Numbered from the stretch's first letter, positions 1 to 58,365 are shown. The stretch is 58,365 nt of DNA from Bacteroidota bacterium (GCA_036139835.1 JAYZYW010000042.1:1-58365); one strand, 5' to 3'. Notes: generated from the letters alone by a model not told the origin. A program made the numbers and translations.

Positions 1-293
1 AATTACACATAAGCCGGATTCTGTTCTCCTAAGAGTGCTATCATTTATCTAGGACAATAGTTGCCTATTGCCTCAAGCTACCTACCCCTCAAGAAAAAGC
101 GAGCAGCTCTTAAATCTTGATATACATAGTATTGCACCACATAGAGTTTACCTGATTTCACTACAGCCGAACTGTACTTGCTTTCTGTTGCACTTGTCCA
201 TACCTTACGGTAGATGGGCGTTACCCATTATGTTGCTCTATGGTGTCCGGACTTTCCTCTTCAATAAATTAAAGCGATAGCATCAGTAATTAC
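1..293 (-). ncRNA. rnpB: RNase P RNA (bacterial type A); the 3' end runs off the left edge of the window and the 5' end is approximate
   Basis: The reverse complement of 245-260 reads GAGGAAAGTCCGGAC, and that of 10-24 reads ACAGAATCCGGCTTA. These are the two conserved P4 strands of bacterial RNase P RNA. AATTAC near the predicted 5' end can pair with GTAATT at the window edge (P1). A TATTTTTG -7 box at 299-306 lies about 6-7 nt upstream of the predicted 5' end. Confidence 0.85.
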
Positions 294-298
294 CTTAG

Positions 299-306
299 CA
301 AAAATA
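299..306 (-). promoter_or_regulatory. Bacteroidota -7 promoter box (TATTTTTG) for rnpB
   Basis: Exact match to TAnnTTTG on the minus strand, at the right spacing from the predicted RNase P RNA 5' end. Confidence 0.5.
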
Positions 307-350
307 GACAATAGATTTTAGATAATTAGATGCTAGAGCATTAAATTAAT

Positions 351-358
351 TACTTTTG
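351..358 (+). promoter_or_regulatory. Bacteroidota -7 promoter box (TACTTTTG) for tgt
   Basis: Exact TAnnTTTG match ending 5 nt before the tgt ATG at 364. This implies a leaderless or near-leaderless mRNA. Confidence 0.45.
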
Positions 359-363
359 CACTC

Positions 364-1494
364 ATGAAGTTTACATTATTAAAGGAAGATAAAGAGTCCA
401 AAGCAAGATTAGGAGAAATTCAAACAGCACACGGAATAATAAAGACTCCCATCTTTATGCCAGTTGGAACTGCAGGTTCCGTAAAGGGAGTGCACCAACA
501 TGAGCTTTTGGAAGACACATTAGCACAAATAATATTAGGAAATACCTACCACCTTTATTTAAGACCAGGGCTTGATATTATTGAAGGAGCTGGAGGACTT
601 CACAAATTTATAGGATGGAACAAACCGCTACTTACTGATAGCGGAGGCTATCAAGTTTATTCTTTATCCGGCACAAGAAAAATCAAAGAAAAAGGAGTTA
701 AATTTCAATCTCATATTGATGGCAGTTACCACTTTTTTACTCCTGAATATGCAATAGACATGCAAAGAACAATAGGTGCTGACATTATTATGGCTTTTGA
801 CGAATGCACCCCCTACCCTTGCAAATATGATTACGCAAAACGATCTATGAATAGGACCCACAGATGGCTAAAAAGATGTTGTGAAAGATTTGATTCTACA
901 GAAGAAAAATATGGATTTAAACAAAGTTTCTTTCCAATTGTACAAGGAAGTATTTATAAAGATTTACGCTTACAATCAGCTGAAAAAATTGCAAGTTTTG
1001 AAAGAGAAGGAAATGCAATTGGAGGGTTATCAGTTGGGGAACCCCACGACGTGATGTATGAGATGACACAAACTGTTTGTTCATTACTCCCGTGGGACAA
1101 ACCAAGATATCTTATGGGAGTAGGGACTCCTAGCAATCTTTTAGAGAATATAGCACTTGGAATTGATATGTTTGATTGTGTAATGCCAACTAGAAATGCT
1201 AGAAATGGTATGATTTTTACTTCAGAAGGAACAATTAACCTAAAAAACAAAAAGTGGGAAAATGATTACAACCCATTAGATCCTGAAGGAACTTCATTTG
1301 TAGATAGCACTTATACAAAAGCATATGTACAACATTTGTTTAAAAATAATGAACTTTTAGGAAAACAAATTTCGAGCTTACACAATATCCGCTTTTACTT
1401 ATGGTTAATGGAACAAGCACAAAAACACTTAGAGGCAAGAACCTTTACTAGTTGGAAAAATATGATGGTTAAAAAATTAGATACTCGTTTATAA
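364..1494 (+). CDS. tgt: tRNA-guanine(34) transglycosylase (queuine tRNA-ribosyltransferase)
   Basis: 376 aa. N-terminus ARLGEIQTAHGIIKTPIFMPVGT, plus LTDSGGYQV, MAFDEC and GLSVGEP motifs typical of Tgt. Confidence 0.95.
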   Translation: MKFTLLKEDKESKARLGEIQTAHGIIKTPIFMPVGTAGSVKGVHQHELLEDTLAQIILGNTYHLYLRPGLDIIEGAGGLHKFIGWNKPLLTDSGGYQVYSLSGTRKIKEKGVKFQSHIDGSYHFFTPEYAIDMQRTIGADIIMAFDECTPYPCKYDYAKRSMNRTHRWLKRCCERFDSTEEKYGFKQSFFPIVQGSIYKDLRLQSAEKIASFEREGNAIGGLSVGEPHDVMYEMTQTVCSLLPWDKPRYLMGVGTPSNLLENIALGIDMFDCVMPTRNARNGMIFTSEGTINLKNKKWENDYNPLDPEGTSFVDSTYTKAYVQHLFKNNELLGKQISSLHNIRFYLWLMEQAQKHLEARTFTSWKNMMVKKLDTRL

Positions 1495-2571
1495 ATGCAA
1501 AAAATCGACTGGTATATTATTAAAAAGTTTTTAGGCACTTTCTTTTTTACCCTTACATTAATATTGCTGATTGTCATCATTTTTGATATCTCAGAAAAAA
1601 TTGATGATTTTTTAGAGCATGAAATTAGTGTGAAATCTATTATTGTAGACTACTACTTTAATTTTATCCCTTATTTTGGAAATCTTTTTAGTCCTCTATT
1701 TATTTTTATTTCGGTTATATTTTTCACTTCAAAAATGGCTAATAATACTGAGATTATTGCGATATTAAATAGTGGAATGAGTTTTAAAAGATTACTAAGG
1801 CCATTTATGGTAGCAGCAGTTATTTTAGGAATTTTGTCTTTTGTTTTAGGCAACTTCATTATACCGCCTTCAAATACTAAGCGGATTGATTTTGAAAATA
1901 AATACTTAAAAAACAAATACTATTCAAATGCAAAAAATATCCACATGCAGATATTGCCAGGACAGTATATTTATATGGAAAGTTTCAACTCGAAAAGAGA
2001 GATTGGCTATAAATTTACTTTGGAGAATTTTAATGATGGAAAACTTATTTCAAAATTGAAATCGGACTATATCCAATTTGATAGCATTAGCCAAAAATGG
2101 CAAGTAAACAACTATAAGATAAGAAGATTTTTAAATAACAGTGAAAGCATTACTCAAGGCAAAAAATTAGACACTACACTCAACTTGCATCCTAAAGAAT
2201 TTACAAAAAGAATAAGCCTTGTAGAGACGATGAACATGTTTGAACTAAATAATTATATTACTGAAGAAGAACTAAAAGGAAGTGAGCAATTGGTGTATCA
2301 CAAGATTGAAAAACACAAGAGAACTGCTTTTCCTTTTGCATCTATAATACTTACCCTAATTGCTGTAGCTATCGCAAGCAAGAAAATAAAAGGAGGAATT
2401 GGCATTCATTTAGGAATTGGAATTTTAATTACCTTTACTTACATCCTATTTATGCAAGTAAGCACCACTTTCGCTACAAATAGTAATCTAGCTCCTGCAC
2501 TAGCTGTTTGGATCCCTAACCTATGTTATATAGTCTTAGCTGGCGTTTTGCTTTACAAAGTCCCAAAGTAA
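1495..2571 (+). CDS. LptF/LptG (YjgP/YjgQ) family LPS export permease
   Basis: 358 aa. N-terminus IDWYIIKKFLGTFFFTLTLILLIVIIFD, a periplasmic middle domain and C-terminal TM helices. The ATG directly follows the tgt stop. Confidence 0.85.
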   Translation: MQKIDWYIIKKFLGTFFFTLTLILLIVIIFDISEKIDDFLEHEISVKSIIVDYYFNFIPYFGNLFSPLFIFISVIFFTSKMANNTEIIAILNSGMSFKRLLRPFMVAAVILGILSFVLGNFIIPPSNTKRIDFENKYLKNKYYSNAKNIHMQILPGQYIYMESFNSKREIGYKFTLENFNDGKLISKLKSDYIQFDSISQKWQVNNYKIRRFLNNSESITQGKKLDTTLNLHPKEFTKRISLVETMNMFELNNYITEEELKGSEQLVYHKIEKHKRTAFPFASIILTLIAVAIASKKIKGGIGIHLGIGILITFTYILFMQVSTTFATNSNLAPALAVWIPNLCYIVLAGVLLYKVPK

Positions 2572-2581
2572 ATTTTTAAGC

Positions 2582-4273
2582 TTAATCTCTCTTTAGTTTA
2601 CGATACTTGATACGCTTAGGAGAGATATCACCCAAACGTTTCTTGCGATTTTCTTCATAATCAGAATAACCACCTTCAAAATACACTATATTACTATCAC
2701 CTTCAAAGGCCAAAATATGCGTACAAACTCTGTCCAAAAACCATCTATCGTGTGAAATAATCACAACACAACCTGCAAAATTATCTAATCCTTCCTCCAA
2801 TGCTCTTAATGTATTTACATCTAAATCATTAGTTGGCTCATCTAATAAAAGCACATTTGCCTCTTGCCTTAAAGTCATGGCTAAGTGCAGACGATTACGC
2901 TCCCCACCTGAGAGCACACCCACTTTTTTATTTTGATCGGAACCATTAAAGTTAAATTTAGCTACATAAGCCCTAGAATTCATCAATTTCCCACCAATAC
3001 TTACTTGTTCCTGTCCTCCTGTAATTTGCTGCCAAATTGTTTTTTCCATATCAATATCAGCATGTTGCTGATCTACATACGCAATCTTTACAGTCTCTCC
3101 TACTTTAAATGTGCCAGTATCTGCAGTTTCTTGCTCCATAATCATACGGAACAAAGTTGTTTTTCCTGCCCCATTTGGTCCTATAATACCCACAATACCA
3201 GCTGGAGGTAATGTGAATTCTAGATTTTCATATAACAATTTATCGCCAAATGCTTTACTTACGCCTTTTGCATCAATTACATGACTTCCCAATCTTGGCC
3301 CTGGAGGAATATATAATTCAATCTTATCCTCTTTCTGTTTCCCTTCATCACCTAGTAATTTTTCATAATTACTCAAACGAGATTTTGATTTTGTACGTCT
3401 TCCTTTTGGTGACATTCGTACCCATTCCAACTCTCTTTCAAGCGTTTTTCTTCTTTTACTTTCAGTCTTTTCCTCTTGAGCTAATCTTTTTGTTTTCTGT
3501 TCAAGCCATGATGAATAATTCCCTTTCCAAGGAATTCCTTCTCCTCTATCTAATTCTAGAATCCAACCAGCAACATTATCTAAAAAATATCTATCGTGGG
3601 TAATAGCAATTACAGTTCCTTTATATTCTGAAAGGTGTTGTTCTAACCATAATACAGATTCTGCATCCAAATGGTTTGTTGGCTCATCTAATAATAAAAT
3701 TTCTGGTTCTTGTAATAACAAACGACAAAGTGCAACCCTTCTTCTTTCTCCTCCTGAAAGCACTGAAATTTGAGTGCCTGGTTCTGGACATCTTAAAGCA
3801 TCCATTGCTATATTTAGTTTGGTATCAATATCCCAAGCACCAAGAGCTTCAATTTTATCTTGAAGTACGCCTTGCTCTTTCATTAACTTTTCCATCTTAT
3901 CAGCATTCTCATAATTCTCAGGCAATTCAAAAGCAGCATTTATAACATTATACTCTTCTAAAGTATCGACAGCTTCTCGCATTCCTTCTTTTACAATATC
4001 CATAACCGTTTTGCTATCATCTAGTTTAGGTTCCTGCTCCAAGTATCCAACTTTATAGCCATCTGAAAAAGTAATATTTCCCTGATAAGATTTCTCTACA
4101 CCTGCAATTATTTTTAAAAGTGTTGATTTACCCGAACCATTAAGCCCTATAATTCCAATCTTAGCCCCATAGAAAAAGGATAGATAAATATCCTTTAATA
4201 CTTGGTTATTATTATTGTTAAAGGACTTAGAAAGTCCAGTCATTGAAAAAATTATTTTCTTATCATCTGACAT
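2582..4273 (-). CDS. ettA: ABC-F ATPase, energy-dependent translational throttle EttA
   Basis: 563 aa. Two ABC cassettes (GLNGSGKST, GPNGAGKTT; LSGGERRRVALCRLLL, LSGGERNRLHL). It aligns end to end with E. coli EttA as I remember it (ITHDRYFLDNVAGWILELDRGEGIPW.GNYSSWLEQK). Confidence 0.92.
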   Translation of the reverse strand: MSDDKKIIFSMTGLSKSFNNNNNQVLKDIYLSFFYGAKIGIIGLNGSGKSTLLKIIAGVEKSYQGNITFSDGYKVGYLEQEPKLDDSKTVMDIVKEGMREAVDTLEEYNVINAAFELPENYENADKMEKLMKEQGVLQDKIEALGAWDIDTKLNIAMDALRCPEPGTQISVLSGGERRRVALCRLLLQEPEILLLDEPTNHLDAESVLWLEQHLSEYKGTVIAITHDRYFLDNVAGWILELDRGEGIPWKGNYSSWLEQKTKRLAQEEKTESKRRKTLERELEWVRMSPKGRRTKSKSRLSNYEKLLGDEGKQKEDKIELYIPPGPRLGSHVIDAKGVSKAFGDKLLYENLEFTLPPAGIVGIIGPNGAGKTTLFRMIMEQETADTGTFKVGETVKIAYVDQQHADIDMEKTIWQQITGGQEQVSIGGKLMNSRAYVAKFNFNGSDQNKKVGVLSGGERNRLHLAMTLRQEANVLLLDEPTNDLDVNTLRALEEGLDNFAGCVVIISHDRWFLDRVCTHILAFEGDSNIVYFEGGYSDYEENRKKRLGDISPKRIKYRKLKRD

Positions 4274-4294
4274 ATTTTGTTATTTTTAGCGTTA

Positions 4295-4302
4295 CAAAAA
4301 TA
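4295..4302 (-). promoter_or_regulatory. -7 promoter box (TATTTTTG) for ettA
   Basis: Exact TAnnTTTG match on the minus strand, 21 nt upstream of the ettA ATG. Confidence 0.45.
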
Positions 4303-4329
4303 GTTATTAAAATTTTTAAAATCTAAAAG

Positions 4330-4497
4330 ATGAAAAAAAGTATCGGAATCTCTATATTATTAATTATTACAGGTATTGTTTTCCTATTAGATAATCTAGG
4401 CTATGTTGACATTTCAGTGGCAGATCTTATTAGAACATATTGGCCTATAATTTTAATTTGGATGGGAATTGAAAAGTTAATGAGAGATTTGAAATAA
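4330..4497 (+). CDS. Small two-TM membrane protein (55 aa), resembling the LiaF-N-terminal/DUF5668-type domain; not in the supplied ORF track
   Basis: Hand translation: MKKSIGISILLIITGIVFLLDNLGYVDISVADLIRTYWPIILIWMGIEKLMRDLK*. It has two hydrophobic helices, and the WPIILI..G motif is typical of this small-protein family. Its 3' end overlaps the convergent radical SAM gene by 21 nt. I found no clear -7 box. Confidence 0.5.
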   Translation: MKKSIGISILLIITGIVFLLDNLGYVDISVADLIRTYWPIILIWMGIEKLMRDLK

Positions 4498-5412
4498 TTT
4501 TCCCTGAAAAGCATTTCTTTCCTCTAAACGCTTTTCAACTAAATGCTTGACTTCAAAATTCTTTAAGCCATATTTTGGATGAATCAACATACTAGCTGGG
4601 GACTCACTAAAAAATCTTTCTAAAATAATATTTGGATTTAATAACTCGATAAAATCTACAACTAAATCTATATACTCTTCTAGTTGCATAAATGAAAACA
4701 TTTCAGGAGTGTTTTTAAATTGATGAGCCATCATAGTGTATTTTACAATTTGCAGATGATGAACTTTTAATGTATTTATAGGTAAATCAGAAACTTTACA
4801 CGCATGTTCTAGCATATCCTCTTTTGTTTCTCCTGGCAGCCCTAAAATTAAATGCCCTCCCAAATGAAGACCTCTACCATCTGCTCTTTTAAATGCATCA
4901 ATTGCATCCTCATGAGTCTGACATCTATTTATAGTTTTAAGAGTTTGATTATTTGTCGATTCTAATCCAAATTCTAACTTTATAAAATATCCTTTATTTA
5001 CCAATCGCTGCAAATAATCCAACACATCATCTTTAATACAATCTGGACGGGTAGCAATAACTAAACCTATAACGTCTTCATGTTCCAATGCCTCTTTATA
5101 CATTTTTTTTAAATCATTAAGTGGAGCATAAGTATTTGTATATGCTTGAAAATATGCTAAATATTTTTGTGCTTTATACTTTTTGGAAAAAAATGCTATC
5201 CCCTCATCAATCTGTACTTTTATCGGCTTAATTGGTTTGCAATAATCAGGATTAAAGGTGTTGTTATTACAATAGGTGCAACCACCTACTCCTTTACTTC
5301 CATCTTTATTTGGGCATGTAAAACCAGCATTTATACATACTTTTTGTACTCTAGATCCAAATTTCTTCTTAATGAATGATGTAAAATCCTTATACCTTCT
5401 ACTATTTTCCAT
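4477..5412 (-). CDS. Radical SAM protein, TIGR01212 (YtqA-like) family
   Basis: 311 aa. N-terminal FTCPNKDGSKGVGGCTYCNN cysteine cluster and the overall length are typical of this family. Confidence 0.85.
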   Translation of the reverse strand: MENSRRYKDFTSFIKKKFGSRVQKVCINAGFTCPNKDGSKGVGGCTYCNNNTFNPDYCKPIKPIKVQIDEGIAFFSKKYKAQKYLAYFQAYTNTYAPLNDLKKMYKEALEHEDVIGLVIATRPDCIKDDVLDYLQRLVNKGYFIKLEFGLESTNNQTLKTINRCQTHEDAIDAFKRADGRGLHLGGHLILGLPGETKEDMLEHACKVSDLPINTLKVHHLQIVKYTMMAHQFKNTPEMFSFMQLEEYIDLVVDFIELLNPNIILERFFSESPASMLIHPKYGLKNFEVKHLVEKRLEERNAFQGKLFQISH

Positions 5413-5416
5413 ATTG

Positions 5417-5424
5417 CAAAAATA
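5417..5424 (-). promoter_or_regulatory. -7 promoter box (TATTTTTG) for the radical SAM gene
   Basis: Exact TAnnTTTG match ending 4 nt upstream of the ATG at 5412 (leaderless-type arrangement). Confidence 0.45.
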
Positions 5425-5478
5425 CTAGAATACTAATAACAAATCATCTAAGTTTTCCGTATTAAAGAAAATAATCTT

Positions 5479-5486
5479 TAAATTTG
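5479..5486 (+). promoter_or_regulatory. -7 promoter box (TAAATTTG) for the 5504 ORF
   Basis: Exact TAnnTTTG match 17 nt upstream of the ATG at 5504. Confidence 0.4.
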
Positions 5487-5503
5487 CTGCAGTAACTTAA
5501 TAA

Positions 5504-5719
5504 ATGTCAGAAAAAAAAACATCCTCCTTAGAAAAAATTGGTTATATAAAAACATTACCTAAGGATGCTGATATTAATGATTATGAGAATCTTTTAATTA
5601 CAGAAAAAGATGGCAAGAAAATTACTCTTTACAGGTTATTATCAGAAAGAGAAGAGTTTGACGATACAGGTAATTTCAGTAATAGTTGGAATGTATTTAA
5701 TTCTTATCTGAATTCATAA
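5504..5719 (+). CDS. Hypothetical small acidic protein (71 aa)
   Basis: ORF with its own -7 box and no recognisable motif. Its 3' end overlaps the convergent 5697-5921 gene by 23 nt. Confidence 0.4.
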   Translation: MSEKKTSSLEKIGYIKTLPKDADINDYENLLITEKDGKKITLYRLLSEREEFDDTGNFSNSWNVFNSYLNS

Positions 5720-5921
5720 AATTCTTTCTGCTTTGCAAAATATCATTTAATTTACTAATCTGATCACTAGTACTATGCTCAAAACACCAAGGGAATACAG
5801 CATGAATAAATACTCGTACAGCTATCAATATTAATTTGACTCCAAAACCAAAAGCTTTTACAAAATGCTGCAAATAAGTTTCTCCTATAGAATTTGGGTG
5901 CTGTTTAAAAATATTCTTCAT
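5697..5921 (-). CDS. Small membrane protein, DUF6356-like
   Basis: 74 aa. The N-terminus FKQHPNSIGETYLQHFVKAFGFG...IHAVFPW matches the pattern I recall for DUF6356. It is separated from the stop of the upstream MBL-fold gene (5923-6765) by 1 nt. Confidence 0.55.
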   Translation of the reverse strand: MKNIFKQHPNSIGETYLQHFVKAFGFGVKLILIAVRVFIHAVFPWCFEHSTSDQISKLNDILQSRKNFMNSDKN

Positions 5922-5922
5922 T

Positions 5923-6765
5923 TTATAAAATCTCTGTTAGTTTAAAAGTGTCTTTTAATCTCACTCCTCTATCAGTTTGCTTAACAGTGCAACATTCACT
6001 ATAATTATCATGTTGCAAAAATAGAATGTATTCTTGTTCTACAGCATTTTTTAGGAACTTTTCTTTTTCTGTTAAAGTAAGTAATGGTCTAGTATCATAA
6101 GCCATGATATAAGGCAAAGGTATATGTCCTATACTTGGTAATAGATCGGCTGCAAACACTATTGTCTTCCCTTTATAATTTATATGAGGAATCATCTGTC
6201 CTTCAGTATGTCCATTTACAAAAATTGCATCAAAATTATTGAATATATTTTTCTCATTTTCTACAAAATTTAGATGGCCAGATTCTTGTATTGGGATGAT
6301 ATTCTCTCTTAAAAAAGAAGCTTTTTCTCGATTATTTGGTTCAGTAGCCCACTTCCAATGATCCGCATTACTCCAATACTTGGCATTCTTAAAAGCCATT
6401 TCCAAACCACTTCTATCTTTATTCCATTTTACACTACCTCCACAATGATCAAAATGTAAATGGGTAAGAAATACATCCGTTACATCATCAGCTGAAAAAC
6501 CATGTTTTGCTAAAGATGAATGTAAATTTACATTCCCATGCAAATAATAATGTCTTAGAAATTTATCATCTTGCTTATCGCCTATTCCGTTATCAATTAA
6601 AATAAGTCTATCGCCATCTTCAATTAAAAGTGAACGCATAGCCCAGGAACATAAATTATTCTCATCAGCGGGATTGGTTCTACTCCAAATTACTTTTGGA
6701 ACGGCTCCAAACATTCCTCCTCCGTCTAATTTAAAAAATCCTGTATCTATTGTATACAATTGCAT
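5923..6765 (-). CDS. MBL-fold metallo-hydrolase
   Basis: 280 aa. HxHxDH motif (THLHFDHCGG) and downstream His/Asp ligands. Confidence 0.85.
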   Translation of the reverse strand: MQLYTIDTGFFKLDGGGMFGAVPKVIWSRTNPADENNLCSWAMRSLLIEDGDRLILIDNGIGDKQDDKFLRHYYLHGNVNLHSSLAKHGFSADDVTDVFLTHLHFDHCGGSVKWNKDRSGLEMAFKNAKYWSNADHWKWATEPNNREKASFLRENIIPIQESGHLNFVENEKNIFNNFDAIFVNGHTEGQMIPHINYKGKTIVFAADLLPSIGHIPLPYIMAYDTRPLLTLTEKEKFLKNAVEQEYILFLQHDNYSECCTVKQTDRGVRLKDTFKLTEIL

Positions 6766-6785
6766 GTTAGTAAATTTTGGCTTTT

Positions 6786-6793
6786 CAAAAATA
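6786..6793 (-). promoter_or_regulatory. -7 promoter box (TATTTTTG) for the MBL-fold hydrolase operon
   Basis: Exact TAnnTTTG match on the minus strand, 20 nt upstream of the ATG at 6765. Confidence 0.4.
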
Positions 6794-6841
6794 ACAATTA
6801 CTATTAATTTCTACTTTTAATTTCAGATAAATTTCTCCAAA

Positions 6842-8179
6842 ATGAAGATACATTTGATTGCAATTGGCGGAAGTGCAATGCATAACATGGCTTTAGCTCT
6901 TCACCATAAAGGATTTCATATTACAGGAAGTGATGATGCCATTTTTAGCCCAAGTAAAGAACGCTTAGCAAAATATAATTTACTACCAAATAAAATAGGA
7001 TGGGATCCTTCTAAAATTACTTCTGATTTAGATGCAATTATTCTAGGAATGCACGCAAGAGAAGATAATCCAGAATTAAAAAAAGCCAGAAAATTAAGTA
7101 TTCCTATTTTTTCTTATCCTGAATATATTTATGAGCAAAGTAAAAATAAAAAGCGAATTGTAATAGGAGGTAGCCATGGAAAGACTTCCATTACTGCAAT
7201 GATTTTACATGTGCTTGAAAATTTAAATATTGATTGTGATTTTATGGTTGGTGCACAATTGGAAGGATTTGATACTATGGTGAAATTAACTCATGATGCT
7301 CCTATCATAATATTAGAAGGCGACGAATACTTAAGCTCCCCAATTGATAGAAGACCAAAATTTCATTTATACCAACCAGATATAGCTGTGATTAGTGGCA
7401 TTTCTTGGGATCATGTCAATGTATTTCCAACTTTTGATATATATGTAAATCAGTTTCGAATCTTTAAAAATATGGTGAAAGAGGCACTAATTTATTGCTC
7501 AGAAGATGAGGAATTAAACAAACTTGCAAAAGAAAATACTAAATGTAAATTAATTGCTTATTCAACACCTAAACACACAATAAAAGAGGGAATAACATCA
7601 TTAGAAGACACAGAACTTTTAATATTCGGAAATCATAACTTGCAAAATTTAAATGCTGCGAAACTAGTATGTAATGAGATTGGCGTTTCAGATAAAGATT
7701 TCTATAAAAAAATATCAACTTTCAAAGGTGCCTCAAATAGGCTAGAATTAGTAAAAAGCACGGAAACTTCTGCAATTTACAAGGATTTTGCTCACTCCCC
7801 GTCTAAGTTAAAAGCAACATCTGCAGCAATGAAAAAGCAGTTTTCCAATAGAAAATTAGTAGCTTGTATGGAACTTCATACTTTCAGTAGTTTAAATGAA
7901 AAATTTCTAAAACAATACAAAAGATCTATGAATGAGCCAGATACTGCAATTATTTATTTTAACCCTAAAGCGATTGCCCATAAAAACTTAGAAGCAATTA
8001 CAAAAGAGCAAGTGCATAATGCTTTTGGGCGTGAAGATTTACTAGTATTTACTGACTCAACAAAATTAGAGAAGCATTTAAAAATGCTAAATTGGAAAAA
8101 TCAAAATCTCCTAATGATGAGTTCGGGAAATTTCAACAAAATAGATTTCAATACTTTAAATATAACCCATTTCTCATAA
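6842..8179 (+). CDS. mpl: Mur ligase family protein, Mpl-like (UDP-N-acetylmuramate:L-Ala-D-Glu-mDAP ligase, peptidoglycan recycling)
   Basis: 445 aa. N-terminus IHLIAIGGSAMHNMALALHHKGFHITGSDD, the GSHGKTS P-loop, and a length and architecture like Mpl rather than a MurC from a dcw cluster. Confidence 0.75.
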   Translation: MKIHLIAIGGSAMHNMALALHHKGFHITGSDDAIFSPSKERLAKYNLLPNKIGWDPSKITSDLDAIILGMHAREDNPELKKARKLSIPIFSYPEYIYEQSKNKKRIVIGGSHGKTSITAMILHVLENLNIDCDFMVGAQLEGFDTMVKLTHDAPIIILEGDEYLSSPIDRRPKFHLYQPDIAVISGISWDHVNVFPTFDIYVNQFRIFKNMVKEALIYCSEDEELNKLAKENTKCKLIAYSTPKHTIKEGITSLEDTELLIFGNHNLQNLNAAKLVCNEIGVSDKDFYKKISTFKGASNRLELVKSTETSAIYKDFAHSPSKLKATSAAMKKQFSNRKLVACMELHTFSSLNEKFLKQYKRSMNEPDTAIIYFNPKAIAHKNLEAITKEQVHNAFGREDLLVFTDSTKLEKHLKMLNWKNQNLLMMSSGNFNKIDFNTLNITHFS

Positions 8180-8193
8180 AAAATCTATCCCAT

Positions 8194-8565
8194 TTAATAC
8201 AGACCAGCACTAAGAGCAGCTCCAACTATCACAAGAACAATTAACACAAGAAGAACCTGAATAATACCAAGAATTAGTCCAGTAATAGCCATCCCCCTTC
8301 CTTCATTTTTTAAGCCAAGTGCTCCAAAAACAATCGCTAATGGGCCTAGTAAAAATGGCAAAAAGAAGAATCCAAGAATCCCACAACACAAAGCAGCTAT
8401 ACCCATACCAGGGCCACCTCTTCTTATAGGAGCTTCAAATGTTAAATCTGAATTATCTACAACAGAATATTGTACTGTTTTTCCATTTTCTGTAACAGGG
8501 AAGGAAGCATAAGAAATAGAACTTAATGTAAATAATAGAAATAATAAAAATGCTATTTTTTTCAT
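8194..8565 (-). CDS. DUF4190-like membrane protein with signal peptide
   Basis: 123 aa. GIAALCCGILGFFFLPFLLGPLAIVFGALGLK followed by GLILGIIQVLLVL, typical of DUF4190. Confidence 0.65.
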   Translation of the reverse strand: MKKIAFLLFLLFTLSSISYASFPVTENGKTVQYSVVDNSDLTFEAPIRRGGPGMGIAALCCGILGFFFLPFLLGPLAIVFGALGLKNEGRGMAITGLILGIIQVLLVLIVLVIVGAALSAGLY

Positions 8566-8666
8566 ATTATATATTTAAAAGATTAATATATACAATAATA
8601 TCAAAATTAACCTAATAATTAAATATAATATAGTCTTTTTTTTATTAACAATTCCATTTATGTTAC

Positions 8667-8674
8667 TAATTTTG
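8667..8674 (+). promoter_or_regulatory. -7 promoter box (TAATTTTG)
   Basis: Exact TAnnTTTG match ending 4 nt before the ATG at 8679. Confidence 0.4.
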
Positions 8675-8678
8675 TTGT

Positions 8679-9518
8679 ATGAGACTTATTATTTTCTTTC
8701 TCCTATTATTTGGAAACTTAGGATTTAGTCAAAATTCAATTAACTACTTAGGCACTTTAATTCTTAGTGACAATACGCCTATTAGTTTTAAACTTGAGCT
8801 TATTGAGGAAAGAGGTATAGTAAGCGGTTCCTCAATTACAAATATTGGAACAAAAGACGAAACAATAAGTGAAATTACTGGGTTATATTTTAAATCTGAT
8901 AAATCTTTTCAATTGCAAGAAACTCAAATTTTACAAACAAGTTCAGAAGCACCATTAAATACTTTCTGCTACATCAACATGAACTTATCCTTTAAAGGTA
9001 TATTTGGGAGCAAGCGTTTAGAGGGGAAATTTACAGGAAACTTTTTAGACAGTACTGAGTGTGCTAGCGGGAAAATAACCCTAATGGAAGAAAAAAAACT
9101 GAAAAAGAAAATTGAAAAAGTAAAAAAGAAAATCAAAAAGAAGTCCCAAGAGAAAGATAATAAAAAACCCTTAGTACAAAAAACAAAAATTCTGAAAAAT
9201 GGAGATAATTTCGTTATAAACTGGCAAAGTAAAAAGATCACATTATTTATTTGGGATGCCAACAAAGAAGATGGAGATAAAATAGAATTAAAAATAAACA
9301 ACAAGATGATCCTGGATAATTTTGAAACAAAAAATAAACAAAAGAAAATAACATCCAGATTACAAGAAGGAGAAAACATTATTGAGATAAAAGCAATAAA
9401 TATAGGGACATCACCACCCAACACAAGCCGTATTGAGTTAATGGACAATAAAACAAAATATCCTATAATAACTCAGCTAGAACTAGGAAAATCTGTGATA
9501 ATAAAAGTTGTAAAGTAA
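8679..9518 (+). CDS. Secreted hypothetical protein with two domains and a Lys-rich linker
   Basis: 279 aa. Signal peptide MRLIIFFLLLFGNLGFSQ and a central EEKKLKKKIEKVKKKIKKKSQEKDNKK linker. I recognise no family. Confidence 0.6.
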   Translation: MRLIIFFLLLFGNLGFSQNSINYLGTLILSDNTPISFKLELIEERGIVSGSSITNIGTKDETISEITGLYFKSDKSFQLQETQILQTSSEAPLNTFCYINMNLSFKGIFGSKRLEGKFTGNFLDSTECASGKITLMEEKKLKKKIEKVKKKIKKKSQEKDNKKPLVQKTKILKNGDNFVINWQSKKITLFIWDANKEDGDKIELKINNKMILDNFETKNKQKKITSRLQEGENIIEIKAINIGTSPPNTSRIELMDNKTKYPIITQLELGKSVIIKVVK

Positions 9519-9550
9519 AAAGATCCCAGAAACTTAGTGCTGAGATCTTT
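9519..9550. terminator. Candidate bidirectional hairpin terminator between the 8679 gene and the convergent tRNA
   Basis: AAAGATCCCAG (9519-9529) pairs with CTGAGATCTTT (9540-9550) with one mismatch and a 10-nt loop. It sits between two convergent transcription units. Confidence 0.35.
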
Positions 9551-9558
9551 ATTGTTTG

Positions 9559-9632
9559 TGAACTCGGAGGGATTCGAACCCCCAACCTCCAGAGCCGTAA
9601 TCTAGTGCACTATCCAGTTATGCTACGAGTCC
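9559..9632 (-). tRNA. tRNA-Arg (anticodon ACG)
   Basis: The reverse complement folds by hand as GGACTCG-TA-GCAT/AACTGGATA/GTGC-A-CTAGA/TTACGGC/TCTGG-AGGTT-GGGGG/TTCGAAT/CCCTC-CGAGTTC-A. The cloverleaf is complete, the T-loop is TTCGAAT, and CCA is not encoded. Confidence 0.93.
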
Positions 9633-9678
9633 TAAAACGGTGGCAAATATAATTTATTTAGTAACGAAATCTTCTTAA

Positions 9679-9948
9679 TTAAAAAATTTCTACATCTAAT
9701 CCATAAAGCGCTAAATCTTCTTGTAATAGAATTAAATCTTGCATGTTTCCAATAGCAATCTCACAACTTCCTTTGTAATGTGCAAGAAAAGCACATTGTT
9801 CAGCTTGCAATTCATTATGCTCACAAATTGTAACTAAACAATTAATTACATGTTCAAAAGTATTGTATTCATCATTAATTAAATAAAGAGCTTTCTCTGA
9901 AGTTTTAGCAGCACAAGCTTTAGATGACAATTTAGGTGACTTTTTCAT
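9679..9948 (-). CDS. clpS: ATP-dependent Clp protease adaptor ClpS
   Basis: 89 aa. The YLINDEYNTFEHVINCL...QAEQCAFLAHYKGSCEI core is typical of ClpS. Confidence 0.8.
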   Translation of the reverse strand: MKKSPKLSSKACAAKTSEKALYLINDEYNTFEHVINCLVTICEHNELQAEQCAFLAHYKGSCEIAIGNMQDLILLQEDLALYGLDVEIF

Positions 9949-9953
9949 AGTAA

Positions 9954-10586
9954 TTATTTTTTACCAAATTTAACTTTTGTTTCTTCTCCTCTTATTAATC
10001 TCTCAATATTTTTTTGATGAGTTATTAACGATAAAATTGGAACAAAAATTGCAAACAAATTTAAAGACTCATTAGTAGAGTTTAAAAAAATCATAACAAA
10101 GAATGGAAAAGCCATAGATGCAATCATTGAAGCAAGCGAAACATATCTTGAAATCATAAGAGTAAAAATAAATAAACAAAAAGAAAACAATGCTGCGTAA
10201 AACTCTAACCCAATTAAAAGTCCAAACATGGTTGCAATACCCTTGCCTCCTCTAAATCCAGTATAGATAGGAAACAAGTGCCCAATTACTGCAGCAATAC
10301 CAAAAGCTAACTGATTTTCAAAAAATAATTCAGAAGGCAATGAAGATGTGTCACGAATTAACCCAGCATAATTAACAGCCAACCATCCTTTAAAAATATC
10401 CATAAAAAGCACAGGAATACCTGCTACTTTACCTAATACACGAAAAGTATTTGTAGCACCAGCATTTCCACTTCCATATTCACGAACATCAATATTATAA
10501 AAAGTTCTACCTACCCAAACTGCAGAAGGAAATGCTCCTGTTAAATAGGCAAGTAACACTAATAATACAATTTCTAAAGTGATCAT
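9954..10586 (-). CDS. plsY: Glycerol-3-phosphate acyltransferase PlsY
   Basis: 210 aa polytopic protein. GSGNAGATN and FRGGKG motifs. Confidence 0.92.
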   Translation of the reverse strand: MITLEIVLLVLLAYLTGAFPSAVWVGRTFYNIDVREYGSGNAGATNTFRVLGKVAGIPVLFMDIFKGWLAVNYAGLIRDTSSLPSELFFENQLAFGIAAVIGHLFPIYTGFRGGKGIATMFGLLIGLEFYAALFSFCLFIFTLMISRYVSLASMIASMAFPFFVMIFLNSTNESLNLFAIFVPILSLITHQKNIERLIRGEETKVKFGKK

Positions 10587-10608
10587 TTAAGAGCTGGAAA
10601 GATAATAA

Positions 10609-13600
10609 TTAATACTTTTTCTTAATTTGTTTTAAAAACTTCTCAGTAATATCATCAGAAGCAGACATATAACGATAAGCTGGGGCACCCTTACTTCTTT
10701 TAGGCTTTCTTTTTTCTGCATCTATCTCATTAATTGCTGTAGTGAAATCTGGATTAGTTGACCAAGCACGCATTACACCATTTTTATATTGAAAATAATA
10801 TTCATCATAGAGGTCTGTCAGCAAGTAAATAGTTAGCACATCAGTATTCTGTCCTTTTTCAATAATTAAATAACCTTCAACTGTTGAATTAACTTGCCTA
10901 TCCATAATACTACTTACCGCAATAGCCCCTCTTGCGATATACGCTTTATTTTCATTATCCCATTTCAATGTTGTTTTTGCAAATACAATGGAATGTTTCA
11001 TCTCATCTGGAAACTTAGAATATTCATCGGTCATTTCCAAATCAACAAGTAAAATCTCACCCCTTTCTTTCCCTACAACCCTAGCTAAATTTTTCGCAAA
11101 ACTCTCATCATATTCAAACAGTTCTTCACCAGGAGCCCCATACAAATCCTCTGCCATAACTTTCAAAGCATCTTCTGAAAAGAAAAAATCCAACATCAAG
11201 AAACCTTCTAATTCTGTTTTTTGAGAATGTATATTGTGCGTAACATTTCCAATAGATTGAAGTTTAACTTGTCCTAAATTAAGATTTAAATCCATAATTC
11301 CTTCTCCAGATGTAGCACAAGTTTTATCATATAAAGTATAATAATTTGCAAAAACATCAGGGCCACCAACAATATATGCAGATTTCTTATTATCATATTG
11401 CAAAGTATAAGAAGCTGAAAGTACACTTACATCAAGTGCCGTACGCTTCTTTTTACTTAAAAATGTTGAATAGAAATCTGTAGAATCAAAACTCATAACA
11501 AGTGCTGCTGACAAAAGATCATCTGCCTCATTATATATTTTTTCATCCAATGTAAACTTTATATTCTTAGGATCAACTTTTGATCTAAATTTTATCCATT
11601 CTTTATCCAATAAAGCACAATCATGATTTGCCATAAAGTATCCATCAAAAGTTAGATTTTTCTGATCAGCAATTAAATCAACACTTCCTTTAAAATCAAA
11701 CTTACTATCAATATGAAATACCTTATCTGTAGCAACATCCCCTCTAGCAATTGTTATTGTATCCTCATCTACTTTTATTTCTTTGAAGAAAATCTGTTGT
11801 TCATTATTCGTAGCATCTTTATAAGTGTAATCACCATTTCCTGTATAATTATGTGCTGATTTTATATTTACAGTAGCATTAGTAAATGTATGGTATTCCG
11901 TTAAATCATCTGCTAAAATATTAGCCCCATACAAAGTTTCAATTACAGCTTTTTTTGCAATAGTCACTATACCTGAATCTGGATAAATTATTGCATCAGC
12001 AACTGCTATATTTTCCACTCCATCTGCATGAATTATATAATCCTTTAAACTATAAAAAGCAGTTTTTGCAAAAAAGCTTAAGGAGTCTTGAGTAGGATGA
12101 ATAGACACAAATTCAGAGCCTGCGCCACTAGCAACTTCATCCCCTAATGTTAAAGATTCTTCATCCATGCGCCATCTCAACTTGTCAATATACGATATAT
12201 ATTGATTTGCGGGAAGCTCTACATAAGAACCCGAACCATTAGAATTAAAAATTCCTTCACGCATTACTAAATCGATATGAGTCTTTAAATTATTTGCCTT
12301 AAAAGCTAAATTCCCCCCATCTTCAAACACTCTTAAACTAGCAGTATCAGAACCAAACCAATTTGCATTATAAGTAAACAGATTAGCATTGACCTTCGCT
12401 TTATCAAGAGACATAATACCAGCACCTGTGAGTCCAGTTGGTCGCATTAATAGATTCCCATTAAAAGTAACTTGAGATTGATAAAAGTCAAATTCATCTT
12501 TTGTTTTATAAATATTTAATCTATCATTATACGGTTCAAAATGAGCATACGTCTCAGTATTCTTTACATCAGGGAACTCAATACCTATTGCAACCTCAGT
12601 AATTGCAAATACTTGCGTGTAAAGGTTAGTTGAATCAGGGAAAAAGAAAATCTCATCAGCACTTGCTTTTGATGTCAGATACTCAAGATCACCGCTCCCT
12701 TTTAACCCTTTATGGCTCAAATGAATATCATGATAATACTTCCCTTTACCACCATAAATTACAAACCCATCATCAGGAGTCTTTCGAGTAAATCCTAAAG
12801 AATAATCTTCTTGTAACCTCAAAGTATCGTTAAAAGTTGGAAAGATACCTGCAGATTCAAAAACACCCGAAAACGATAAGCCTTTTCCTGTATAATTATC
12901 TAAACTATCAATCTCAAAAGGATCTAAATGGAATGAAAATCTATCTCTGTTATACACACCATCATAAATTGATTCTTTATCATAATAGGCATACGAATCA
13001 TAATGGGAGCGGAAAATAGGAAATCCAGGAAAACTATCTTTTCTAATTCCTGATTTATTGGTTGGATCATCAATTCTAAGATCACCTGTTACTGCTTCTA
13101 TTACTGTTTTAATAGGTGTTAACATAGCATTGCCGTACATATCTTTTTTTATTGGCTGTACTGGCACAGAAAGTTGAACAGAATCAATATGATTTAAATC
13201 AACTTTAAAATCATCATAATGAAATAAGAACTCTCTACCAAACAGCTTTAATCTCCCCTTACCTGCAAAAACTTGACCATTAAAAATAAAATCTCTATTT
13301 TTTTTCACAACAACCAATCCATTTTTTGGATATAAATACACACCTCTTTTTTTACTTACTTCAACATTATGAATACCTATAATATTCAAATCCTTTGTTT
13401 CTAAATTTAATGCAGCATTTACCAAATGTTTATCTCCTGTTTTATAGTCTGCTGGTTTAACAATAGAATTAAATGAAATGACATCATAATCACCTAAATC
13501 AGAGGCAGCAGCGACATAATTATATAATTTAGGAAGCACAGTAATTCTTTCTAAACCAAAATCATAAAATATAAACCCATATCTAGACAATCTAATCAGT

Positions 13601-15066
13601 AAAGTCTGAATTTGATGTAGCGGAAAACGTGCAAAACGAGCAAAATCTGCTACATAAATTTCCTCCTCCTGTTTCTCTTGGACATAATTATTAAGTAAAA
13701 ATAAAGGATGTACAGCATCAATACCCCCTAATATTATATGTAGAGCGCTATCAAATCTTGCAACAGACTCAAAAGAAACTTTAGATACAGCTGTACCAGG
13801 TAATGATCCAAAGGTAATAATATCTTGATCAATATTCCATTCTAATAACTCAAAATCCATAGTAAGGTTATGATAAGTGTTTAACATAGTAGCACTTGAT
13901 AACCCATTTGCATCTCTATATAATTGCAATTGCCTTTTACTATCAATATATTTAAAATGAATATTTGCATGATAAATAGAATCATTATCAAAGAAAATTT
14001 TAACACCAGCTGATTGGGAAACTATTCTATCAGAACCTATACTAAATCTATCTGCATTTGCAATAAAAACTTCTTTGCCATTTCTTTTAAAAACAATTTT
14101 TGCCTCAGCATAATCGCCACCATCTGCAACAAATTCTTTTCCTTGGATTTTATACCCTCCTCTATAATCAATATTTGGAAAAATTTCTTTAAGCTCTACA
14201 TTCTTACTATAAGAAATGAATCTAGGATACATCTCAGCTTGTTTTCCTTTAGTAAGTTTATTGACTACTTGTCCAACAATCGGTTCTGAAAAAATATACT
14301 TATTATAAAAAATGGAGGAATCCGCAACAACTTCACTTTTTCTAGTATCTATCTTATATGATTGAACCTCAGCAAAAACTGAATCCTTTGAATATCCATA
14401 TGATTCCCAATTCATCAACCCATCTTGCCCATACCATTTAGTTGAAACGAAGTAATATTTTCCTTTAGTACCAAAAATAGTGTAAGAACCATCAGAAGAA
14501 GAACAGCTTAAATCGAATGGAATATCAAAAATAATTACTGGTTCAATCATTTCAAATGCAAAATGAAAATCAGTACTACTTACCCTCCACTGAGCTGATT
14601 TACTTGCCCTTAAGATATTTTTGCTCACCAAATCAATAGTAAATGCACAAAATAATATTAATTTCTTAGTAGTAGTACCATCTACTGTTTCTCCAACAAC
14701 CTTCAGCCATTCTAACAACAAGGCATCTCCTTTATCACTATTATTCACACTAATAATTGCTAATAAAAACTTGGAGAAATGAGGATTTGGTCTTAACCTC
14801 TTTGATAACATCTTATTAGAAATCTGAACTATATTTACTTTTTCTATTTCTGATAAAGTCTCCGAATTCTTTAAGAATTTTTTATAAACAGATTTTAGCT
14901 CATCATTATCAGTAGCTGTCATAAATCCATCTAACTCTGAAAGGTAAGATGAAAATTCATTTGAGAATTCCTTTAGTTTCTCCTTCTTCTGAGAAAAAGC
15001 AGTTAAAGAAAAAAGTAGAGCAAATACAAACAGTATTAAACTCTTTTTAAATGTAGCATTTGCCAT
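10609..15066 (-). CDS. Very large secreted hypothetical protein (1485 aa)
   Basis: Uninterrupted 4.4-kb ORF. Signal peptide MANATFKKSLILFVFALLFSLTAFSQ. No T9SS tail is visible (it ends KFLKQIKKKY) and I recognise no motif. The start overlaps the prmA 3' end by 31 nt. Confidence 0.8.
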   Translation of the reverse strand: MANATFKKSLILFVFALLFSLTAFSQKKEKLKEFSNEFSSYLSELDGFMTATDNDELKSVYKKFLKNSETLSEIEKVNIVQISNKMLSKRLRPNPHFSKFLLAIISVNNSDKGDALLLEWLKVVGETVDGTTTKKLILFCAFTIDLVSKNILRASKSAQWRVSSTDFHFAFEMIEPVIIFDIPFDLSCSSSDGSYTIFGTKGKYYFVSTKWYGQDGLMNWESYGYSKDSVFAEVQSYKIDTRKSEVVADSSIFYNKYIFSEPIVGQVVNKLTKGKQAEMYPRFISYSKNVELKEIFPNIDYRGGYKIQGKEFVADGGDYAEAKIVFKRNGKEVFIANADRFSIGSDRIVSQSAGVKIFFDNDSIYHANIHFKYIDSKRQLQLYRDANGLSSATMLNTYHNLTMDFELLEWNIDQDIITFGSLPGTAVSKVSFESVARFDSALHIILGGIDAVHPLFLLNNYVQEKQEEEIYVADFARFARFPLHQIQTLLIRLSRYGFIFYDFGLERITVLPKLYNYVAAASDLGDYDVISFNSIVKPADYKTGDKHLVNAALNLETKDLNIIGIHNVEVSKKRGVYLYPKNGLVVVKKNRDFIFNGQVFAGKGRLKLFGREFLFHYDDFKVDLNHIDSVQLSVPVQPIKKDMYGNAMLTPIKTVIEAVTGDLRIDDPTNKSGIRKDSFPGFPIFRSHYDSYAYYDKESIYDGVYNRDRFSFHLDPFEIDSLDNYTGKGLSFSGVFESAGIFPTFNDTLRLQEDYSLGFTRKTPDDGFVIYGGKGKYYHDIHLSHKGLKGSGDLEYLTSKASADEIFFFPDSTNLYTQVFAITEVAIGIEFPDVKNTETYAHFEPYNDRLNIYKTKDEFDFYQSQVTFNGNLLMRPTGLTGAGIMSLDKAKVNANLFTYNANWFGSDTASLRVFEDGGNLAFKANNLKTHIDLVMREGIFNSNGSGSYVELPANQYISYIDKLRWRMDEESLTLGDEVASGAGSEFVSIHPTQDSLSFFAKTAFYSLKDYIIHADGVENIAVADAIIYPDSGIVTIAKKAVIETLYGANILADDLTEYHTFTNATVNIKSAHNYTGNGDYTYKDATNNEQQIFFKEIKVDEDTITIARGDVATDKVFHIDSKFDFKGSVDLIADQKNLTFDGYFMANHDCALLDKEWIKFRSKVDPKNIKFTLDEKIYNEADDLLSAALVMSFDSTDFYSTFLSKKKRTALDVSVLSASYTLQYDNKKSAYIVGGPDVFANYYTLYDKTCATSGEGIMDLNLNLGQVKLQSIGNVTHNIHSQKTELEGFLMLDFFFSEDALKVMAEDLYGAPGEELFEYDESFAKNLARVVGKERGEILLVDLEMTDEYSKFPDEMKHSIVFAKTTLKWDNENKAYIARGAIAVSSIMDRQVNSTVEGYLIIEKGQNTDVLTIYLLTDLYDEYYFQYKNGVMRAWSTNPDFTTAINEIDAEKRKPKRSKGAPAYRYMSASDDITEKFLKQIKKKY

Positions 15067-15869
15067 TTTTTTTTATTTTTTAAGCCAACTAATTCCAAAC
15101 CAAATTTTGCAGTTTTCTCTAAAATTAAAGGAATATCCTTTTCTAGAAATCCACTTAAAAGAATTCTTGCAGCATCTTTCATTACACTTGCATAAATTTC
15201 AATATTATCAAGTATGCTATTCCTATTAATATTTGCTAAAATAACATCATATTTTTCGTTACCAAGAACATTTTCATCACCATGAATAAAGTGAATATTT
15301 GAAATATTATTTAATCCCGCATTCTCCTTAGCATTCTGAAATGCCCAATAATCAAAATCAATTCCGACTAAATCTCTAGCACCTAGTTTTGATGCTAAAA
15401 TTGCCAGAACACCAGTACCACTTCCCATATCTAAAACAGATTTTTCTTTAAAATCCAAATCAAACATTTCATTCATCATTAATAATGTAGTTTCATGATG
15501 TCCAGTACCAAAGGACATTTTAGGCGTAATAATAATTTCATATTTAACATCTGTAATAGCATTATGAAAATGAGCGCGAATTACACAATTCTCATTAATA
15601 ACAACAGGAGTATAATTTCTTTCCCACTGCGCATTCCAATTTTCCTGTTTTATTTTACTTATTGTAAACGAAAGTTCTGTTAACTCTGAAATCTCAGATA
15701 TAATTTCTTTTACAATATCTTTATTGAATCGTTGAGTTTGCACATATGCTTTTATTCCATTTTCATATTCAGCATAAGATTCAAATTCAATTTCATTTAG
15801 TTTTGCAACTAAAATATCTGCAAATGGATTAACTTCCTTTAATCTGATATTAACCTCAGTATATTCCAT
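15036..15869 (-). CDS. prmA: Ribosomal protein L11 methyltransferase
   Basis: 277 aa. SAM-binding VLDMGSGTGVLAI and FGTGHHETT motifs. The ATG shares one nucleotide with the tpiA stop (TAATG). Confidence 0.9.
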   Translation of the reverse strand: MEYTEVNIRLKEVNPFADILVAKLNEIEFESYAEYENGIKAYVQTQRFNKDIVKEIISEISELTELSFTISKIKQENWNAQWERNYTPVVINENCVIRAHFHNAITDVKYEIIITPKMSFGTGHHETTLLMMNEMFDLDFKEKSVLDMGSGTGVLAILASKLGARDLVGIDFDYWAFQNAKENAGLNNISNIHFIHGDENVLGNEKYDVILANINRNSILDNIEIYASVMKDAARILLSGFLEKDIPLILEKTAKFGLELVGLKNKKKWQMLHLKRV

Positions 15870-16624
15870 TAAAATGAATTAATTATTGACACAAAATTAT
15901 CTGCATCTAATGATGCTCCACCAATCAATCCCCCATCAATATCTTGTTGACAAAATAGCTCGACAGCATTTGAAGAATTACAACTTCCTCCATATAAAAT
16001 TGAAGTATTCTGGGCAATCTCACTGCCATATTTTGCTTCAATAACACTTCTGACAAAGCTATGAACTTCTTGCGCCTGATCTGAGCTTGCTGTAATCCCA
16101 GTTCCAATTGCCCAAATAGGTTCGTATGCTATAACAATTTTAGTAAATTCTGCTGCTGATAAATGAAATAAACTTTCCAAAATCTGTGATCTAATCCATT
16201 CAAAATGCACTCCGCCTTCCCTTTGTTCTAAACTCTCTCCACAACAAAAAATTACTTCTAAATTATTTGCAAATGCTTGCTCAACTTTTAATTTTAATAG
16301 TTCATTTGTTTCATTAAAATTAGCTCTCCTCTCAGAATGTCCTAAAATGACATATTTAGCACCATATGAAACTATCATTTCAGCTGAGACCTCCCCAGTG
16401 AAAGCCCCTTTCTTACTTGCACTACAATCCTGTGATGCTGCAAATACATTGGCTGTGTTGGCACACAATTTTGTCACTTTATATAAATGAACAAATGAAG
16501 GAGCAAAAACTACTTCTGTTTTGTTTGCTGATGACAACTTCTTTAAAACCTCCTCCACAAGAGTAATCCCTTCAAATCTATTTAAATTCATTTTCCAATT
16601 TCCTACAACTATATTTTTTCTCAT
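15869..16624 (-). CDS. tpiA: Triose-phosphate isomerase
   Basis: 251 aa. VGNWKMN, GHSERR, AYEPIWAIGTG and GGASL motifs. Confidence 0.95.
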   Translation of the reverse strand: MRKNIVVGNWKMNLNRFEGITLVEEVLKKLSSANKTEVVFAPSFVHLYKVTKLCANTANVFAASQDCSASKKGAFTGEVSAEMIVSYGAKYVILGHSERRANFNETNELLKLKVEQAFANNLEVIFCCGESLEQREGGVHFEWIRSQILESLFHLSAAEFTKIVIAYEPIWAIGTGITASSDQAQEVHSFVRSVIEAKYGSEIAQNTSILYGGSCNSSNAVELFCQQDIDGGLIGGASLDADNFVSIINSF

Positions 16625-16625
16625 T

Positions 16626-17702
16626 TTAACTAAGTCTTATTCGGGGATCAAGCCACCCATAAATTAAATCTACTATTATATTTATTATTACAAAAATTGA
16701 AGCAATAAATAGCACTGAACCCATAACAACAGGTAAGTCCATTTTATTTAAAGCATCTACTATTTCTTTTCCGATCCCATTCCAAGCAAAGATGTATTCC
16801 ACAAAAACGGCTCCAGCTAACATGGATGCAAACCAGCCTGAAACAGCTGTAAGTACTGGATTTAATGCATTTCTTAAAGAATGCTTAAAAATTACCGTAA
16901 ATTTACTTAATCCTTTAGCTGTTGCGGTACGAACATAATCCATAGATAACACTTCTAATAATGAGTTTCTACAAAGTTGTATTATTACTGATAATGGTCG
17001 AATACCTAGCGTAACTGCTGGTAATATTAAATTTTTAATTTGTAAGAATGATCCTCTTCCATAATCATCAACCTCATAAAGATTCCCCGTCATATTTAAA
17101 CCAGTGTATTTGTGCAAAACAAAACCAAAAAACCAAGCAATAATAATAGAAGCAAAAAAAGAAGGTAATGACATTCCTAACGCTGAAACAGACAAGATTA
17201 AATTATCCATAAAGGTATCCTTATATAATGCAGAAAACACGCCTAAAATCAATCCTAAAAACAACGCAAGAGCTATAGAAGAAAGTGCTAAAATAAAAGT
17301 GTTTTTAAAAGCATCTCCTAATATTATTGTAACAGGTCTCCCAGTTCGCACAAAAGACTCCCTAAGATAAGGAACTTTAAAAACTAGTGTGTAATCAGCA
17401 ATAGAAAATAATCGTTTGAATTGATATTTGCCATTAATTAAAGAAGTAAAAGCAGCAACATTATTATGATGAATTGATAAAGGTGAAATATCATTCAAAT
17501 ACAGAGCATATTGCTCTCCTAACGAACGATCAAAACCATACTTATGTTTTATAATGGCTAACTGATTTGAATCTTCACGCTTATCCAGCATCATACGAGC
17601 AGGATCTCCAGGCAATACATTAAATAAAAAGAAAACTAATGTAAGTACCCCCCATAAAACAAGGATGCCATAAGTTATCTTTTTAAAAATGTATGTGATC
17701 AA
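16626..17702 (-). CDS. ABC transporter permease, DppB/OppB type (orphan; no ATPase or binding protein nearby)
   Basis: 358 aa. N-terminus VLTLVFFLFNVLPGDPARMM and the EAA-type loop DYVRTATAKGLS. Confidence 0.85.
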   Translation of the reverse strand: MITYIFKKITYGILVLWGVLTLVFFLFNVLPGDPARMMLDKREDSNQLAIIKHKYGFDRSLGEQYALYLNDISPLSIHHNNVAAFTSLINGKYQFKRLFSIADYTLVFKVPYLRESFVRTGRPVTIILGDAFKNTFILALSSIALALFLGLILGVFSALYKDTFMDNLILSVSALGMSLPSFFASIIIAWFFGFVLHKYTGLNMTGNLYEVDDYGRGSFLQIKNLILPAVTLGIRPLSVIIQLCRNSLLEVLSMDYVRTATAKGLSKFTVIFKHSLRNALNPVLTAVSGWFASMLAGAVFVEYIFAWNGIGKEIVDALNKMDLPVVMGSVLFIASIFVIINIIVDLIYGWLDPRIRLS

Positions 17703-17705
17703 ATG

Positions 17706-18650
17706 TTATTTTTTACTTTCTAAAATTCTTTTTAAGTCTTGAGGGGAAAATGCTCTTTCTCCTGTACCCTCATAAAGCCTAACTTGTCTTACTCCATCAT
17801 ATAGAATAACAACTGGATTATCATAATCAGGAAAAGTAATTTCCATATAGCTATCAATTTCATCAGTATCATAATTATGCTGAGGCATTACTTGATATGG
17901 ATATTTGCTTCCTGTAAATTCAAAGAATGATGGGATATTATATTCTTCAGCATCTGAAAAGATAATATGTAATTGAGGAAAATCATCAGTTAAGTTAGAA
18001 AGCGAATCTAAGCTCCTTGCGGCATGCTGACAATGTTCGCAGCCCGCATCAAAAAAGCATAAAATCTTTCTTTCTCCTGAATTTACAAAATCTTCATTAT
18101 CTACAAAAGAAATAAAACTATTTCCTTCAGATTTGCTTTGTGATGAAATAGGAAGAAAAGCAAACATTAGAGTAGAAATTAACAGAAATAATATCATTAA
18201 ATTTGAGAGTCTCCCGGTAATATCCTCTGATTTTTTATAAATAAAAGCTAAAACAATTAAAGTTAATATATTTTTAATGAGTGCCTCTAAAGGTGTCATA
18301 GGAATTAACTCTCCGAAACATCCACAATTCTCAGAATTACCGAAGATCTGAGTAGATAAATGAATACTAAACACAGCAACCATAATAAAAGCAAGTGGGA
18401 CTATTATCTTTTTCAAATAGTTATTAAATAAAATTGTAATTGCAAGAAATAATTCTGCACCAATAATAAATCTAGAAAAATAAGGAGCCAAACTTTCTGA
18501 AAATCCCATTGGGATTAATTGCCCTTGCTCAAATATTTTTGTGATTCCATACATTGGTATTGGATACAGTTTTGCAACTACAGAAAGCAAAAACAAAGCT
18601 GAAATCAATATTCTTAAAGTAAGTACTATTTGGTTATTTTGTGTTTTCAT
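17706..18650 (-). CDS. Fusion of a MauE/DoxX-like membrane domain with a thioredoxin-like CxxC domain
   Basis: 314 aa. About 5 N-terminal TM helices with a CGCFGE motif. The C-terminal soluble domain carries FFDAGCEHCQHAA. Confidence 0.65.
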   Translation of the reverse strand: MKTQNNQIVLTLRILISALFLLSVVAKLYPIPMYGITKIFEQGQLIPMGFSESLAPYFSRFIIGAELFLAITILFNNYLKKIIVPLAFIMVAVFSIHLSTQIFGNSENCGCFGELIPMTPLEALIKNILTLIVLAFIYKKSEDITGRLSNLMILFLLISTLMFAFLPISSQSKSEGNSFISFVDNEDFVNSGERKILCFFDAGCEHCQHAARSLDSLSNLTDDFPQLHIIFSDAEEYNIPSFFEFTGSKYPYQVMPQHNYDTDEIDSYMEITFPDYDNPVVILYDGVRQVRLYEGTGERAFSPQDLKRILESKK

Positions 18651-18653
18651 AAA

Positions 18654-19190
18654 TTAGTTTAGTTTTATTAACGCAAAAACAGCATAATTTAGCATATCTA
18701 AATAGTTAGCATCTACCCCTTCAGAAATTAAAGTGGATCCTTTATTATCTTCAATTTGCTTAACTCTAAGCAGCTTTTGCAGGATTAAATCAGTAAGCGA
18801 ACTTACACGCATATCTTTCCAAGCTTCACTATAATCATGATTTTTAGCCAGCATCAATTCTTTAGCAATAGTTACATGTTTCTCAAAGTTGTTCATAACC
18901 TCATTACAATCGATTTCCTCTGGTTGCTCGCTAACACCAAGATCCAATTGAATAAGACCAATAATTGCATAATTAACTATTCCTATAAATTCATTTTTTG
19001 GTCCTTCTTCAATCTTTTGAAAGCCTTTTTGCTCAATCGAACGAATCCTTTGAGCTTTGATGAAAATCTGATCAGTTAACGAGCTGATTCTTAGTATTCT
19101 CCATGCACTACCATAATCTTTCATTTTCTTTGCGAAAATGTCCTTACAATTTTTTATTATTGAATCGTATTCGGTAATTGTTTGCTCCAT
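18654..19190 (-). CDS. DUF1599 domain protein (internally duplicated)
   Basis: Two repeats: KDYGSAWRILRISSLTDQIFIKAQRIRSIE and HDYSEAWKDMRVSSLTDLILQKLLRVKQIE. The track ORF extends to 19298, but that extension runs antisense over the folP start. I place the start at ATG 19190 (MEQTITEY...). Confidence 0.7.
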   Translation of the reverse strand: MEQTITEYDSIIKNCKDIFAKKMKDYGSAWRILRISSLTDQIFIKAQRIRSIEQKGFQKIEEGPKNEFIGIVNYAIIGLIQLDLGVSEQPEEIDCNEVMNNFEKHVTIAKELMLAKNHDYSEAWKDMRVSSLTDLILQKLLRVKQIEDNKGSTLISEGVDANYLDMLNYAVFALIKLN

Positions 19191-19230
19191 ATAATCTTTC
19201 CCTTTAATAATGCCGAAATATACATCAATT

Positions 19231-20076
19231 ATGAAATTGAAAGCCACAAACTCAAAAAGCAATTCAAGCATTTTTTCAACAGACAATGCAATTGTCATGG
19301 GAATACTAAATCTAACTGAAGACTCCTTTTATGATGGAGCCCAATATCTACATGAAGAACAAATAATTTTAAAGTGCAAAACTATGCTAGATGAAGGAGC
19401 GTCAATAATTGATATTGGCGCACAATCATCAAGGCCAGGAGCAACTCAAATCTCATCAGAAGAGGAACTACAAAAACTCTTACACATAATCAAATTGTTA
19501 AAAAATACCTTTGATAAGATTACTATTTCGATAGATACATTCTGGGCAAATACTGCAAAAGAATGCATACAGGCTGGAGCCAATATTATCAATGACATCT
19601 CTGCTGGAGAGATTGATAAAAATATGTTTGCTACCATTGCGCAACTAAATGTACCCTATGTAATGATGCATATGCAAGGAACGCCTCAAAACATGCAAAA
19701 CAATCCATCTTACAAAAATATAACGCAGGATATTATCCATTACTTTAAAAATAATATTAGTAAATTACACCAATTAGGATTTTATAAAATGGTTGTTGAT
19801 CCAGGTTTTGGGTTCGGCAAAACCATGGAATACAATTATCAACTATTAAATAATTTAGAGGCTTTTAAATGTCTTGAATTGCCCATTTTAGTAGGGACTT
19901 CAAGAAAGTCTATGATTTACAAATTACTAGATACAACTCCACAACACGCACTAAACGGGACAAGCATTACAAACACTATAGCTCTGCAAAATGGAGCAAA
20001 TATTTTAAGAGTGCATGATGTCAAGGAAGCAATTGAATGTGTTAAAATTACTACATTCGCAAAAAATAATTGTTAA
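19231..20076 (+). CDS. folP: Dihydropteroate synthase
   Basis: MGILNLTEDSFYDGA, DIGAQSSRPGA, INDISAG and DPGFGFGKT motifs. The start could be 19210 or 19231. I prefer 19231 because it avoids the divergent gene and gives a typical N-terminal length. Confidence 0.9.
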   Translation: MKLKATNSKSNSSIFSTDNAIVMGILNLTEDSFYDGAQYLHEEQIILKCKTMLDEGASIIDIGAQSSRPGATQISSEEELQKLLHIIKLLKNTFDKITISIDTFWANTAKECIQAGANIINDISAGEIDKNMFATIAQLNVPYVMMHMQGTPQNMQNNPSYKNITQDIIHYFKNNISKLHQLGFYKMVVDPGFGFGKTMEYNYQLLNNLEAFKCLELPILVGTSRKSMIYKLLDTTPQHALNGTSITNTIALQNGANILRVHDVKEAIECVKITTFAKNNC

Positions 20077-20852
20077 TGGAATTTTTAGAAATAGGTATTA
20101 TTGAAATTATAGATATTGCACTTGTTGCTATCTTAATTTATCAGTTTTACAAGCTAGTAAAAGGGACTGTTGCAATTAATATTTTTATTGGGTTAGCAGC
20201 TATTTATCTTTTATGGAAAGTAGTCTCAGCTTTTCATTTCCAACTTCTAAGCGAAATTTTAGGTCAATTTATTGGGGTTGGAGTAATTATTCTCGCAATT
20301 GTTTTTCAGCAAGAGCTTAGAAAATTTCTTATGATGATTGGAAAAGGGAAAGTAATAACAAAAAAAGGGTTATTAAAATTCAATTTTTCTATAGAACATG
20401 ATAATCATTTAAATACACACGCTATTGCAAAAGCATGTGAAGATATGGCCAAAACAAAAACAGGCGCCATTATGATTGTAACTCAAATGGATGATTTAGC
20501 TGTTTTTTCTGAGAGTGGTGTTGAAATGAATGCAGCAATTTCAGTACCAATGATTGAAAGTATCTTTTACAAAAATAGCCCTTTGCATGATGGAGCTGTT
20601 ATAATAAGAAACAATAAAATAATAAGTGCCAGAAGTGTTTTGCCAGTAAGTAATAGTAATGAATTACCAGGGCGCTTAGGAATGAGACATAGAGCTGCTG
20701 TAGGAATTACAGAAGAATCTGATGCAGTAGCAATAATAGTCTCTGAGGAAACAGGAGAAATATCTTATGTGAAAGATGGGGAGCTTTTTACTAAAAGAAC
20801 AGTGCAACAATTAGAACAATTCCTAAATAGAATCTTTACTCAAACACAATAA
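20076..20852 (+). CDS. cdaA: Diadenylate cyclase (c-di-AMP synthase), CdaA/DisA_N type with N-terminal TM helices
   Basis: LHDGAVII, GMRHRAAVGITEESDAVAIIVSEETG. The track start at 20070 is TTG. ATG 20076 shares one nucleotide with the folP stop (TAATG), so I prefer it. Confidence 0.88.
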   Translation: MEFLEIGIIEIIDIALVAILIYQFYKLVKGTVAINIFIGLAAIYLLWKVVSAFHFQLLSEILGQFIGVGVIILAIVFQQELRKFLMMIGKGKVITKKGLLKFNFSIEHDNHLNTHAIAKACEDMAKTKTGAIMIVTQMDDLAVFSESGVEMNAAISVPMIESIFYKNSPLHDGAVIIRNNKIISARSVLPVSNSNELPGRLGMRHRAAVGITEESDAVAIIVSEETGEISYVKDGELFTKRTVQQLEQFLNRIFTQTQ

Positions 20853-22371
20853 ATTTCTTATTCAATTCAAAACTATCAGAAATTAAATGAATAATATACG
20901 CACCTGCTGTTTTAGGTTTTATAATCTTAACTGCATCTTGTTTATTATTATAGTACAAAATTCCATAATCAATTAATTTACCATCAATAGAATAAATAGT
21001 ATAATTTACATCTTGACTTATACCTTCATTAATAGGAATAGTAAAGTCGTAATTTAAATACTGATAAGCACTATAATAATTAGGAATTCCATAACCAAAT
21101 TGATTATCAGGATTTAAATATCTATCAGCCGATTTATAAATTGCATCTTTGATGCTAAAACTAGATTTATCAGAATTCGCCCCCCACAAACAAGCAACCA
21201 TTCCAGCAGTTACAGGAGATGAAAAAGAGGTGCCATTACCATTCATAAGTCCATTATCAGAAGTAGCTACAACTATATTTTTCCCCTGAGCCATAACATT
21301 AGGTTTTACAGCTCCCTCAGTATTTGGGCCATATGAACTAAATAAGGCAAATTCTTCATTTTCATCAACTGCACCAACTGTCAACACATTAAAATTATCA
21401 GCAGGAGCACCAATATAATGCCAGGTACTATTCCCAGAATTACCTGCAGAATTAACTACAATCATTCCTTTATCACAAGCCATACCAGCGCCTATACTTA
21501 TTGGGGTAGTTACACCATCCATATCAGCATAAGTATGATTTTGAATTGTATCATCGAAAGTAGTATAGCCTAATGAAGAATTAATAATATCAGCACCTGC
21601 ACTATCAGCATATTCAGCAGCACAAACCCACATAAATTCCTCAATTAAGTTTTCAGAAAAAACATCCTCACTCCTAAGTAAAAGATACTGGGCATCAGGA
21701 GCTGTACCCATCATTATTCCTTTTGCTCCCATAGTACTGAGTACCATCATTCCGTGAGTATGATCATCATATACATTTGAATTTCCATCAACAAAATCGT
21801 AAGTACTCAAGATCTGATTTTGCAAATCACGAAATAAATCAAGCTGATTAACCTTATAAAAACCAGCATCAATCACTGCAATTGTAATGCCATTTCCTTT
21901 AAATCCTTTTGAATGCATTAAATCACCTCCTAACATTTGCAATTGATTAAAAGCCAAACCATAATCAGAAATGTCATAATTTATTTGCCATTTTTCACTA
22001 ACCTTCTTGGTGTTTTGCCAACTACCAAAACTAACTACACTATCAATAAAAACATAATTTAATGATGTAATCAGTAAACTATCATAAGTACTAACAATTA
22101 CACCATTAAACCATTTTGATGTATTCTCAACTAAAAATCCTGACGATTTTAAGGCATCAATATAAATAGATGAAACCGGCAAATCTGTGCTATCAATTGC
22201 TATAAAAAACTTTTTTCTTTTAGCAATTGTTTTTATTGAAAGATATTCTTCTGGACTATTAACACTAAAATTAGTGTCTACTTTATCAGTAAAAGAAATA
22301 AAATATCTAAAGGCACCATCTTGTGCTAGCAATATTGATGGAAGAAATAAAAAAAAGACAATTATTTTCAT
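20836..22371 (-). CDS. Secreted S8 (subtilisin-like) serine peptidase with a probable C-terminal T9SS sorting domain
   Basis: 511 aa. Signal peptide, catalytic triad contexts AVIDAGF / HGMMVLS / GTSFSSP, and a beta-rich C-terminal domain of about 70 aa. Confidence 0.85.
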   Translation of the reverse strand: MKIIVFFLFLPSILLAQDGAFRYFISFTDKVDTNFSVNSPEEYLSIKTIAKRKKFFIAIDSTDLPVSSIYIDALKSSGFLVENTSKWFNGVIVSTYDSLLITSLNYVFIDSVVSFGSWQNTKKVSEKWQINYDISDYGLAFNQLQMLGGDLMHSKGFKGNGITIAVIDAGFYKVNQLDLFRDLQNQILSTYDFVDGNSNVYDDHTHGMMVLSTMGAKGIMMGTAPDAQYLLLRSEDVFSENLIEEFMWVCAAEYADSAGADIINSSLGYTTFDDTIQNHTYADMDGVTTPISIGAGMACDKGMIVVNSAGNSGNSTWHYIGAPADNFNVLTVGAVDENEEFALFSSYGPNTEGAVKPNVMAQGKNIVVATSDNGLMNGNGTSFSSPVTAGMVACLWGANSDKSSFSIKDAIYKSADRYLNPDNQFGYGIPNYYSAYQYLNYDFTIPINEGISQDVNYTIYSIDGKLIDYGILYYNNKQDAVKIIKPKTAGAYIIHLISDSFELNKKFIVFE

Positions 22372-22398
22372 GCTGTAAAAAAGCTTATTAAGAAGATC

Positions 22399-24168
22399 TT
22401 ACATCCTATCAGGCACTCCAGCCCCTAGTAACTTCATAGCCGTTTTTATCACCTCTCCCACTTTTAACGACAATCCTAATCTAAAATTAATAAGCTCAAC
22501 GCTTTCAGCTGTAAGTATAGCAGTACTCTGATAATAGTTGTTAAAATCCTTAACTAAATTATAAATATAGTTAGCTACAAGTGCTGGGCTATAATTAATT
22601 GCTGCTTCTTGAATCAAAGCTGGAAAAATAGTTAACTGCTTAATAATTTCTTGTTCTTTATCTGTTATGTCAATTGATTTTGGCATAATTACTTTCTTAG
22701 AATGGGTTCTTTTTAAGGACTGAATTCTTGCATAAGTATACTGAATAAAAGGCCCAGTATTTCCATTAAAATCAACTGATTCCTCAGGATGAAATAGCAT
22801 TTGCTTTTTAGGATCAACTTTTAACATAAAATATTTTAATGCTCCTAATGCAATAATTTCATACAATTCATTTGCCTCTTTTTCTGACAAACCCTCTAGT
22901 TTTCCCAACTGCTTTGCTATACTTTTGGCTGTATCAACCATTTCTTGAATAAAATCATCCGCATCCACCACGGTACCTTCACGAGATTTCATTCTTCCAG
23001 TTGGCAAATCTATCATTCCATAAGAGAAATGAGAACAGTTTTTTGCCCAATCATATCCCAGTTTTTCTAATATTAAAAACAAAACTTTAAAATGATAATC
23101 TTGCTCATTAGCAACCACATATGTCATATGAGAGAAATCAAAATCTTCATATCTTTGTATGGCTGTCCCAATATCCTGGGTCATATAAACTGCTGTTCCA
23201 TCAGAACGTAAAATAATTTTCTCATCCAATCCTTCATTTGATAAATCTATCCAAACTGAGCCATCTTCCTTTTTGTAAAAAACTCCTTTCTCAAGGCCAA
23301 TATCCACTACTTTTTTTCCTAAAAGATAAGTATTGCTTTCATAATAATTCTTATCAAAATCAACTCCAAGTCTATCATAAGTACTTGCAAAACCTTCATA
23401 TACCCAAGCATTCATTTTCTCCCAAAGTGCTCTTACCTCAACATCTTTTACTTCCCATTTAAGAAGCATTTCTTGTGCTTTTTTAAAAATAGGAGCCTCT
23501 TTCTCAGCTTGTTCTTTTTCCATTCCTGAAGCAATTAATTCAGCAATTTGTTTTGTATAATACTTGTCAAATTCTACATAATATTTTCCAACCAAATGAT
23601 CCCCTTTTATACTAGAAGATTCAGGGGTTTCTCCATTACCAAAATCTTGCCAAGCTACCATTGATTTGCAAATATGAATTCCTCTATCATTAATGATTTG
23701 TACTTTCTTTACATTCTTGCCACTTGCCTTAAGTATCTCAGCAACAGAATATCCTAAGAAATTATTTCGCAAATGCCCTAAATGAATTGGTTTATTAGTA
23801 TTAGGGGAAGAATACTCTACCAAATAAATCGGTGCCTTTGCAGTTGCTTTTACTATTCCATAATCAGAAGTATTATATGCGTTAATAAACTGATTAAACC
23901 AAAAATGTTTTGAAATTTCAAGATTTAAAAATCCTTTTATAACATTAAAATTTATAACCTCTTCAACATTTTCTTTTAAATAATTTCCTATATCAGCAGC
24001 TGTTTGTTCTGCTCCTTTTTTAGAAGCACGCAAAAGTGGAAATACTACTAATGTAATATCTCCATCAAAATCTTTTCTTGTATTTTGGAACTGTATACTT
24101 TGTTCTGATGCCGAATATAATTCAGCAAGTGCTTTTTTAATCTCCTTATGTAATATTTCTTGTATCAT
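22399..24168 (-). CDS. argS: Arginine--tRNA ligase
   Basis: 589 aa. The class I HIGH-type motif SPNTNKPIHLGHLRN and a C-terminal anticodon-binding domain ending in M. Confidence 0.95.
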   Translation of the reverse strand: MIQEILHKEIKKALAELYSASEQSIQFQNTRKDFDGDITLVVFPLLRASKKGAEQTAADIGNYLKENVEEVINFNVIKGFLNLEISKHFWFNQFINAYNTSDYGIVKATAKAPIYLVEYSSPNTNKPIHLGHLRNNFLGYSVAEILKASGKNVKKVQIINDRGIHICKSMVAWQDFGNGETPESSSIKGDHLVGKYYVEFDKYYTKQIAELIASGMEKEQAEKEAPIFKKAQEMLLKWEVKDVEVRALWEKMNAWVYEGFASTYDRLGVDFDKNYYESNTYLLGKKVVDIGLEKGVFYKKEDGSVWIDLSNEGLDEKIILRSDGTAVYMTQDIGTAIQRYEDFDFSHMTYVVANEQDYHFKVLFLILEKLGYDWAKNCSHFSYGMIDLPTGRMKSREGTVVDADDFIQEMVDTAKSIAKQLGKLEGLSEKEANELYEIIALGALKYFMLKVDPKKQMLFHPEESVDFNGNTGPFIQYTYARIQSLKRTHSKKVIMPKSIDITDKEQEIIKQLTIFPALIQEAAINYSPALVANYIYNLVKDFNNYYQSTAILTAESVELINFRLGLSLKVGEVIKTAMKLLGAGVPDRM

Positions 24169-24170
24169 AT

Positions 24171-25103
24171 TTACTTTTTAGGCAAAAATACTTCTGCCAT
24201 CATACATCTTGCGCTTCCACCGCCACAAGCCTCTATTGTATCTATTGCGCTATGAATAATTGAGCCATATTTTTCAAGTGCATTTTTTTGTTCATCTGTT
24301 AAACCATTAAATGCAGAATTAGACATCACAAGATAAGGTTTATCCCCCATTACTTGCAACATATTTCCTGCAAATCTATTTTTTTGCGATTCACTAATTT
24401 CTATTATTTCTTTTCCTGTTTCAGTAAGCACCTCTACAACATGCATTCTTTCTGCTTCATCATCAATACTATCTAAGCAAATTACTGCAAATTTATCAGC
24501 TACACACATCATTACATTTGTATGATAAATAGTCATTCTCTCTCCATTAACATCTTGATTGGCCGTAAAAAAAACTGGACGATAATCAAACTCCTTACAA
24601 AATTGCATTACTACAATTTTATCTGTACGGATAGAAATAGCTGCATAACAAATTTTATATTCTCTATCAAGTACCATACTACCTGTCCCTTCAAGGTATT
24701 TATCATGATCTTCAAACTCAGTAAAATCTTTTATTTCTTCTATTTTAAAACCATACTCCTCAACTAATGTGTCAAGAATATCTTCTCTCCTTTCATCTCT
24801 TCTATTTTCAGCACACATAGGGTATAATCCTATCATTCCATCAGAATGAAAAGAGACCCAATTGTTTGGAAAAATTGAATCTGGAGTCTCAGGTTCTTTT
24901 GTATCCTCAATCACAATTACATTAACTCCAGCATTTTCTAATTTTTCAACAAGATTATTAAATTCTAATAGTGCTTTTTCTTGTATTTGCTCAGAAGATA
25001 AATTATCCAACACTATCTGATAATAATTATTCACGGCTGTTTGCTCATTATATCTAAAGCTAACTGGCTTTATCATCAGTATGTTCTTTGTTATTTGCTG
25101 CAT
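24171..25103 (-). CDS. Guanidino-group-modifying-enzyme superfamily hydrolase, CtlX-like (citrulline utilisation hydrolase / arginine-deiminase-related)
   Basis: The C-terminal GGGSARCMMAEVF catalytic-Cys motif and the N-terminus ILMIKPVSFRYNEQTA. I prefer the ATG at 25103 (residue 11 of the track ORF), which shares one nucleotide with the upstream stop (TAATG). Confidence 0.65.
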   Translation of the reverse strand: MQQITKNILMIKPVSFRYNEQTAVNNYYQIVLDNLSSEQIQEKALLEFNNLVEKLENAGVNVIVIEDTKEPETPDSIFPNNWVSFHSDGMIGLYPMCAENRRDERREDILDTLVEEYGFKIEEIKDFTEFEDHDKYLEGTGSMVLDREYKICYAAISIRTDKIVVMQFCKEFDYRPVFFTANQDVNGERMTIYHTNVMMCVADKFAVICLDSIDDEAERMHVVEVLTETGKEIIEISESQKNRFAGNMLQVMGDKPYLVMSNSAFNGLTDEQKNALEKYGSIIHSAIDTIEACGGGSARCMMAEVFLPKK

Positions 25104-26017
25104 TATTCTCTTATTAATGGCATTGTTGAGCATCTAAATAATCCAGACATTTTTGCTATTTCAGCATAAGGGACTTCTTCTACAATAAATCCTCTTTTTC
25201 TTAACTCCGCATTCAACCTTGTAAATTCTTTTTCCGATATTATCACTTTTTCCGATATTGAGAATACATTTGAATTCATATTATACATTTCCTCTCTACT
25301 TATTTCAATAATATTTTCTTTACCAAAATAATTTATCAAGGAAATAACATCTTTCTCATTCTTAAAACCACCTTTATATAGTATTGCCATACCCTTACCA
25401 ATTGGTTGAAAACAACAATCTAAATGCAAAGCATTTTCTCTGGAATTATCATCCGACTTATTTAATTCCAAACCCTTCACCTTTTTATTTGGAAAAGTAT
25501 CTGCTAAAAAATCAAGTCCGGCTATATTTGTTCTGGCTACTGTATATTTCTCAAAATCTTCCTTTTCAGAGTATCCAACAAAGATATATTCATTCCAAAG
25601 TATTACATCTCCTCCTTCTACCCTAGCATCTTCTGGTATTTTTATTTTATCTAACTCCTCTATTTGACTTAAAACGACACCAATAGCTTCTACTTCTTTT
25701 CTTCTATCTTCAATTATATTAGGTAAAACTAATTTATCTTTAATTGCAAAAGCTATATCTCTTGAAAATATCTGATTTAATCCTTTGATATTTTGAGGTC
25801 GATATACTTTTACATTGTATTTTTCAAAAACTACAACCAAAGCATCTATTGCTGCAATACAATCCTTTTCAAATGGAAAAATTCCTGCCTTTACATGTTC
25901 TTTTGATTTAGGATCATAACATTCTTCTTCAATTGGAGTTCCTCCAAAATCATCAGCAATTCCTACTAAAACAGATTTTAATTGAGCCGTTTCATTTGTT
26001 ATGTTTATCTTCATCAT
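25103..26017 (-). CDS. Amidinotransferase/DDAH-like guanidino-group-modifying enzyme
   Basis: C-terminal GLFRCSTMPL catalytic-Cys context, and HLDC in mid-protein. The track start at 26029 is TTG and lies inside the -7 box, so I prefer ATG 26017 (MMKINITNE...). Confidence 0.65.
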   Translation of the reverse strand: MMKINITNETAQLKSVLVGIADDFGGTPIEEECYDPKSKEHVKAGIFPFEKDCIAAIDALVVVFEKYNVKVYRPQNIKGLNQIFSRDIAFAIKDKLVLPNIIEDRRKEVEAIGVVLSQIEELDKIKIPEDARVEGGDVILWNEYIFVGYSEKEDFEKYTVARTNIAGLDFLADTFPNKKVKGLELNKSDDNSRENALHLDCCFQPIGKGMAILYKGGFKNEKDVISLINYFGKENIIEISREEMYNMNSNVFSISEKVIISEKEFTRLNAELRKRGFIVEEVPYAEIAKMSGLFRCSTMPLIRE

Positions 26018-26026
26018 AATTGTATG

Positions 26027-26034
26027 CAAATTTA
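26027..26034 (-). promoter_or_regulatory. -7 promoter box (TAAATTTG) for the DDAH-like/CtlX-like/argS unit
   Basis: Exact TAnnTTTG match ending 9 nt upstream of the ATG at 26017. Confidence 0.45.
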
Positions 26035-26138
26035 ATGTTTTCTACTAAAGGACTGGCATAATTTTACTTTTAACAATTATTAACAATATAATGCTAAAAC
26101 ATATGTTAATACTATCTACAAAGACCTCAATTCATTTG

Positions 26139-26146
26139 TATTTTTG
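26139..26146 (+). promoter_or_regulatory. -7 promoter box (TATTTTTG) for ftsK
   Basis: Exact TAnnTTTG match ending 8 nt upstream of the ATG at 26155. Confidence 0.45.
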
Positions 26147-26154
26147 AAGATTAT

Positions 26155-28515
26155 ATGGCAAAAACTAAATTACAAGTTAAGAATTCAAGGAAAATTAGCT
26201 TTAAAAAAATCTTAGCTCCTTTTCAAGATTCAACTAATCAAAAAATATTTGGAACAATCATTGCATTATTTTCGGTATTAACGATTATTGCATTCATCTC
26301 TTATTTGTTAGAATGGAAAGCTGATGACAGTATTCTATCAAAAGAAGGCTATACTATTCTCAATAACGATACAAAAAATCAAATTGGAGGATTGGGAGCT
26401 CAAATCTCTTATAGATTCATAAAACTGTGGTTTGGAATTGCAGCGCTTTTTATTCCGTTTACAACACTTATAATGGGACTAAAAATCCTAGGATTAAAAC
26501 AGTTCAAACTGAACAAACTAATTCTTAATAGTATCTTAGGATTAATCTTATTGCCTGTTTTTATTCATCATTTTTTAGAAGGGATGATTACAGCAGGTGG
26601 CTTAGGAATATTTGTTAATGAGCTTTTAATTCAAGCAGTAGGAAGTATAGGGACTAGTTTAATTCTTATTACTTCTGTATTGCTTTATTTAGTTATTTCA
26701 TTTAATATTAATGCAGAAAAATTTCAGGCATTTATCAATAAATTAAAGCCCAAAAAAAAGATAGTACAAGCTAAAGAAGATCTCCTTCAACAAGAAACAC
26801 CATTGAGTGAAGGCACAACTAACACTACAGTTGAGGAAATATCAACAGAAACACTTACAGAACCTAACCCTGAAAAATTAATAGTGGAGCCTACTATAGT
26901 GACTCCTAAACAAGAAGATAACTTAGGATTAGAAGTAATAAGCGCCACTGATGAAGAAACTCTTAGTAAAAGTGATATTGAAAAGAAACTAAAAGCACTA
27001 GGCGATTTTGATCCTACACTTGAACTTTCACAATTCAAAATGCTAGAAATGGATTTATTGAAAGACTATGGAGAAAGTAAAATTGAGATTGATAAAGAAG
27101 AACTAGAAAAAAATAAAAATAAAATTGTTGAAACTTTAGGACACTATAATATTGAAATAGCATCTATATCAGCTACAGTTGGTCCAACCATTACCCTTTA
27201 TGAGATTGTACCAGAAGCTGGAGTCAGAATCTCTAAAATCAAAAACTTAGAGGATGATATTTCACTTAGCTTAGCTGCTAAAGGGATTCGAATTATTGCC
27301 CCAATTCCTGGCAGAGGTACTATTGGTATTGAAGTTCCTAACACTAATAAAAATACTGTTTCAATTCTAGAAGTTCTTCAATCAGAAAAATTCCAAAATT
27401 CTAAAATGGAGTTACCTATCGCATTTGGGAAAACAATTGCAAATGAAACATTTGTAGTTGATTTAGCTAAAATGCCCCACCTACTAATGGCTGGTGCAAC
27501 AGGCCAAGGAAAATCAGTAGGACTAAACGCAATACTAGTATCATTACTTTACAAAAAACATCCATCACAAATCAAATTTGTACTAGTAGACCCTAAGAAA
27601 GTAGAACTTACTTTGTTTAATAAAATAGAACGCCACTACCTAGCAAAACTTCCTGACTCTGAAGAAGCAATTATTACCGACACTAAACAAGTTATCAATA
27701 CTGTGAATTCACTTTGCATAGAGATGGATGAGCGTTATGAACTATGTAAAAATGCTAACTGTAGAAATATAAAAGAATATAATGCAAAATTTATTGCCAG
27801 AAAATTAAACCCAAATGATGGACATAGATACTTACCGTATATCGTATTGGTAATTGATGAATTTGCTGATCTTATAATGACAGCAGGAAAAGAAATAGAA
27901 ACTCCTATTGCAAGACTTGCTCAATTAGCACGTGCTATTGGCATACATTTAATTGTAGCTACTCAAAGACCTTCAGTAAACGTTATTACTGGACTCATAA
28001 AAGCTAACTTCCCTGCAAGAGTTGCTTTTAGAGTAACCTCAACTATTGATTCCAGAACAATAATGGACAATAAAGGAGCAGAACAATTAATTGGCATGGG
28101 TGATATGTTAATTTCAACAGGTAATGATTTAACAAGATTACAATGTGCATTTATTGACACCCCTGAAGTAGAAAAAATCTGTGAATTTATTGGTTCACAA
28201 AGAGCTTATCCACAAGCTCACATACTTCCTGCATATGAAGGAGAAGCTGAAGCCGTAGGAGGTAGCACAGATTTAAATGACATTGATGCTATGTTTAATG
28301 AAGCAGCTTCAGTAGTAGTGCAACATCAATCCGGGTCAACATCATTAATTCAAAGAAAATTAAGATTAGGATACAACCGTGCAGGTAGTATTATTGACCA
28401 GCTTGAAGCAGCAGGAATAGTAGGTCCATTTCAAGGGAGCAAAGCACGAGAAGTCCTAGTGCGAGATGAAATGGCTCTTGAAGAACTATTAAGAAGCTTG
28501 AATAATAATGAATAA
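26155..28515 (+). CDS. ftsK: DNA translocase FtsK/SpoIIIE
   Basis: 786 aa. N-terminal TM helices, a low-complexity linker, Walker A GATGQGKS, Walker B VIDEFADL, and a C-terminal gamma winged helix (STSLIQRKLRLGYNRAGSIIDQLE). Confidence 0.93.
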   Translation: MAKTKLQVKNSRKISFKKILAPFQDSTNQKIFGTIIALFSVLTIIAFISYLLEWKADDSILSKEGYTILNNDTKNQIGGLGAQISYRFIKLWFGIAALFIPFTTLIMGLKILGLKQFKLNKLILNSILGLILLPVFIHHFLEGMITAGGLGIFVNELLIQAVGSIGTSLILITSVLLYLVISFNINAEKFQAFINKLKPKKKIVQAKEDLLQQETPLSEGTTNTTVEEISTETLTEPNPEKLIVEPTIVTPKQEDNLGLEVISATDEETLSKSDIEKKLKALGDFDPTLELSQFKMLEMDLLKDYGESKIEIDKEELEKNKNKIVETLGHYNIEIASISATVGPTITLYEIVPEAGVRISKIKNLEDDISLSLAAKGIRIIAPIPGRGTIGIEVPNTNKNTVSILEVLQSEKFQNSKMELPIAFGKTIANETFVVDLAKMPHLLMAGATGQGKSVGLNAILVSLLYKKHPSQIKFVLVDPKKVELTLFNKIERHYLAKLPDSEEAIITDTKQVINTVNSLCIEMDERYELCKNANCRNIKEYNAKFIARKLNPNDGHRYLPYIVLVIDEFADLIMTAGKEIETPIARLAQLARAIGIHLIVATQRPSVNVITGLIKANFPARVAFRVTSTIDSRTIMDNKGAEQLIGMGDMLISTGNDLTRLQCAFIDTPEVEKICEFIGSQRAYPQAHILPAYEGEAEAVGGSTDLNDIDAMFNEAASVVVQHQSGSTSLIQRKLRLGYNRAGSIIDQLEAAGIVGPFQGSKAREVLVRDEMALEELLRSLNNNE

Positions 28516-29134
28516 ATTCATTCTAATTATATTAATTGCATTAAGCACTACTATTTTCGCACAGGAACAAATTGCTAAAGAAGTGCTAAATAGATTAAGT
28601 ACAACGACTAAATCATATAAAAATATAACTATCGAATTTTATTTTATTTTAGAAAATAAAAGTCAAAATATAAGAGAAGAGCAAGAAGGGATTTTAGTGT
28701 TAGCAGGGGAGAAATTTCAATTAGAAATGCATAATCAAACCATTATAAATAATGGAGAAACCCAATGGATATACTTAATTGACATGAATGAAGTACAAAT
28801 AATGGAACATGACCCAGAAGACAAAATGATGAGCCCAAATAAGTTCTTTACTATTTATGAAGCAGACTATAAATACACTTATGTAGGCGCTAATTCAGAA
28901 AAAGGAAAACGCTTGCAAATTATTGACCTATTTCCAAAAGAAAGTCGAGAATTTATGAAAATAAATATTGCCGTTGATGCTGCGAAGAATCAATTAGAAA
29001 GAATCACTATACATGATAAAAATGGAGGGACTTATAAATATTTAGTAACATCATTTAAAAGCAATACTATAATAAAACCATTCATATTTAATATTACTGA
29101 TTTTCCTGGTGTTGAGGTGATTGATTTGAGATAA
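28508..29134 (+). CDS. LolA-like outer-membrane lipoprotein carrier protein
   Basis: 208 aa. Signal peptide, a beta-rich sequence, and the conserved position immediately after ftsK (8-nt overlap). Confidence 0.65.
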   Translation: MNKFILIILIALSTTIFAQEQIAKEVLNRLSTTTKSYKNITIEFYFILENKSQNIREEQEGILVLAGEKFQLEMHNQTIINNGETQWIYLIDMNEVQIMEHDPEDKMMSPNKFFTIYEADYKYTYVGANSEKGKRLQIIDLFPKESREFMKINIAVDAAKNQLERITIHDKNGGTYKYLVTSFKSNTIIKPFIFNITDFPGVEVIDLR

Positions 29135-29259
29135 TTATCTTATATGATATACTTCCCTAGAAACTTCAGAACCATTCCATCATTAGTTTATATCAAGAGT
29201 TTCAAAAATTCTATTATTCATTGTATGATAAAAAATAGTATTAAAAATAATAAACTACC

Positions 29260-30597
29260 CTAATCAACAGGAACTAATTTGAAATCTGAATAATGATAAA
29301 TAGGTGCAAAAATATTTTCATAATATCCACGTTTAAGTCGTTTAAACTTATATAAATTAGCTTTACCACAAAAGTGCATGATAATATCATAACCCTCTTT
29401 TGAGTATTTTCCAACATTTGTTTTAAATTCTTTTTCAAATAGTGATACAAAATTTAAATCATAATCATTGGAAAAATTAATACTTCTTGAATTAGGGATA
29501 TGAACATCAAGTTCCATCAAATTAGTTATGTCAAGATTATCATATGACATAATAGATTCAAATGAAAATACAATTGAAGTAGAATCAATACTTCCTATTG
29601 CACCTAACATTGTACTAATAAAAGCTTTGTCTTTTGATATTAATAAGACATTTTGATCTTCTACAAAATATTTTCTAATCTCATCAACTTGAGTATTAGT
29701 AATCTGAAACGATTCCACTGTTTTATTTTTTTTCTTAAATCTATGTTTTAAATAAGCGGCAAGGCCTCGCTCTTGTTCATCATTCAAGATTATAATTCTC
29801 TCATCTAGTTTATTTTCAATTAAATAATTTGTTAAGATATCTGCCTGAGCTTTATATGTTAGCGCTATTTGATAAACTGCAGGGAATTTTGTAATCCTTT
29901 TGTTATCTCTAGAAAGTGGCGAGATAAGAATCTTAGTAGGATCTTTACCATACTTTTTACACATCATCTGGAACAAATTAGAATACATAGGACCAATAAT
30001 AATATCCATTTCATTGAGTTGATGAGAATAAACTATTTTTTGCACTTCTAAACTATCCTGATTCGTATCAAAAGTGTGCAAAATAATATCCTGCCCTGCT
30101 CTTCTTAATGAATCTATAGCTAACTCAACACCAACATAAAAAGATAGTGCTGCATCAGATGGATAATAATATCTATTTGAAATATCTAAAGCATCTGTAT
30201 CCTTATTAAATATGGCATCATTCTTAAGTAAATAATAAGGCATTAAAAGTGCAATATTTGTAATAGAATTATCAGACTTATAATCCCACGGCAATGGGTC
30301 ATCTTCCTGCTCCAATTTCTTAACAGAAATCAATTCTTGATTTGTATTATTTAAATAAATTGGAATATAAATTACTTGATTATAAAAAAGTCTTCTATCA
30401 AGCTCATTCGCTGACTTAATTTCTGATGTTTTAACTTTGTGAAGGGCTGCTATTGATTTAAGCGACTCTCCTCCTTTTACTATGTGTTCAACAAATTTAT
30501 TTCCAGAAAAATAAACAGTATCAGGAATAATTTGTGCTGACAGATTTAAAGCACAAAAAACTAGAAAAACAAAACCTATTTTTTTTATTATTCCCAT
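29260..30597 (-). CDS. LysM-domain protein fused to a periplasmic-binding-protein-like domain
   Basis: 445 aa. Signal peptide and the LysM motif [27 protein letters not shown]. The start overlaps the guaA 3' end by 10 nt. Confidence 0.65.
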
Positions 30598-32123
30598 TCA
30601 ATAGTTGCTGGTGGCTTAGAAGAAATATCATATACTACACGATTAATCCCTTTTACTTTATTAATAATATCATTCGATACTTTTGCTAAGAACTTATGAG
30701 GCAAGTGCACCCAATCTGCAGTCATTCCATCAGTTGATTCAACCGCTCTTAGCGCTATAGTATTCTCGTAAGTCCTTTCATCACCCATGACTCCAACAGA
30801 TTGAACAGGCAAGAAAATTGCTCCTGCTTGCCAAACTTTATCATACAATCCAGAAGATTTTAATGATGAAATAAAGATATGATCTACTTCTTGTAAAATC
30901 CTAATTTTTTCTTTTGTAATATCGCCTAAAATGCGAATTGCTAATCCAGGCCCTGGAAAAGGATGTCTTCCTAAAAGTTCTTGATCAATCCCCATTGAGC
31001 GCCCTATTCTTCGCACTTCATCTTTGAATAAAGTATTAAGTGGCTCAACAATTTTAAGTTTCATATAATTAGGCAAGCCTCCAACATTATGATGCGATTT
31101 AATGGTTTGAGATGGTCCTCCAGTAGCAGAAACTGATTCAATTACATCAGGATAAATAGTGCCTTGAGCAAGCCATTTAACATCTTTTATCTTATGAGCT
31201 TCATCATCAAAAACATTAATAAACATGGTTCCAATTGCTTTACGCTTTTTCTCAGGATCAGAAACGCCAGCCAAAACATTATAAAAACGCTCTTTTGCAT
31301 TCACTCCACTTACATTTAATCCCATCCCTTTATATTGCTCCAATACACTTTCAAACTCATCTTTTCTTAAAATGCCATTATCTACAAAAATACAGTGTAG
31401 ATTCTTACCAATAGCTTTATTCAATAAAACAGCTGCAACAGTAGAATCAACACCACCTGAAATCCCTAAAACAACTTTATCATTTCCTAATTTAGTTTTT
31501 AAATCAGCTACCGTTTCTTCAACAAATGTATTTGGTGTCCAATCTTGAGTACAGCCACAAATATCTATCAAAAAATTTTTCAAAATAATTGCACCATCTT
31601 TAGTATGATAGACCTCAGGATGGAACTGCAGGCCATAAGTTATCTCATTTTCAATTTCATATGCAGCAACATCTATATCATTTGTTGATGCAATAATTTT
31701 ATAATTATTCGGTAGTAATGCAATAGTGTCTCCATGACTCATCCATACTTGCGAATTTGAAGAAACTCCTTTTAATAGTTTATTTCTAGAATCAACAAAA
31801 GATAAATTTGCTCTTCCATATTCCCTGATTTTAGAAGGTAGTACTTCACCACCAAACTCATGTGCTAAATGTTGTGCACCATAACAAACACCAAGTAAAG
31901 GAAGTTTCCCTTTAATTGAAGATAAAATAGGAATTGGAGCATTTTTCTCACGCACAGAGAATGGAGATCCTGATAGAATTACTGCTTTCCAACTCCCATC
32001 AATTTCTGGCAAATTATTATAAGGATGTATCTCTGAATAAATACTTAATTCTCTTATACGTCTAGCAATAAGCTGAGTGTATTGTGATCCGAAATCTAAA
32101 ATTAATATTTTTTCGTGTTCCAT
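30588..32123 (-). CDS. guaA: GMP synthase (glutamine-hydrolysing)
   Basis: 511 aa. GATase motif GVCYGAQ, PP-loop GISGGVDS, and the C-terminus KPPATIEWE. Confidence 0.96.
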
Positions 32124-32136
32124 TTATTGCTTAAAT

Positions 32137-33699
32137 TTAATCCGACAAAATTACAAAATTAGGGTCGAGCGGATTTAGATTCTGTTTTAATCTTTCAATA
32201 AAGTTGTTCCCATCTTTTAAATAAAATTGAATAAAGTTTTCATAACGTTCTTGCAAGCTATTATCTGGAAATAATTGTTTCTTTAGCCTGCTAATTTGGT
32301 TTACAGCATATTTATCCTTTTGTTTTTCCAACCTTATGAGCTTTAATTCTAGCGTATCTAATGCATTTAACTGTTTTTTAAGTTGTGCTTTTATATTGTC
32401 TCTTAATCCACTATCACTAATCTTATTTGATATCATAGAATATATTCTTTTAATATCTTCTTTCTCATTAGTTAAATCTATTTCAGATAATTTTCTTCCT
32501 ATTATATATTGCTTTTGTAAAGCATGTTCATCTTTAAAAATATCAAATAACTCAAAATTAAATGCTCTGATAATTTGCATTTGTTTATCTGAAATGAGCA
32601 TGACAGAGTTCCTTAATACTAATAGTGGAAAAGGCATTTTTTCTTGCTGAAATGCAGACTTTAATTGCATCCAATAAGCTATCTCAGCTCCACCTCCTAT
32701 TGTTGCAATATTTGGCAATACACATTCCTGATAAAGTGGGCGCAATAAAACATTTGGGCTAAATCGTTCAGAATTCTCTTCAATCTCTCTTTCAGTAATA
32801 TCTCCTTTTATCAACTCTCTTTTTTCTTCTGATAGTTTAAAAAAATTGACATCACGGACAAAGGCTTGTGCAGAATAACTACTCGCTAACTTTTTGCTAG
32901 ATTCTTGAATAGTCTTAACAAACCCTTGCTCTAATACATCTTTTTTAATATAAGGAATAAATTGTTTTTTTAGTTGCTTATTATCACCATCAATTATTAC
33001 AAGTCCATATTTACCAAAAAGTTCATTTACTAAATATCTAGTTGCATCAGCTAGATTTTGATTCTTTAAATAAGCCTTCTCAAACAGATTAAGTAATCGC
33101 TGTCCATGATCACTTTCTCCTAAAATACTTCTTGCTACAACATTTATTACTCGCTCAATTCCATTCAAACTCATCCTACCCATAGCACCACGATTATGCT
33201 GACTATGAGTTATCCGATAACGAATTTGCTCCCATTCTAACACTTTTTTACCATACAAATTAATATGATTGATCTCTTGGAAATCATGATCCTCAGTTGC
33301 CATCCAAAAGATAGGAATAAAATTATTATTAGGATATTTTTCTTTGAGCTTTTCAGACAGATTTATAGTTGAAATTATTTTATAAAGAAAATATAAAGGA
33401 CCGGTAAATAAACATAATTGATGACCAGTTGTTATCGTAAAAGTATGATTGTCTTTTAATAATTGAATATTACTTTTTGATATATCTGAAAGCGAAATAA
33501 TGGCATTTTGCTTTTCTAAAACTGAAACTAAAGTTTCTCTATTTATCTCATGTGTAGATTTTTCCTTAATTTGTTTTTCAAAATTATCTAAAGTAGGGAA
33601 ATGATTTACAAATGATGTTAACTTTTTATCCTGATTCAGATAATCTAAAACTAATTTAGAGAAATGCTTAGTATTTTGATATGGGATCTTATGATTCAA
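32137..33699 (-). CDS. bshC: Bacillithiol biosynthesis cysteine-adding enzyme BshC
   Basis: 520 aa. TGHQLCLFTGPLYFLYKIIS...IPIFWMATEDHDFQEINH and ERFSPNVLLRPLYQECVLPNIATIGGGAEIAYW align closely with B. subtilis BshC as I remember it. The start codon is TTG, and there is no nearby in-frame ATG. Confidence 0.88.
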   Translation of the reverse strand: MNHKIPYQNTKHFSKLVLDYLNQDKKLTSFVNHFPTLDNFEKQIKEKSTHEINRETLVSVLEKQNAIISLSDISKSNIQLLKDNHTFTITTGHQLCLFTGPLYFLYKIISTINLSEKLKEKYPNNNFIPIFWMATEDHDFQEINHINLYGKKVLEWEQIRYRITHSQHNRGAMGRMSLNGIERVINVVARSILGESDHGQRLLNLFEKAYLKNQNLADATRYLVNELFGKYGLVIIDGDNKQLKKQFIPYIKKDVLEQGFVKTIQESSKKLASSYSAQAFVRDVNFFKLSEEKRELIKGDITEREIEENSERFSPNVLLRPLYQECVLPNIATIGGGAEIAYWMQLKSAFQQEKMPFPLLVLRNSVMLISDKQMQIIRAFNFELFDIFKDEHALQKQYIIGRKLSEIDLTNEKEDIKRIYSMISNKISDSGLRDNIKAQLKKQLNALDTLELKLIRLEKQKDKYAVNQISRLKKQLFPDNSLQERYENFIQFYLKDGNNFIERLKQNLNPLDPNFVILSD

Positions 33700-33702
33700 A
33701 AT

Positions 33703-34794
33703 CTATTTTTTCATAATAAATCCTCCTGCAATCAAATCTTCATCTTCATAAATTGCAGCTGATTGACCTGGAGCTATACCTGCTACTTTTTTATGAAATA
33801 ACACTTTTAAGTTGTCACCCTCATTTGTAATAGTGGCTAACTCTCCTTTATCTTTATACCTTACTTTCACTAAACATTCCATGCCATCCTTAATATTAGC
33901 ATATTTTAAGTAATTTATATCTCTTATAAACATTTCTTGCTTTTGTAAATCTTCTTTTGTACCTACAACCACAGTATTTTCATCAGGATTTATCCCAACC
34001 ACATAAGTAGGATTAGGGCCTAACGATACCCCTAACTTTCTTTGACCAATAGTATAAAAAGGATAGCCATTATGAGTACCTACTGTTTTACCATCAGTTG
34101 TAATAAAGTCCCCTCCTTCTACTTTTTTTTCCAATCCTGCGACCCTTCTTTTTAAGAATCCTCTATAATCATTGTCTGGAATAAAACAGATTTCATAGCT
34201 TTCATTTTTTTCAGCTAAAGCTTTATATCCTCTATTTAGTGCCATCTCTTTAATAGCTTTTTTATGATATTTCCCCATAGGGAAAATTGTTCTTTTAAGA
34301 CATTCTTGCTTAACACCCCAAAGTACATAGGACTGATCCTTACTTTCATCCAAACCCTTAGAGATAATATACCGACCATTTTCTTCACGGATCTGAGCAT
34401 AATGTCCTGTAGCAATGTATTTGCATTTTAGCATATCAGCTCGTTTTAGAAGTGCCTCCCATTTTATATGTGTATTACAAAGAACACATGGATTTGGAGT
34501 GCGACCAGCAATATACTCATCAACAAAATTATCAATAATAGAATCACCAAATTCTTCACGAATATCTAAAATAGTATGAGGAAAGCCACAATCTACAGCT
34601 AATTGCCTTGCATCATTTATAGAATCCAAACTACAACAACCCGTTTCTTTTTTACTACCTCCTGAGCTTGCATAATCCCAAGTTTTCATAGTTAAACCAA
34701 TAACCTCATACCCTTGTTCATGAAGAATTAATGAAGCCATAGTACTATCAATACCACCACTCATTGCCATTAATACTCTTCCTTTACTCATCAT
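33703..34794 (-). CDS. mnmA: tRNA 2-thiouridine(34) synthase MnmA
   Basis: 363 aa. PP-loop AMSGGIDS, the catalytic Cys context NPCVLCN, and ATGHYA. Confidence 0.95.
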   Translation of the reverse strand: MMSKGRVLMAMSGGIDSTMASLILHEQGYEVIGLTMKTWDYASSGGSKKETGCCSLDSINDARQLAVDCGFPHTILDIREEFGDSIIDNFVDEYIAGRTPNPCVLCNTHIKWEALLKRADMLKCKYIATGHYAQIREENGRYIISKGLDESKDQSYVLWGVKQECLKRTIFPMGKYHKKAIKEMALNRGYKALAEKNESYEICFIPDNDYRGFLKRRVAGLEKKVEGGDFITTDGKTVGTHNGYPFYTIGQRKLGVSLGPNPTYVVGINPDENTVVVGTKEDLQKQEMFIRDINYLKYANIKDGMECLVKVRYKDKGELATITNEGDNLKVLFHKKVAGIAPGQSAAIYEDEDLIAGGFIMKK

Positions 34795-35440
34795 AGTTTA
34801 TTATTGTATCGCTAACGCCTTCCTCAGTAAAAAACTCCCAAACTCCTGATTTTAAATCATCACTATAAAATCCATTATAATAAATCTTTCCATTAGGGTA
34901 ATAATAAGTTTGTTTCCCATTTCTCAAATCATCTTTATAAGCACTTTCCATTTTTAATGTTCCATCCATAAAAAACTGTTTCCAAATCCCATTTAAAAGA
35001 TTGTTTTTCCAATTTTTTATTTCATAAAGAGTCCCATCATAATAAAAAGTTTTAGTAGTTCCATTAAGCTTTCCTTGTTGATATTGTTCTGACATAATCA
35101 AGATACTATCTCTACTATAGTAATGCCAAGTACTATCTTTTAATTCACCCACATATAGTCCTGATGATTGTAAATTACCATCTTTATAAAAAAAATGAGT
35201 AGCGGCTGCTTCCCCATTATGGAAAAACTCTTTTTCTACTTGTAATTCACCACTATCATAATAATAAAAGAATAACCCTTGTGGCTTATCATCTTTAAAT
35301 TGGCCCTTATATCTTACATCTCCATTTTTGTACTTTTTTGACCAATTCCCCTGTTTTTTCCCATTCTCATCAACCTCATTAATTGTCTGACTAATAGCAA
35401 AAAATGGTATTAGTAATAAGCATAAAAATAACTTCTTCAT
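34784..35440 (-). CDS. Secreted MORN-variant repeat protein (YwqK family)
   Basis: 218 aa. Signal peptide and repeated G.W..Y..NG.l..eg.y.....G units. Confidence 0.7.
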   Translation of the reverse strand: MKKLFLCLLLIPFFAISQTINEVDENGKKQGNWSKKYKNGDVRYKGQFKDDKPQGLFFYYYDSGELQVEKEFFHNGEAAATHFFYKDGNLQSSGLYVGELKDSTWHYYSRDSILIMSEQYQQGKLNGTTKTFYYDGTLYEIKNWKNNLLNGIWKQFFMDGTLKMESAYKDDLRNGKQTYYYPNGKIYYNGFYSDDLKSGVWEFFTEEGVSDTIINYDE

Positions 35441-35480
35441 CTATCTTTTTTGGCAAATATAGGGTAAAAAATAGATTTTG

Positions 35481-36617
35481 CTACTTCACCAATTTCATTA
35501 ATTCATCAATCCCATTTACAAATGATTCCCAACTAAATCTTTTTTTTTCTTCCTTAGTATTTAACACAAATCCTTCTTCTTTATTATTCTGATAAAAGTC
35601 TACTATTGCATCTGCAATATCATTAGGATTTTTAGAAGTAACATAGCCCACTTTATTATTAGGAACAATTTCAGCCAAACCTCCAACATTAGTCACTAAC
35701 ATGGGGCGCTCAAAATGATAAGCAATTTGAGTTACTCCACTTTGAGTAGCTGTTTTGTAAGTTTGTGTAATCATATCAGAGGCACAAAAATAATTTTTAA
35801 CCTTTTCAGCTGTAATAAAGTTACTGTGTAAGATAACCTGATTCTTAATTCCTAAAGTATCTATTAATACTGTATATTCATTCTTATTATCATAAAACTC
35901 TCCCGCTACGATTAGCTTTACTCCCAACGCTTTAATCCGCTCATCAGCCATTGCTTTAAGTATCAAATCTAAACCCTTGTACTTGCGTATAAAACCAAAA
36001 AATAACAAATATTTATCATCAGAACTTAACTCTAAATTTTTAATTGCATCTTTTTTTGAAATTTTCTCGCCAAAGACATCATAAATAGGATGTGGAATAA
36101 ATTTCTTAAAAATAGAAGTGGTAAAATGAGTCAAGTCATCAAGCACAGATTCAGAAAGGGTTAAAAACGCATCACAACTTTTTACAAAATACTTAGTAAG
36201 AATTTTATCTCCTAAGCGTTTTTCATGAGGAATAACATTATCAGTAATAGCTAAAATCTTTATCTTTTTATTAAGCAACCTAGCAATAGTACCTAAACAA
36301 GGAGACATAAAGGGCAACCAATATCTTATAATTACTAAATCTGGGGTTTCCTTATTTATTTTATTAGCAACTTTTATCCAATTAAAAGGGTTTAAAGAAT
36401 TGATCAATGTTTTAATTCTTAAGTTTTTAGGGGGAATTCCGTCCTCATATTGAGTAATCCCTGGAAATAAAAATGAAGGATATTGTAAGGTAAAAGAAAA
36501 TAAGGTCACATCATCTCCTCTATCATTATAAGCCTTTGCTAAGGCATTATTAAAATTGGAAATACCACCTCTAAAAGGGAAAGCAGGGCCAATAATAATA
36601 ACTTTTTGATTAGCCAA
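35481..36617 (-). CDS. Glycosyltransferase family 4
   Basis: 378 aa. C-terminal GT-B signature (SGVTQIAYHFERPMLVTNVGGLAEIV). The track start is TTG, 3 nt after the upstream stop. Confidence 0.82.
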   Translation of the reverse strand: MANQKVIIIGPAFPFRGGISNFNNALAKAYNDRGDDVTLFSFTLQYPSFLFPGITQYEDGIPPKNLRIKTLINSLNPFNWIKVANKINKETPDLVIIRYWLPFMSPCLGTIARLLNKKIKILAITDNVIPHEKRLGDKILTKYFVKSCDAFLTLSESVLDDLTHFTTSIFKKFIPHPIYDVFGEKISKKDAIKNLELSSDDKYLLFFGFIRKYKGLDLILKAMADERIKALGVKLIVAGEFYDNKNEYTVLIDTLGIKNQVILHSNFITAEKVKNYFCASDMITQTYKTATQSGVTQIAYHFERPMLVTNVGGLAEIVPNNKVGYVTSKNPNDIADAIVDFYQNNKEEGFVLNTKEEKKRFSWESFVNGIDELMKLVK

Positions 36618-36620
36618 AAT

Positions 36621-37568
36621 CTAAACCTCTTTTTCTATTTGATAGTTATTTCTATCATAGGTATTTCGTGATATCATTTCAGCAATAAAACCAGCCAGAA
36701 ATAACTGGACACCAATAATCATGGAAGTTAAAGCAATGTAAAATCCTGACATTTGAGCAATATTAGTGGCTGGAGAACTATTGAGCATAAAATATATTTT
36801 AGTTCCACCAATATAAGCAAATAAGCCAAAACCAAGCATAAACATTAAGCTACCAAAAACACCAAAGAAATGCATTGGTTTTTTCCCAAATCGACTTACA
36901 AATGTAATAGTAAGCAAATCCAAGAATCCATTTGTAAATCGCTCTAATCCAAATTTTGTAACACCATACTTTCTGGATTGATGAAGCACTACTTTTTCAG
37001 TAATATTAGAAAAACCAGCCCATTTAGCCAAAATAGGGATATAGCGATGCATTTCACCATGTACTTCAATTGATTTTATTACTGTATTTTTATAAGATTT
37101 AAGTCCACAATTAAAATCATGTAAATAAATGCCAGAAGCCCTGCGAGCAGCCCAATTAAACAATTTTGTAGGAATAGTTTTTGTAATTGGATCATGTCTC
37201 TTCTTTTTCCATCCTGAAACCAAATCATAACCATCAATAGTAATTTTATGATATAACTCAGGGATTTCATCAGGACTATCTTGCAAATCAGCATCCATAG
37301 TAATAACTACATCACCTTTTACTTTTGAAAAAGCAACATTTAAAGCTGCAGATTTCCCATAATTTTTTCTAAGCTTAATTCCTTTAATATTTGTGTTTTG
37401 AGAAGATGTTTTTTCTATAATTTCCCATGAATTGTCTTTACTGCCATCATCAATTAAAAGCACTTCATAAGTGTAATTATTTTCTTGCATTACTTTATCA
37501 ATCCAAGCACATAATTCTGACAACGATTCTTCTTCATTCAATAAAGGCACTACTATACTAATATTCAT
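36621..37568 (-). CDS. Glycosyltransferase family 2, polyprenyl-phosphate glycosyltransferase-like (GtrB/ArnC type) with C-terminal TM helices
   Basis: 315 aa. ISIVVPLLNEE, LIDDGSKD and MDADLQD motifs, followed by 2 TM helices. Confidence 0.88.
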   Translation of the reverse strand: MNISIVVPLLNEEESLSELCAWIDKVMQENNYTYEVLLIDDGSKDNSWEIIEKTSSQNTNIKGIKLRKNYGKSAALNVAFSKVKGDVVITMDADLQDSPDEIPELYHKITIDGYDLVSGWKKKRHDPITKTIPTKLFNWAARRASGIYLHDFNCGLKSYKNTVIKSIEVHGEMHRYIPILAKWAGFSNITEKVVLHQSRKYGVTKFGLERFTNGFLDLLTITFVSRFGKKPMHFFGVFGSLMFMLGFGLFAYIGGTKIYFMLNSSPATNIAQMSGFYIALTSMIIGVQLFLAGFIAEMISRNTYDRNNYQIEKEV

Positions 37569-37570
37569 AA

Positions 37571-38191
37571 TTATGTAATTTCATGTTTTCTTCTAATAAT
37601 TAACGCTAGTATAGCATTTAAAATTATCATAAAAAACAAATTGGTAATTAGGGTTACTAAAAATAAAGTTTTACTGATCCCGTTCTCCTTTATAGAATTC
37701 CATTTTTCTTCTAGAATCTTATTAGCAGCATTAATTTGATCATCAATCTTTGTCATGGATTCTTCATATTCTTCATCTGAAAGGCTGCCATTTCTATACG
37801 CCTTATCTAAATATGATTGAGAAAAACCCAATACAAATGATGTTAGTTTAGCATCTCTCGTTTCATTTAATTCAATATATTTTTCTGGATAAAAAATATT
37901 CCACAAGGTTATCCTAGTGACAGTAAGTAATGAAAAACCAATTGCAGCAACTATAAACATTATTCTAAAAGCACTCTTAAAATTAAAAAAATTAGAATGA
38001 GATCTATATTCTTTTCCGAAAAATAATATTAAAAAAGTCATAATTATAAACCATAAACCATAAAAAACAAGATAATATGTTTTTAATGTCATATTTTCAC
38101 CAAATAACAAATCAATAATTGGAAAAAATGAGAGAAAAATCCCCAGATATAAGCCTCTATTTAATAAGAATTCTTTTTCTATTTGCTGCAT
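37571..38191 (-). CDS. Polytopic membrane protein (possibly DUF4199-like)
   Basis: The track ORF (to 38332) reads antisense through the SRP RNA gene. ATG 38191 (MQQIEKEF...) has a TATATTTG -7 box 14 nt upstream, so I prefer it. The protein has four or five hydrophobic helices. Confidence 0.6.
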   Translation of the reverse strand: MQQIEKEFLLNRGLYLGIFLSFFPIIDLLFGENMTLKTYYLVFYGLWFIIMTFLILFFGKEYRSHSNFFNFKSAFRIMFIVAAIGFSLLTVTRITLWNIFYPEKYIELNETRDAKLTSFVLGFSQSYLDKAYRNGSLSDEEYEESMTKIDDQINAANKILEEKWNSIKENGISKTLFLVTLITNLFFMIILNAILALIIRRKHEIT

Positions 38192-38205
38192 TCTTAAAAT
38201 TTGGA

Positions 38206-38213
38206 CAAATATA
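38206..38213 (-). promoter_or_regulatory. -7 promoter box (TATATTTG) for the membrane protein/GT2/GT4 unit
   Basis: Exact TAnnTTTG match 14 nt upstream of the ATG at 38191. Confidence 0.45.
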
Positions 38214-38260
38214 ACTAAAAATAGAAGACAATAAATAGTTTGATTTTTTAAGAATAATCT

Positions 38261-38268
38261 TACTTTTG
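38261..38268 (+). promoter_or_regulatory. -7 promoter box (TACTTTTG) for SRP RNA
   Basis: Exact TAnnTTTG match ending 7 nt before the first base of the predicted SRP RNA closing helix. Confidence 0.55.
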
Positions 38269-38275
38269 GGCTCAA

Positions 38276-38372
38276 GGGTAAGTCTTGTGCGACCAGCTCC
38301 CTATGAACTCCCCCAGGGCAGGAATGCAGCAAGGGTGATAGGTTGTAGCGGTGCGATATAAGTAGCTTACCC
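38276..38372 (+). ncRNA. ffs: Signal recognition particle RNA (small bacterial 4.5S type)
   Basis: 97 nt. The terminal helix pairs GGGTAAG with CTTACCC. The conserved domain IV core is CCAGG-GCA-GGAA-TGC-AGCA-AGGG (GGAA tetraloop plus the AGCA loop). The segment is GC-rich in an AT-rich context and is followed by a T-rich tail. Confidence 0.87.
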
Positions 38373-38381
38373 TTATTTATT

Positions 38382-40478
38382 TTAAGAAATCCTACTCCAA
38401 CTCATGCGTTCCCTAGCATAAGGACGATAAGTTCGAGCAACATTTCTATTTTTAGTTTTTTCTAAATTCTCATCATCCTCCAATAAGAGTTGGGCCTCTT
38501 TTCGAGCAAAATGCAATATTTTATTGTCTACAATAATATCTGCAATTTTAAAATCAAGCACCCCACTTTGCTTGGTCCCCATCATATCCCCAGGGCCTCT
38601 TAACTTTAAATCTACCTCTGATATTTGAAAGCCATCATTAGTCTCTACCATAGTTCTCAAACGAATCTTCCCTTCATTACTTACCTTATTTCCGCTCATA
38701 AGTATACAATAAGATTGCTCTGCGCCTCTTCCTACTCTACCTCTTAACTGATGTAGTTGCGAAAGTCCAAAACGCTCCGCACTTTCAATAATCATAACAG
38801 AAGCATTCGGAACATCTACTCCAACCTCAATTACAGTGGTTGCTACCATAATATTAGTTGTCCCCTCTACAAAACGTTTCATTTCATATTCCTTGTCCTC
38901 TGCTTTCATACGGCCATGCACTACACTCACCTGAAATTCTGGCAAAGGAAATTCTCGTTCAATTGCATTGTAACCCTCCATTAAATCCTTATAATCAAGC
39001 TTTTCACTTTCTTCAATTAAAGGAAATACAATATAAATCTGCCTTCCTAAAGCGATTTGCTCTCTTATAAAATTAATAATCTGTAAGCGAGAAGAATCTG
39101 TTTTCCATATAGTTTTCACTTCTTTCCTGCCAGGAGGTAGTTCATCAATTATTGATACATTCAAATCACCATAAAGCGTCATAGAAAGTGTCCTTGGAAT
39201 AGGAGTTGCAGTCATAACTAAAATATGAGGAGGATGATCATTTTTTGTCCAAAGTTTCGCTCTTTGAGCAACTCCAAATCTATGCTGCTCATCAATAACC
39301 ACTAAACCTAAATTTTTAAATCTCACTTTATCTTCTAGTAAAGCATGTGTACCAATTAATAGCTCAATTTCTCCATTCTCTAATTGTTTATGCAAAATTT
39401 TACGTTCTTTTGTTTTTGTAGATCCTGTAAGCATCGCAACTTTTACTTCCATTTCTTCTAAATATGTAGAAATAGATTGAAAATGCTGTTGTGCCAAAAT
39501 TTCAGTGGGAGCCATAAGGCAAGTCTGATAATTATTATCCACACCCATAAGCATACTTAATAATGCAACCAAAGTTTTACCACTTCCTACATCTCCTTGC
39601 AAAAGGCGATTCATTTGCTGAGGATTCCTGACATCATTTCTTATTTCTTTAAGTACTCTCTTTTGCGCATTAGTCAATTCAAAAGGCAAATATTTCTTAT
39701 AAAAATTATTAAACCCATCTCCTAAATCTTCAAAAGCATAACCCTTTGACTTGTAATTTCTTGTTAGTCTTAGTTTTAATAAATGTAATTGCAAAAAGAA
39801 AAACTCTTCAAACTTTAATCTTTTTTGTGCCCTAACTAATGCCTTTGCATCTTTAGGATGATGCACATCATAAAAAGACTGTTCTCTACTAGGCAATTCT
39901 AATTTTAAAATTAAATGAGGTGACAATGTTTCTTCTAGCTGATTGTTTAGTAAAGACAATAAAGCTTTTATTAATTTACCAATTGCTCTACTGCTTAATC
40001 CTTTTGCTTTTAATAACTCTGTAGAATGATAAACAGCTTGTAAGCTTCCAGAAAGCTGCTGTTTTTCTCCTTGTAAATCCAGCTCAGGATGCACGATATT
40101 AAATTTACCCTTATAAGCAGATGGTTTCCCAAAAACAATATAATCAGTATGTAATTTTACACCAGATTTTATCCATCTTGTTCCTTTAAACCACACTAAT
40201 TCAATAATACCTGTTTCATCCTTAAAATGAGCAATTAAGCGCTTACTGTTCTTTTGTCCTTTTTCTTCAAACTTTATAATTTGTCCTTTAAGCTGAATAA
40301 AAAGCATATCAGCTGTTAAATCAGCAATGTTATACACTATACTTTTATCAATATAACGAAAGGGATAATGGTCTAATAAATCTCCATATGTAAAGATATC
40401 CAACTCCTTTTTTAAGAGATCAGCCCTAAAAGGGCCAACCCCTTTTAAATAATCAATAGGAGTTTCTAGAATATGCAT
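38382..40478 (-). CDS. recG: ATP-dependent DNA helicase RecG
   Basis: 698 aa. Wedge domain, Walker A GDVGSGKT, DEQHRFG, and the TATPIPRT motif. Confidence 0.95.
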   Translation of the reverse strand: MHILETPIDYLKGVGPFRADLLKKELDIFTYGDLLDHYPFRYIDKSIVYNIADLTADMLFIQLKGQIIKFEEKGQKNSKRLIAHFKDETGIIELVWFKGTRWIKSGVKLHTDYIVFGKPSAYKGKFNIVHPELDLQGEKQQLSGSLQAVYHSTELLKAKGLSSRAIGKLIKALLSLLNNQLEETLSPHLILKLELPSREQSFYDVHHPKDAKALVRAQKRLKFEEFFFLQLHLLKLRLTRNYKSKGYAFEDLGDGFNNFYKKYLPFELTNAQKRVLKEIRNDVRNPQQMNRLLQGDVGSGKTLVALLSMLMGVDNNYQTCLMAPTEILAQQHFQSISTYLEEMEVKVAMLTGSTKTKERKILHKQLENGEIELLIGTHALLEDKVRFKNLGLVVIDEQHRFGVAQRAKLWTKNDHPPHILVMTATPIPRTLSMTLYGDLNVSIIDELPPGRKEVKTIWKTDSSRLQIINFIREQIALGRQIYIVFPLIEESEKLDYKDLMEGYNAIEREFPLPEFQVSVVHGRMKAEDKEYEMKRFVEGTTNIMVATTVIEVGVDVPNASVMIIESAERFGLSQLHQLRGRVGRGAEQSYCILMSGNKVSNEGKIRLRTMVETNDGFQISEVDLKLRGPGDMMGTKQSGVLDFKIADIIVDNKILHFARKEAQLLLEDDENLEKTKNRNVARTYRPYARERMSWSRIS

Positions 40479-40505
40479 GCGGTAAATTTAAAGAAAACTA
40501 AATTA

Positions 40506-40994
40506 CTAGTGCTTCTTTAAATGAGGGCTTTTAAACATAAAAGGCAATAAATCCTGAACTTTATTTGCAATAAGCACCTGATCAGTAGGTGAATGTAAAA
40601 TTACTTTTATTGACTGTTCTTGTTTATCTTCATACTCTGCCATAACTTGCCTACACGCCCCACAAGGAGAAATAAAATCAGTTACTTCAAAACTTTTAGA
40701 AAATACAGAAATAGCTATAGTTTTTATTTTAACATCTGGAAATTTTGCTCCCACATAAAACATAGCTACTCGTTCAGCACAAAGCCCAGATGGGTAGGCA
40801 ACATTCTCTTGATTACTACCATTTATAATCTCCCCATTTTCCAGCAAAATACTTGCCCCAACCAAAAAGCCTGAATAAGGAGCATAAGCAGTGATAAAAG
40901 CTTCTTTTGCATTAGCAATAAGCTCTTGATCTTTATTGTCTAATTCTGATAAATACGCTGAGGAAAAATGAAGCTCTATCTTTTTTTCTTGCAT
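40506..40994 (-). CDS. cdd: Cytidine deaminase
   Basis: 162 aa. Zinc ligand motifs CAERVA and PCGACRQ. The ATG shares one nucleotide with the upstream stop (TAATG). Confidence 0.9.
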   Translation of the reverse strand: MQEKKIELHFSSAYLSELDNKDQELIANAKEAFITAYAPYSGFLVGASILLENGEIINGSNQENVAYPSGLCAERVAMFYVGAKFPDVKIKTIAISVFSKSFEVTDFISPCGACRQVMAEYEDKQEQSIKVILHSPTDQVLIANKVQDLLPFMFKSPHLKKH

Positions 40995-41650
40995 TATAAA
41001 TCATATAAAATTTTGCCCTCAAATATAAAAAGAGTTTCTGAATTACTCACATAAAAATCTTGCTGAATACGATAACCTAAATCAAAATCTAAGTTTTTAG
41101 TAATTCGGTGCGATACTGTAATAGTTGATCGCAATTTATTAATTCCATCCTCTAAGTTGAAGAAATATTCAGTTGCAACATTAGGTCTAAGTTTTGTTTT
41201 ACGAATATTATAAGATACTGAAAACTTCTGACGCAAAGTCATTTTGTAACCATACATATCTCCTTGAGTTTGCCATCTATTTCTTATAGCATACGATAAT
41301 CTTTTAACAAGCTTATTTTTGTAATTGATATCAGCATAAAACCTATTATTATTAGAAATTTCAAGTTCTTTGTCCCAATTAGTAGCATATCGATAACCAC
41401 TTGCAAAAGAGACCCTTTTATTCAAATCTCTTTTCAATTTTAAATCAAAAAATTGTTTGGAATACAAAGAAGAATTCTCTCTTAATCTTAATCCTGATTT
41501 TAATCTGAGGTTCGTCTTTTTAATAATCTTTTTATTAAGAGAAAATGAATACCAAGTTTGGAAATCATTTTCTTGGGCTAAAACTGAAAAAGAACTCAGT
41601 AATAGTAATAAAATACTATTCTGAATTATTCTCATCTGAATTATCCTCAT
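40994..41650 (-). CDS. DUF2490-like signal-peptide protein, beta-rich (probable outer-membrane protein)
   Basis: 218 aa. Signal peptide ending SVLAQ and alternating-hydrophobic beta-strand character throughout. There are two in-frame ATGs (41650 and 41635) created by a 15-bp duplication. The family call is from memory of the DUF2490 pattern. Confidence 0.55.
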   Translation of the reverse strand: MRIIQMRIIQNSILLLLLSSFSVLAQENDFQTWYSFSLNKKIIKKTNLRLKSGLRLRENSSLYSKQFFDLKLKRDLNKRVSFASGYRYATNWDKELEISNNNRFYADINYKNKLVKRLSYAIRNRWQTQGDMYGYKMTLRQKFSVSYNIRKTKLRPNVATEYFFNLEDGINKLRSTITVSHRITKNLDFDLGYRIQQDFYVSNSETLFIFEGKILYDL

Positions 41651-42275
41651 AATAGAAAATCCTGATATTCGCTATATCTTTTAAAAAATCAATTCTTCTT
41701 ATTTCTATTCTACTAATATTCAAACCTGTTCTTGCTTTTAAATCTGCAATTAATTCCTCTCTTTTTTCAGGGACAACAAGTTCTATCTTTTCATAAGTTA
41801 TATTCTTACGAATTTCATGTTTCAACAACCATATGCGTTCCATTCCGTAAGTAACAAACACAATAAGAAGATTAGCAAAAATAACCTCCGCATGACTAAT
41901 TTTTTTATTAGCTAAGGCATTTACCACAGATATTCCAATCACTAAAAAAAGATAAGTCATTTCCTTAATAGCAATAGGATCAGTACGATATCTTATAATA
42001 CCAAAAATAGCAAAAAGGCCAAGAGCAAATCCTAGTTGCAGTTTCACACTATCTAACAAAACACAAAGTAAGAATACCGTTAAACTAATCAAGAAATAAG
42101 TAAATAAATAATCCTTATTTTTAGTTACAGGATAATAAATATATCTAACAATTATTGTAATAATTGTCAAATTAAACACTGTCTTTACTAATAATGTCCA
42201 AAAATCTTTTGAATCAAATATTGGAGTCCCTAAAAACTCAGGTCCTTTGCTTAATAATACTGAAAGTAATTCCAT
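41616..42275 (-). CDS. DUF4956-like polytopic inner-membrane protein with a C-terminal soluble domain
   Basis: 219 aa. Four to five TM helices, then a charged domain of about 70 aa. The ATG immediately follows the stop of the VTC-domain gene (TAAATG). Confidence 0.6.
   Translation of the reverse strand: MELLSVLLSKGPEFLGTPIFDSKDFWTLLVKTVFNLTIITIIVRYIYYPVTKNKDYLFTYFLISLTVFLLCVLLDSVKLQLGFALGLFAIFGIIRYRTDPIAIKEMTYLFLVIGISVVNALANKKISHAEVIFANLLIVFVTYGMERIWLLKHEIRKNITYEKIELVVPEKREELIADLKARTGLNISRIEIRRIDFLKDIANIRIFYYEDNSDENNSE
41621..41650. repeat. 15-bp direct tandem duplication (ctgaattattctcat / ctgaattatcctcat, one mismatch)
   Basis: Read directly from the sequence. It lies in the 35-nt overlap of two genes. 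It encodes MRIIQ-MRIIQ in one frame and EDNSD-ENNSE in the other. Confidence 0.9.
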
Positions 42276-43025
42276 TTATGCTAGTTTTAATTTTGTTAAA
42301 AATAATTTTTTTTGTTTAAATCGATTTTGTTTTAAATTAGGATTCAACTCTAATGTGCTCATGCAATATTTACTAATCCTAATTGGTAAAATATGTAATT
42401 CTTTTGCAATTCTTATAAAATCAGATGATCTACTCATTCGTTCTTGTTTTACCTCAGCAATAGCAAGCTGCTTTAAATCCCCAGATTTTTCTTTACTCTC
42501 AAAAGTAAGGTTTATATCCATAGTCAACCTTTCTTTTTGTGTTTTATGTACAAAAGTAATTCTGCTAAAGTTAATCCATTGTTTTGACTTCACATCCATT
42601 TGCTTTCCAATAATCTTATTGATGTAAGTTTGTTGTTTAGGAGTTAATTCTTTTGCAATTGAATCAACTTTCATTCTCTTTTTAATGGTTCTACCCTTAT
42701 TGTTCTTGAGTTTAATTTCTAAAAAAGTAAGCTTACTCCCGACATACTCTCTAAAACGAACTTTGTTTCTATTTACCCTGCGATTATGATGATCAAGATA
42801 AAACTTTCTATCATCAGTATCATAGTAAAGAGATTTATAATCATGAATAAATTTCCCATCTATTTCAAGCACTCTATAAAAAGGTTGCATTTGCTCCAAC
42901 AACTGTGGAAGTTTTGCTGACTTAAAGGCAAACTTTGTATCCGTTCTACTCATCAATTTCACATCATCCATTTCATCTAATGAAATAGGTGAAAAATCAG
43001 CTATTATTTGTGAGAAGGCACTCAT
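42276..43025 (-). CDS. VTC-domain (triphosphate tunnel / polyphosphate-polymerase-domain) protein, cytoplasmic
   Basis: 249 aa with no signal peptide. It has alternating charged beta-strand motifs: RTDTKFAF, YYDTDD, NKVRFREY, FLEIKLK, AIAEVKQE. These are typical of CYTH/TTM tunnel enzymes and of bacterial proteins annotated as polyphosphate polymerase domain-containing. Confidence 0.65.
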   Translation of the reverse strand: MSAFSQIIADFSPISLDEMDDVKLMSRTDTKFAFKSAKLPQLLEQMQPFYRVLEIDGKFIHDYKSLYYDTDDRKFYLDHHNRRVNRNKVRFREYVGSKLTFLEIKLKNNKGRTIKKRMKVDSIAKELTPKQQTYINKIIGKQMDVKSKQWINFSRITFVHKTQKERLTMDINLTFESKEKSGDLKQLAIAEVKQERMSRSSDFIRIAKELHILPIRISKYCMSTLELNPNLKQNRFKQKKLFLTKLKLA

Positions 43026-43028
43026 GTA

Positions 43029-43448
43029 TTAATTATTCTCAATTACAAAGTCAGCAACTGTATTTACTGAATTATCATCCTTTATTGTAATATACTTATA
43101 AATTGGAAGTTCATAAGTATATTCTGATTCCGTACCTGTAACTACAGTAGTATCTTTATGAAGATAGATAGTATAATCACCTTTTCTTAAAAACTCAAAA
43201 TGATATCTCCCATTATAATCTGTTTCAAATTTATCATCATATACTCCAGTCTCATCATCAGAATAGATAATAAATACATCTTTTTCCGCTTTTGGATACT
43301 CGTGTGTATCTAGTTGGAGTGTTACCGGATTTAATGTTCTTTCAAAATAAATAACTTTTCCTTCAATTACCGATGTCCCTCCTTCTCCGGCTCCTTTTTC
43401 ACAAGCAGTAAGCCCTATAATTGCACAAATAATGAAAATTTTTCTCAT
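43029..43448 (-). CDS. Small lipoprotein with a carboxypeptidase-regulatory-like beta-sandwich pattern
   Basis: 139 aa. Lipobox IGLTAC, plus IEGKV...DYNGRYHFEFLRKGDYTI. Confidence 0.55.
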   Translation of the reverse strand: MRKIFIICAIIGLTACEKGAGEGGTSVIEGKVIYFERTLNPVTLQLDTHEYPKAEKDVFIIYSDDETGVYDDKFETDYNGRYHFEFLRKGDYTIYLHKDTTVVTGTESEYTYELPIYKYITIKDDNSVNTVADFVIENN

Positions 43449-43451
43449 GTA

Positions 43452-45662
43452 TTATTGTTTTATTATTTTAACCACAGAATCTGCTGATTTCACAAAATAA
43501 ATACCATCTTCCCAATTGCTAATATCAATTGATTTTACTTCATTATCAGAATAAACTTTCTGACCCATCATATTAAACACATTAATAGTCCGAGTGTCTC
43601 CTAATAGATATATCCTAGTATTAGAAGGATTCGGATAGACCCTAAACTTACTCTCATAACTGATGTCACTATTTTCAGTTGCCTGTTGATTGTTATCCTC
43701 ATAAGTGTGATCTTGATGCTGCATAGTTCCACTACCGTTTGGAACTCTTGCATAACCTTTATCGGCAATCATATTTACATAATGGACTGCATCAATAACA
43801 TTTCCAGAAGGGTCGCTTAAATAAACTTCCTCCTGATCAGCAGATAATCGATATGTAGTATGTAATCCTGCCTGACTTACACCAGCTGTATCACACCAAA
43901 TAATTAAATAATCATTAGGTTGAATACTTACACTTGGGAATGACCATTTTGTTAAATCATTCTCATTATCCGACAAATAAAAACCACTTAAGTTTATTGA
44001 ATTTACACCTCCATTATAAAGCTCCACCCAATCATCAAACTCTCCATCCTGATCCGCCACTGATGAGGAATTAGCCGCCATGATTTCATTAATTACCAAT
44101 CCTCCAACAACTGCTAATTGATGGAATTCCTTCTCAGCTCTTTCAGGAGAGAAAATCCCCGCATCATTATTTTCTGCATAAAAGTAATACTGAACATCTC
44201 TAGCATCTACATTAATAGTCGCTCCAAAAACCCCATCACCAGCAGTTCCATCACCATGTTGCCCATCATCAAACATCTGTAATTTTTCAAACTCATCAGC
44301 AAACTTATATCTATAGCCCAAGTAAGCATAATTTGAATTTGAGATTTGTGCTGTAATATTTACTGATGTATTAGGTAATACATTTGTAGGGCTTGATGAA
44401 ATATTTGAAATTACTGGAGGTGTAACTGTAAATTCCGTAAGGGATTGAAGATATTGTATTCTAGATGACATTAATTCAGAAATACCAATAACAGGATTAA
44501 CTCCAACAGATGTAGTTATATTGCTCGTAAACTCAGCATAAGTGTAGAATGGGTTTGGATCTGCACTTACATCTGTATCTATAAGTTGTTGCAGTTGATT
44601 AGCTCTTGTAATGTAATTATTATTCACAAATTGCTCATTTAAAATAGTACGCATGTGTGCTACATACATACGCTTATATCTATCAGAAGAAAACAGTTGA
44701 TTTGTCAATTTATTATTAGGATCATTACTATTATGAAAAATATCTATTTCCTGTAAATCATTAATAGTAACAGGTGTAGGCAAACCATTAGTAAAAGTTC
44801 CAAATGCCATATTCATATCCCATAATATAGTAGAGAATCTACCATTATTATTCTGAAATAGATAAAAATTATGAGGAATAGAATTAATTGGGCCATCTAA
44901 ACAAACAGTTAAATTTTCAAAAGCCATCATCCATAAGGCCCTATCTATATCCATAACACTCTCAATATCATTAAAGTGACTATTTAATGTGTCTAAAAAA
45001 TTCCCCAATTTTTCCCAATCATTGGAAGATTGCATTTCATATGCTCTTTGATAACAATTTGTATCTGAATAATATTCTAAAATACCTAACTGCCCCACGC
45101 ACCCTGGAACTGAAATCCCTGTATTATCAACTTTAAAAAAAGGACCATTACGCTCATAAAAATGTTCATTCGTAAAATCATCATCAATTGACTGAACACA
45201 AGTATACAAACCAATTAATATACCATCTACAAATACATTAGCATATGTAGCTTTTGAAGCAGGCATATACTGCCTAGCAATCTCATAACTTAATACTTCA
45301 CGAATAAAAGAAGGATCACGAAACCCATTAGAAAGTTTCAGTACATTATAACCATCAATAGATTGTCCATTATTTATATAATCCAATTTTATATTCATTG
45401 GATTTTTTACATTATTTACATTGTAAGAACTATTTCCTTTATACTTAACACCTACATTTTCATCTAACAAACCATCAATTAATATTGAATCAGCTATTAA
45501 TCTTTCTCCATTATTATTAGCATAATAAATATCAAGCGAATCATCCCAATTAGGTTCATTAAAAAAGATTTCTATTTGACGAACGCCAATATCAAACACA
45601 TCTTGAGAAAAAGAAAAAAAAGAAATAATTAATAAAAAGAAAATTAAAAATAATTTAGGCAT
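43452..45662 (-). CDS. CotH kinase family protein with a lamin-tail domain and a T9SS C-terminal sorting domain
   Basis: 736 aa. Signal peptide. CotH core (VGVKYKGNSS...NPMNIKLDY...LKLSNGFRDPSFIREVLSYEIARQYMPASKATYANVFV...WDMNMAFG). LTD (LVINEIMAANSS...DDWVELYN...FYLSD). T9SS tail (RVYPNPSNTRIYLL...GIYFVKS). Confidence 0.85.
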   Translation of the reverse strand: MPKLFLIFFLLIISFFSFSQDVFDIGVRQIEIFFNEPNWDDSLDIYYANNNGERLIADSILIDGLLDENVGVKYKGNSSYNVNNVKNPMNIKLDYINNGQSIDGYNVLKLSNGFRDPSFIREVLSYEIARQYMPASKATYANVFVDGILIGLYTCVQSIDDDFTNEHFYERNGPFFKVDNTGISVPGCVGQLGILEYYSDTNCYQRAYEMQSSNDWEKLGNFLDTLNSHFNDIESVMDIDRALWMMAFENLTVCLDGPINSIPHNFYLFQNNNGRFSTILWDMNMAFGTFTNGLPTPVTINDLQEIDIFHNSNDPNNKLTNQLFSSDRYKRMYVAHMRTILNEQFVNNNYITRANQLQQLIDTDVSADPNPFYTYAEFTSNITTSVGVNPVIGISELMSSRIQYLQSLTEFTVTPPVISNISSSPTNVLPNTSVNITAQISNSNYAYLGYRYKFADEFEKLQMFDDGQHGDGTAGDGVFGATINVDARDVQYYFYAENNDAGIFSPERAEKEFHQLAVVGGLVINEIMAANSSSVADQDGEFDDWVELYNGGVNSINLSGFYLSDNENDLTKWSFPSVSIQPNDYLIIWCDTAGVSQAGLHTTYRLSADQEEVYLSDPSGNVIDAVHYVNMIADKGYARVPNGSGTMQHQDHTYEDNNQQATENSDISYESKFRVYPNPSNTRIYLLGDTRTINVFNMMGQKVYSDNEVKSIDISNWEDGIYFVKSADSVVKIIKQ

Positions 45663-45700
45663 AATTCTATTTTAAAAAGATGGCGTAAAGTTAAGAAATA

Positions 45701-46933
45701 TTAGTTAACGACTATCTTTTTAATAATAGCGCCGTCAGAGAATTGAATATTAACATAATATAGTCCTTTTTTGCAAGATGAAAAATCAATACTATATTGT
45801 TCTTTCTTCTGATTTTCCTCATATATCAAGACTCCTAAGTTATTATATATCTTAACCTGTTGAATGTCTTTTCCATCATTACTTAAATAAACCATATTAC
45901 TAGTTGGATTTGGAAATATATTAACTACTAACATTGCAGTTTCATTAACAGCACTTGGCATAGCTGATATTTTAGAAACTCCTGTGCTAGTTGCTACCCA
46001 AACATTATCTTCAGAGTCAATTGCCAACCCTCTTACATTTGGTCCTGCTAAACCATCTGAAACGTGAAAATCTTCCCATTGACTACCATTCCAATAAGCA
46101 ATACCTCCTTCTGCCAAATAACCAACATAAATAGCGGTCCATATTCTTCCGTATGAATCCATTGCAATATCCACCACAGGATTTATAGAATCATGAGGTG
46201 GCGGAAGGGAATACATCTCTATATAATCGATACAAGATGTATTTGAAGCGTTAAGAACAGACATTCCAAGATCTGTTCCAATCCACTTGTTATCTTGGTT
46301 ATCTATAAGTAAAGCTGTCACATTTTGTGAAAGTAATCCATTTGAGGTATTATAATTTGTGAAAGTTGTTCCGTCAAAATGGGTAACACCACCTAAAGGA
46401 GAGGCAAACCACTTGTCTCCATTAGAATCAAAAGCAGTAATATTAACACCACTCCAATGCAAATCAGGAGAAGAGTAAGACATCCAAGAATTACCGTCAA
46501 AATAAGAAACCCCTTGATTGGTACCAATCCAAACATCACCATTAGGATCTTCATCAATACTTTTTACTTGATTACTAATAAGACCATTTGCTGTTGTATA
46601 TGGCGCCCAAACACTAGCAGGGATACCATATAATAATTGATTTGCGCCATAATCTGTTCCAATCCATATTTCTCCACTAGAAATTGCTTTAATAGATTTA
46701 ATATTATCAGAAACAATCTCAGGAAAATTTGCTTGATTCCACATGTACCAGTCCCCAGCATCATACATCTGAACTCCAACACTAGTCCCAAACCAAACAT
46801 TATCATCTTGATCTACATCTATACATTCAACAAAATCACTAATTAACCCATCTGCTGTAGTGTAGTTTGTAATAGTTTGTGCTTCTAGTTGTATTGCAAA
46901 AAAGCACATTATTATTAATAAACATTTTTTCAT
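45701..46933 (-). CDS. Secreted beta-propeller protein (two-component-regulator-propeller type repeats) with a T9SS sorting domain
   Basis: 410 aa. Signal peptide. Repeated GL.sn.V..i..D..g..WigT..G units. The tail is NIFPNPTSNMVYLS...GLYYVNIQF. Confidence 0.75.
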   Translation of the reverse strand: MKKCLLIIMCFFAIQLEAQTITNYTTADGLISDFVECIDVDQDDNVWFGTSVGVQMYDAGDWYMWNQANFPEIVSDNIKSIKAISSGEIWIGTDYGANQLLYGIPASVWAPYTTANGLISNQVKSIDEDPNGDVWIGTNQGVSYFDGNSWMSYSSPDLHWSGVNITAFDSNGDKWFASPLGGVTHFDGTTFTNYNTSNGLLSQNVTALLIDNQDNKWIGTDLGMSVLNASNTSCIDYIEMYSLPPPHDSINPVVDIAMDSYGRIWTAIYVGYLAEGGIAYWNGSQWEDFHVSDGLAGPNVRGLAIDSEDNVWVATSTGVSKISAMPSAVNETAMLVVNIFPNPTSNMVYLSNDGKDIQQVKIYNNLGVLIYEENQKKEQYSIDFSSCKKGLYYVNIQFSDGAIIKKIVVN

Positions 46934-46935
46934 AA

Positions 46936-49188
46936 TTATTTTATTTTTATCACTTTTGCTATCTGATTTTTATCTTTCAAAGATATAAAATAAACTCCTG
47001 AATCCCAAGTTGATGTTTGTATTCGATTTGTACTTTTTGAAATATAAATGGGTTTTCCTAACACATCTCTAACTTCAATCTTGTCTTCTTCTTTCAAATA
47101 TAAAATATCAGTAAAAGGATTTGGATAGATTATTACTTCCCCACTTATATCTTCAATTGAATTAGGGAAGTCATTATTTGCCTTAAAAGTTGGTATTAAC
47201 ATTGTAAACGATCCAAATCCATTAGGACTTCTGCCATAAGCTATATCATCTAATTGAGAAAGATAAGTGATAGAATCAATAACTGAACTATCAGAGTTAG
47301 ATAAAATAAGTGATTCTCCAAAATTAGACAATTGAAAATTTGCATGCTCTTCACCCTGATTTCCATCCTCATCAGCCCAAATAATAAAATAAGTGTTAGG
47401 TTGGATAATATGGTTAGGTAAATTCCATTTATGAAGGTAAGCAAGCGTATCTGTTATAAATAACCCATTTGTAGAAATTGGAGAAGAAGTTGTATTATAC
47501 AGCTCAATCCAATCTTCATATTTTCCGCTATTATCAGTTATTGTACTTATATTATTGGACATAACTTCATTTATAACTAAATCTCCTGGCTGAATAGTAG
47601 TTTGAATAGTATAGTACTGATAAGCAGCTCTTACTGGAGAGAAAACCCCACAAGAATCATTATCAGCATACAAATAGTAATCTAATGAGTTACTACAATT
47701 ACTTATTTTACATCCATAAATACCATCACCTGATATGCCGTCATTATGGTTGCCATCATCATACATTTCTACTGATTTAAATCGTTCATTTTTTCCAAAT
47801 CGATAAACTAGCTTTGTAAAAATTGCATCTATAACTTCTGCTGTTATCCAAATATCATCTCCTAATGTGAAATTTTGAGGAAAGTAAGCGATATTGGAAA
47901 TTGTAGGCTCACCTGAATACCCTAAATATGAGCTTAAATAAGATGAGCGACTATCCATTAATTGAGTAACACCTGGACAAATTGATGCCACTAATGAAAC
48001 TTGACTTGTAAGGTTTGTTGTAAAGTCAGAATAAGTATAAAATTTATTTGTATCATTTTGCACATCCTGATCAATTAGATTCTGCAAGGACTGACCTCTT
48101 ACAAAATAATCTTGATTTACAAAATTCTCTTCCATTATTGTACGAATATGTGCTAAATACATTTTACGATTTCTTTCATTTTCGAACAATTTTTTCAAAA
48201 GTGGCCTTGGAGCTACAGAAAAAAAACTATGATGAGTTAGTGGGTCCATATTCTGAGCTTGAATAATATCAAAACCATTAAAATATTGTTGTGAAGCATC
48301 TGTTAATCTAAAACCACCAAACGACATATTTAAATCCCAAATTATTGGATTCCACTGATTTGCTTGATCTTTATACAAATAATAATTTTGTCCATATCCT
48401 ATATAGGAATCAAAATTTATCATAGAATAATTTAATGCATGCATCCATAAAGTTCTATCAACATTTAACAAATGATGAATACTATCTGCAAAATTATTTA
48501 ATGTATCTATCAGGTTATACAACTCTTCCCAACCATAAGCAGATTTAAGAGAATAAAATGGATAATAGTCACTACTATCAGTACCATGAGTGTTGCTTAA
48601 ATTAGCATTCTCTCCACCAATTTGAATATTTAAATTTTCAGGATTACATTTAAAAAATGAATTATACTTACTGTCAAAATGATCAATCAGAAAACTTTTA
48701 TTTACTGCTTCAACATTAGTGTATAAACCCCATAAAGTATCATTAATATAAATATTTGCATAATTTGCCTGTGATGCTGGCATGTATTTACGGCATACTT
48801 CATAAGTAAGGATTTCCCGGATAAAGGAAGGGTCCTGTATAACATTGGAAAGTTTAAGTTTGTCTACTCCTTGATGGTCTTGTCCTTCAATTATATAATC
48901 TAACTTAATATTAAAGGGATTTTTAAGTCGATTTACACTAACAGAACTGAATCCTTTATATCTAACACCAACACTATCATATTGATTGCCATCTATTTCA
49001 ATATCAGCTAAAATTCTATCATTATCACCTTGTACATATAGACTATCTAAAAGATAATCCCAATTTGTATTATAAAAACTAATCCGAATCTCTCTTACAC
49101 TATCAGTATCATAAAAACTATTTTGTGAAAATGAATTATAACAAAACAATAATAAAAGCATACAAATAAGAAGTCGTTTTAATAACAT
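46936..49188 (-). CDS. CotH kinase family protein with a lamin-tail domain and a T9SS C-terminal sorting domain (paralogue of 43452-45662)
   Basis: 750 aa. The architecture is the same. VGVRYKGFSS...NPFNIKLDY...LKLSNVIQDPSFIREILTYEVCRKYMPASQANYANIYI...WDLNMSFG. LTD LVINEVMSNN...EDWIELYN...LFITD. Tail IIYPNPFTDILYL...GVYFISL. Confidence 0.85.
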   Translation of the reverse strand: MLLKRLLICMLLLLFCYNSFSQNSFYDTDSVREIRISFYNTNWDYLLDSLYVQGDNDRILADIEIDGNQYDSVGVRYKGFSSVSVNRLKNPFNIKLDYIIEGQDHQGVDKLKLSNVIQDPSFIREILTYEVCRKYMPASQANYANIYINDTLWGLYTNVEAVNKSFLIDHFDSKYNSFFKCNPENLNIQIGGENANLSNTHGTDSSDYYPFYSLKSAYGWEELYNLIDTLNNFADSIHHLLNVDRTLWMHALNYSMINFDSYIGYGQNYYLYKDQANQWNPIIWDLNMSFGGFRLTDASQQYFNGFDIIQAQNMDPLTHHSFFSVAPRPLLKKLFENERNRKMYLAHIRTIMEENFVNQDYFVRGQSLQNLIDQDVQNDTNKFYTYSDFTTNLTSQVSLVASICPGVTQLMDSRSSYLSSYLGYSGEPTISNIAYFPQNFTLGDDIWITAEVIDAIFTKLVYRFGKNERFKSVEMYDDGNHNDGISGDGIYGCKISNCSNSLDYYLYADNDSCGVFSPVRAAYQYYTIQTTIQPGDLVINEVMSNNISTITDNSGKYEDWIELYNTTSSPISTNGLFITDTLAYLHKWNLPNHIIQPNTYFIIWADEDGNQGEEHANFQLSNFGESLILSNSDSSVIDSITYLSQLDDIAYGRSPNGFGSFTMLIPTFKANNDFPNSIEDISGEVIIYPNPFTDILYLKEEDKIEVRDVLGKPIYISKSTNRIQTSTWDSGVYFISLKDKNQIAKVIKIK

Positions 49189-49193
49189 TATAT

Positions 49194-50771
49194 TTACTTA
49201 ATATACGATATACGTCTTGAATCTATTTTCCCAGAGTTATGAATTATATTAAGCATGTATATTCCTTCTGAATATTCACTGAAATCTACTTTTAAAATGA
49301 TTTCACCTACTTCATTAATCAACTTATTATATACAGGTTGACCTAAAATGTTAGAAATACTAATTGCATTAATTTTACTTGCAGATTGATTCATTACTAT
49401 ATTAATTGATCCATTTGTTGGATTAGGAGACACAGAGATTATATCATTAATATCATTAATACTAGTTGCAGTAAAACAAGATGTTGTTGCAGTATTCATA
49501 TAAGTTTCAAGTGCTATAATACCAGGATAATCACATTCATATCGGAAGCCTTTTTGTGAATCTGCATTATAAGGACCCCAAATTATTTGTTCAGTTACTG
49601 CATCTACCTCATACATAACTCCAGCACCTCCTTGCCCTCCAGAAGCATTAACATATATATTTCCATTTGACATTCTATCAGAAGCAGATTGACCACTAGA
49701 AGAATAAGCACACTCATATCTTGTAGTATATGAGCTAGGAGCAAATGCTTGTCCAGGAACTCTCAGATAAGTATTTGTTACTGCATCCCAAGGAGTATCA
49801 ATACCATCAATTGCTGACACATTATTACTAACACCACTATTATTAAATATTTGCAAATACCCTCCGTTTGGTCTTCCATCATCAGTAATCCAACGAGCAT
49901 CATGTACAGCATTGTCAATAACTTGTGCTCCTGACATACCATAATTTGAAGGATTCCCCCATCTATATAATATATCTCCACCCATACCAGAATTTCCTCC
50001 AGAATGAGATGCCGCTTGAGCAGTTGTAGTACTATGATCAATTATATAAATTTCAGATGCAAACCTTGAAGAAAATACAATTTGATCTAAATCCTCATTA
50101 TAATCAACTCCATTAACATGAAACCAATCACCTCCACCACCACCAGGGCCTCCGCCTCCCTGAATCATATTTATATCTATTAGTTCAGGGTTGTCTGAAA
50201 TGTTTGAAATATAATTAGGTCCATTAGGATCTATATTTTGACACATGTGATCCCAGATATGCCATTCCCATACTATATTTGCTCCACCATTGCCGTCTGG
50301 TTCTAATTCAACAAAATGAGTTGGCCATTTTTCAGAACTAGCATTATCAAATCCTGCAGCATTTAACTCTGTAGTAGTCTTTTTCTCATAAGCTGTTAAT
50401 AAAACATTATCACCAATTAATGTCAAATCATGGTGACTGACATGATCATTATTTGCATATATATATTCCCACACAATAGTGCCATCTGGAGCAATTTCTT
50501 GCACCATACCACCTCCAGCAGCTATATTTCCAGAACTAAATACACTAGTATTTCCTTTAGTTCCTCTTACTAAATTTCCATTCTCTTTTAAAGCTACAGT
50601 ATAGTTACATTCTGTGCTCATATTCCATGTATGAGCAATATTCTGATTCTCATCAATTAAATAGGTTGTATTTGATCCCTGAGAATTGTATAGCGCAAAC
50701 CCATTAAAAGATTGTCCATTAACAAATATTGATGAAGCAAATAATGTTAATACGAATAGTGTTGTTTTCAT
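49194..50771 (-). CDS. Arylsulfotransferase-like (ASST-type beta-propeller) secreted protein with a T9SS sorting domain
   Basis: The track ORF starts at 50852, but that overlaps mazG. ATG 50771 gives a clean signal peptide (MKTTLFVLTLFASSIFVNGQ). WEWHIWDH and DWFHVNGVDY...SSRFASEIYIIDH resemble ASST family motifs. The tail is VSPNPTNGSINIV...GIYMLNI. Confidence 0.55.
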   Translation of the reverse strand: MKTTLFVLTLFASSIFVNGQSFNGFALYNSQGSNTTYLIDENQNIAHTWNMSTECNYTVALKENGNLVRGTKGNTSVFSSGNIAAGGGMVQEIAPDGTIVWEYIYANNDHVSHHDLTLIGDNVLLTAYEKKTTTELNAAGFDNASSEKWPTHFVELEPDGNGGANIVWEWHIWDHMCQNIDPNGPNYISNISDNPELIDINMIQGGGGPGGGGGDWFHVNGVDYNEDLDQIVFSSRFASEIYIIDHSTTTAQAASHSGGNSGMGGDILYRWGNPSNYGMSGAQVIDNAVHDARWITDDGRPNGGYLQIFNNSGVSNNVSAIDGIDTPWDAVTNTYLRVPGQAFAPSSYTTRYECAYSSSGQSASDRMSNGNIYVNASGGQGGAGVMYEVDAVTEQIIWGPYNADSQKGFRYECDYPGIIALETYMNTATTSCFTATSINDINDIISVSPNPTNGSINIVMNQSASKINAISISNILGQPVYNKLINEVGEIILKVDFSEYSEGIYMLNIIHNSGKIDSRRISYIK

Positions 50772-50790
50772 TTTTTTGTTTTGATTTAAG

Positions 50791-51585
50791 TTATTTGTTA
50801 ATATTAAAATATTCTGAAGAATATATTTTTTTAGCCTGATTCCAATAAACATCCATTTGCTCCAAATTCATTTGATCTAAAGATAAACTCTCTTTTTCAA
50901 TTAAATTCTCCATAATCTGAAAACGTTTAATAAAACGCTTATTTGTTCTTTCTAATGCATCCTCTGGATTTACACTAATAAAGCGTGAATAATTAGTTAG
51001 TGCAAAAAGAAGATCTCCAAATTCTTCTTCTATTCTATTTTTGTCACCTTTCTCTACCTCAATTTTTAATTCTTCTAATTCTTCCAAAACTTTATCCCAT
51101 ACTTGTGATTTATCATCCCAATCAAAACCAATACCTCTTACTTTCTCTTGAATACGAAATGATTTCACTATAGCTGGCAAAGATTTTGGAACACCTTCCA
51201 AAACAGATTTCTTCCCCTCCTTCATTTTTAGTTTTTCCCAATTCTTTTTAACTTCAACTTCATCCTTTACCTTTACATCTCCATAAATATGAGGATGTCT
51301 ATGAACTAATTTATCACAAACAGAATTAATGACATCTGAAATATCAAAATCATTAGTTTCAGAAGCAATCCTAGAATAAAAAACAATATGCAAAAGAATA
51401 TCTCCTAACTCATTCTTAACATCTTCCATATCTTTATCTAATATAGCATCTGAGAGTTCATATAACTCCTCAATTGTTAAGTAACGTAGACTATCCATAG
51501 TTTGCTTCTTATCCCAAGGGCATTGCTCGCGTAACTCATCCATAATTGTAAGTAAGCGATCAAAAGCTTTTGTTTTATTTTCCAT
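50791..51585 (-). CDS. mazG: Nucleoside triphosphate pyrophosphohydrolase MazG
   Basis: 264 aa. Tandem MazG domains (CPWDKKQT, EELYEL, ELGDILLHIV; second copy EEFGDLLFAL). Confidence 0.92.
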   Translation of the reverse strand: MENKTKAFDRLLTIMDELREQCPWDKKQTMDSLRYLTIEELYELSDAILDKDMEDVKNELGDILLHIVFYSRIASETNDFDISDVINSVCDKLVHRHPHIYGDVKVKDEVEVKKNWEKLKMKEGKKSVLEGVPKSLPAIVKSFRIQEKVRGIGFDWDDKSQVWDKVLEELEELKIEVEKGDKNRIEEEFGDLLFALTNYSRFISVNPEDALERTNKRFIKRFQIMENLIEKESLSLDQMNLEQMDVYWNQAKKIYSSEYFNINK

Positions 51586-51604
51586 TTATCTATTAATTAA
51601 AGCA

Positions 51605-51612
51605 CAAACATA
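51605..51612 (-). promoter_or_regulatory. -7 promoter box (TATGTTTG) for mazG and the downstream operon
   Basis: Exact TAnnTTTG match on the minus strand, 19 nt upstream of the mazG ATG. Confidence 0.4.
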
Positions 51613-51620
51613 ATACAATA

Positions 51621-51660
51621 GATTTTTTATTGTTGATTTTTTATTGTTGATTTTTTATTA
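51621..51660. repeat. 14-bp tandem repeat gattttttattgtt, about 2.8 copies
   Basis: Read directly: 51621-51634 and 51635-51648 are identical, and 51649-51660 is a partial third copy. It lies in the divergent intergenic region between mazG and the 51692 gene. Confidence 0.9.
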
Positions 51661-51666
51661 CGTTTG
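51659..51666 (+). promoter_or_regulatory. -7 promoter box (TACGTTTG) for the 51692 gene
   Basis: Exact TAnnTTTG match 25 nt upstream of the ATG. It overlaps the end of the tandem repeat. Confidence 0.4.
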
Positions 51667-51691
51667 TAGTCTATTTTAAAATTTAGCTCTT

Positions 51692-53716
51692 ATGAAAAAA
51701 AAAATACTTACTCTATTAGCTTTAGGATTTTCATCAGTAATGACAGGACAGATATTCGTTAACACAAATCCCGAAAATAAAAAAATTATACTTGAAGAAT
51801 TCACAGGAATTGATTGTCCTAATTGTCCTGACGGACACCTTCAAGCAACACAAATTCATGATCAAAATCTAGGTAATGTTTTCCTAATTAATATTCATTC
51901 TGGCTCTTATTCAGTACCAGATGCTAGTGGGGATTTAGATTTTAGGAGCTCTTTCGGAGATGCATTGGACAATCAAAGTAATCTTGCTGGTTATCCAGCA
52001 GCAACAGTAAATAGACATGTATTTCCTGCATTATCAATGAATACTGGAGGAACTGCAATGAGTAGAACTGGTGGAGCTTGGTTTACTGCTGCTGGAGAGA
52101 TATTAGCCCAACCATCATGTGTTAATGTAGCTGCTGAAGCGACTCTAGACATTAGTACTAGAGAGCTGACTGTAATTGTTGAAGCATATTATACAGACAA
52201 TAGCATTGTATCAGCAAATAAGATCCATGTTGCATTATTACAAAATAATATAGAAGGGCCGCAAAGTGGTGCTTCAGCAAATCCATCGCAGGTTCTTGCA
52301 AATGGAAATTATAATCATCAACATATGTTAAGACATTTGTTAACAGGACAATGGGGAGATACTATTTCAAGCACATCTACAGGCTCCTTTTTCACTAACA
52401 CATATACCTATACCATACCGCAAATGTTAGATTTTGATGCTAGTGATAGTTATAATGGAACCATTTATGATTTATTTAATTTGGAGATTATTGTTTTTAT
52501 TTCCGAAGGTAATCAAGAAATCTTAAGTGGCAATATGGCGAATATAACGCATATAGTTCCTCCAGGAGTCAATTTAATTGATTTAAGTTCGGCTACTAAT
52601 ATGACTATGCCAACATCATTATGCGATAATAATATTACTCCTGAAATTACTATAACTAACAATAGTGCAATGGTTGTAGACACTTTTGAAGTGAGTTATA
52701 CTTTAAACTCAAATGCACCTATTACACAACCAGTTTATACTTCACTTGCTGCTGGTGCTTCAACAAATATTACATTTCCAACTATTACGATTCCTTCAGG
52801 AACCAACAATATTACTTACAGTGCTAATACACTAAGTGGAACCTCATATATTGATAATGTGCCAAATAATAACATTATCAGCTCAGGAAGTTTTAATATT
52901 ATCTCTCCTACTGCATTTTCAACTTCTCATACAGAAGGATTTGAAGGTTATGCTAACCAAACACCAGCACCAAATAATGCTTTACTTCTAAATCCTCAAG
53001 GACGTAGGGTATTCATTGTTGATGCAACATGGGGAGGACCAAATTCTGGAGGATATGGTAATAGCCACAATGCTTTTAGGTGGTCATTTGTTGATCAGTC
53101 ATTTGGTAGTGGAGATTATGCTGAACTAGTTTTTGAAAAACTTGATTTCTCTAGTTCAATAGGAAATGAAATAACATACTCATATGCGCATCAGCAAGCC
53201 ACTGGTTTTGACAATAATAAATTACAAGTTCTAGTTTCTACTGATTGTGGTGATACATGGAATTTAGCATCTGAACTTGCAGGAACTGAGCTAGCAACTA
53301 CTACCAATACAGGTACCAACTCAGCTTTTTATCCAACTGCTTCTGATTGGGCAACAGATATTATAGACTTAAGTACTTATGATGGAAATTCTGATGTAAT
53401 GATTGCTTTAAAAGGAATCTGTGAAGGTGGTAATAATTTGTATATAGATGATATTGTGATTGATGAAGCTCCTATAACAGTAGTAAATGAACATAAAAAA
53501 AATATTAGTGTTTATCCTAATCCAGTAAAAAATTTATTAACTATTGAGGGTGCTTATACTTCAATTGATGTATTTGATATGTTTGGGAAATTAGTTTTAT
53601 CATCAGAATATACTAAGAATATTAACATCTCCTCATTGAGTGATGGTATTTATGTTATAAATATCTCTAAAAGAGATGAAACTATAATTAAGAAGATAAC
53701 AATCACTAAGCGATAA
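51692..53716 (+). CDS. Omp28-related (thioredoxin-fold, CxxC) surface protein with a T9SS sorting domain
   Basis: 674 aa. Signal peptide. The EEFTGIDCPNCPDGH motif is typical of Omp28-related proteins. It has Ig-like middle domains and a jelly-roll-like domain (NNLYIDDIVIDE). The tail is ISVYPNPVKNLLTIEG...GIYVINI. Confidence 0.6.
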   Translation: MKKKILTLLALGFSSVMTGQIFVNTNPENKKIILEEFTGIDCPNCPDGHLQATQIHDQNLGNVFLINIHSGSYSVPDASGDLDFRSSFGDALDNQSNLAGYPAATVNRHVFPALSMNTGGTAMSRTGGAWFTAAGEILAQPSCVNVAAEATLDISTRELTVIVEAYYTDNSIVSANKIHVALLQNNIEGPQSGASANPSQVLANGNYNHQHMLRHLLTGQWGDTISSTSTGSFFTNTYTYTIPQMLDFDASDSYNGTIYDLFNLEIIVFISEGNQEILSGNMANITHIVPPGVNLIDLSSATNMTMPTSLCDNNITPEITITNNSAMVVDTFEVSYTLNSNAPITQPVYTSLAAGASTNITFPTITIPSGTNNITYSANTLSGTSYIDNVPNNNIISSGSFNIISPTAFSTSHTEGFEGYANQTPAPNNALLLNPQGRRVFIVDATWGGPNSGGYGNSHNAFRWSFVDQSFGSGDYAELVFEKLDFSSSIGNEITYSYAHQQATGFDNNKLQVLVSTDCGDTWNLASELAGTELATTTNTGTNSAFYPTASDWATDIIDLSTYDGNSDVMIALKGICEGGNNLYIDDIVIDEAPITVVNEHKKNISVYPNPVKNLLTIEGAYTSIDVFDMFGKLVLSSEYTKNINISSLSDGIYVINISKRDETIIKKITITKR

Positions 53717-53770
53717 AACTATTATACTGTAAATAGGGCTAAATCCTAGTTTTACTCAAAATTATTTGCA

Positions 53771-53974
53771 ATGTCATTTTCAACCATATTCTTTATTACT
53801 CTCTTGATGCTTTCCTTTGCATTTGCTGGCATTGGCGTAAAGATACTACTAAAAAAAAATGCTAAATTTACTGGAACATGTGCTAGTCAAAGTCCATTTC
53901 TAAATAAAGAAGAAGAATCTTGTGGATTATGTGGCGCAAAGCCTGAGGAAAAATGTAAAAATGAAGAAGTCTAA
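53771..53974 (+). CDS. Small single-TM, four-cysteine protein; candidate NqrM-like Na+-NQR maturation factor
   Basis: 67 aa. N-terminal TM helix, then GTCAS-x13-C-x2-C-x7-C. Size, topology and Cys pattern resemble NqrM (DUF539). It is adjacent to apbE-nqr but convergent with them. Confidence 0.45.
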   Translation: MSFSTIFFITLLMLSFAFAGIGVKILLKKNAKFTGTCASQSPFLNKEEESCGLCGAKPEEKCKNEEV

Positions 53975-54969
53975 TTAATAATTCTCTCTAACATTTTGGA
54001 GCTAATATAAGTTTCCCAATCCCCATCTTTTCCTGTATATACTAAATACACTTCAATTTCAGGATGTAATTTTGCAAACTGTTTGCTTTTTCTGATTCCC
54101 ATAACCATAAAAGCTGTAGCATATGCATCTGCTAACATACAATTATCATGTATAACTGTCACACTCAATAATCTGTTGTTAGCAGGAAAAGCTGTAAAAG
54201 GGTCTATTGTATGCGCATATTTAACTCCATCTTTTTCATAAAATTTACGGTAGTTACCTGAAGTAGCTAAAGCCTTATTCTCTAAATCAAGGATAAATAG
54301 AAAACGGTCATTATTATTAATATTATCGGCTGGCTTATCAATTCCAACTCTCCAGATATTTCCATCTGCATTTTTCCCTTTAGCCAAAAGCTCACCACCC
54401 ACTTCAACCAGATAATTACTATCCCCTTTACTTTCTAAAAACTGAGCAATTACATCAACTGTATAACCTTGAGCAATTGAATTAAAATCTAATGACATTC
54501 CTTTAGGTAATACTAATGAATCAGCTATCAAACTAACTTTTTCAAAACCAACAAATTGTAAAATATTTCTAAATTTTAAAGAATCAATTATTATGGAATC
54601 TACAAATTGATTATCATAAAACCCCCAAGCTTTTACTAATGGATATGTTGAACAATCAAACTTACCTTCACTTTCCAAGAAGACCTTTTTGGCTGCCATA
54701 AAAACAGTATTAAATAAAGTATCTGTTCTAACATCATCACCTTTATTTAATTTTGAAATAAGTGAGTAATCCTTATAAATTGAGAGTGAACTATCTATCT
54801 CTAGAAAAATACTATCAATCTGTAATCGATAGTTCTCCCCATGCTCAGAAAGGTACTGAATATGAAAATAACTTCCTTGCACCTCCCCTGAATTTTTAAC
54901 TAAAATTCTATGATCAGAATGTGAACATGCACATAAAATCAAAATGAATAAATAAAAAATATTTCTCAT
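53971..54969 (-). CDS. apbE: FAD:protein FMN transferase ApbE (lipoprotein)
   Basis: The track start at 54990 is TTG. ATG 54969 gives MRNIFYLFILILCACS with a lipobox. GYTVD, ALATSGNY and HTIDP motifs. Confidence 0.9.
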   Translation of the reverse strand: MRNIFYLFILILCACSHSDHRILVKNSGEVQGSYFHIQYLSEHGENYRLQIDSIFLEIDSSLSIYKDYSLISKLNKGDDVRTDTLFNTVFMAAKKVFLESEGKFDCSTYPLVKAWGFYDNQFVDSIIIDSLKFRNILQFVGFEKVSLIADSLVLPKGMSLDFNSIAQGYTVDVIAQFLESKGDSNYLVEVGGELLAKGKNADGNIWRVGIDKPADNINNNDRFLFILDLENKALATSGNYRKFYEKDGVKYAHTIDPFTAFPANNRLLSVTVIHDNCMLADAYATAFMVMGIRKSKQFAKLHPEIEVYLVYTGKDGDWETYISSKMLERIIN

Positions 54970-55018
54970 AGGAAATAATAATTGTGGCAAAAAATAAATA
55001 TTATTAGTTTATTATACC

Positions 55019-56329
55019 TTATCCTCCAAAATCATCAAAACGAACATTCTCATCAGGGATACCCCAATCATCAGCCATTTTAAGTACAGCCTGATTCATT
55101 AGTGGAGGCCCGCAAAAATATAATTCAATATCTTCTGGCGCATCATGTTTAGATAAAAACCGATCAATAACAACTTGGTGTACAAATCCAGTAAACCCAT
55201 CACCATCAGGGTCATCTAAATCTTTTTTTTCTATCCAATTATCTTGTGGTAATGCATCAGATAAAACTAGATAAAACTTAAAGTTTGGAAAATTTTTTTC
55301 TAAATCTCTAAAATAATGGATATAAAAGAGTTCTGCTCTTGATCTACCTCCATACCAAAAAGTTACTTTTCTTCCAGTTTTTAGTGTTTTAAATAACTCA
55401 TATAAATGAGAACGCATAGGGGCCATACCTGCCCCCCCTCCGATATAAAGCATCTCAGCAGCTGAATCATTAATAAAAAACTCCCCATAAGGTCCTGAAA
55501 TGGTTACTTTATCTCCAGGTTTACGTCCAAATATATATGAGGAAGCTATACCAGGATTAATATCCATCCAAACATTCTTATCTCTATCAAAAGGAGGTTC
55601 AGCTACTCTTACATTAAGCATAAGCTTTTTCCCCTCAGCAGGATAAGAAGCCATAGAATATGCGCGTATTATCTCATCATCATTTTTCATAACTAAATGC
55701 CTTATAGCTCGAGAACCTTCAGCCCAATCCTTTTCAAATTTATCTGGTTCTCCAGGATGATCTGTAGGATGAGCTTTAATATCCATAGCAGAGAAAGGAA
55801 CCTCACATTCAGGTATCTTAATTTGTATATACCCCCCTGCCCTATATTCCATATTCTCTGGGACTTCAATAATAAATTCTTTAATATAAGTAGATACATT
55901 ATAATTAGATACTACAGTTGCTTCCCATTCTTTAACACCAAAAACTTCTGCAGGAATAGTAATTTCCATATCTTCTTTGACCTTTACCTGACAGCCTAAA
56001 CGCCAATTTTCAGCAATTTTCTTTCTAGAAAAATGAGGTTCCTCAGTAGGTAATATCCCTCCACCACCACTATTTACCTGACAAGTACACTGAACACAAG
56101 TTCCGCCACCACCACAAGCCGATGGTAAAAAAATACCTTCATTAGATAAAGTAGAAAGTAAAGTACCTCCACCATCTACACTAAGTTCTTTTTCTCCATT
56201 AATCTTAATTGTAATTTTTCCAGAAGGAGATAGTTTCGCTTTTACAAAAAGCAAAATACTCACCAGTGGAAGCATAACTAATAGAAAAACTACTATACTG
56301 CTTATTATTGTTATACTTATTATTATCAT
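55019..56329 (-). CDS. nqrF: Na+-translocating NADH:quinone reductase subunit F
   Basis: 436 aa. N-terminal TM helix, 2Fe-2S ferredoxin motif CGGGGTCVQC, FAD motif RAYSMAS, and NADH-domain GGGAGMAP. Confidence 0.95.
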   Translation of the reverse strand: MIIISITIISSIVVFLLVMLPLVSILLFVKAKLSPSGKITIKINGEKELSVDGGGTLLSTLSNEGIFLPSACGGGGTCVQCTCQVNSGGGGILPTEEPHFSRKKIAENWRLGCQVKVKEDMEITIPAEVFGVKEWEATVVSNYNVSTYIKEFIIEVPENMEYRAGGYIQIKIPECEVPFSAMDIKAHPTDHPGEPDKFEKDWAEGSRAIRHLVMKNDDEIIRAYSMASYPAEGKKLMLNVRVAEPPFDRDKNVWMDINPGIASSYIFGRKPGDKVTISGPYGEFFINDSAAEMLYIGGGAGMAPMRSHLYELFKTLKTGRKVTFWYGGRSRAELFYIHYFRDLEKNFPNFKFYLVLSDALPQDNWIEKKDLDDPDGDGFTGFVHQVVIDRFLSKHDAPEDIELYFCGPPLMNQAVLKMADDWGIPDENVRFDDFGG

Positions 56330-56351
56330 GATTTTATCTCTTCTTTTTTAT

Positions 56352-56969
56352 TTACAATTTTATTCCCATAAAACTCATAAATGCAATCCCCATTAGTCCT
56401 GTAATAATATAGGTAATACCCAAACCCCTAAGTGCTGGTGGCACATTAGAATATCTTATTTTTTCTCTGATTGATCCTAATGCAACAACAGCTAAGAACC
56501 AACCAATACCAGAGCCTAACCCAAACACAGTAGCTTCAGTAATATTTGTATAATCATTTTCTTGCATGAAAAGTGAACCTCCTAAAATGGCACAGTTAAC
56601 AGCAATTAGTGGTAAAAATATACCTAAAGAACTATAAAGTGCAGGAGAAAATTTCTCAATTACCATTTCAACTAATTGCACCATTGCCGCAATAATAGCT
56701 ATAAACATAATAAAAGATAGAAATGATAAATCAACACTTAAAAATTTCTCACTCAACCAAACTAAAGCGCCTTCTTTAAGGACGTAATTTTCCAGTAAAT
56801 AGTTCAAAGGAACAGTAATTCCTAAAACAAAAATTACTGCAGTTCCCAAGCCAATAGAGGTTTTTACCGTTTTAGAAACCATCAAATAGGAACACATTCC
56901 TAAAAAATAGGCAAATACCATATTGTCAATAAAAATTGACTTGATAAATATATTAGCTAAATCTTGCAT
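56352..56969 (-). CDS. nqrE: Na+-translocating NADH:quinone reductase subunit E
   Basis: 205 aa polytopic protein. GMCSYL and VNCAILGG motifs. Confidence 0.95.
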
Positions 56970-56970
56970 A

Positions 56971-57615
56971 TTATTTAGATTCTATTAATTTGTCGTTTTT
57001 CATGCGTTGAATCCAGATAATAATTCCTACTGTAATAAGTGCCATTGGTGGCAAAATCATCATCCCATTATTTTCATACCCAATTTCATACAATCCAATT
57101 TTTTCTAACACAGGGTAGCCGTACAAAGTTCCTGATCCTAATAATTCACGAAAAAAAGCAACTACAATTAATATCCATGCATAACCAAATGAACTACCTA
57201 TTCCATCTAGAAATGATTCCCAAGGACCATTTGCCATTCCAAAAGCTTCTAATCTGCCCATTATTATACAATTAGTAATAATCAATCCTACAAAAACAGA
57301 GAGTTCTTTACTTACATCATATACAAAAGCTTTTAATACTTGATCTACCAAAATAACCAAAGTTGCAATCACAATAAGCTGTACTATAATCCTGATTCTA
57401 TTTGGAATCAAATTTCGCATTAAGGAAATCAGCACATTTGCCACAGATAATACCACCACTACTGATATTGCCATTACAATTGCTGGTTTTAACTGAACTG
57501 TAATTGCTAATGCGGAACAAATACCTAAAGCTTGAACAGTAATAGGATTATTATCATTAAGTGGATCACTTAATAATTTAATATTCTTTTTAGATAATAA
57601 GGAATCTTTACTCAT
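56971..57615 (-). CDS. nqrD: Na+-translocating NADH:quinone reductase subunit D
   Basis: 214 aa polytopic protein. ALGICSALA and ITNCIIMGR motifs. Confidence 0.95.
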
Positions 57616-57619
57616 ACTC

Positions 57620-58365
57620 TTATTCTATTATTGAATCGTTAATAATTGCTAATGAATCTATTTGAGTTATTGCTCTCTCAACTTCAATAGCCTCTTTTAT
57701 TTTATTCAAATAGGGTAAATACATATTTAGCCTTTCATAAAGCATATCGGATACCCCATTAGAAGTAATTGTTCCTCCTGAAATTCCATCTACTGCATGC
57801 ATATCTCCTTCTTTAGCACCTCCTTTTATAACTTGAATTGGAATAAACTCTTCTCCTTCAAAAATTGTTTTACCAGTAAATGGTTTTTGAAACATTGGTG
57901 TATTAATTTCAGCCCCCAGTCCTGGAGTTTCCTTTTCATGATCAAATACAGCACCATAAACTTTATTCAAATCATCTTCCAATGCAATAAAACCCCATAT
58001 CGGCCCCCAAAGCCCCTTTCCTCTTAATGGGATTATATATCGTATTGCTCCTTCTACCTCACTAATGAATAAAGGAAGTAATTGTGCATCTGCATCTTTT
58101 TTAATCTCTTTACCTAAATCAATATCAAAAGCAGAACCATCAACTTGTTCTCCTTTATTATTCAGTACAATTTCATTTTTAATATATGTTAAATATTTAG
58201 CATCTGCATTATCTCTATCTACAATAATACCCACTGAACTTAATATATTTTGTTTTTTTTCTAATTCTGTATTTATATCCTGCAATGGTTTAAGCTGAAT
58301 ATAAGCAACCGATAATAATGCAGCTACTATTATTACCATAATAATTGCAAAACCAAAAGTAAAAG
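57620..58365 (-). CDS. nqrC: Na+-translocating NADH:quinone reductase subunit C (5' end outside the window)
   Basis: FMN-binding domain with the flavinylation-site context GISGGTITS. The reading frame stays open upstream of the listed Met to the window edge (...FTFGFAIIMVII), which fits the N-terminal TM helix continuing beyond 58365. Confidence 0.9.
   Translation of the reverse strand, partial: FTFGFAIIMVIIVAALLSVAYIQLKPLQDINTELEKKQNILSSVGIIVDRDNADAKYLTYIKNEIVLNNKGEQVDGSAFDIDLGKEIKKDADAQLLPLFISEVEGAIRYIIPLRGKGLWGPIWGFIALEDDLNKVYGAVFDHEKETPGLGAEINTPMFQKPFTGKTIFEGEEFIPIQVIKGGAKEGDMHAVDGISGGTITSNGVSDMLYERLNMYLPYLNKIKEAIEVERAITQIDSLAIINDSIIE

Follow-up and report, generated by a model that had tools for sequence, protein, structure and literature searches.

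A VTC-like/DUF4956 gene pair with putative outer-membrane partners and an optional CotH gene in a marine Bacteroidota genome: a candidate membrane-coupled polyphosphate polymerase

The closest described bacterial gene set is the triad of CotH, a polyphosphate-polymerase protein, and DUF4956, optionally with DUF4832, that earlier work placed beside the pel operons of Gram-positive bacteria (Whitfield 2020; PMC7112168, PMC12345266). The aggregation phenotypes of this pel-linked triad are mild, deletion of the CotH or the DUF4956 gene halving aggregation (PMC7112168; PMC12345266). In S. intermedius (SIR_1592-1594), deletion of the VTC gene caused no significant aggregation defect, which we count against the reading of the core proposed below, and more Pel was produced after deletion of DUF4956. 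The first-pass annotation knew of no characterised function for the bacterial combination; the combination itself had already been reported near pel operons. The S. intermedius authors reported no triad away from pel loci, whereas it is present outside such loci in the 58,365-nt stretch of DNA analysed here (the window) and in 28 other Bacteroidota loci.

As in the Gram-positive pel accessory genes, the CotH, VTC, and DUF4956 genes are neighbours here and CotH is predicted to be secreted; the order CotH_B–(lipoprotein)–VTC–DUF4956 is contiguous on one strand (41616–45662). The two sets differ in that CotH carries an LTD and a T9SS CTD here and FN3 there, and in that the present set also includes a lipoprotein and a DUF2490 barrel. 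They differ also in their surroundings, as a Pfam scan of this 58-kb window detected no Pel family and no DUF4832 among 38 of its 47 ORFs of at least 150 aa (all such ORFs between 8679 and 58339, the other nine being outside that range or nested) and the 139-aa lipoprotein. The sole glycosyltransferases found are a GT2 and a GT4 at 35481–37568.

The block at 40994–50771 comprises eight ORFs, all intact and all on the minus strand, with junctions of −35 to +38 nt, as the first-pass annotation had described. A second ATG of the DUF2490 gene, at 41635, changes its overlap with the DUF4956 gene from 35 to 20 nt, and the same junction in a relative, L001, is a 20-nt overlap, in agreement with the start at 41635. 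The claimed flanks, mazG 19 nt upstream of the block and cdd/recG on the other side, are borne out by Pfam; the cdd and DUF2490 genes overlap by 1 nt, the GC composition of the block shows no anomaly, and a search for flanking repeats returned short chance repeats only. All of the family assignments made earlier have Pfam matches above the gathering score, and the predicted span of locations, from cytoplasm through inner membrane, lipid anchor, and outer membrane to the surface, is likewise supported. The tight packing, which had been read as a sign of an operon, is no evidence of one because spacing is equally tight across this genome, with a median co-directional gap of 3 nt both within and outside the block. 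The sole sizeable intergenic gap upstream of the gene run is a spacer at 51586–51691 (minus strand), in which a motif scan located a Bacteroidota −7-type motif, TATGTTTG, at 51605–51612, 27 nt before the mazG start; sigma-70 and terminator scans performed no better than on shuffled sequence. The motif is a candidate promoter from which read-through into the block is possible.

The candidate anchor of the conserved core is a VTC-like triphosphate-tunnel enzyme of 249 aa (42276–43025, minus strand; Pfam VTC PF09359, 3.4e-21, 76 bits where the cut-off is 23), a predicted polyphosphate polymerase. As first proposed, it has no signal peptide, and it has no hydrophobic N-terminus or any hydrophobic segment, consisting of the VTC domain alone. 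The family profile matches the yeast Vtc2/Vtc4 structures 3G3O and 3G3Q at 1e-5 and 1.5e-4. Eight of the nine Vtc4 triphosphate/Mn residues are kept: K31, R90, R92, K105, R155, E191, S218, and K219 align with Vtc4 K200, R264, R266, K281, R361, E426, S457, and K458, and all eight are invariant in 40 homologues of 37–62% identity. Taken alone, the C-terminal stretch of the alignment by HMMER (E426/S457/K458) is weak (−1.9 bits). K458 is the single residue that distinguishes active Vtc4 from inactive Vtc2/3, and its equivalent, K219, is present. The ninth residue, Y359, is replaced by F153; Y359F in yeast Vtc4 leads to less polyphosphate, and we count this substitution against the polymerase reading. 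In the β1 motif, the Arg at the first position matches Vtc4 R196 and speaks for a polymerase. An invariant Asp, D29, stands in place of Vtc4 T198, which makes the motif an intermediate, partly hydrolase-like (ExExK) and partly Vtc4-like, and this we also count against the polymerase reading.

The gene for the VTC-like enzyme adjoins that for DUF4956 (41616–42275, minus strand; Pfam 6.5e-53) in 77 of 80 loci and in 42 of the 43 species-level loci with full flanks (VTC identity 42–80%), a near-universal association that points to DUF4956 as an obligate partner. DUF4956 is a predicted polytopic inner-membrane protein with three to five TM helices and an invariant motif, GFALGLFAIFGIIRYRT..IKEMTY. 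Its AF2 model (pLDDT 73) has helices between residues 23 and 149, followed at residues 154–209 by a small C-terminal β-α-β-β domain that is ACT/IlvN-like, although the Foldseek matches of the C-terminus to ACT domains fall short of significance (E about 0.8). DUF4956 has been proposed to be MgtC/SapB-like, with a C-terminus likened to ACT/IlvN (PMC12345266). Homology with MgtC was not detected: hhalign against E. coli YhiD gave a probability of 0.1%, and none of 27 DUF4956 members matched MgtC in Pfam at E-values up to 10. The two are alike in overall architecture only, a helical bundle plus a small α/β domain. Similarity to the Vtc membrane domain is also not detectable. We count both negatives against the channel role that gene position suggests for DUF4956.

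Directly after DUF4956, in 37 of the 43 full-flank loci, comes a DUF2490 gene (here 40994–41635, or to the alternative start at 41650, minus strand; Pfam 4.3e-23, 82 bits). Its product has a signal peptide ending AQ|E, and its AF2 model shows at least nine strands, with the last 35 residues poorly modelled, in keeping with the β-rich exported protein that was first noted. Foldseek searches with this model returned outer-membrane barrels exclusively, including the 12-strand KdgM/NanC/VhGalP class, and DUF2490 is listed as a putative porin family (TC 1.B.81; PMC4827864); the protein models as an outer-membrane barrel and is a putative porin. DUF2490 lumens reportedly contain a buried salt-bridge/Tyr network (bioRxiv 10.64898/2026.07.29.741452), so that a plugged small barrel would be a better fit than an open pore. 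Directly upstream of the VTC gene lies the gene for the small lipoprotein (139 aa; 43029–43448, minus strand), an assignment supported by an invariant lipobox Cys16. This protein has no Pfam family, with weak matches to DUF2606 and SdrD_B, and carries the motifs GEGG and DG.F.F..LRKG.Y and a transthyretin/CarboxypepD_reg-like sandwich motif. It precedes VTC in 30 of the 43 full-flank loci.

The two CotH-LTD-CTD paralogues are 38–39% identical and score 129–140 bits against Pfam CotH. The CotH profile matches B. cereus CotH (5JD9) at 1.9e-27, and the catalytic residues D256, N265, and D282 are kept in both paralogues and aligned to the catalytic Asp D228 and the metal-binding Asp D251 of B. subtilis, a mapping for which we counted residues ourselves along the alignment with B. 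cereus CotH (23-residue spacing). CotH_B (43452–45662, minus strand) is composed of a signal peptide, CotH (2.2e-40), choice-of-anchor-X, LTD (1.1e-18), and a T9SS type A CTD (Por_Secre_tail 1.6e-10) by Pfam and NCBIfam; it shares 73% identity with the only CotH in L001 and is the CotH of the conserved core. CotH_A (46936–49188, minus strand; CotH 4.2e-37, LTD 1e-14, Por_Secre_tail 1.6e-9) is missing from six relatives that keep the core (L001, L002, L010, L018, L021, and L026). It forms a trio with a Reg_prop β-propeller that has a partial PorZ-like match (45701–46933, minus strand; Reg_prop 5.9e-20, Por_Secre_tail 4e-13) and an ASST-like β-propeller (49194–50771, minus strand; Arylsulfotrans 1.8e-11, Por_Secre_tail 6e-10), which has no match to a solved arylsulfate sulfotransferase among PDB sequences. 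An N-terminal signal peptide, read directly, and Por_Secre_tail/TIGR04183 are found in all four of the proteins annotated as T9SS cargo, and these features would place CotH outside the cell.

Gene neighbourhoods in other genomes divide the block. VTC, DUF4956, DUF2490, the lipoprotein, and one CotH are linked in many genomes, in line with part of the earlier reading. The eight genes are not a single conserved unit, as the ASST-like, CotH_A, and propeller genes are absent from close relatives in which the core persists, and an ASST–CotH–propeller trio occurs without VTC at L139, L146, and L166. In VTC-anchored loci the ASST-like gene occurs 15 times, always with CotH. By this comparison, the trio is a separate, predicted secreted set, in this lineage an apparent insertion between mazG and the core, and the block is two modules side by side, the trio and a core made up of 43452–45662 plus 40994–43448. 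CotH itself appears to be a frequent but optional accessory of the VTC module: it lies within 10 kb of VTC in 28 of the 43 full-flank loci and is absent from 15, including L024 and L025, which have the order mazG–lipoprotein–VTC–DUF4956–DUF2490–cdd in the same slot. Among 25 distant CotH-LTD loci, 5 have VTC nearby and 20 do not. Together, these counts weaken the earlier proposal that surface CotH kinases use or act on the VTC product.

Outside Bacteroidota, the VTC–DUF4956 pair occurs in Deinococcota (Deinococcus) and Proteobacteria (Aminobacter, Shinella, and Nitratireductor). Nitratireductor has a PiT transporter and a phytase-like gene next to it, Aminobacter and Shinella have phytase-like genes, and Deinococcus QL22 has an acid phosphatase (HAD) and phnDCEE. 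The CotH–VTC–DUF4956 triad recurs in Deinococcota, Firmicutes, and Actinobacteria. These phosphate-related neighbours, together with the kept Vtc4 catalytic residues, lend support to the polyphosphate part of the first-pass idea.

Our preferred reading, held tentatively, is that the core is a polyphosphate polymerase coupled to the inner membrane, that it has partners in the outer membrane, and that CotH often accompanies it as an accessory. The cytoplasmic tunnel enzyme would build polyphosphate from the γ-phosphate of ATP on the inner side of the membrane and pass the chain to DUF4956, by analogy with yeast Vtc4, which feeds the VTC membrane channel; judged from residues and gene linkage, polymerase activity with membrane coupling of this pair is somewhat favoured. 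In a diderm, the lipoprotein and the DUF2490 barrel could serve as an outer-membrane leg that delivers the polymer to the periplasm or surface. Such export is possible but less probable than the polymerase step, and would not be obligatory, since VTC–DUF4956 occurs by itself in 6 of the 43 full-flank loci. The CotH-LTD protein, as predicted T9SS cargo, may then act on the exported polymer or together with it, or may have a polymer-binding surface glycan or protein as its target, and a connection of CotH with the polymer is doubtful.

The phosphate-uptake genes that adjoin the pair in other phyla are as consistent with import as with export. With flow inward, the barrel (DUF2490, or OprO/P in Proteobacteria) and DUF4956 would import environmental pyro-, tri-, or polyphosphate for hydrolysis by the tunnel enzyme in the cytoplasm, and the secreted CotH-LTD, ASST-like, and propeller proteins would bind or process phosphorylated substrates at the surface. 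Tripolyphosphatases are numerous among bacterial tunnel enzymes; D29 gives an acidic residue back to the β1 motif, the Phe at the position of Vtc4 Y359 points the same way, and PiT, phytase-like, HAD acid phosphatase, phnDCEE, and Porin_O_P genes are all of phosphate acquisition. Hydrolysis is, however, at variance with basic tunnel residues that all match Vtc4, including the K458 equivalent, and with the scoring of the family in Pfam as VTC and not as another CYTH family. Uptake is also hard to link to a Gram-positive triad that lies inside biofilm-matrix (pel) operons and affects aggregation, and the Pfam scan of 38 of the 47 larger ORFs of the 58-kb window found no phosphate-uptake gene; we consider inward scavenging rather improbable.

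That the pair stands alone in some loci and CotH is lacking in others would also suit a self-contained inner-membrane device for polyphosphate or phosphate homeostasis, its product kept in the cytoplasm or periplasm and the CotH, ASST-like, and propeller proteins being unrelated T9SS cargo. The CotH-free order of L024 and L025, the 20 distant CotH-LTD genes without VTC, the recurrence of the trio without VTC, and the genome-wide tight packing agree with this. Yet CotH, a rare family, lies near VTC far more often than the rough chance estimate of less than 1 in 43, the VTC frequency at distant CotH loci is about 20-fold over a rough chance estimate, the triad recurs across three further phyla, and the envelope proteins DUF2490 and lipoprotein are closely tied to the pair; we consider this device unlikely. 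The CYTH superfamily also includes adenylate cyclases, and the tunnel enzyme might instead act as a nucleotide cyclase or as a triphosphatase, with DUF4956 as a membrane sensor that regulates it through the ACT-like domain, and control surface or biofilm properties. The weak likeness of the DUF4956 C-terminus to ACT/IlvN regulatory domains (also PMC12345266) and the regulatory-looking aggregation phenotypes of S. intermedius, with its rise in Pel, speak for such signalling. The residue pattern is Vtc4-like and not CyaB-like, the ACT matches lack significance, and signalling would not account for the presence beside the pair of a dedicated outer-membrane barrel, or of a phosphate porin, so that we find a signalling module very improbable.

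The proposed membrane-coupled polymerase can be compared with several known systems. With the eukaryotic VTC complex, it shares the Pfam domain, the eight triphosphate/Mn-binding residues, and a close tie to a polytopic membrane protein, the yeast complex coupling synthesis to translocation. In contrast to that complex, the bacterial protein has no SPX domain or Vtc-type membrane helices in its chain, enzyme and membrane part are separate polypeptides, DUF4956 has no detectable similarity to the Vtc membrane domain, Y359 is Phe, and an outer-membrane barrel, a lipoprotein, and a secreted CotH are added. CotH shares its fold family with the Bacillus spore-coat kinase and keeps the aspartates aligned to D228 and D251, whereas here it is predicted to be T9SS-secreted, in a non-sporulating diderm, and is fused to a lamin-tail domain. 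The OprO/OprP phosphate/pyrophosphate-selective porins offer a parallel for the barrel, as a Porin_O_P gene (2.4e-47) takes the DUF2490 slot directly after DUF4956 on a Pseudoalteromonas plasmid, a single proteobacterial locus with a truncated VTC gene; DUF2490, with about 195 residues when mature, is far smaller and has no sequence relationship to these porins. With the canonical bacterial polyphosphate kinases, PPK1 and PPK2, the proposed product is held in common and the folds are unrelated, and the PPKs are without membrane-channel coupling, unlike the proposed VTC–DUF4956 pair. If correct, our reading suggests a second bacterial route to polyphosphate, one whose product is possibly moved through the envelope.

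The block at 40994-50771 consists of eight intact open reading frames, all on the minus strand, with junctions ranging from -35 to +38 nt; taking the second ATG of the DUF2490 gene as its start, as in the close relative L001, gives an overlap of 20 nt (40994-41635; the alternative start is at 41650). In terms of domain content, Pfam matches above the gathering score were obtained for the ASST-like protein (49194-50771; Arylsulfotrans and the T9SS C-terminal sorting domain, CTD), the two CotH proteins (CotH_A, 46936-49188, and CotH_B, 43452-45662; each with CotH, a lamin-tail domain (LTD) and a CTD), the propeller protein (45701-46933; Reg_prop and CTD), and the VTC-like (42276-43025), DUF4956 (41616-42275) and DUF2490 proteins. 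NCBIfam identifies the sorting domain as T9SS type A and reports a choice-of-anchor-X domain in addition. The remaining 139-aa ORF (43029-43448) combines a lipobox whose cysteine is invariant with a sandwich motif resembling that of transthyretin. The ORF calls and both profile libraries bear out the eight-gene block, and Pfam upholds the CotH, VTC, DUF4956, DUF2490, LTD and CTD assignments, as proposed in the first-pass annotation.

The tight junctions had also been read as the sign of a special unit. This argument for an operon is rejected because the median co-directional gap is 3 nt both within and outside the block: the cdd and DUF2490 genes overlap by 1 base, mazG lies 19 nt upstream of the block, and gaps do not exceed 49 nt throughout the minus-strand run at 29260-51585. 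A mobile island is likewise rejected, by the absence of flanking repeats already noted in the first-pass annotation, by a GC content of 29-35% across the window with no shift at the block, and by the same mazG-cdd slot in relatives. The sole real spacer of the run (51586-51691) lies upstream of mazG and, in a motif scan, contains a Bacteroidota-type TAnnTTTG motif (51605-51612); scans for sigma-70 promoters and terminators performed no better than on shuffled sequence. Within this divergent mazG/Omp28-CTD spacer, just upstream of the TATGTTTG motif, is a short tandem repeat (51621-51659; about 2.5 copies of AATAAAAAATCAAC on the minus strand) that may be a regulatory site. Elsewhere on the minus strand are a 1485-aa ORF with no Pfam match at E up to 1e-4 (10609-15066), amid the housekeeping genes plsY, prmA and tpiA, and a tandem pair of DDAH/amidinotransferase-like genes beside argS (24171-26029) that bears no relation to the block.

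The composition of the block was examined in 80 species-level genome loci anchored on VTC proteins 42-80% identical to that of the window and annotated with HMMs derived iteratively from the window's own proteins. Those closest to the window are MAGs of marine Flavobacteriales and Cryomorphaceae. In the 43 loci whose flanks are complete, DUF4956 adjoins VTC in 42, DUF2490 follows DUF4956 in 37, the lipoprotein precedes VTC in 30, and CotH lies within 10 kb of VTC in 28. A complete 2.1-Mb relative (VTC 79% identical) reads mazG-CotH/LTD/CTD-lipoprotein-VTC-DUF4956-DUF2490-cdd, that is, five genes and not eight; two loci, L024 and L025, keep the order from mazG to cdd without any CotH, and six have VTC-DUF4956 alone. 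Some variants were also observed. In other Bacteroidota lineages, an extra small secreted protein of 158-193 aa, absent from the window and with weak MORN/RHS-repeat matches, lies between lipoprotein and VTC (L053:9516-9992, L060:9419-9979, L061:9383-9964), and in the close relatives L011, L013, L014 and L016 the DUF4956 ORFs reach 312-316 aa because about 100 residues are added at the C-terminus, as they also are in P0371, P0373 and P0388. Three loci labelled as Heimdallarchaeota, Gammaproteobacteria and Comamonadaceae MAGs (L046, L056 and L077; VTC-DUF4956 42-48% identical to the window) look like binning contamination, not true cross-phylum occurrence; the latter two share recG/cdd synteny with the Flavobacteriales locus L057, and L046 spans only 6 kb.

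In a reciprocal test with 80 metagenome loci anchored on CotH-LTD-CTD, the VTC module was present in 11/11 close homologues (identity of 60% or more) whose downstream sequence was long enough and in 5/25 distant homologues (37-45% identity) whose flanks measured 4 kb or more. The suggested neighbourhood of the three families is near-constant for VTC and DUF4956 and looser for CotH. The trio of ASST-like, CotH-LTD-CTD and Reg_prop genes, all encoding T9SS cargo (45701-50771 in the window), recurs at L139 (two copies), L146 and L166, where the nearest 10 kb contain no VTC gene; its recurrence also extends to L133, L137 and L155. Taken together, the two comparisons resolve the block into a conserved core and a distinct module of secreted proteins that in this clade has been inserted between the core and mazG. 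Thus, of the eight genes put forward as one dedicated system, the core keeps its linkage across genomes, and the trio does not belong to it.

The VTC-like family comprises 3675 clusters at 50% identity. Single-sequence PDB searches with the VTC, CotH and ASST-like proteins returned nothing relevant, and profiles were needed. A 40-sequence VTC-like profile matches the structures of yeast Vtc2 and Vtc4; counted along the printed profile alignment, which in its C-terminal third scores weakly but looks consistent by eye, window residues K31, R90, R92, K105, R155, E191, S218 and K219 correspond to Vtc4 K200, R264, R266, K281, R361, E426, S457 and K458. None of the eight varies in the bacterial alignment. 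By cryo-EM, the same Vtc4 residues, together with Y359, bind triphosphate and Mn2+, and K458 alone distinguishes active Vtc4 from inactive Vtc2/3 (bioRxiv 10.1101/2023.01.27.525886).

The DUF4956 model (pLDDT 73) shows a helical bundle (residues 23-149) and a small beta-alpha-beta-beta domain. Its most conserved stretch, GFALGLFAIFGIIRYRT..IKEMTY, runs from helix 3 through a short basic loop into helix 4; the loop would face the cytoplasm, since we take the C-terminal domain to be inside the cell. A DUF4956 profile found no PDB match at E up to 10, and Foldseek with the model gave nothing significant and did not connect it with the VTC membrane domain, yielding only weak ACT/IlvN-like matches for the C-terminus; no similarity to MgtC could be demonstrated. 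DUF2490 is modelled as an outer-membrane barrel in the size class of 12-strand acidic-sugar porins, a fold search giving no specific match that would assign a porin class. Four of its arginines are invariant or near-invariant. Many DUF2490 barrels are reported to enclose a buried Arg/Glu/Tyr network (preprint, bioRxiv 10.64898/2026.07.29.741452), which cautions against presuming an open pore.

The CotH profile matches B. cereus CotH at 2e-27. Aspartates aligned by residue spacing with the demonstrated catalytic D228 and D251 of B. subtilis CotH (PMC7821199), and the Asn between them, are present in both window paralogues, and both are predicted to lie outside the cell because they carry signal peptides and T9SS CTDs. 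Residue 271 of CotH_B is Asn, a position occupied by Asp in 17/18 aligned CotH-LTD proteins (consensus YLYKD); its two catalytic aspartates are intact.

The best-supported reading is that the VTC-like enzyme and DUF4956 constitute a candidate membrane-coupled polyphosphate polymerase, with the lipoprotein and DUF2490 as predicted outer-membrane partners in Bacteroidota and secreted CotH as a frequent accessory. The main alternatives to it are that phosphate is scavenged inwards, that the inner-membrane device is self-contained and its secreted neighbours unrelated to it, and that the enzyme acts in signalling. The earlier idea that CotH uses an exported product is possible and is weakened because the linkage is optional in both directions. 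We consider it quite improbable that the core is a complete trans-envelope machine, in which polyphosphate would be polymerised at the inner membrane, threaded via DUF4956 and then the DUF2490/lipoprotein pair to the surface, and there taken up in place of ATP as phosphoryl donor (or attached) by T9SS-anchored CotH enzymes acting on surface glycans or proteins. If true, extracellular kinases would here work independently of ATP, and this would be the first exporter dedicated to polyphosphate in bacteria.

PPK1/PPK2 are given nearly all the credit for bacterial polyphosphate, and the survey of VTC-domain proteins in a recent evolutionary review covers eukaryotes only (PMC10657179). If the VTC-like proteins are active and invariably accompanied by a membrane protein, joined in diderms by outer-membrane components, they would represent a second polyphosphate-making system and a concrete candidate route for polyphosphate outside the cytoplasm; the recurrent link to secreted CotH bears on the phosphoryl donor of bacterial extracellular kinases. 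Cultured carriers are S. intermedius, B. thetaiotaomicron (BT3498-99 region) and Brumimicrobium.

Beyond the Bacteroidota, tblastn detected DUF4956 in nine plasmid records, and a VTC gene or remnant adjoins it in all six opened: Deinococcus taeanensis (CotH-VTC-DUF4956), Deinococcus QL22 (the pair beside an acid phosphatase and phnDCEE), Nitratireductor (DUF4956-VTC-PiT-phytase-like), Aminobacter and Shinella (DUF4956-VTC-phytase-like), and Pseudoalteromonas NZ_CP142031.1 (6210-8588; an LTD-only protein, a 105-aa VTC remnant, DUF4956 and a Porin_O_P phosphate-selective porin, 2.4e-47). The last is the only proteobacterial case seen with an outer-membrane partner and has a transposase and an integrase 4 kb away. 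In S. intermedius, deletion of the DUF4956 or CotH gene lowers aggregation in sputum medium by more than 50%, and deletion of the VTC gene causes no such drop (PMC12345266). VTC genes, membrane proteins and CotH occur together in C. perfringens NELoc-2 (PMC2879425), and BT3498-99 of B. thetaiotaomicron are neighbouring DUF4956 and DUF2490 genes (PMC10434189).

The triad is thus already in the literature, uncharacterised; the first-pass annotation was correct that the combination has no characterised function, and the triad itself had been reported beside pel operons. In Firmicutes and Actinobacteria, cotH, the polyphosphate polymerase gene and DUF4956 come after pelDEADAFG (PMC7112168), whereas the window carries its triad with no pel gene found by Pfam on 38 of its 47 ORFs of at least 150 aa (all those between 8679 and 58339). 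Neither the diderm form with DUF2490, lipoprotein and T9SS-borne CotH nor its occurrence away from any pel locus was found described in the literature searched. Compared with the yeast system, DUF4956 does not demonstrably resemble the Vtc membrane domain, and the window enzyme differs from Vtc4 in having Phe at the position of Y359 and an invariant Asp (D29) in place of T198.
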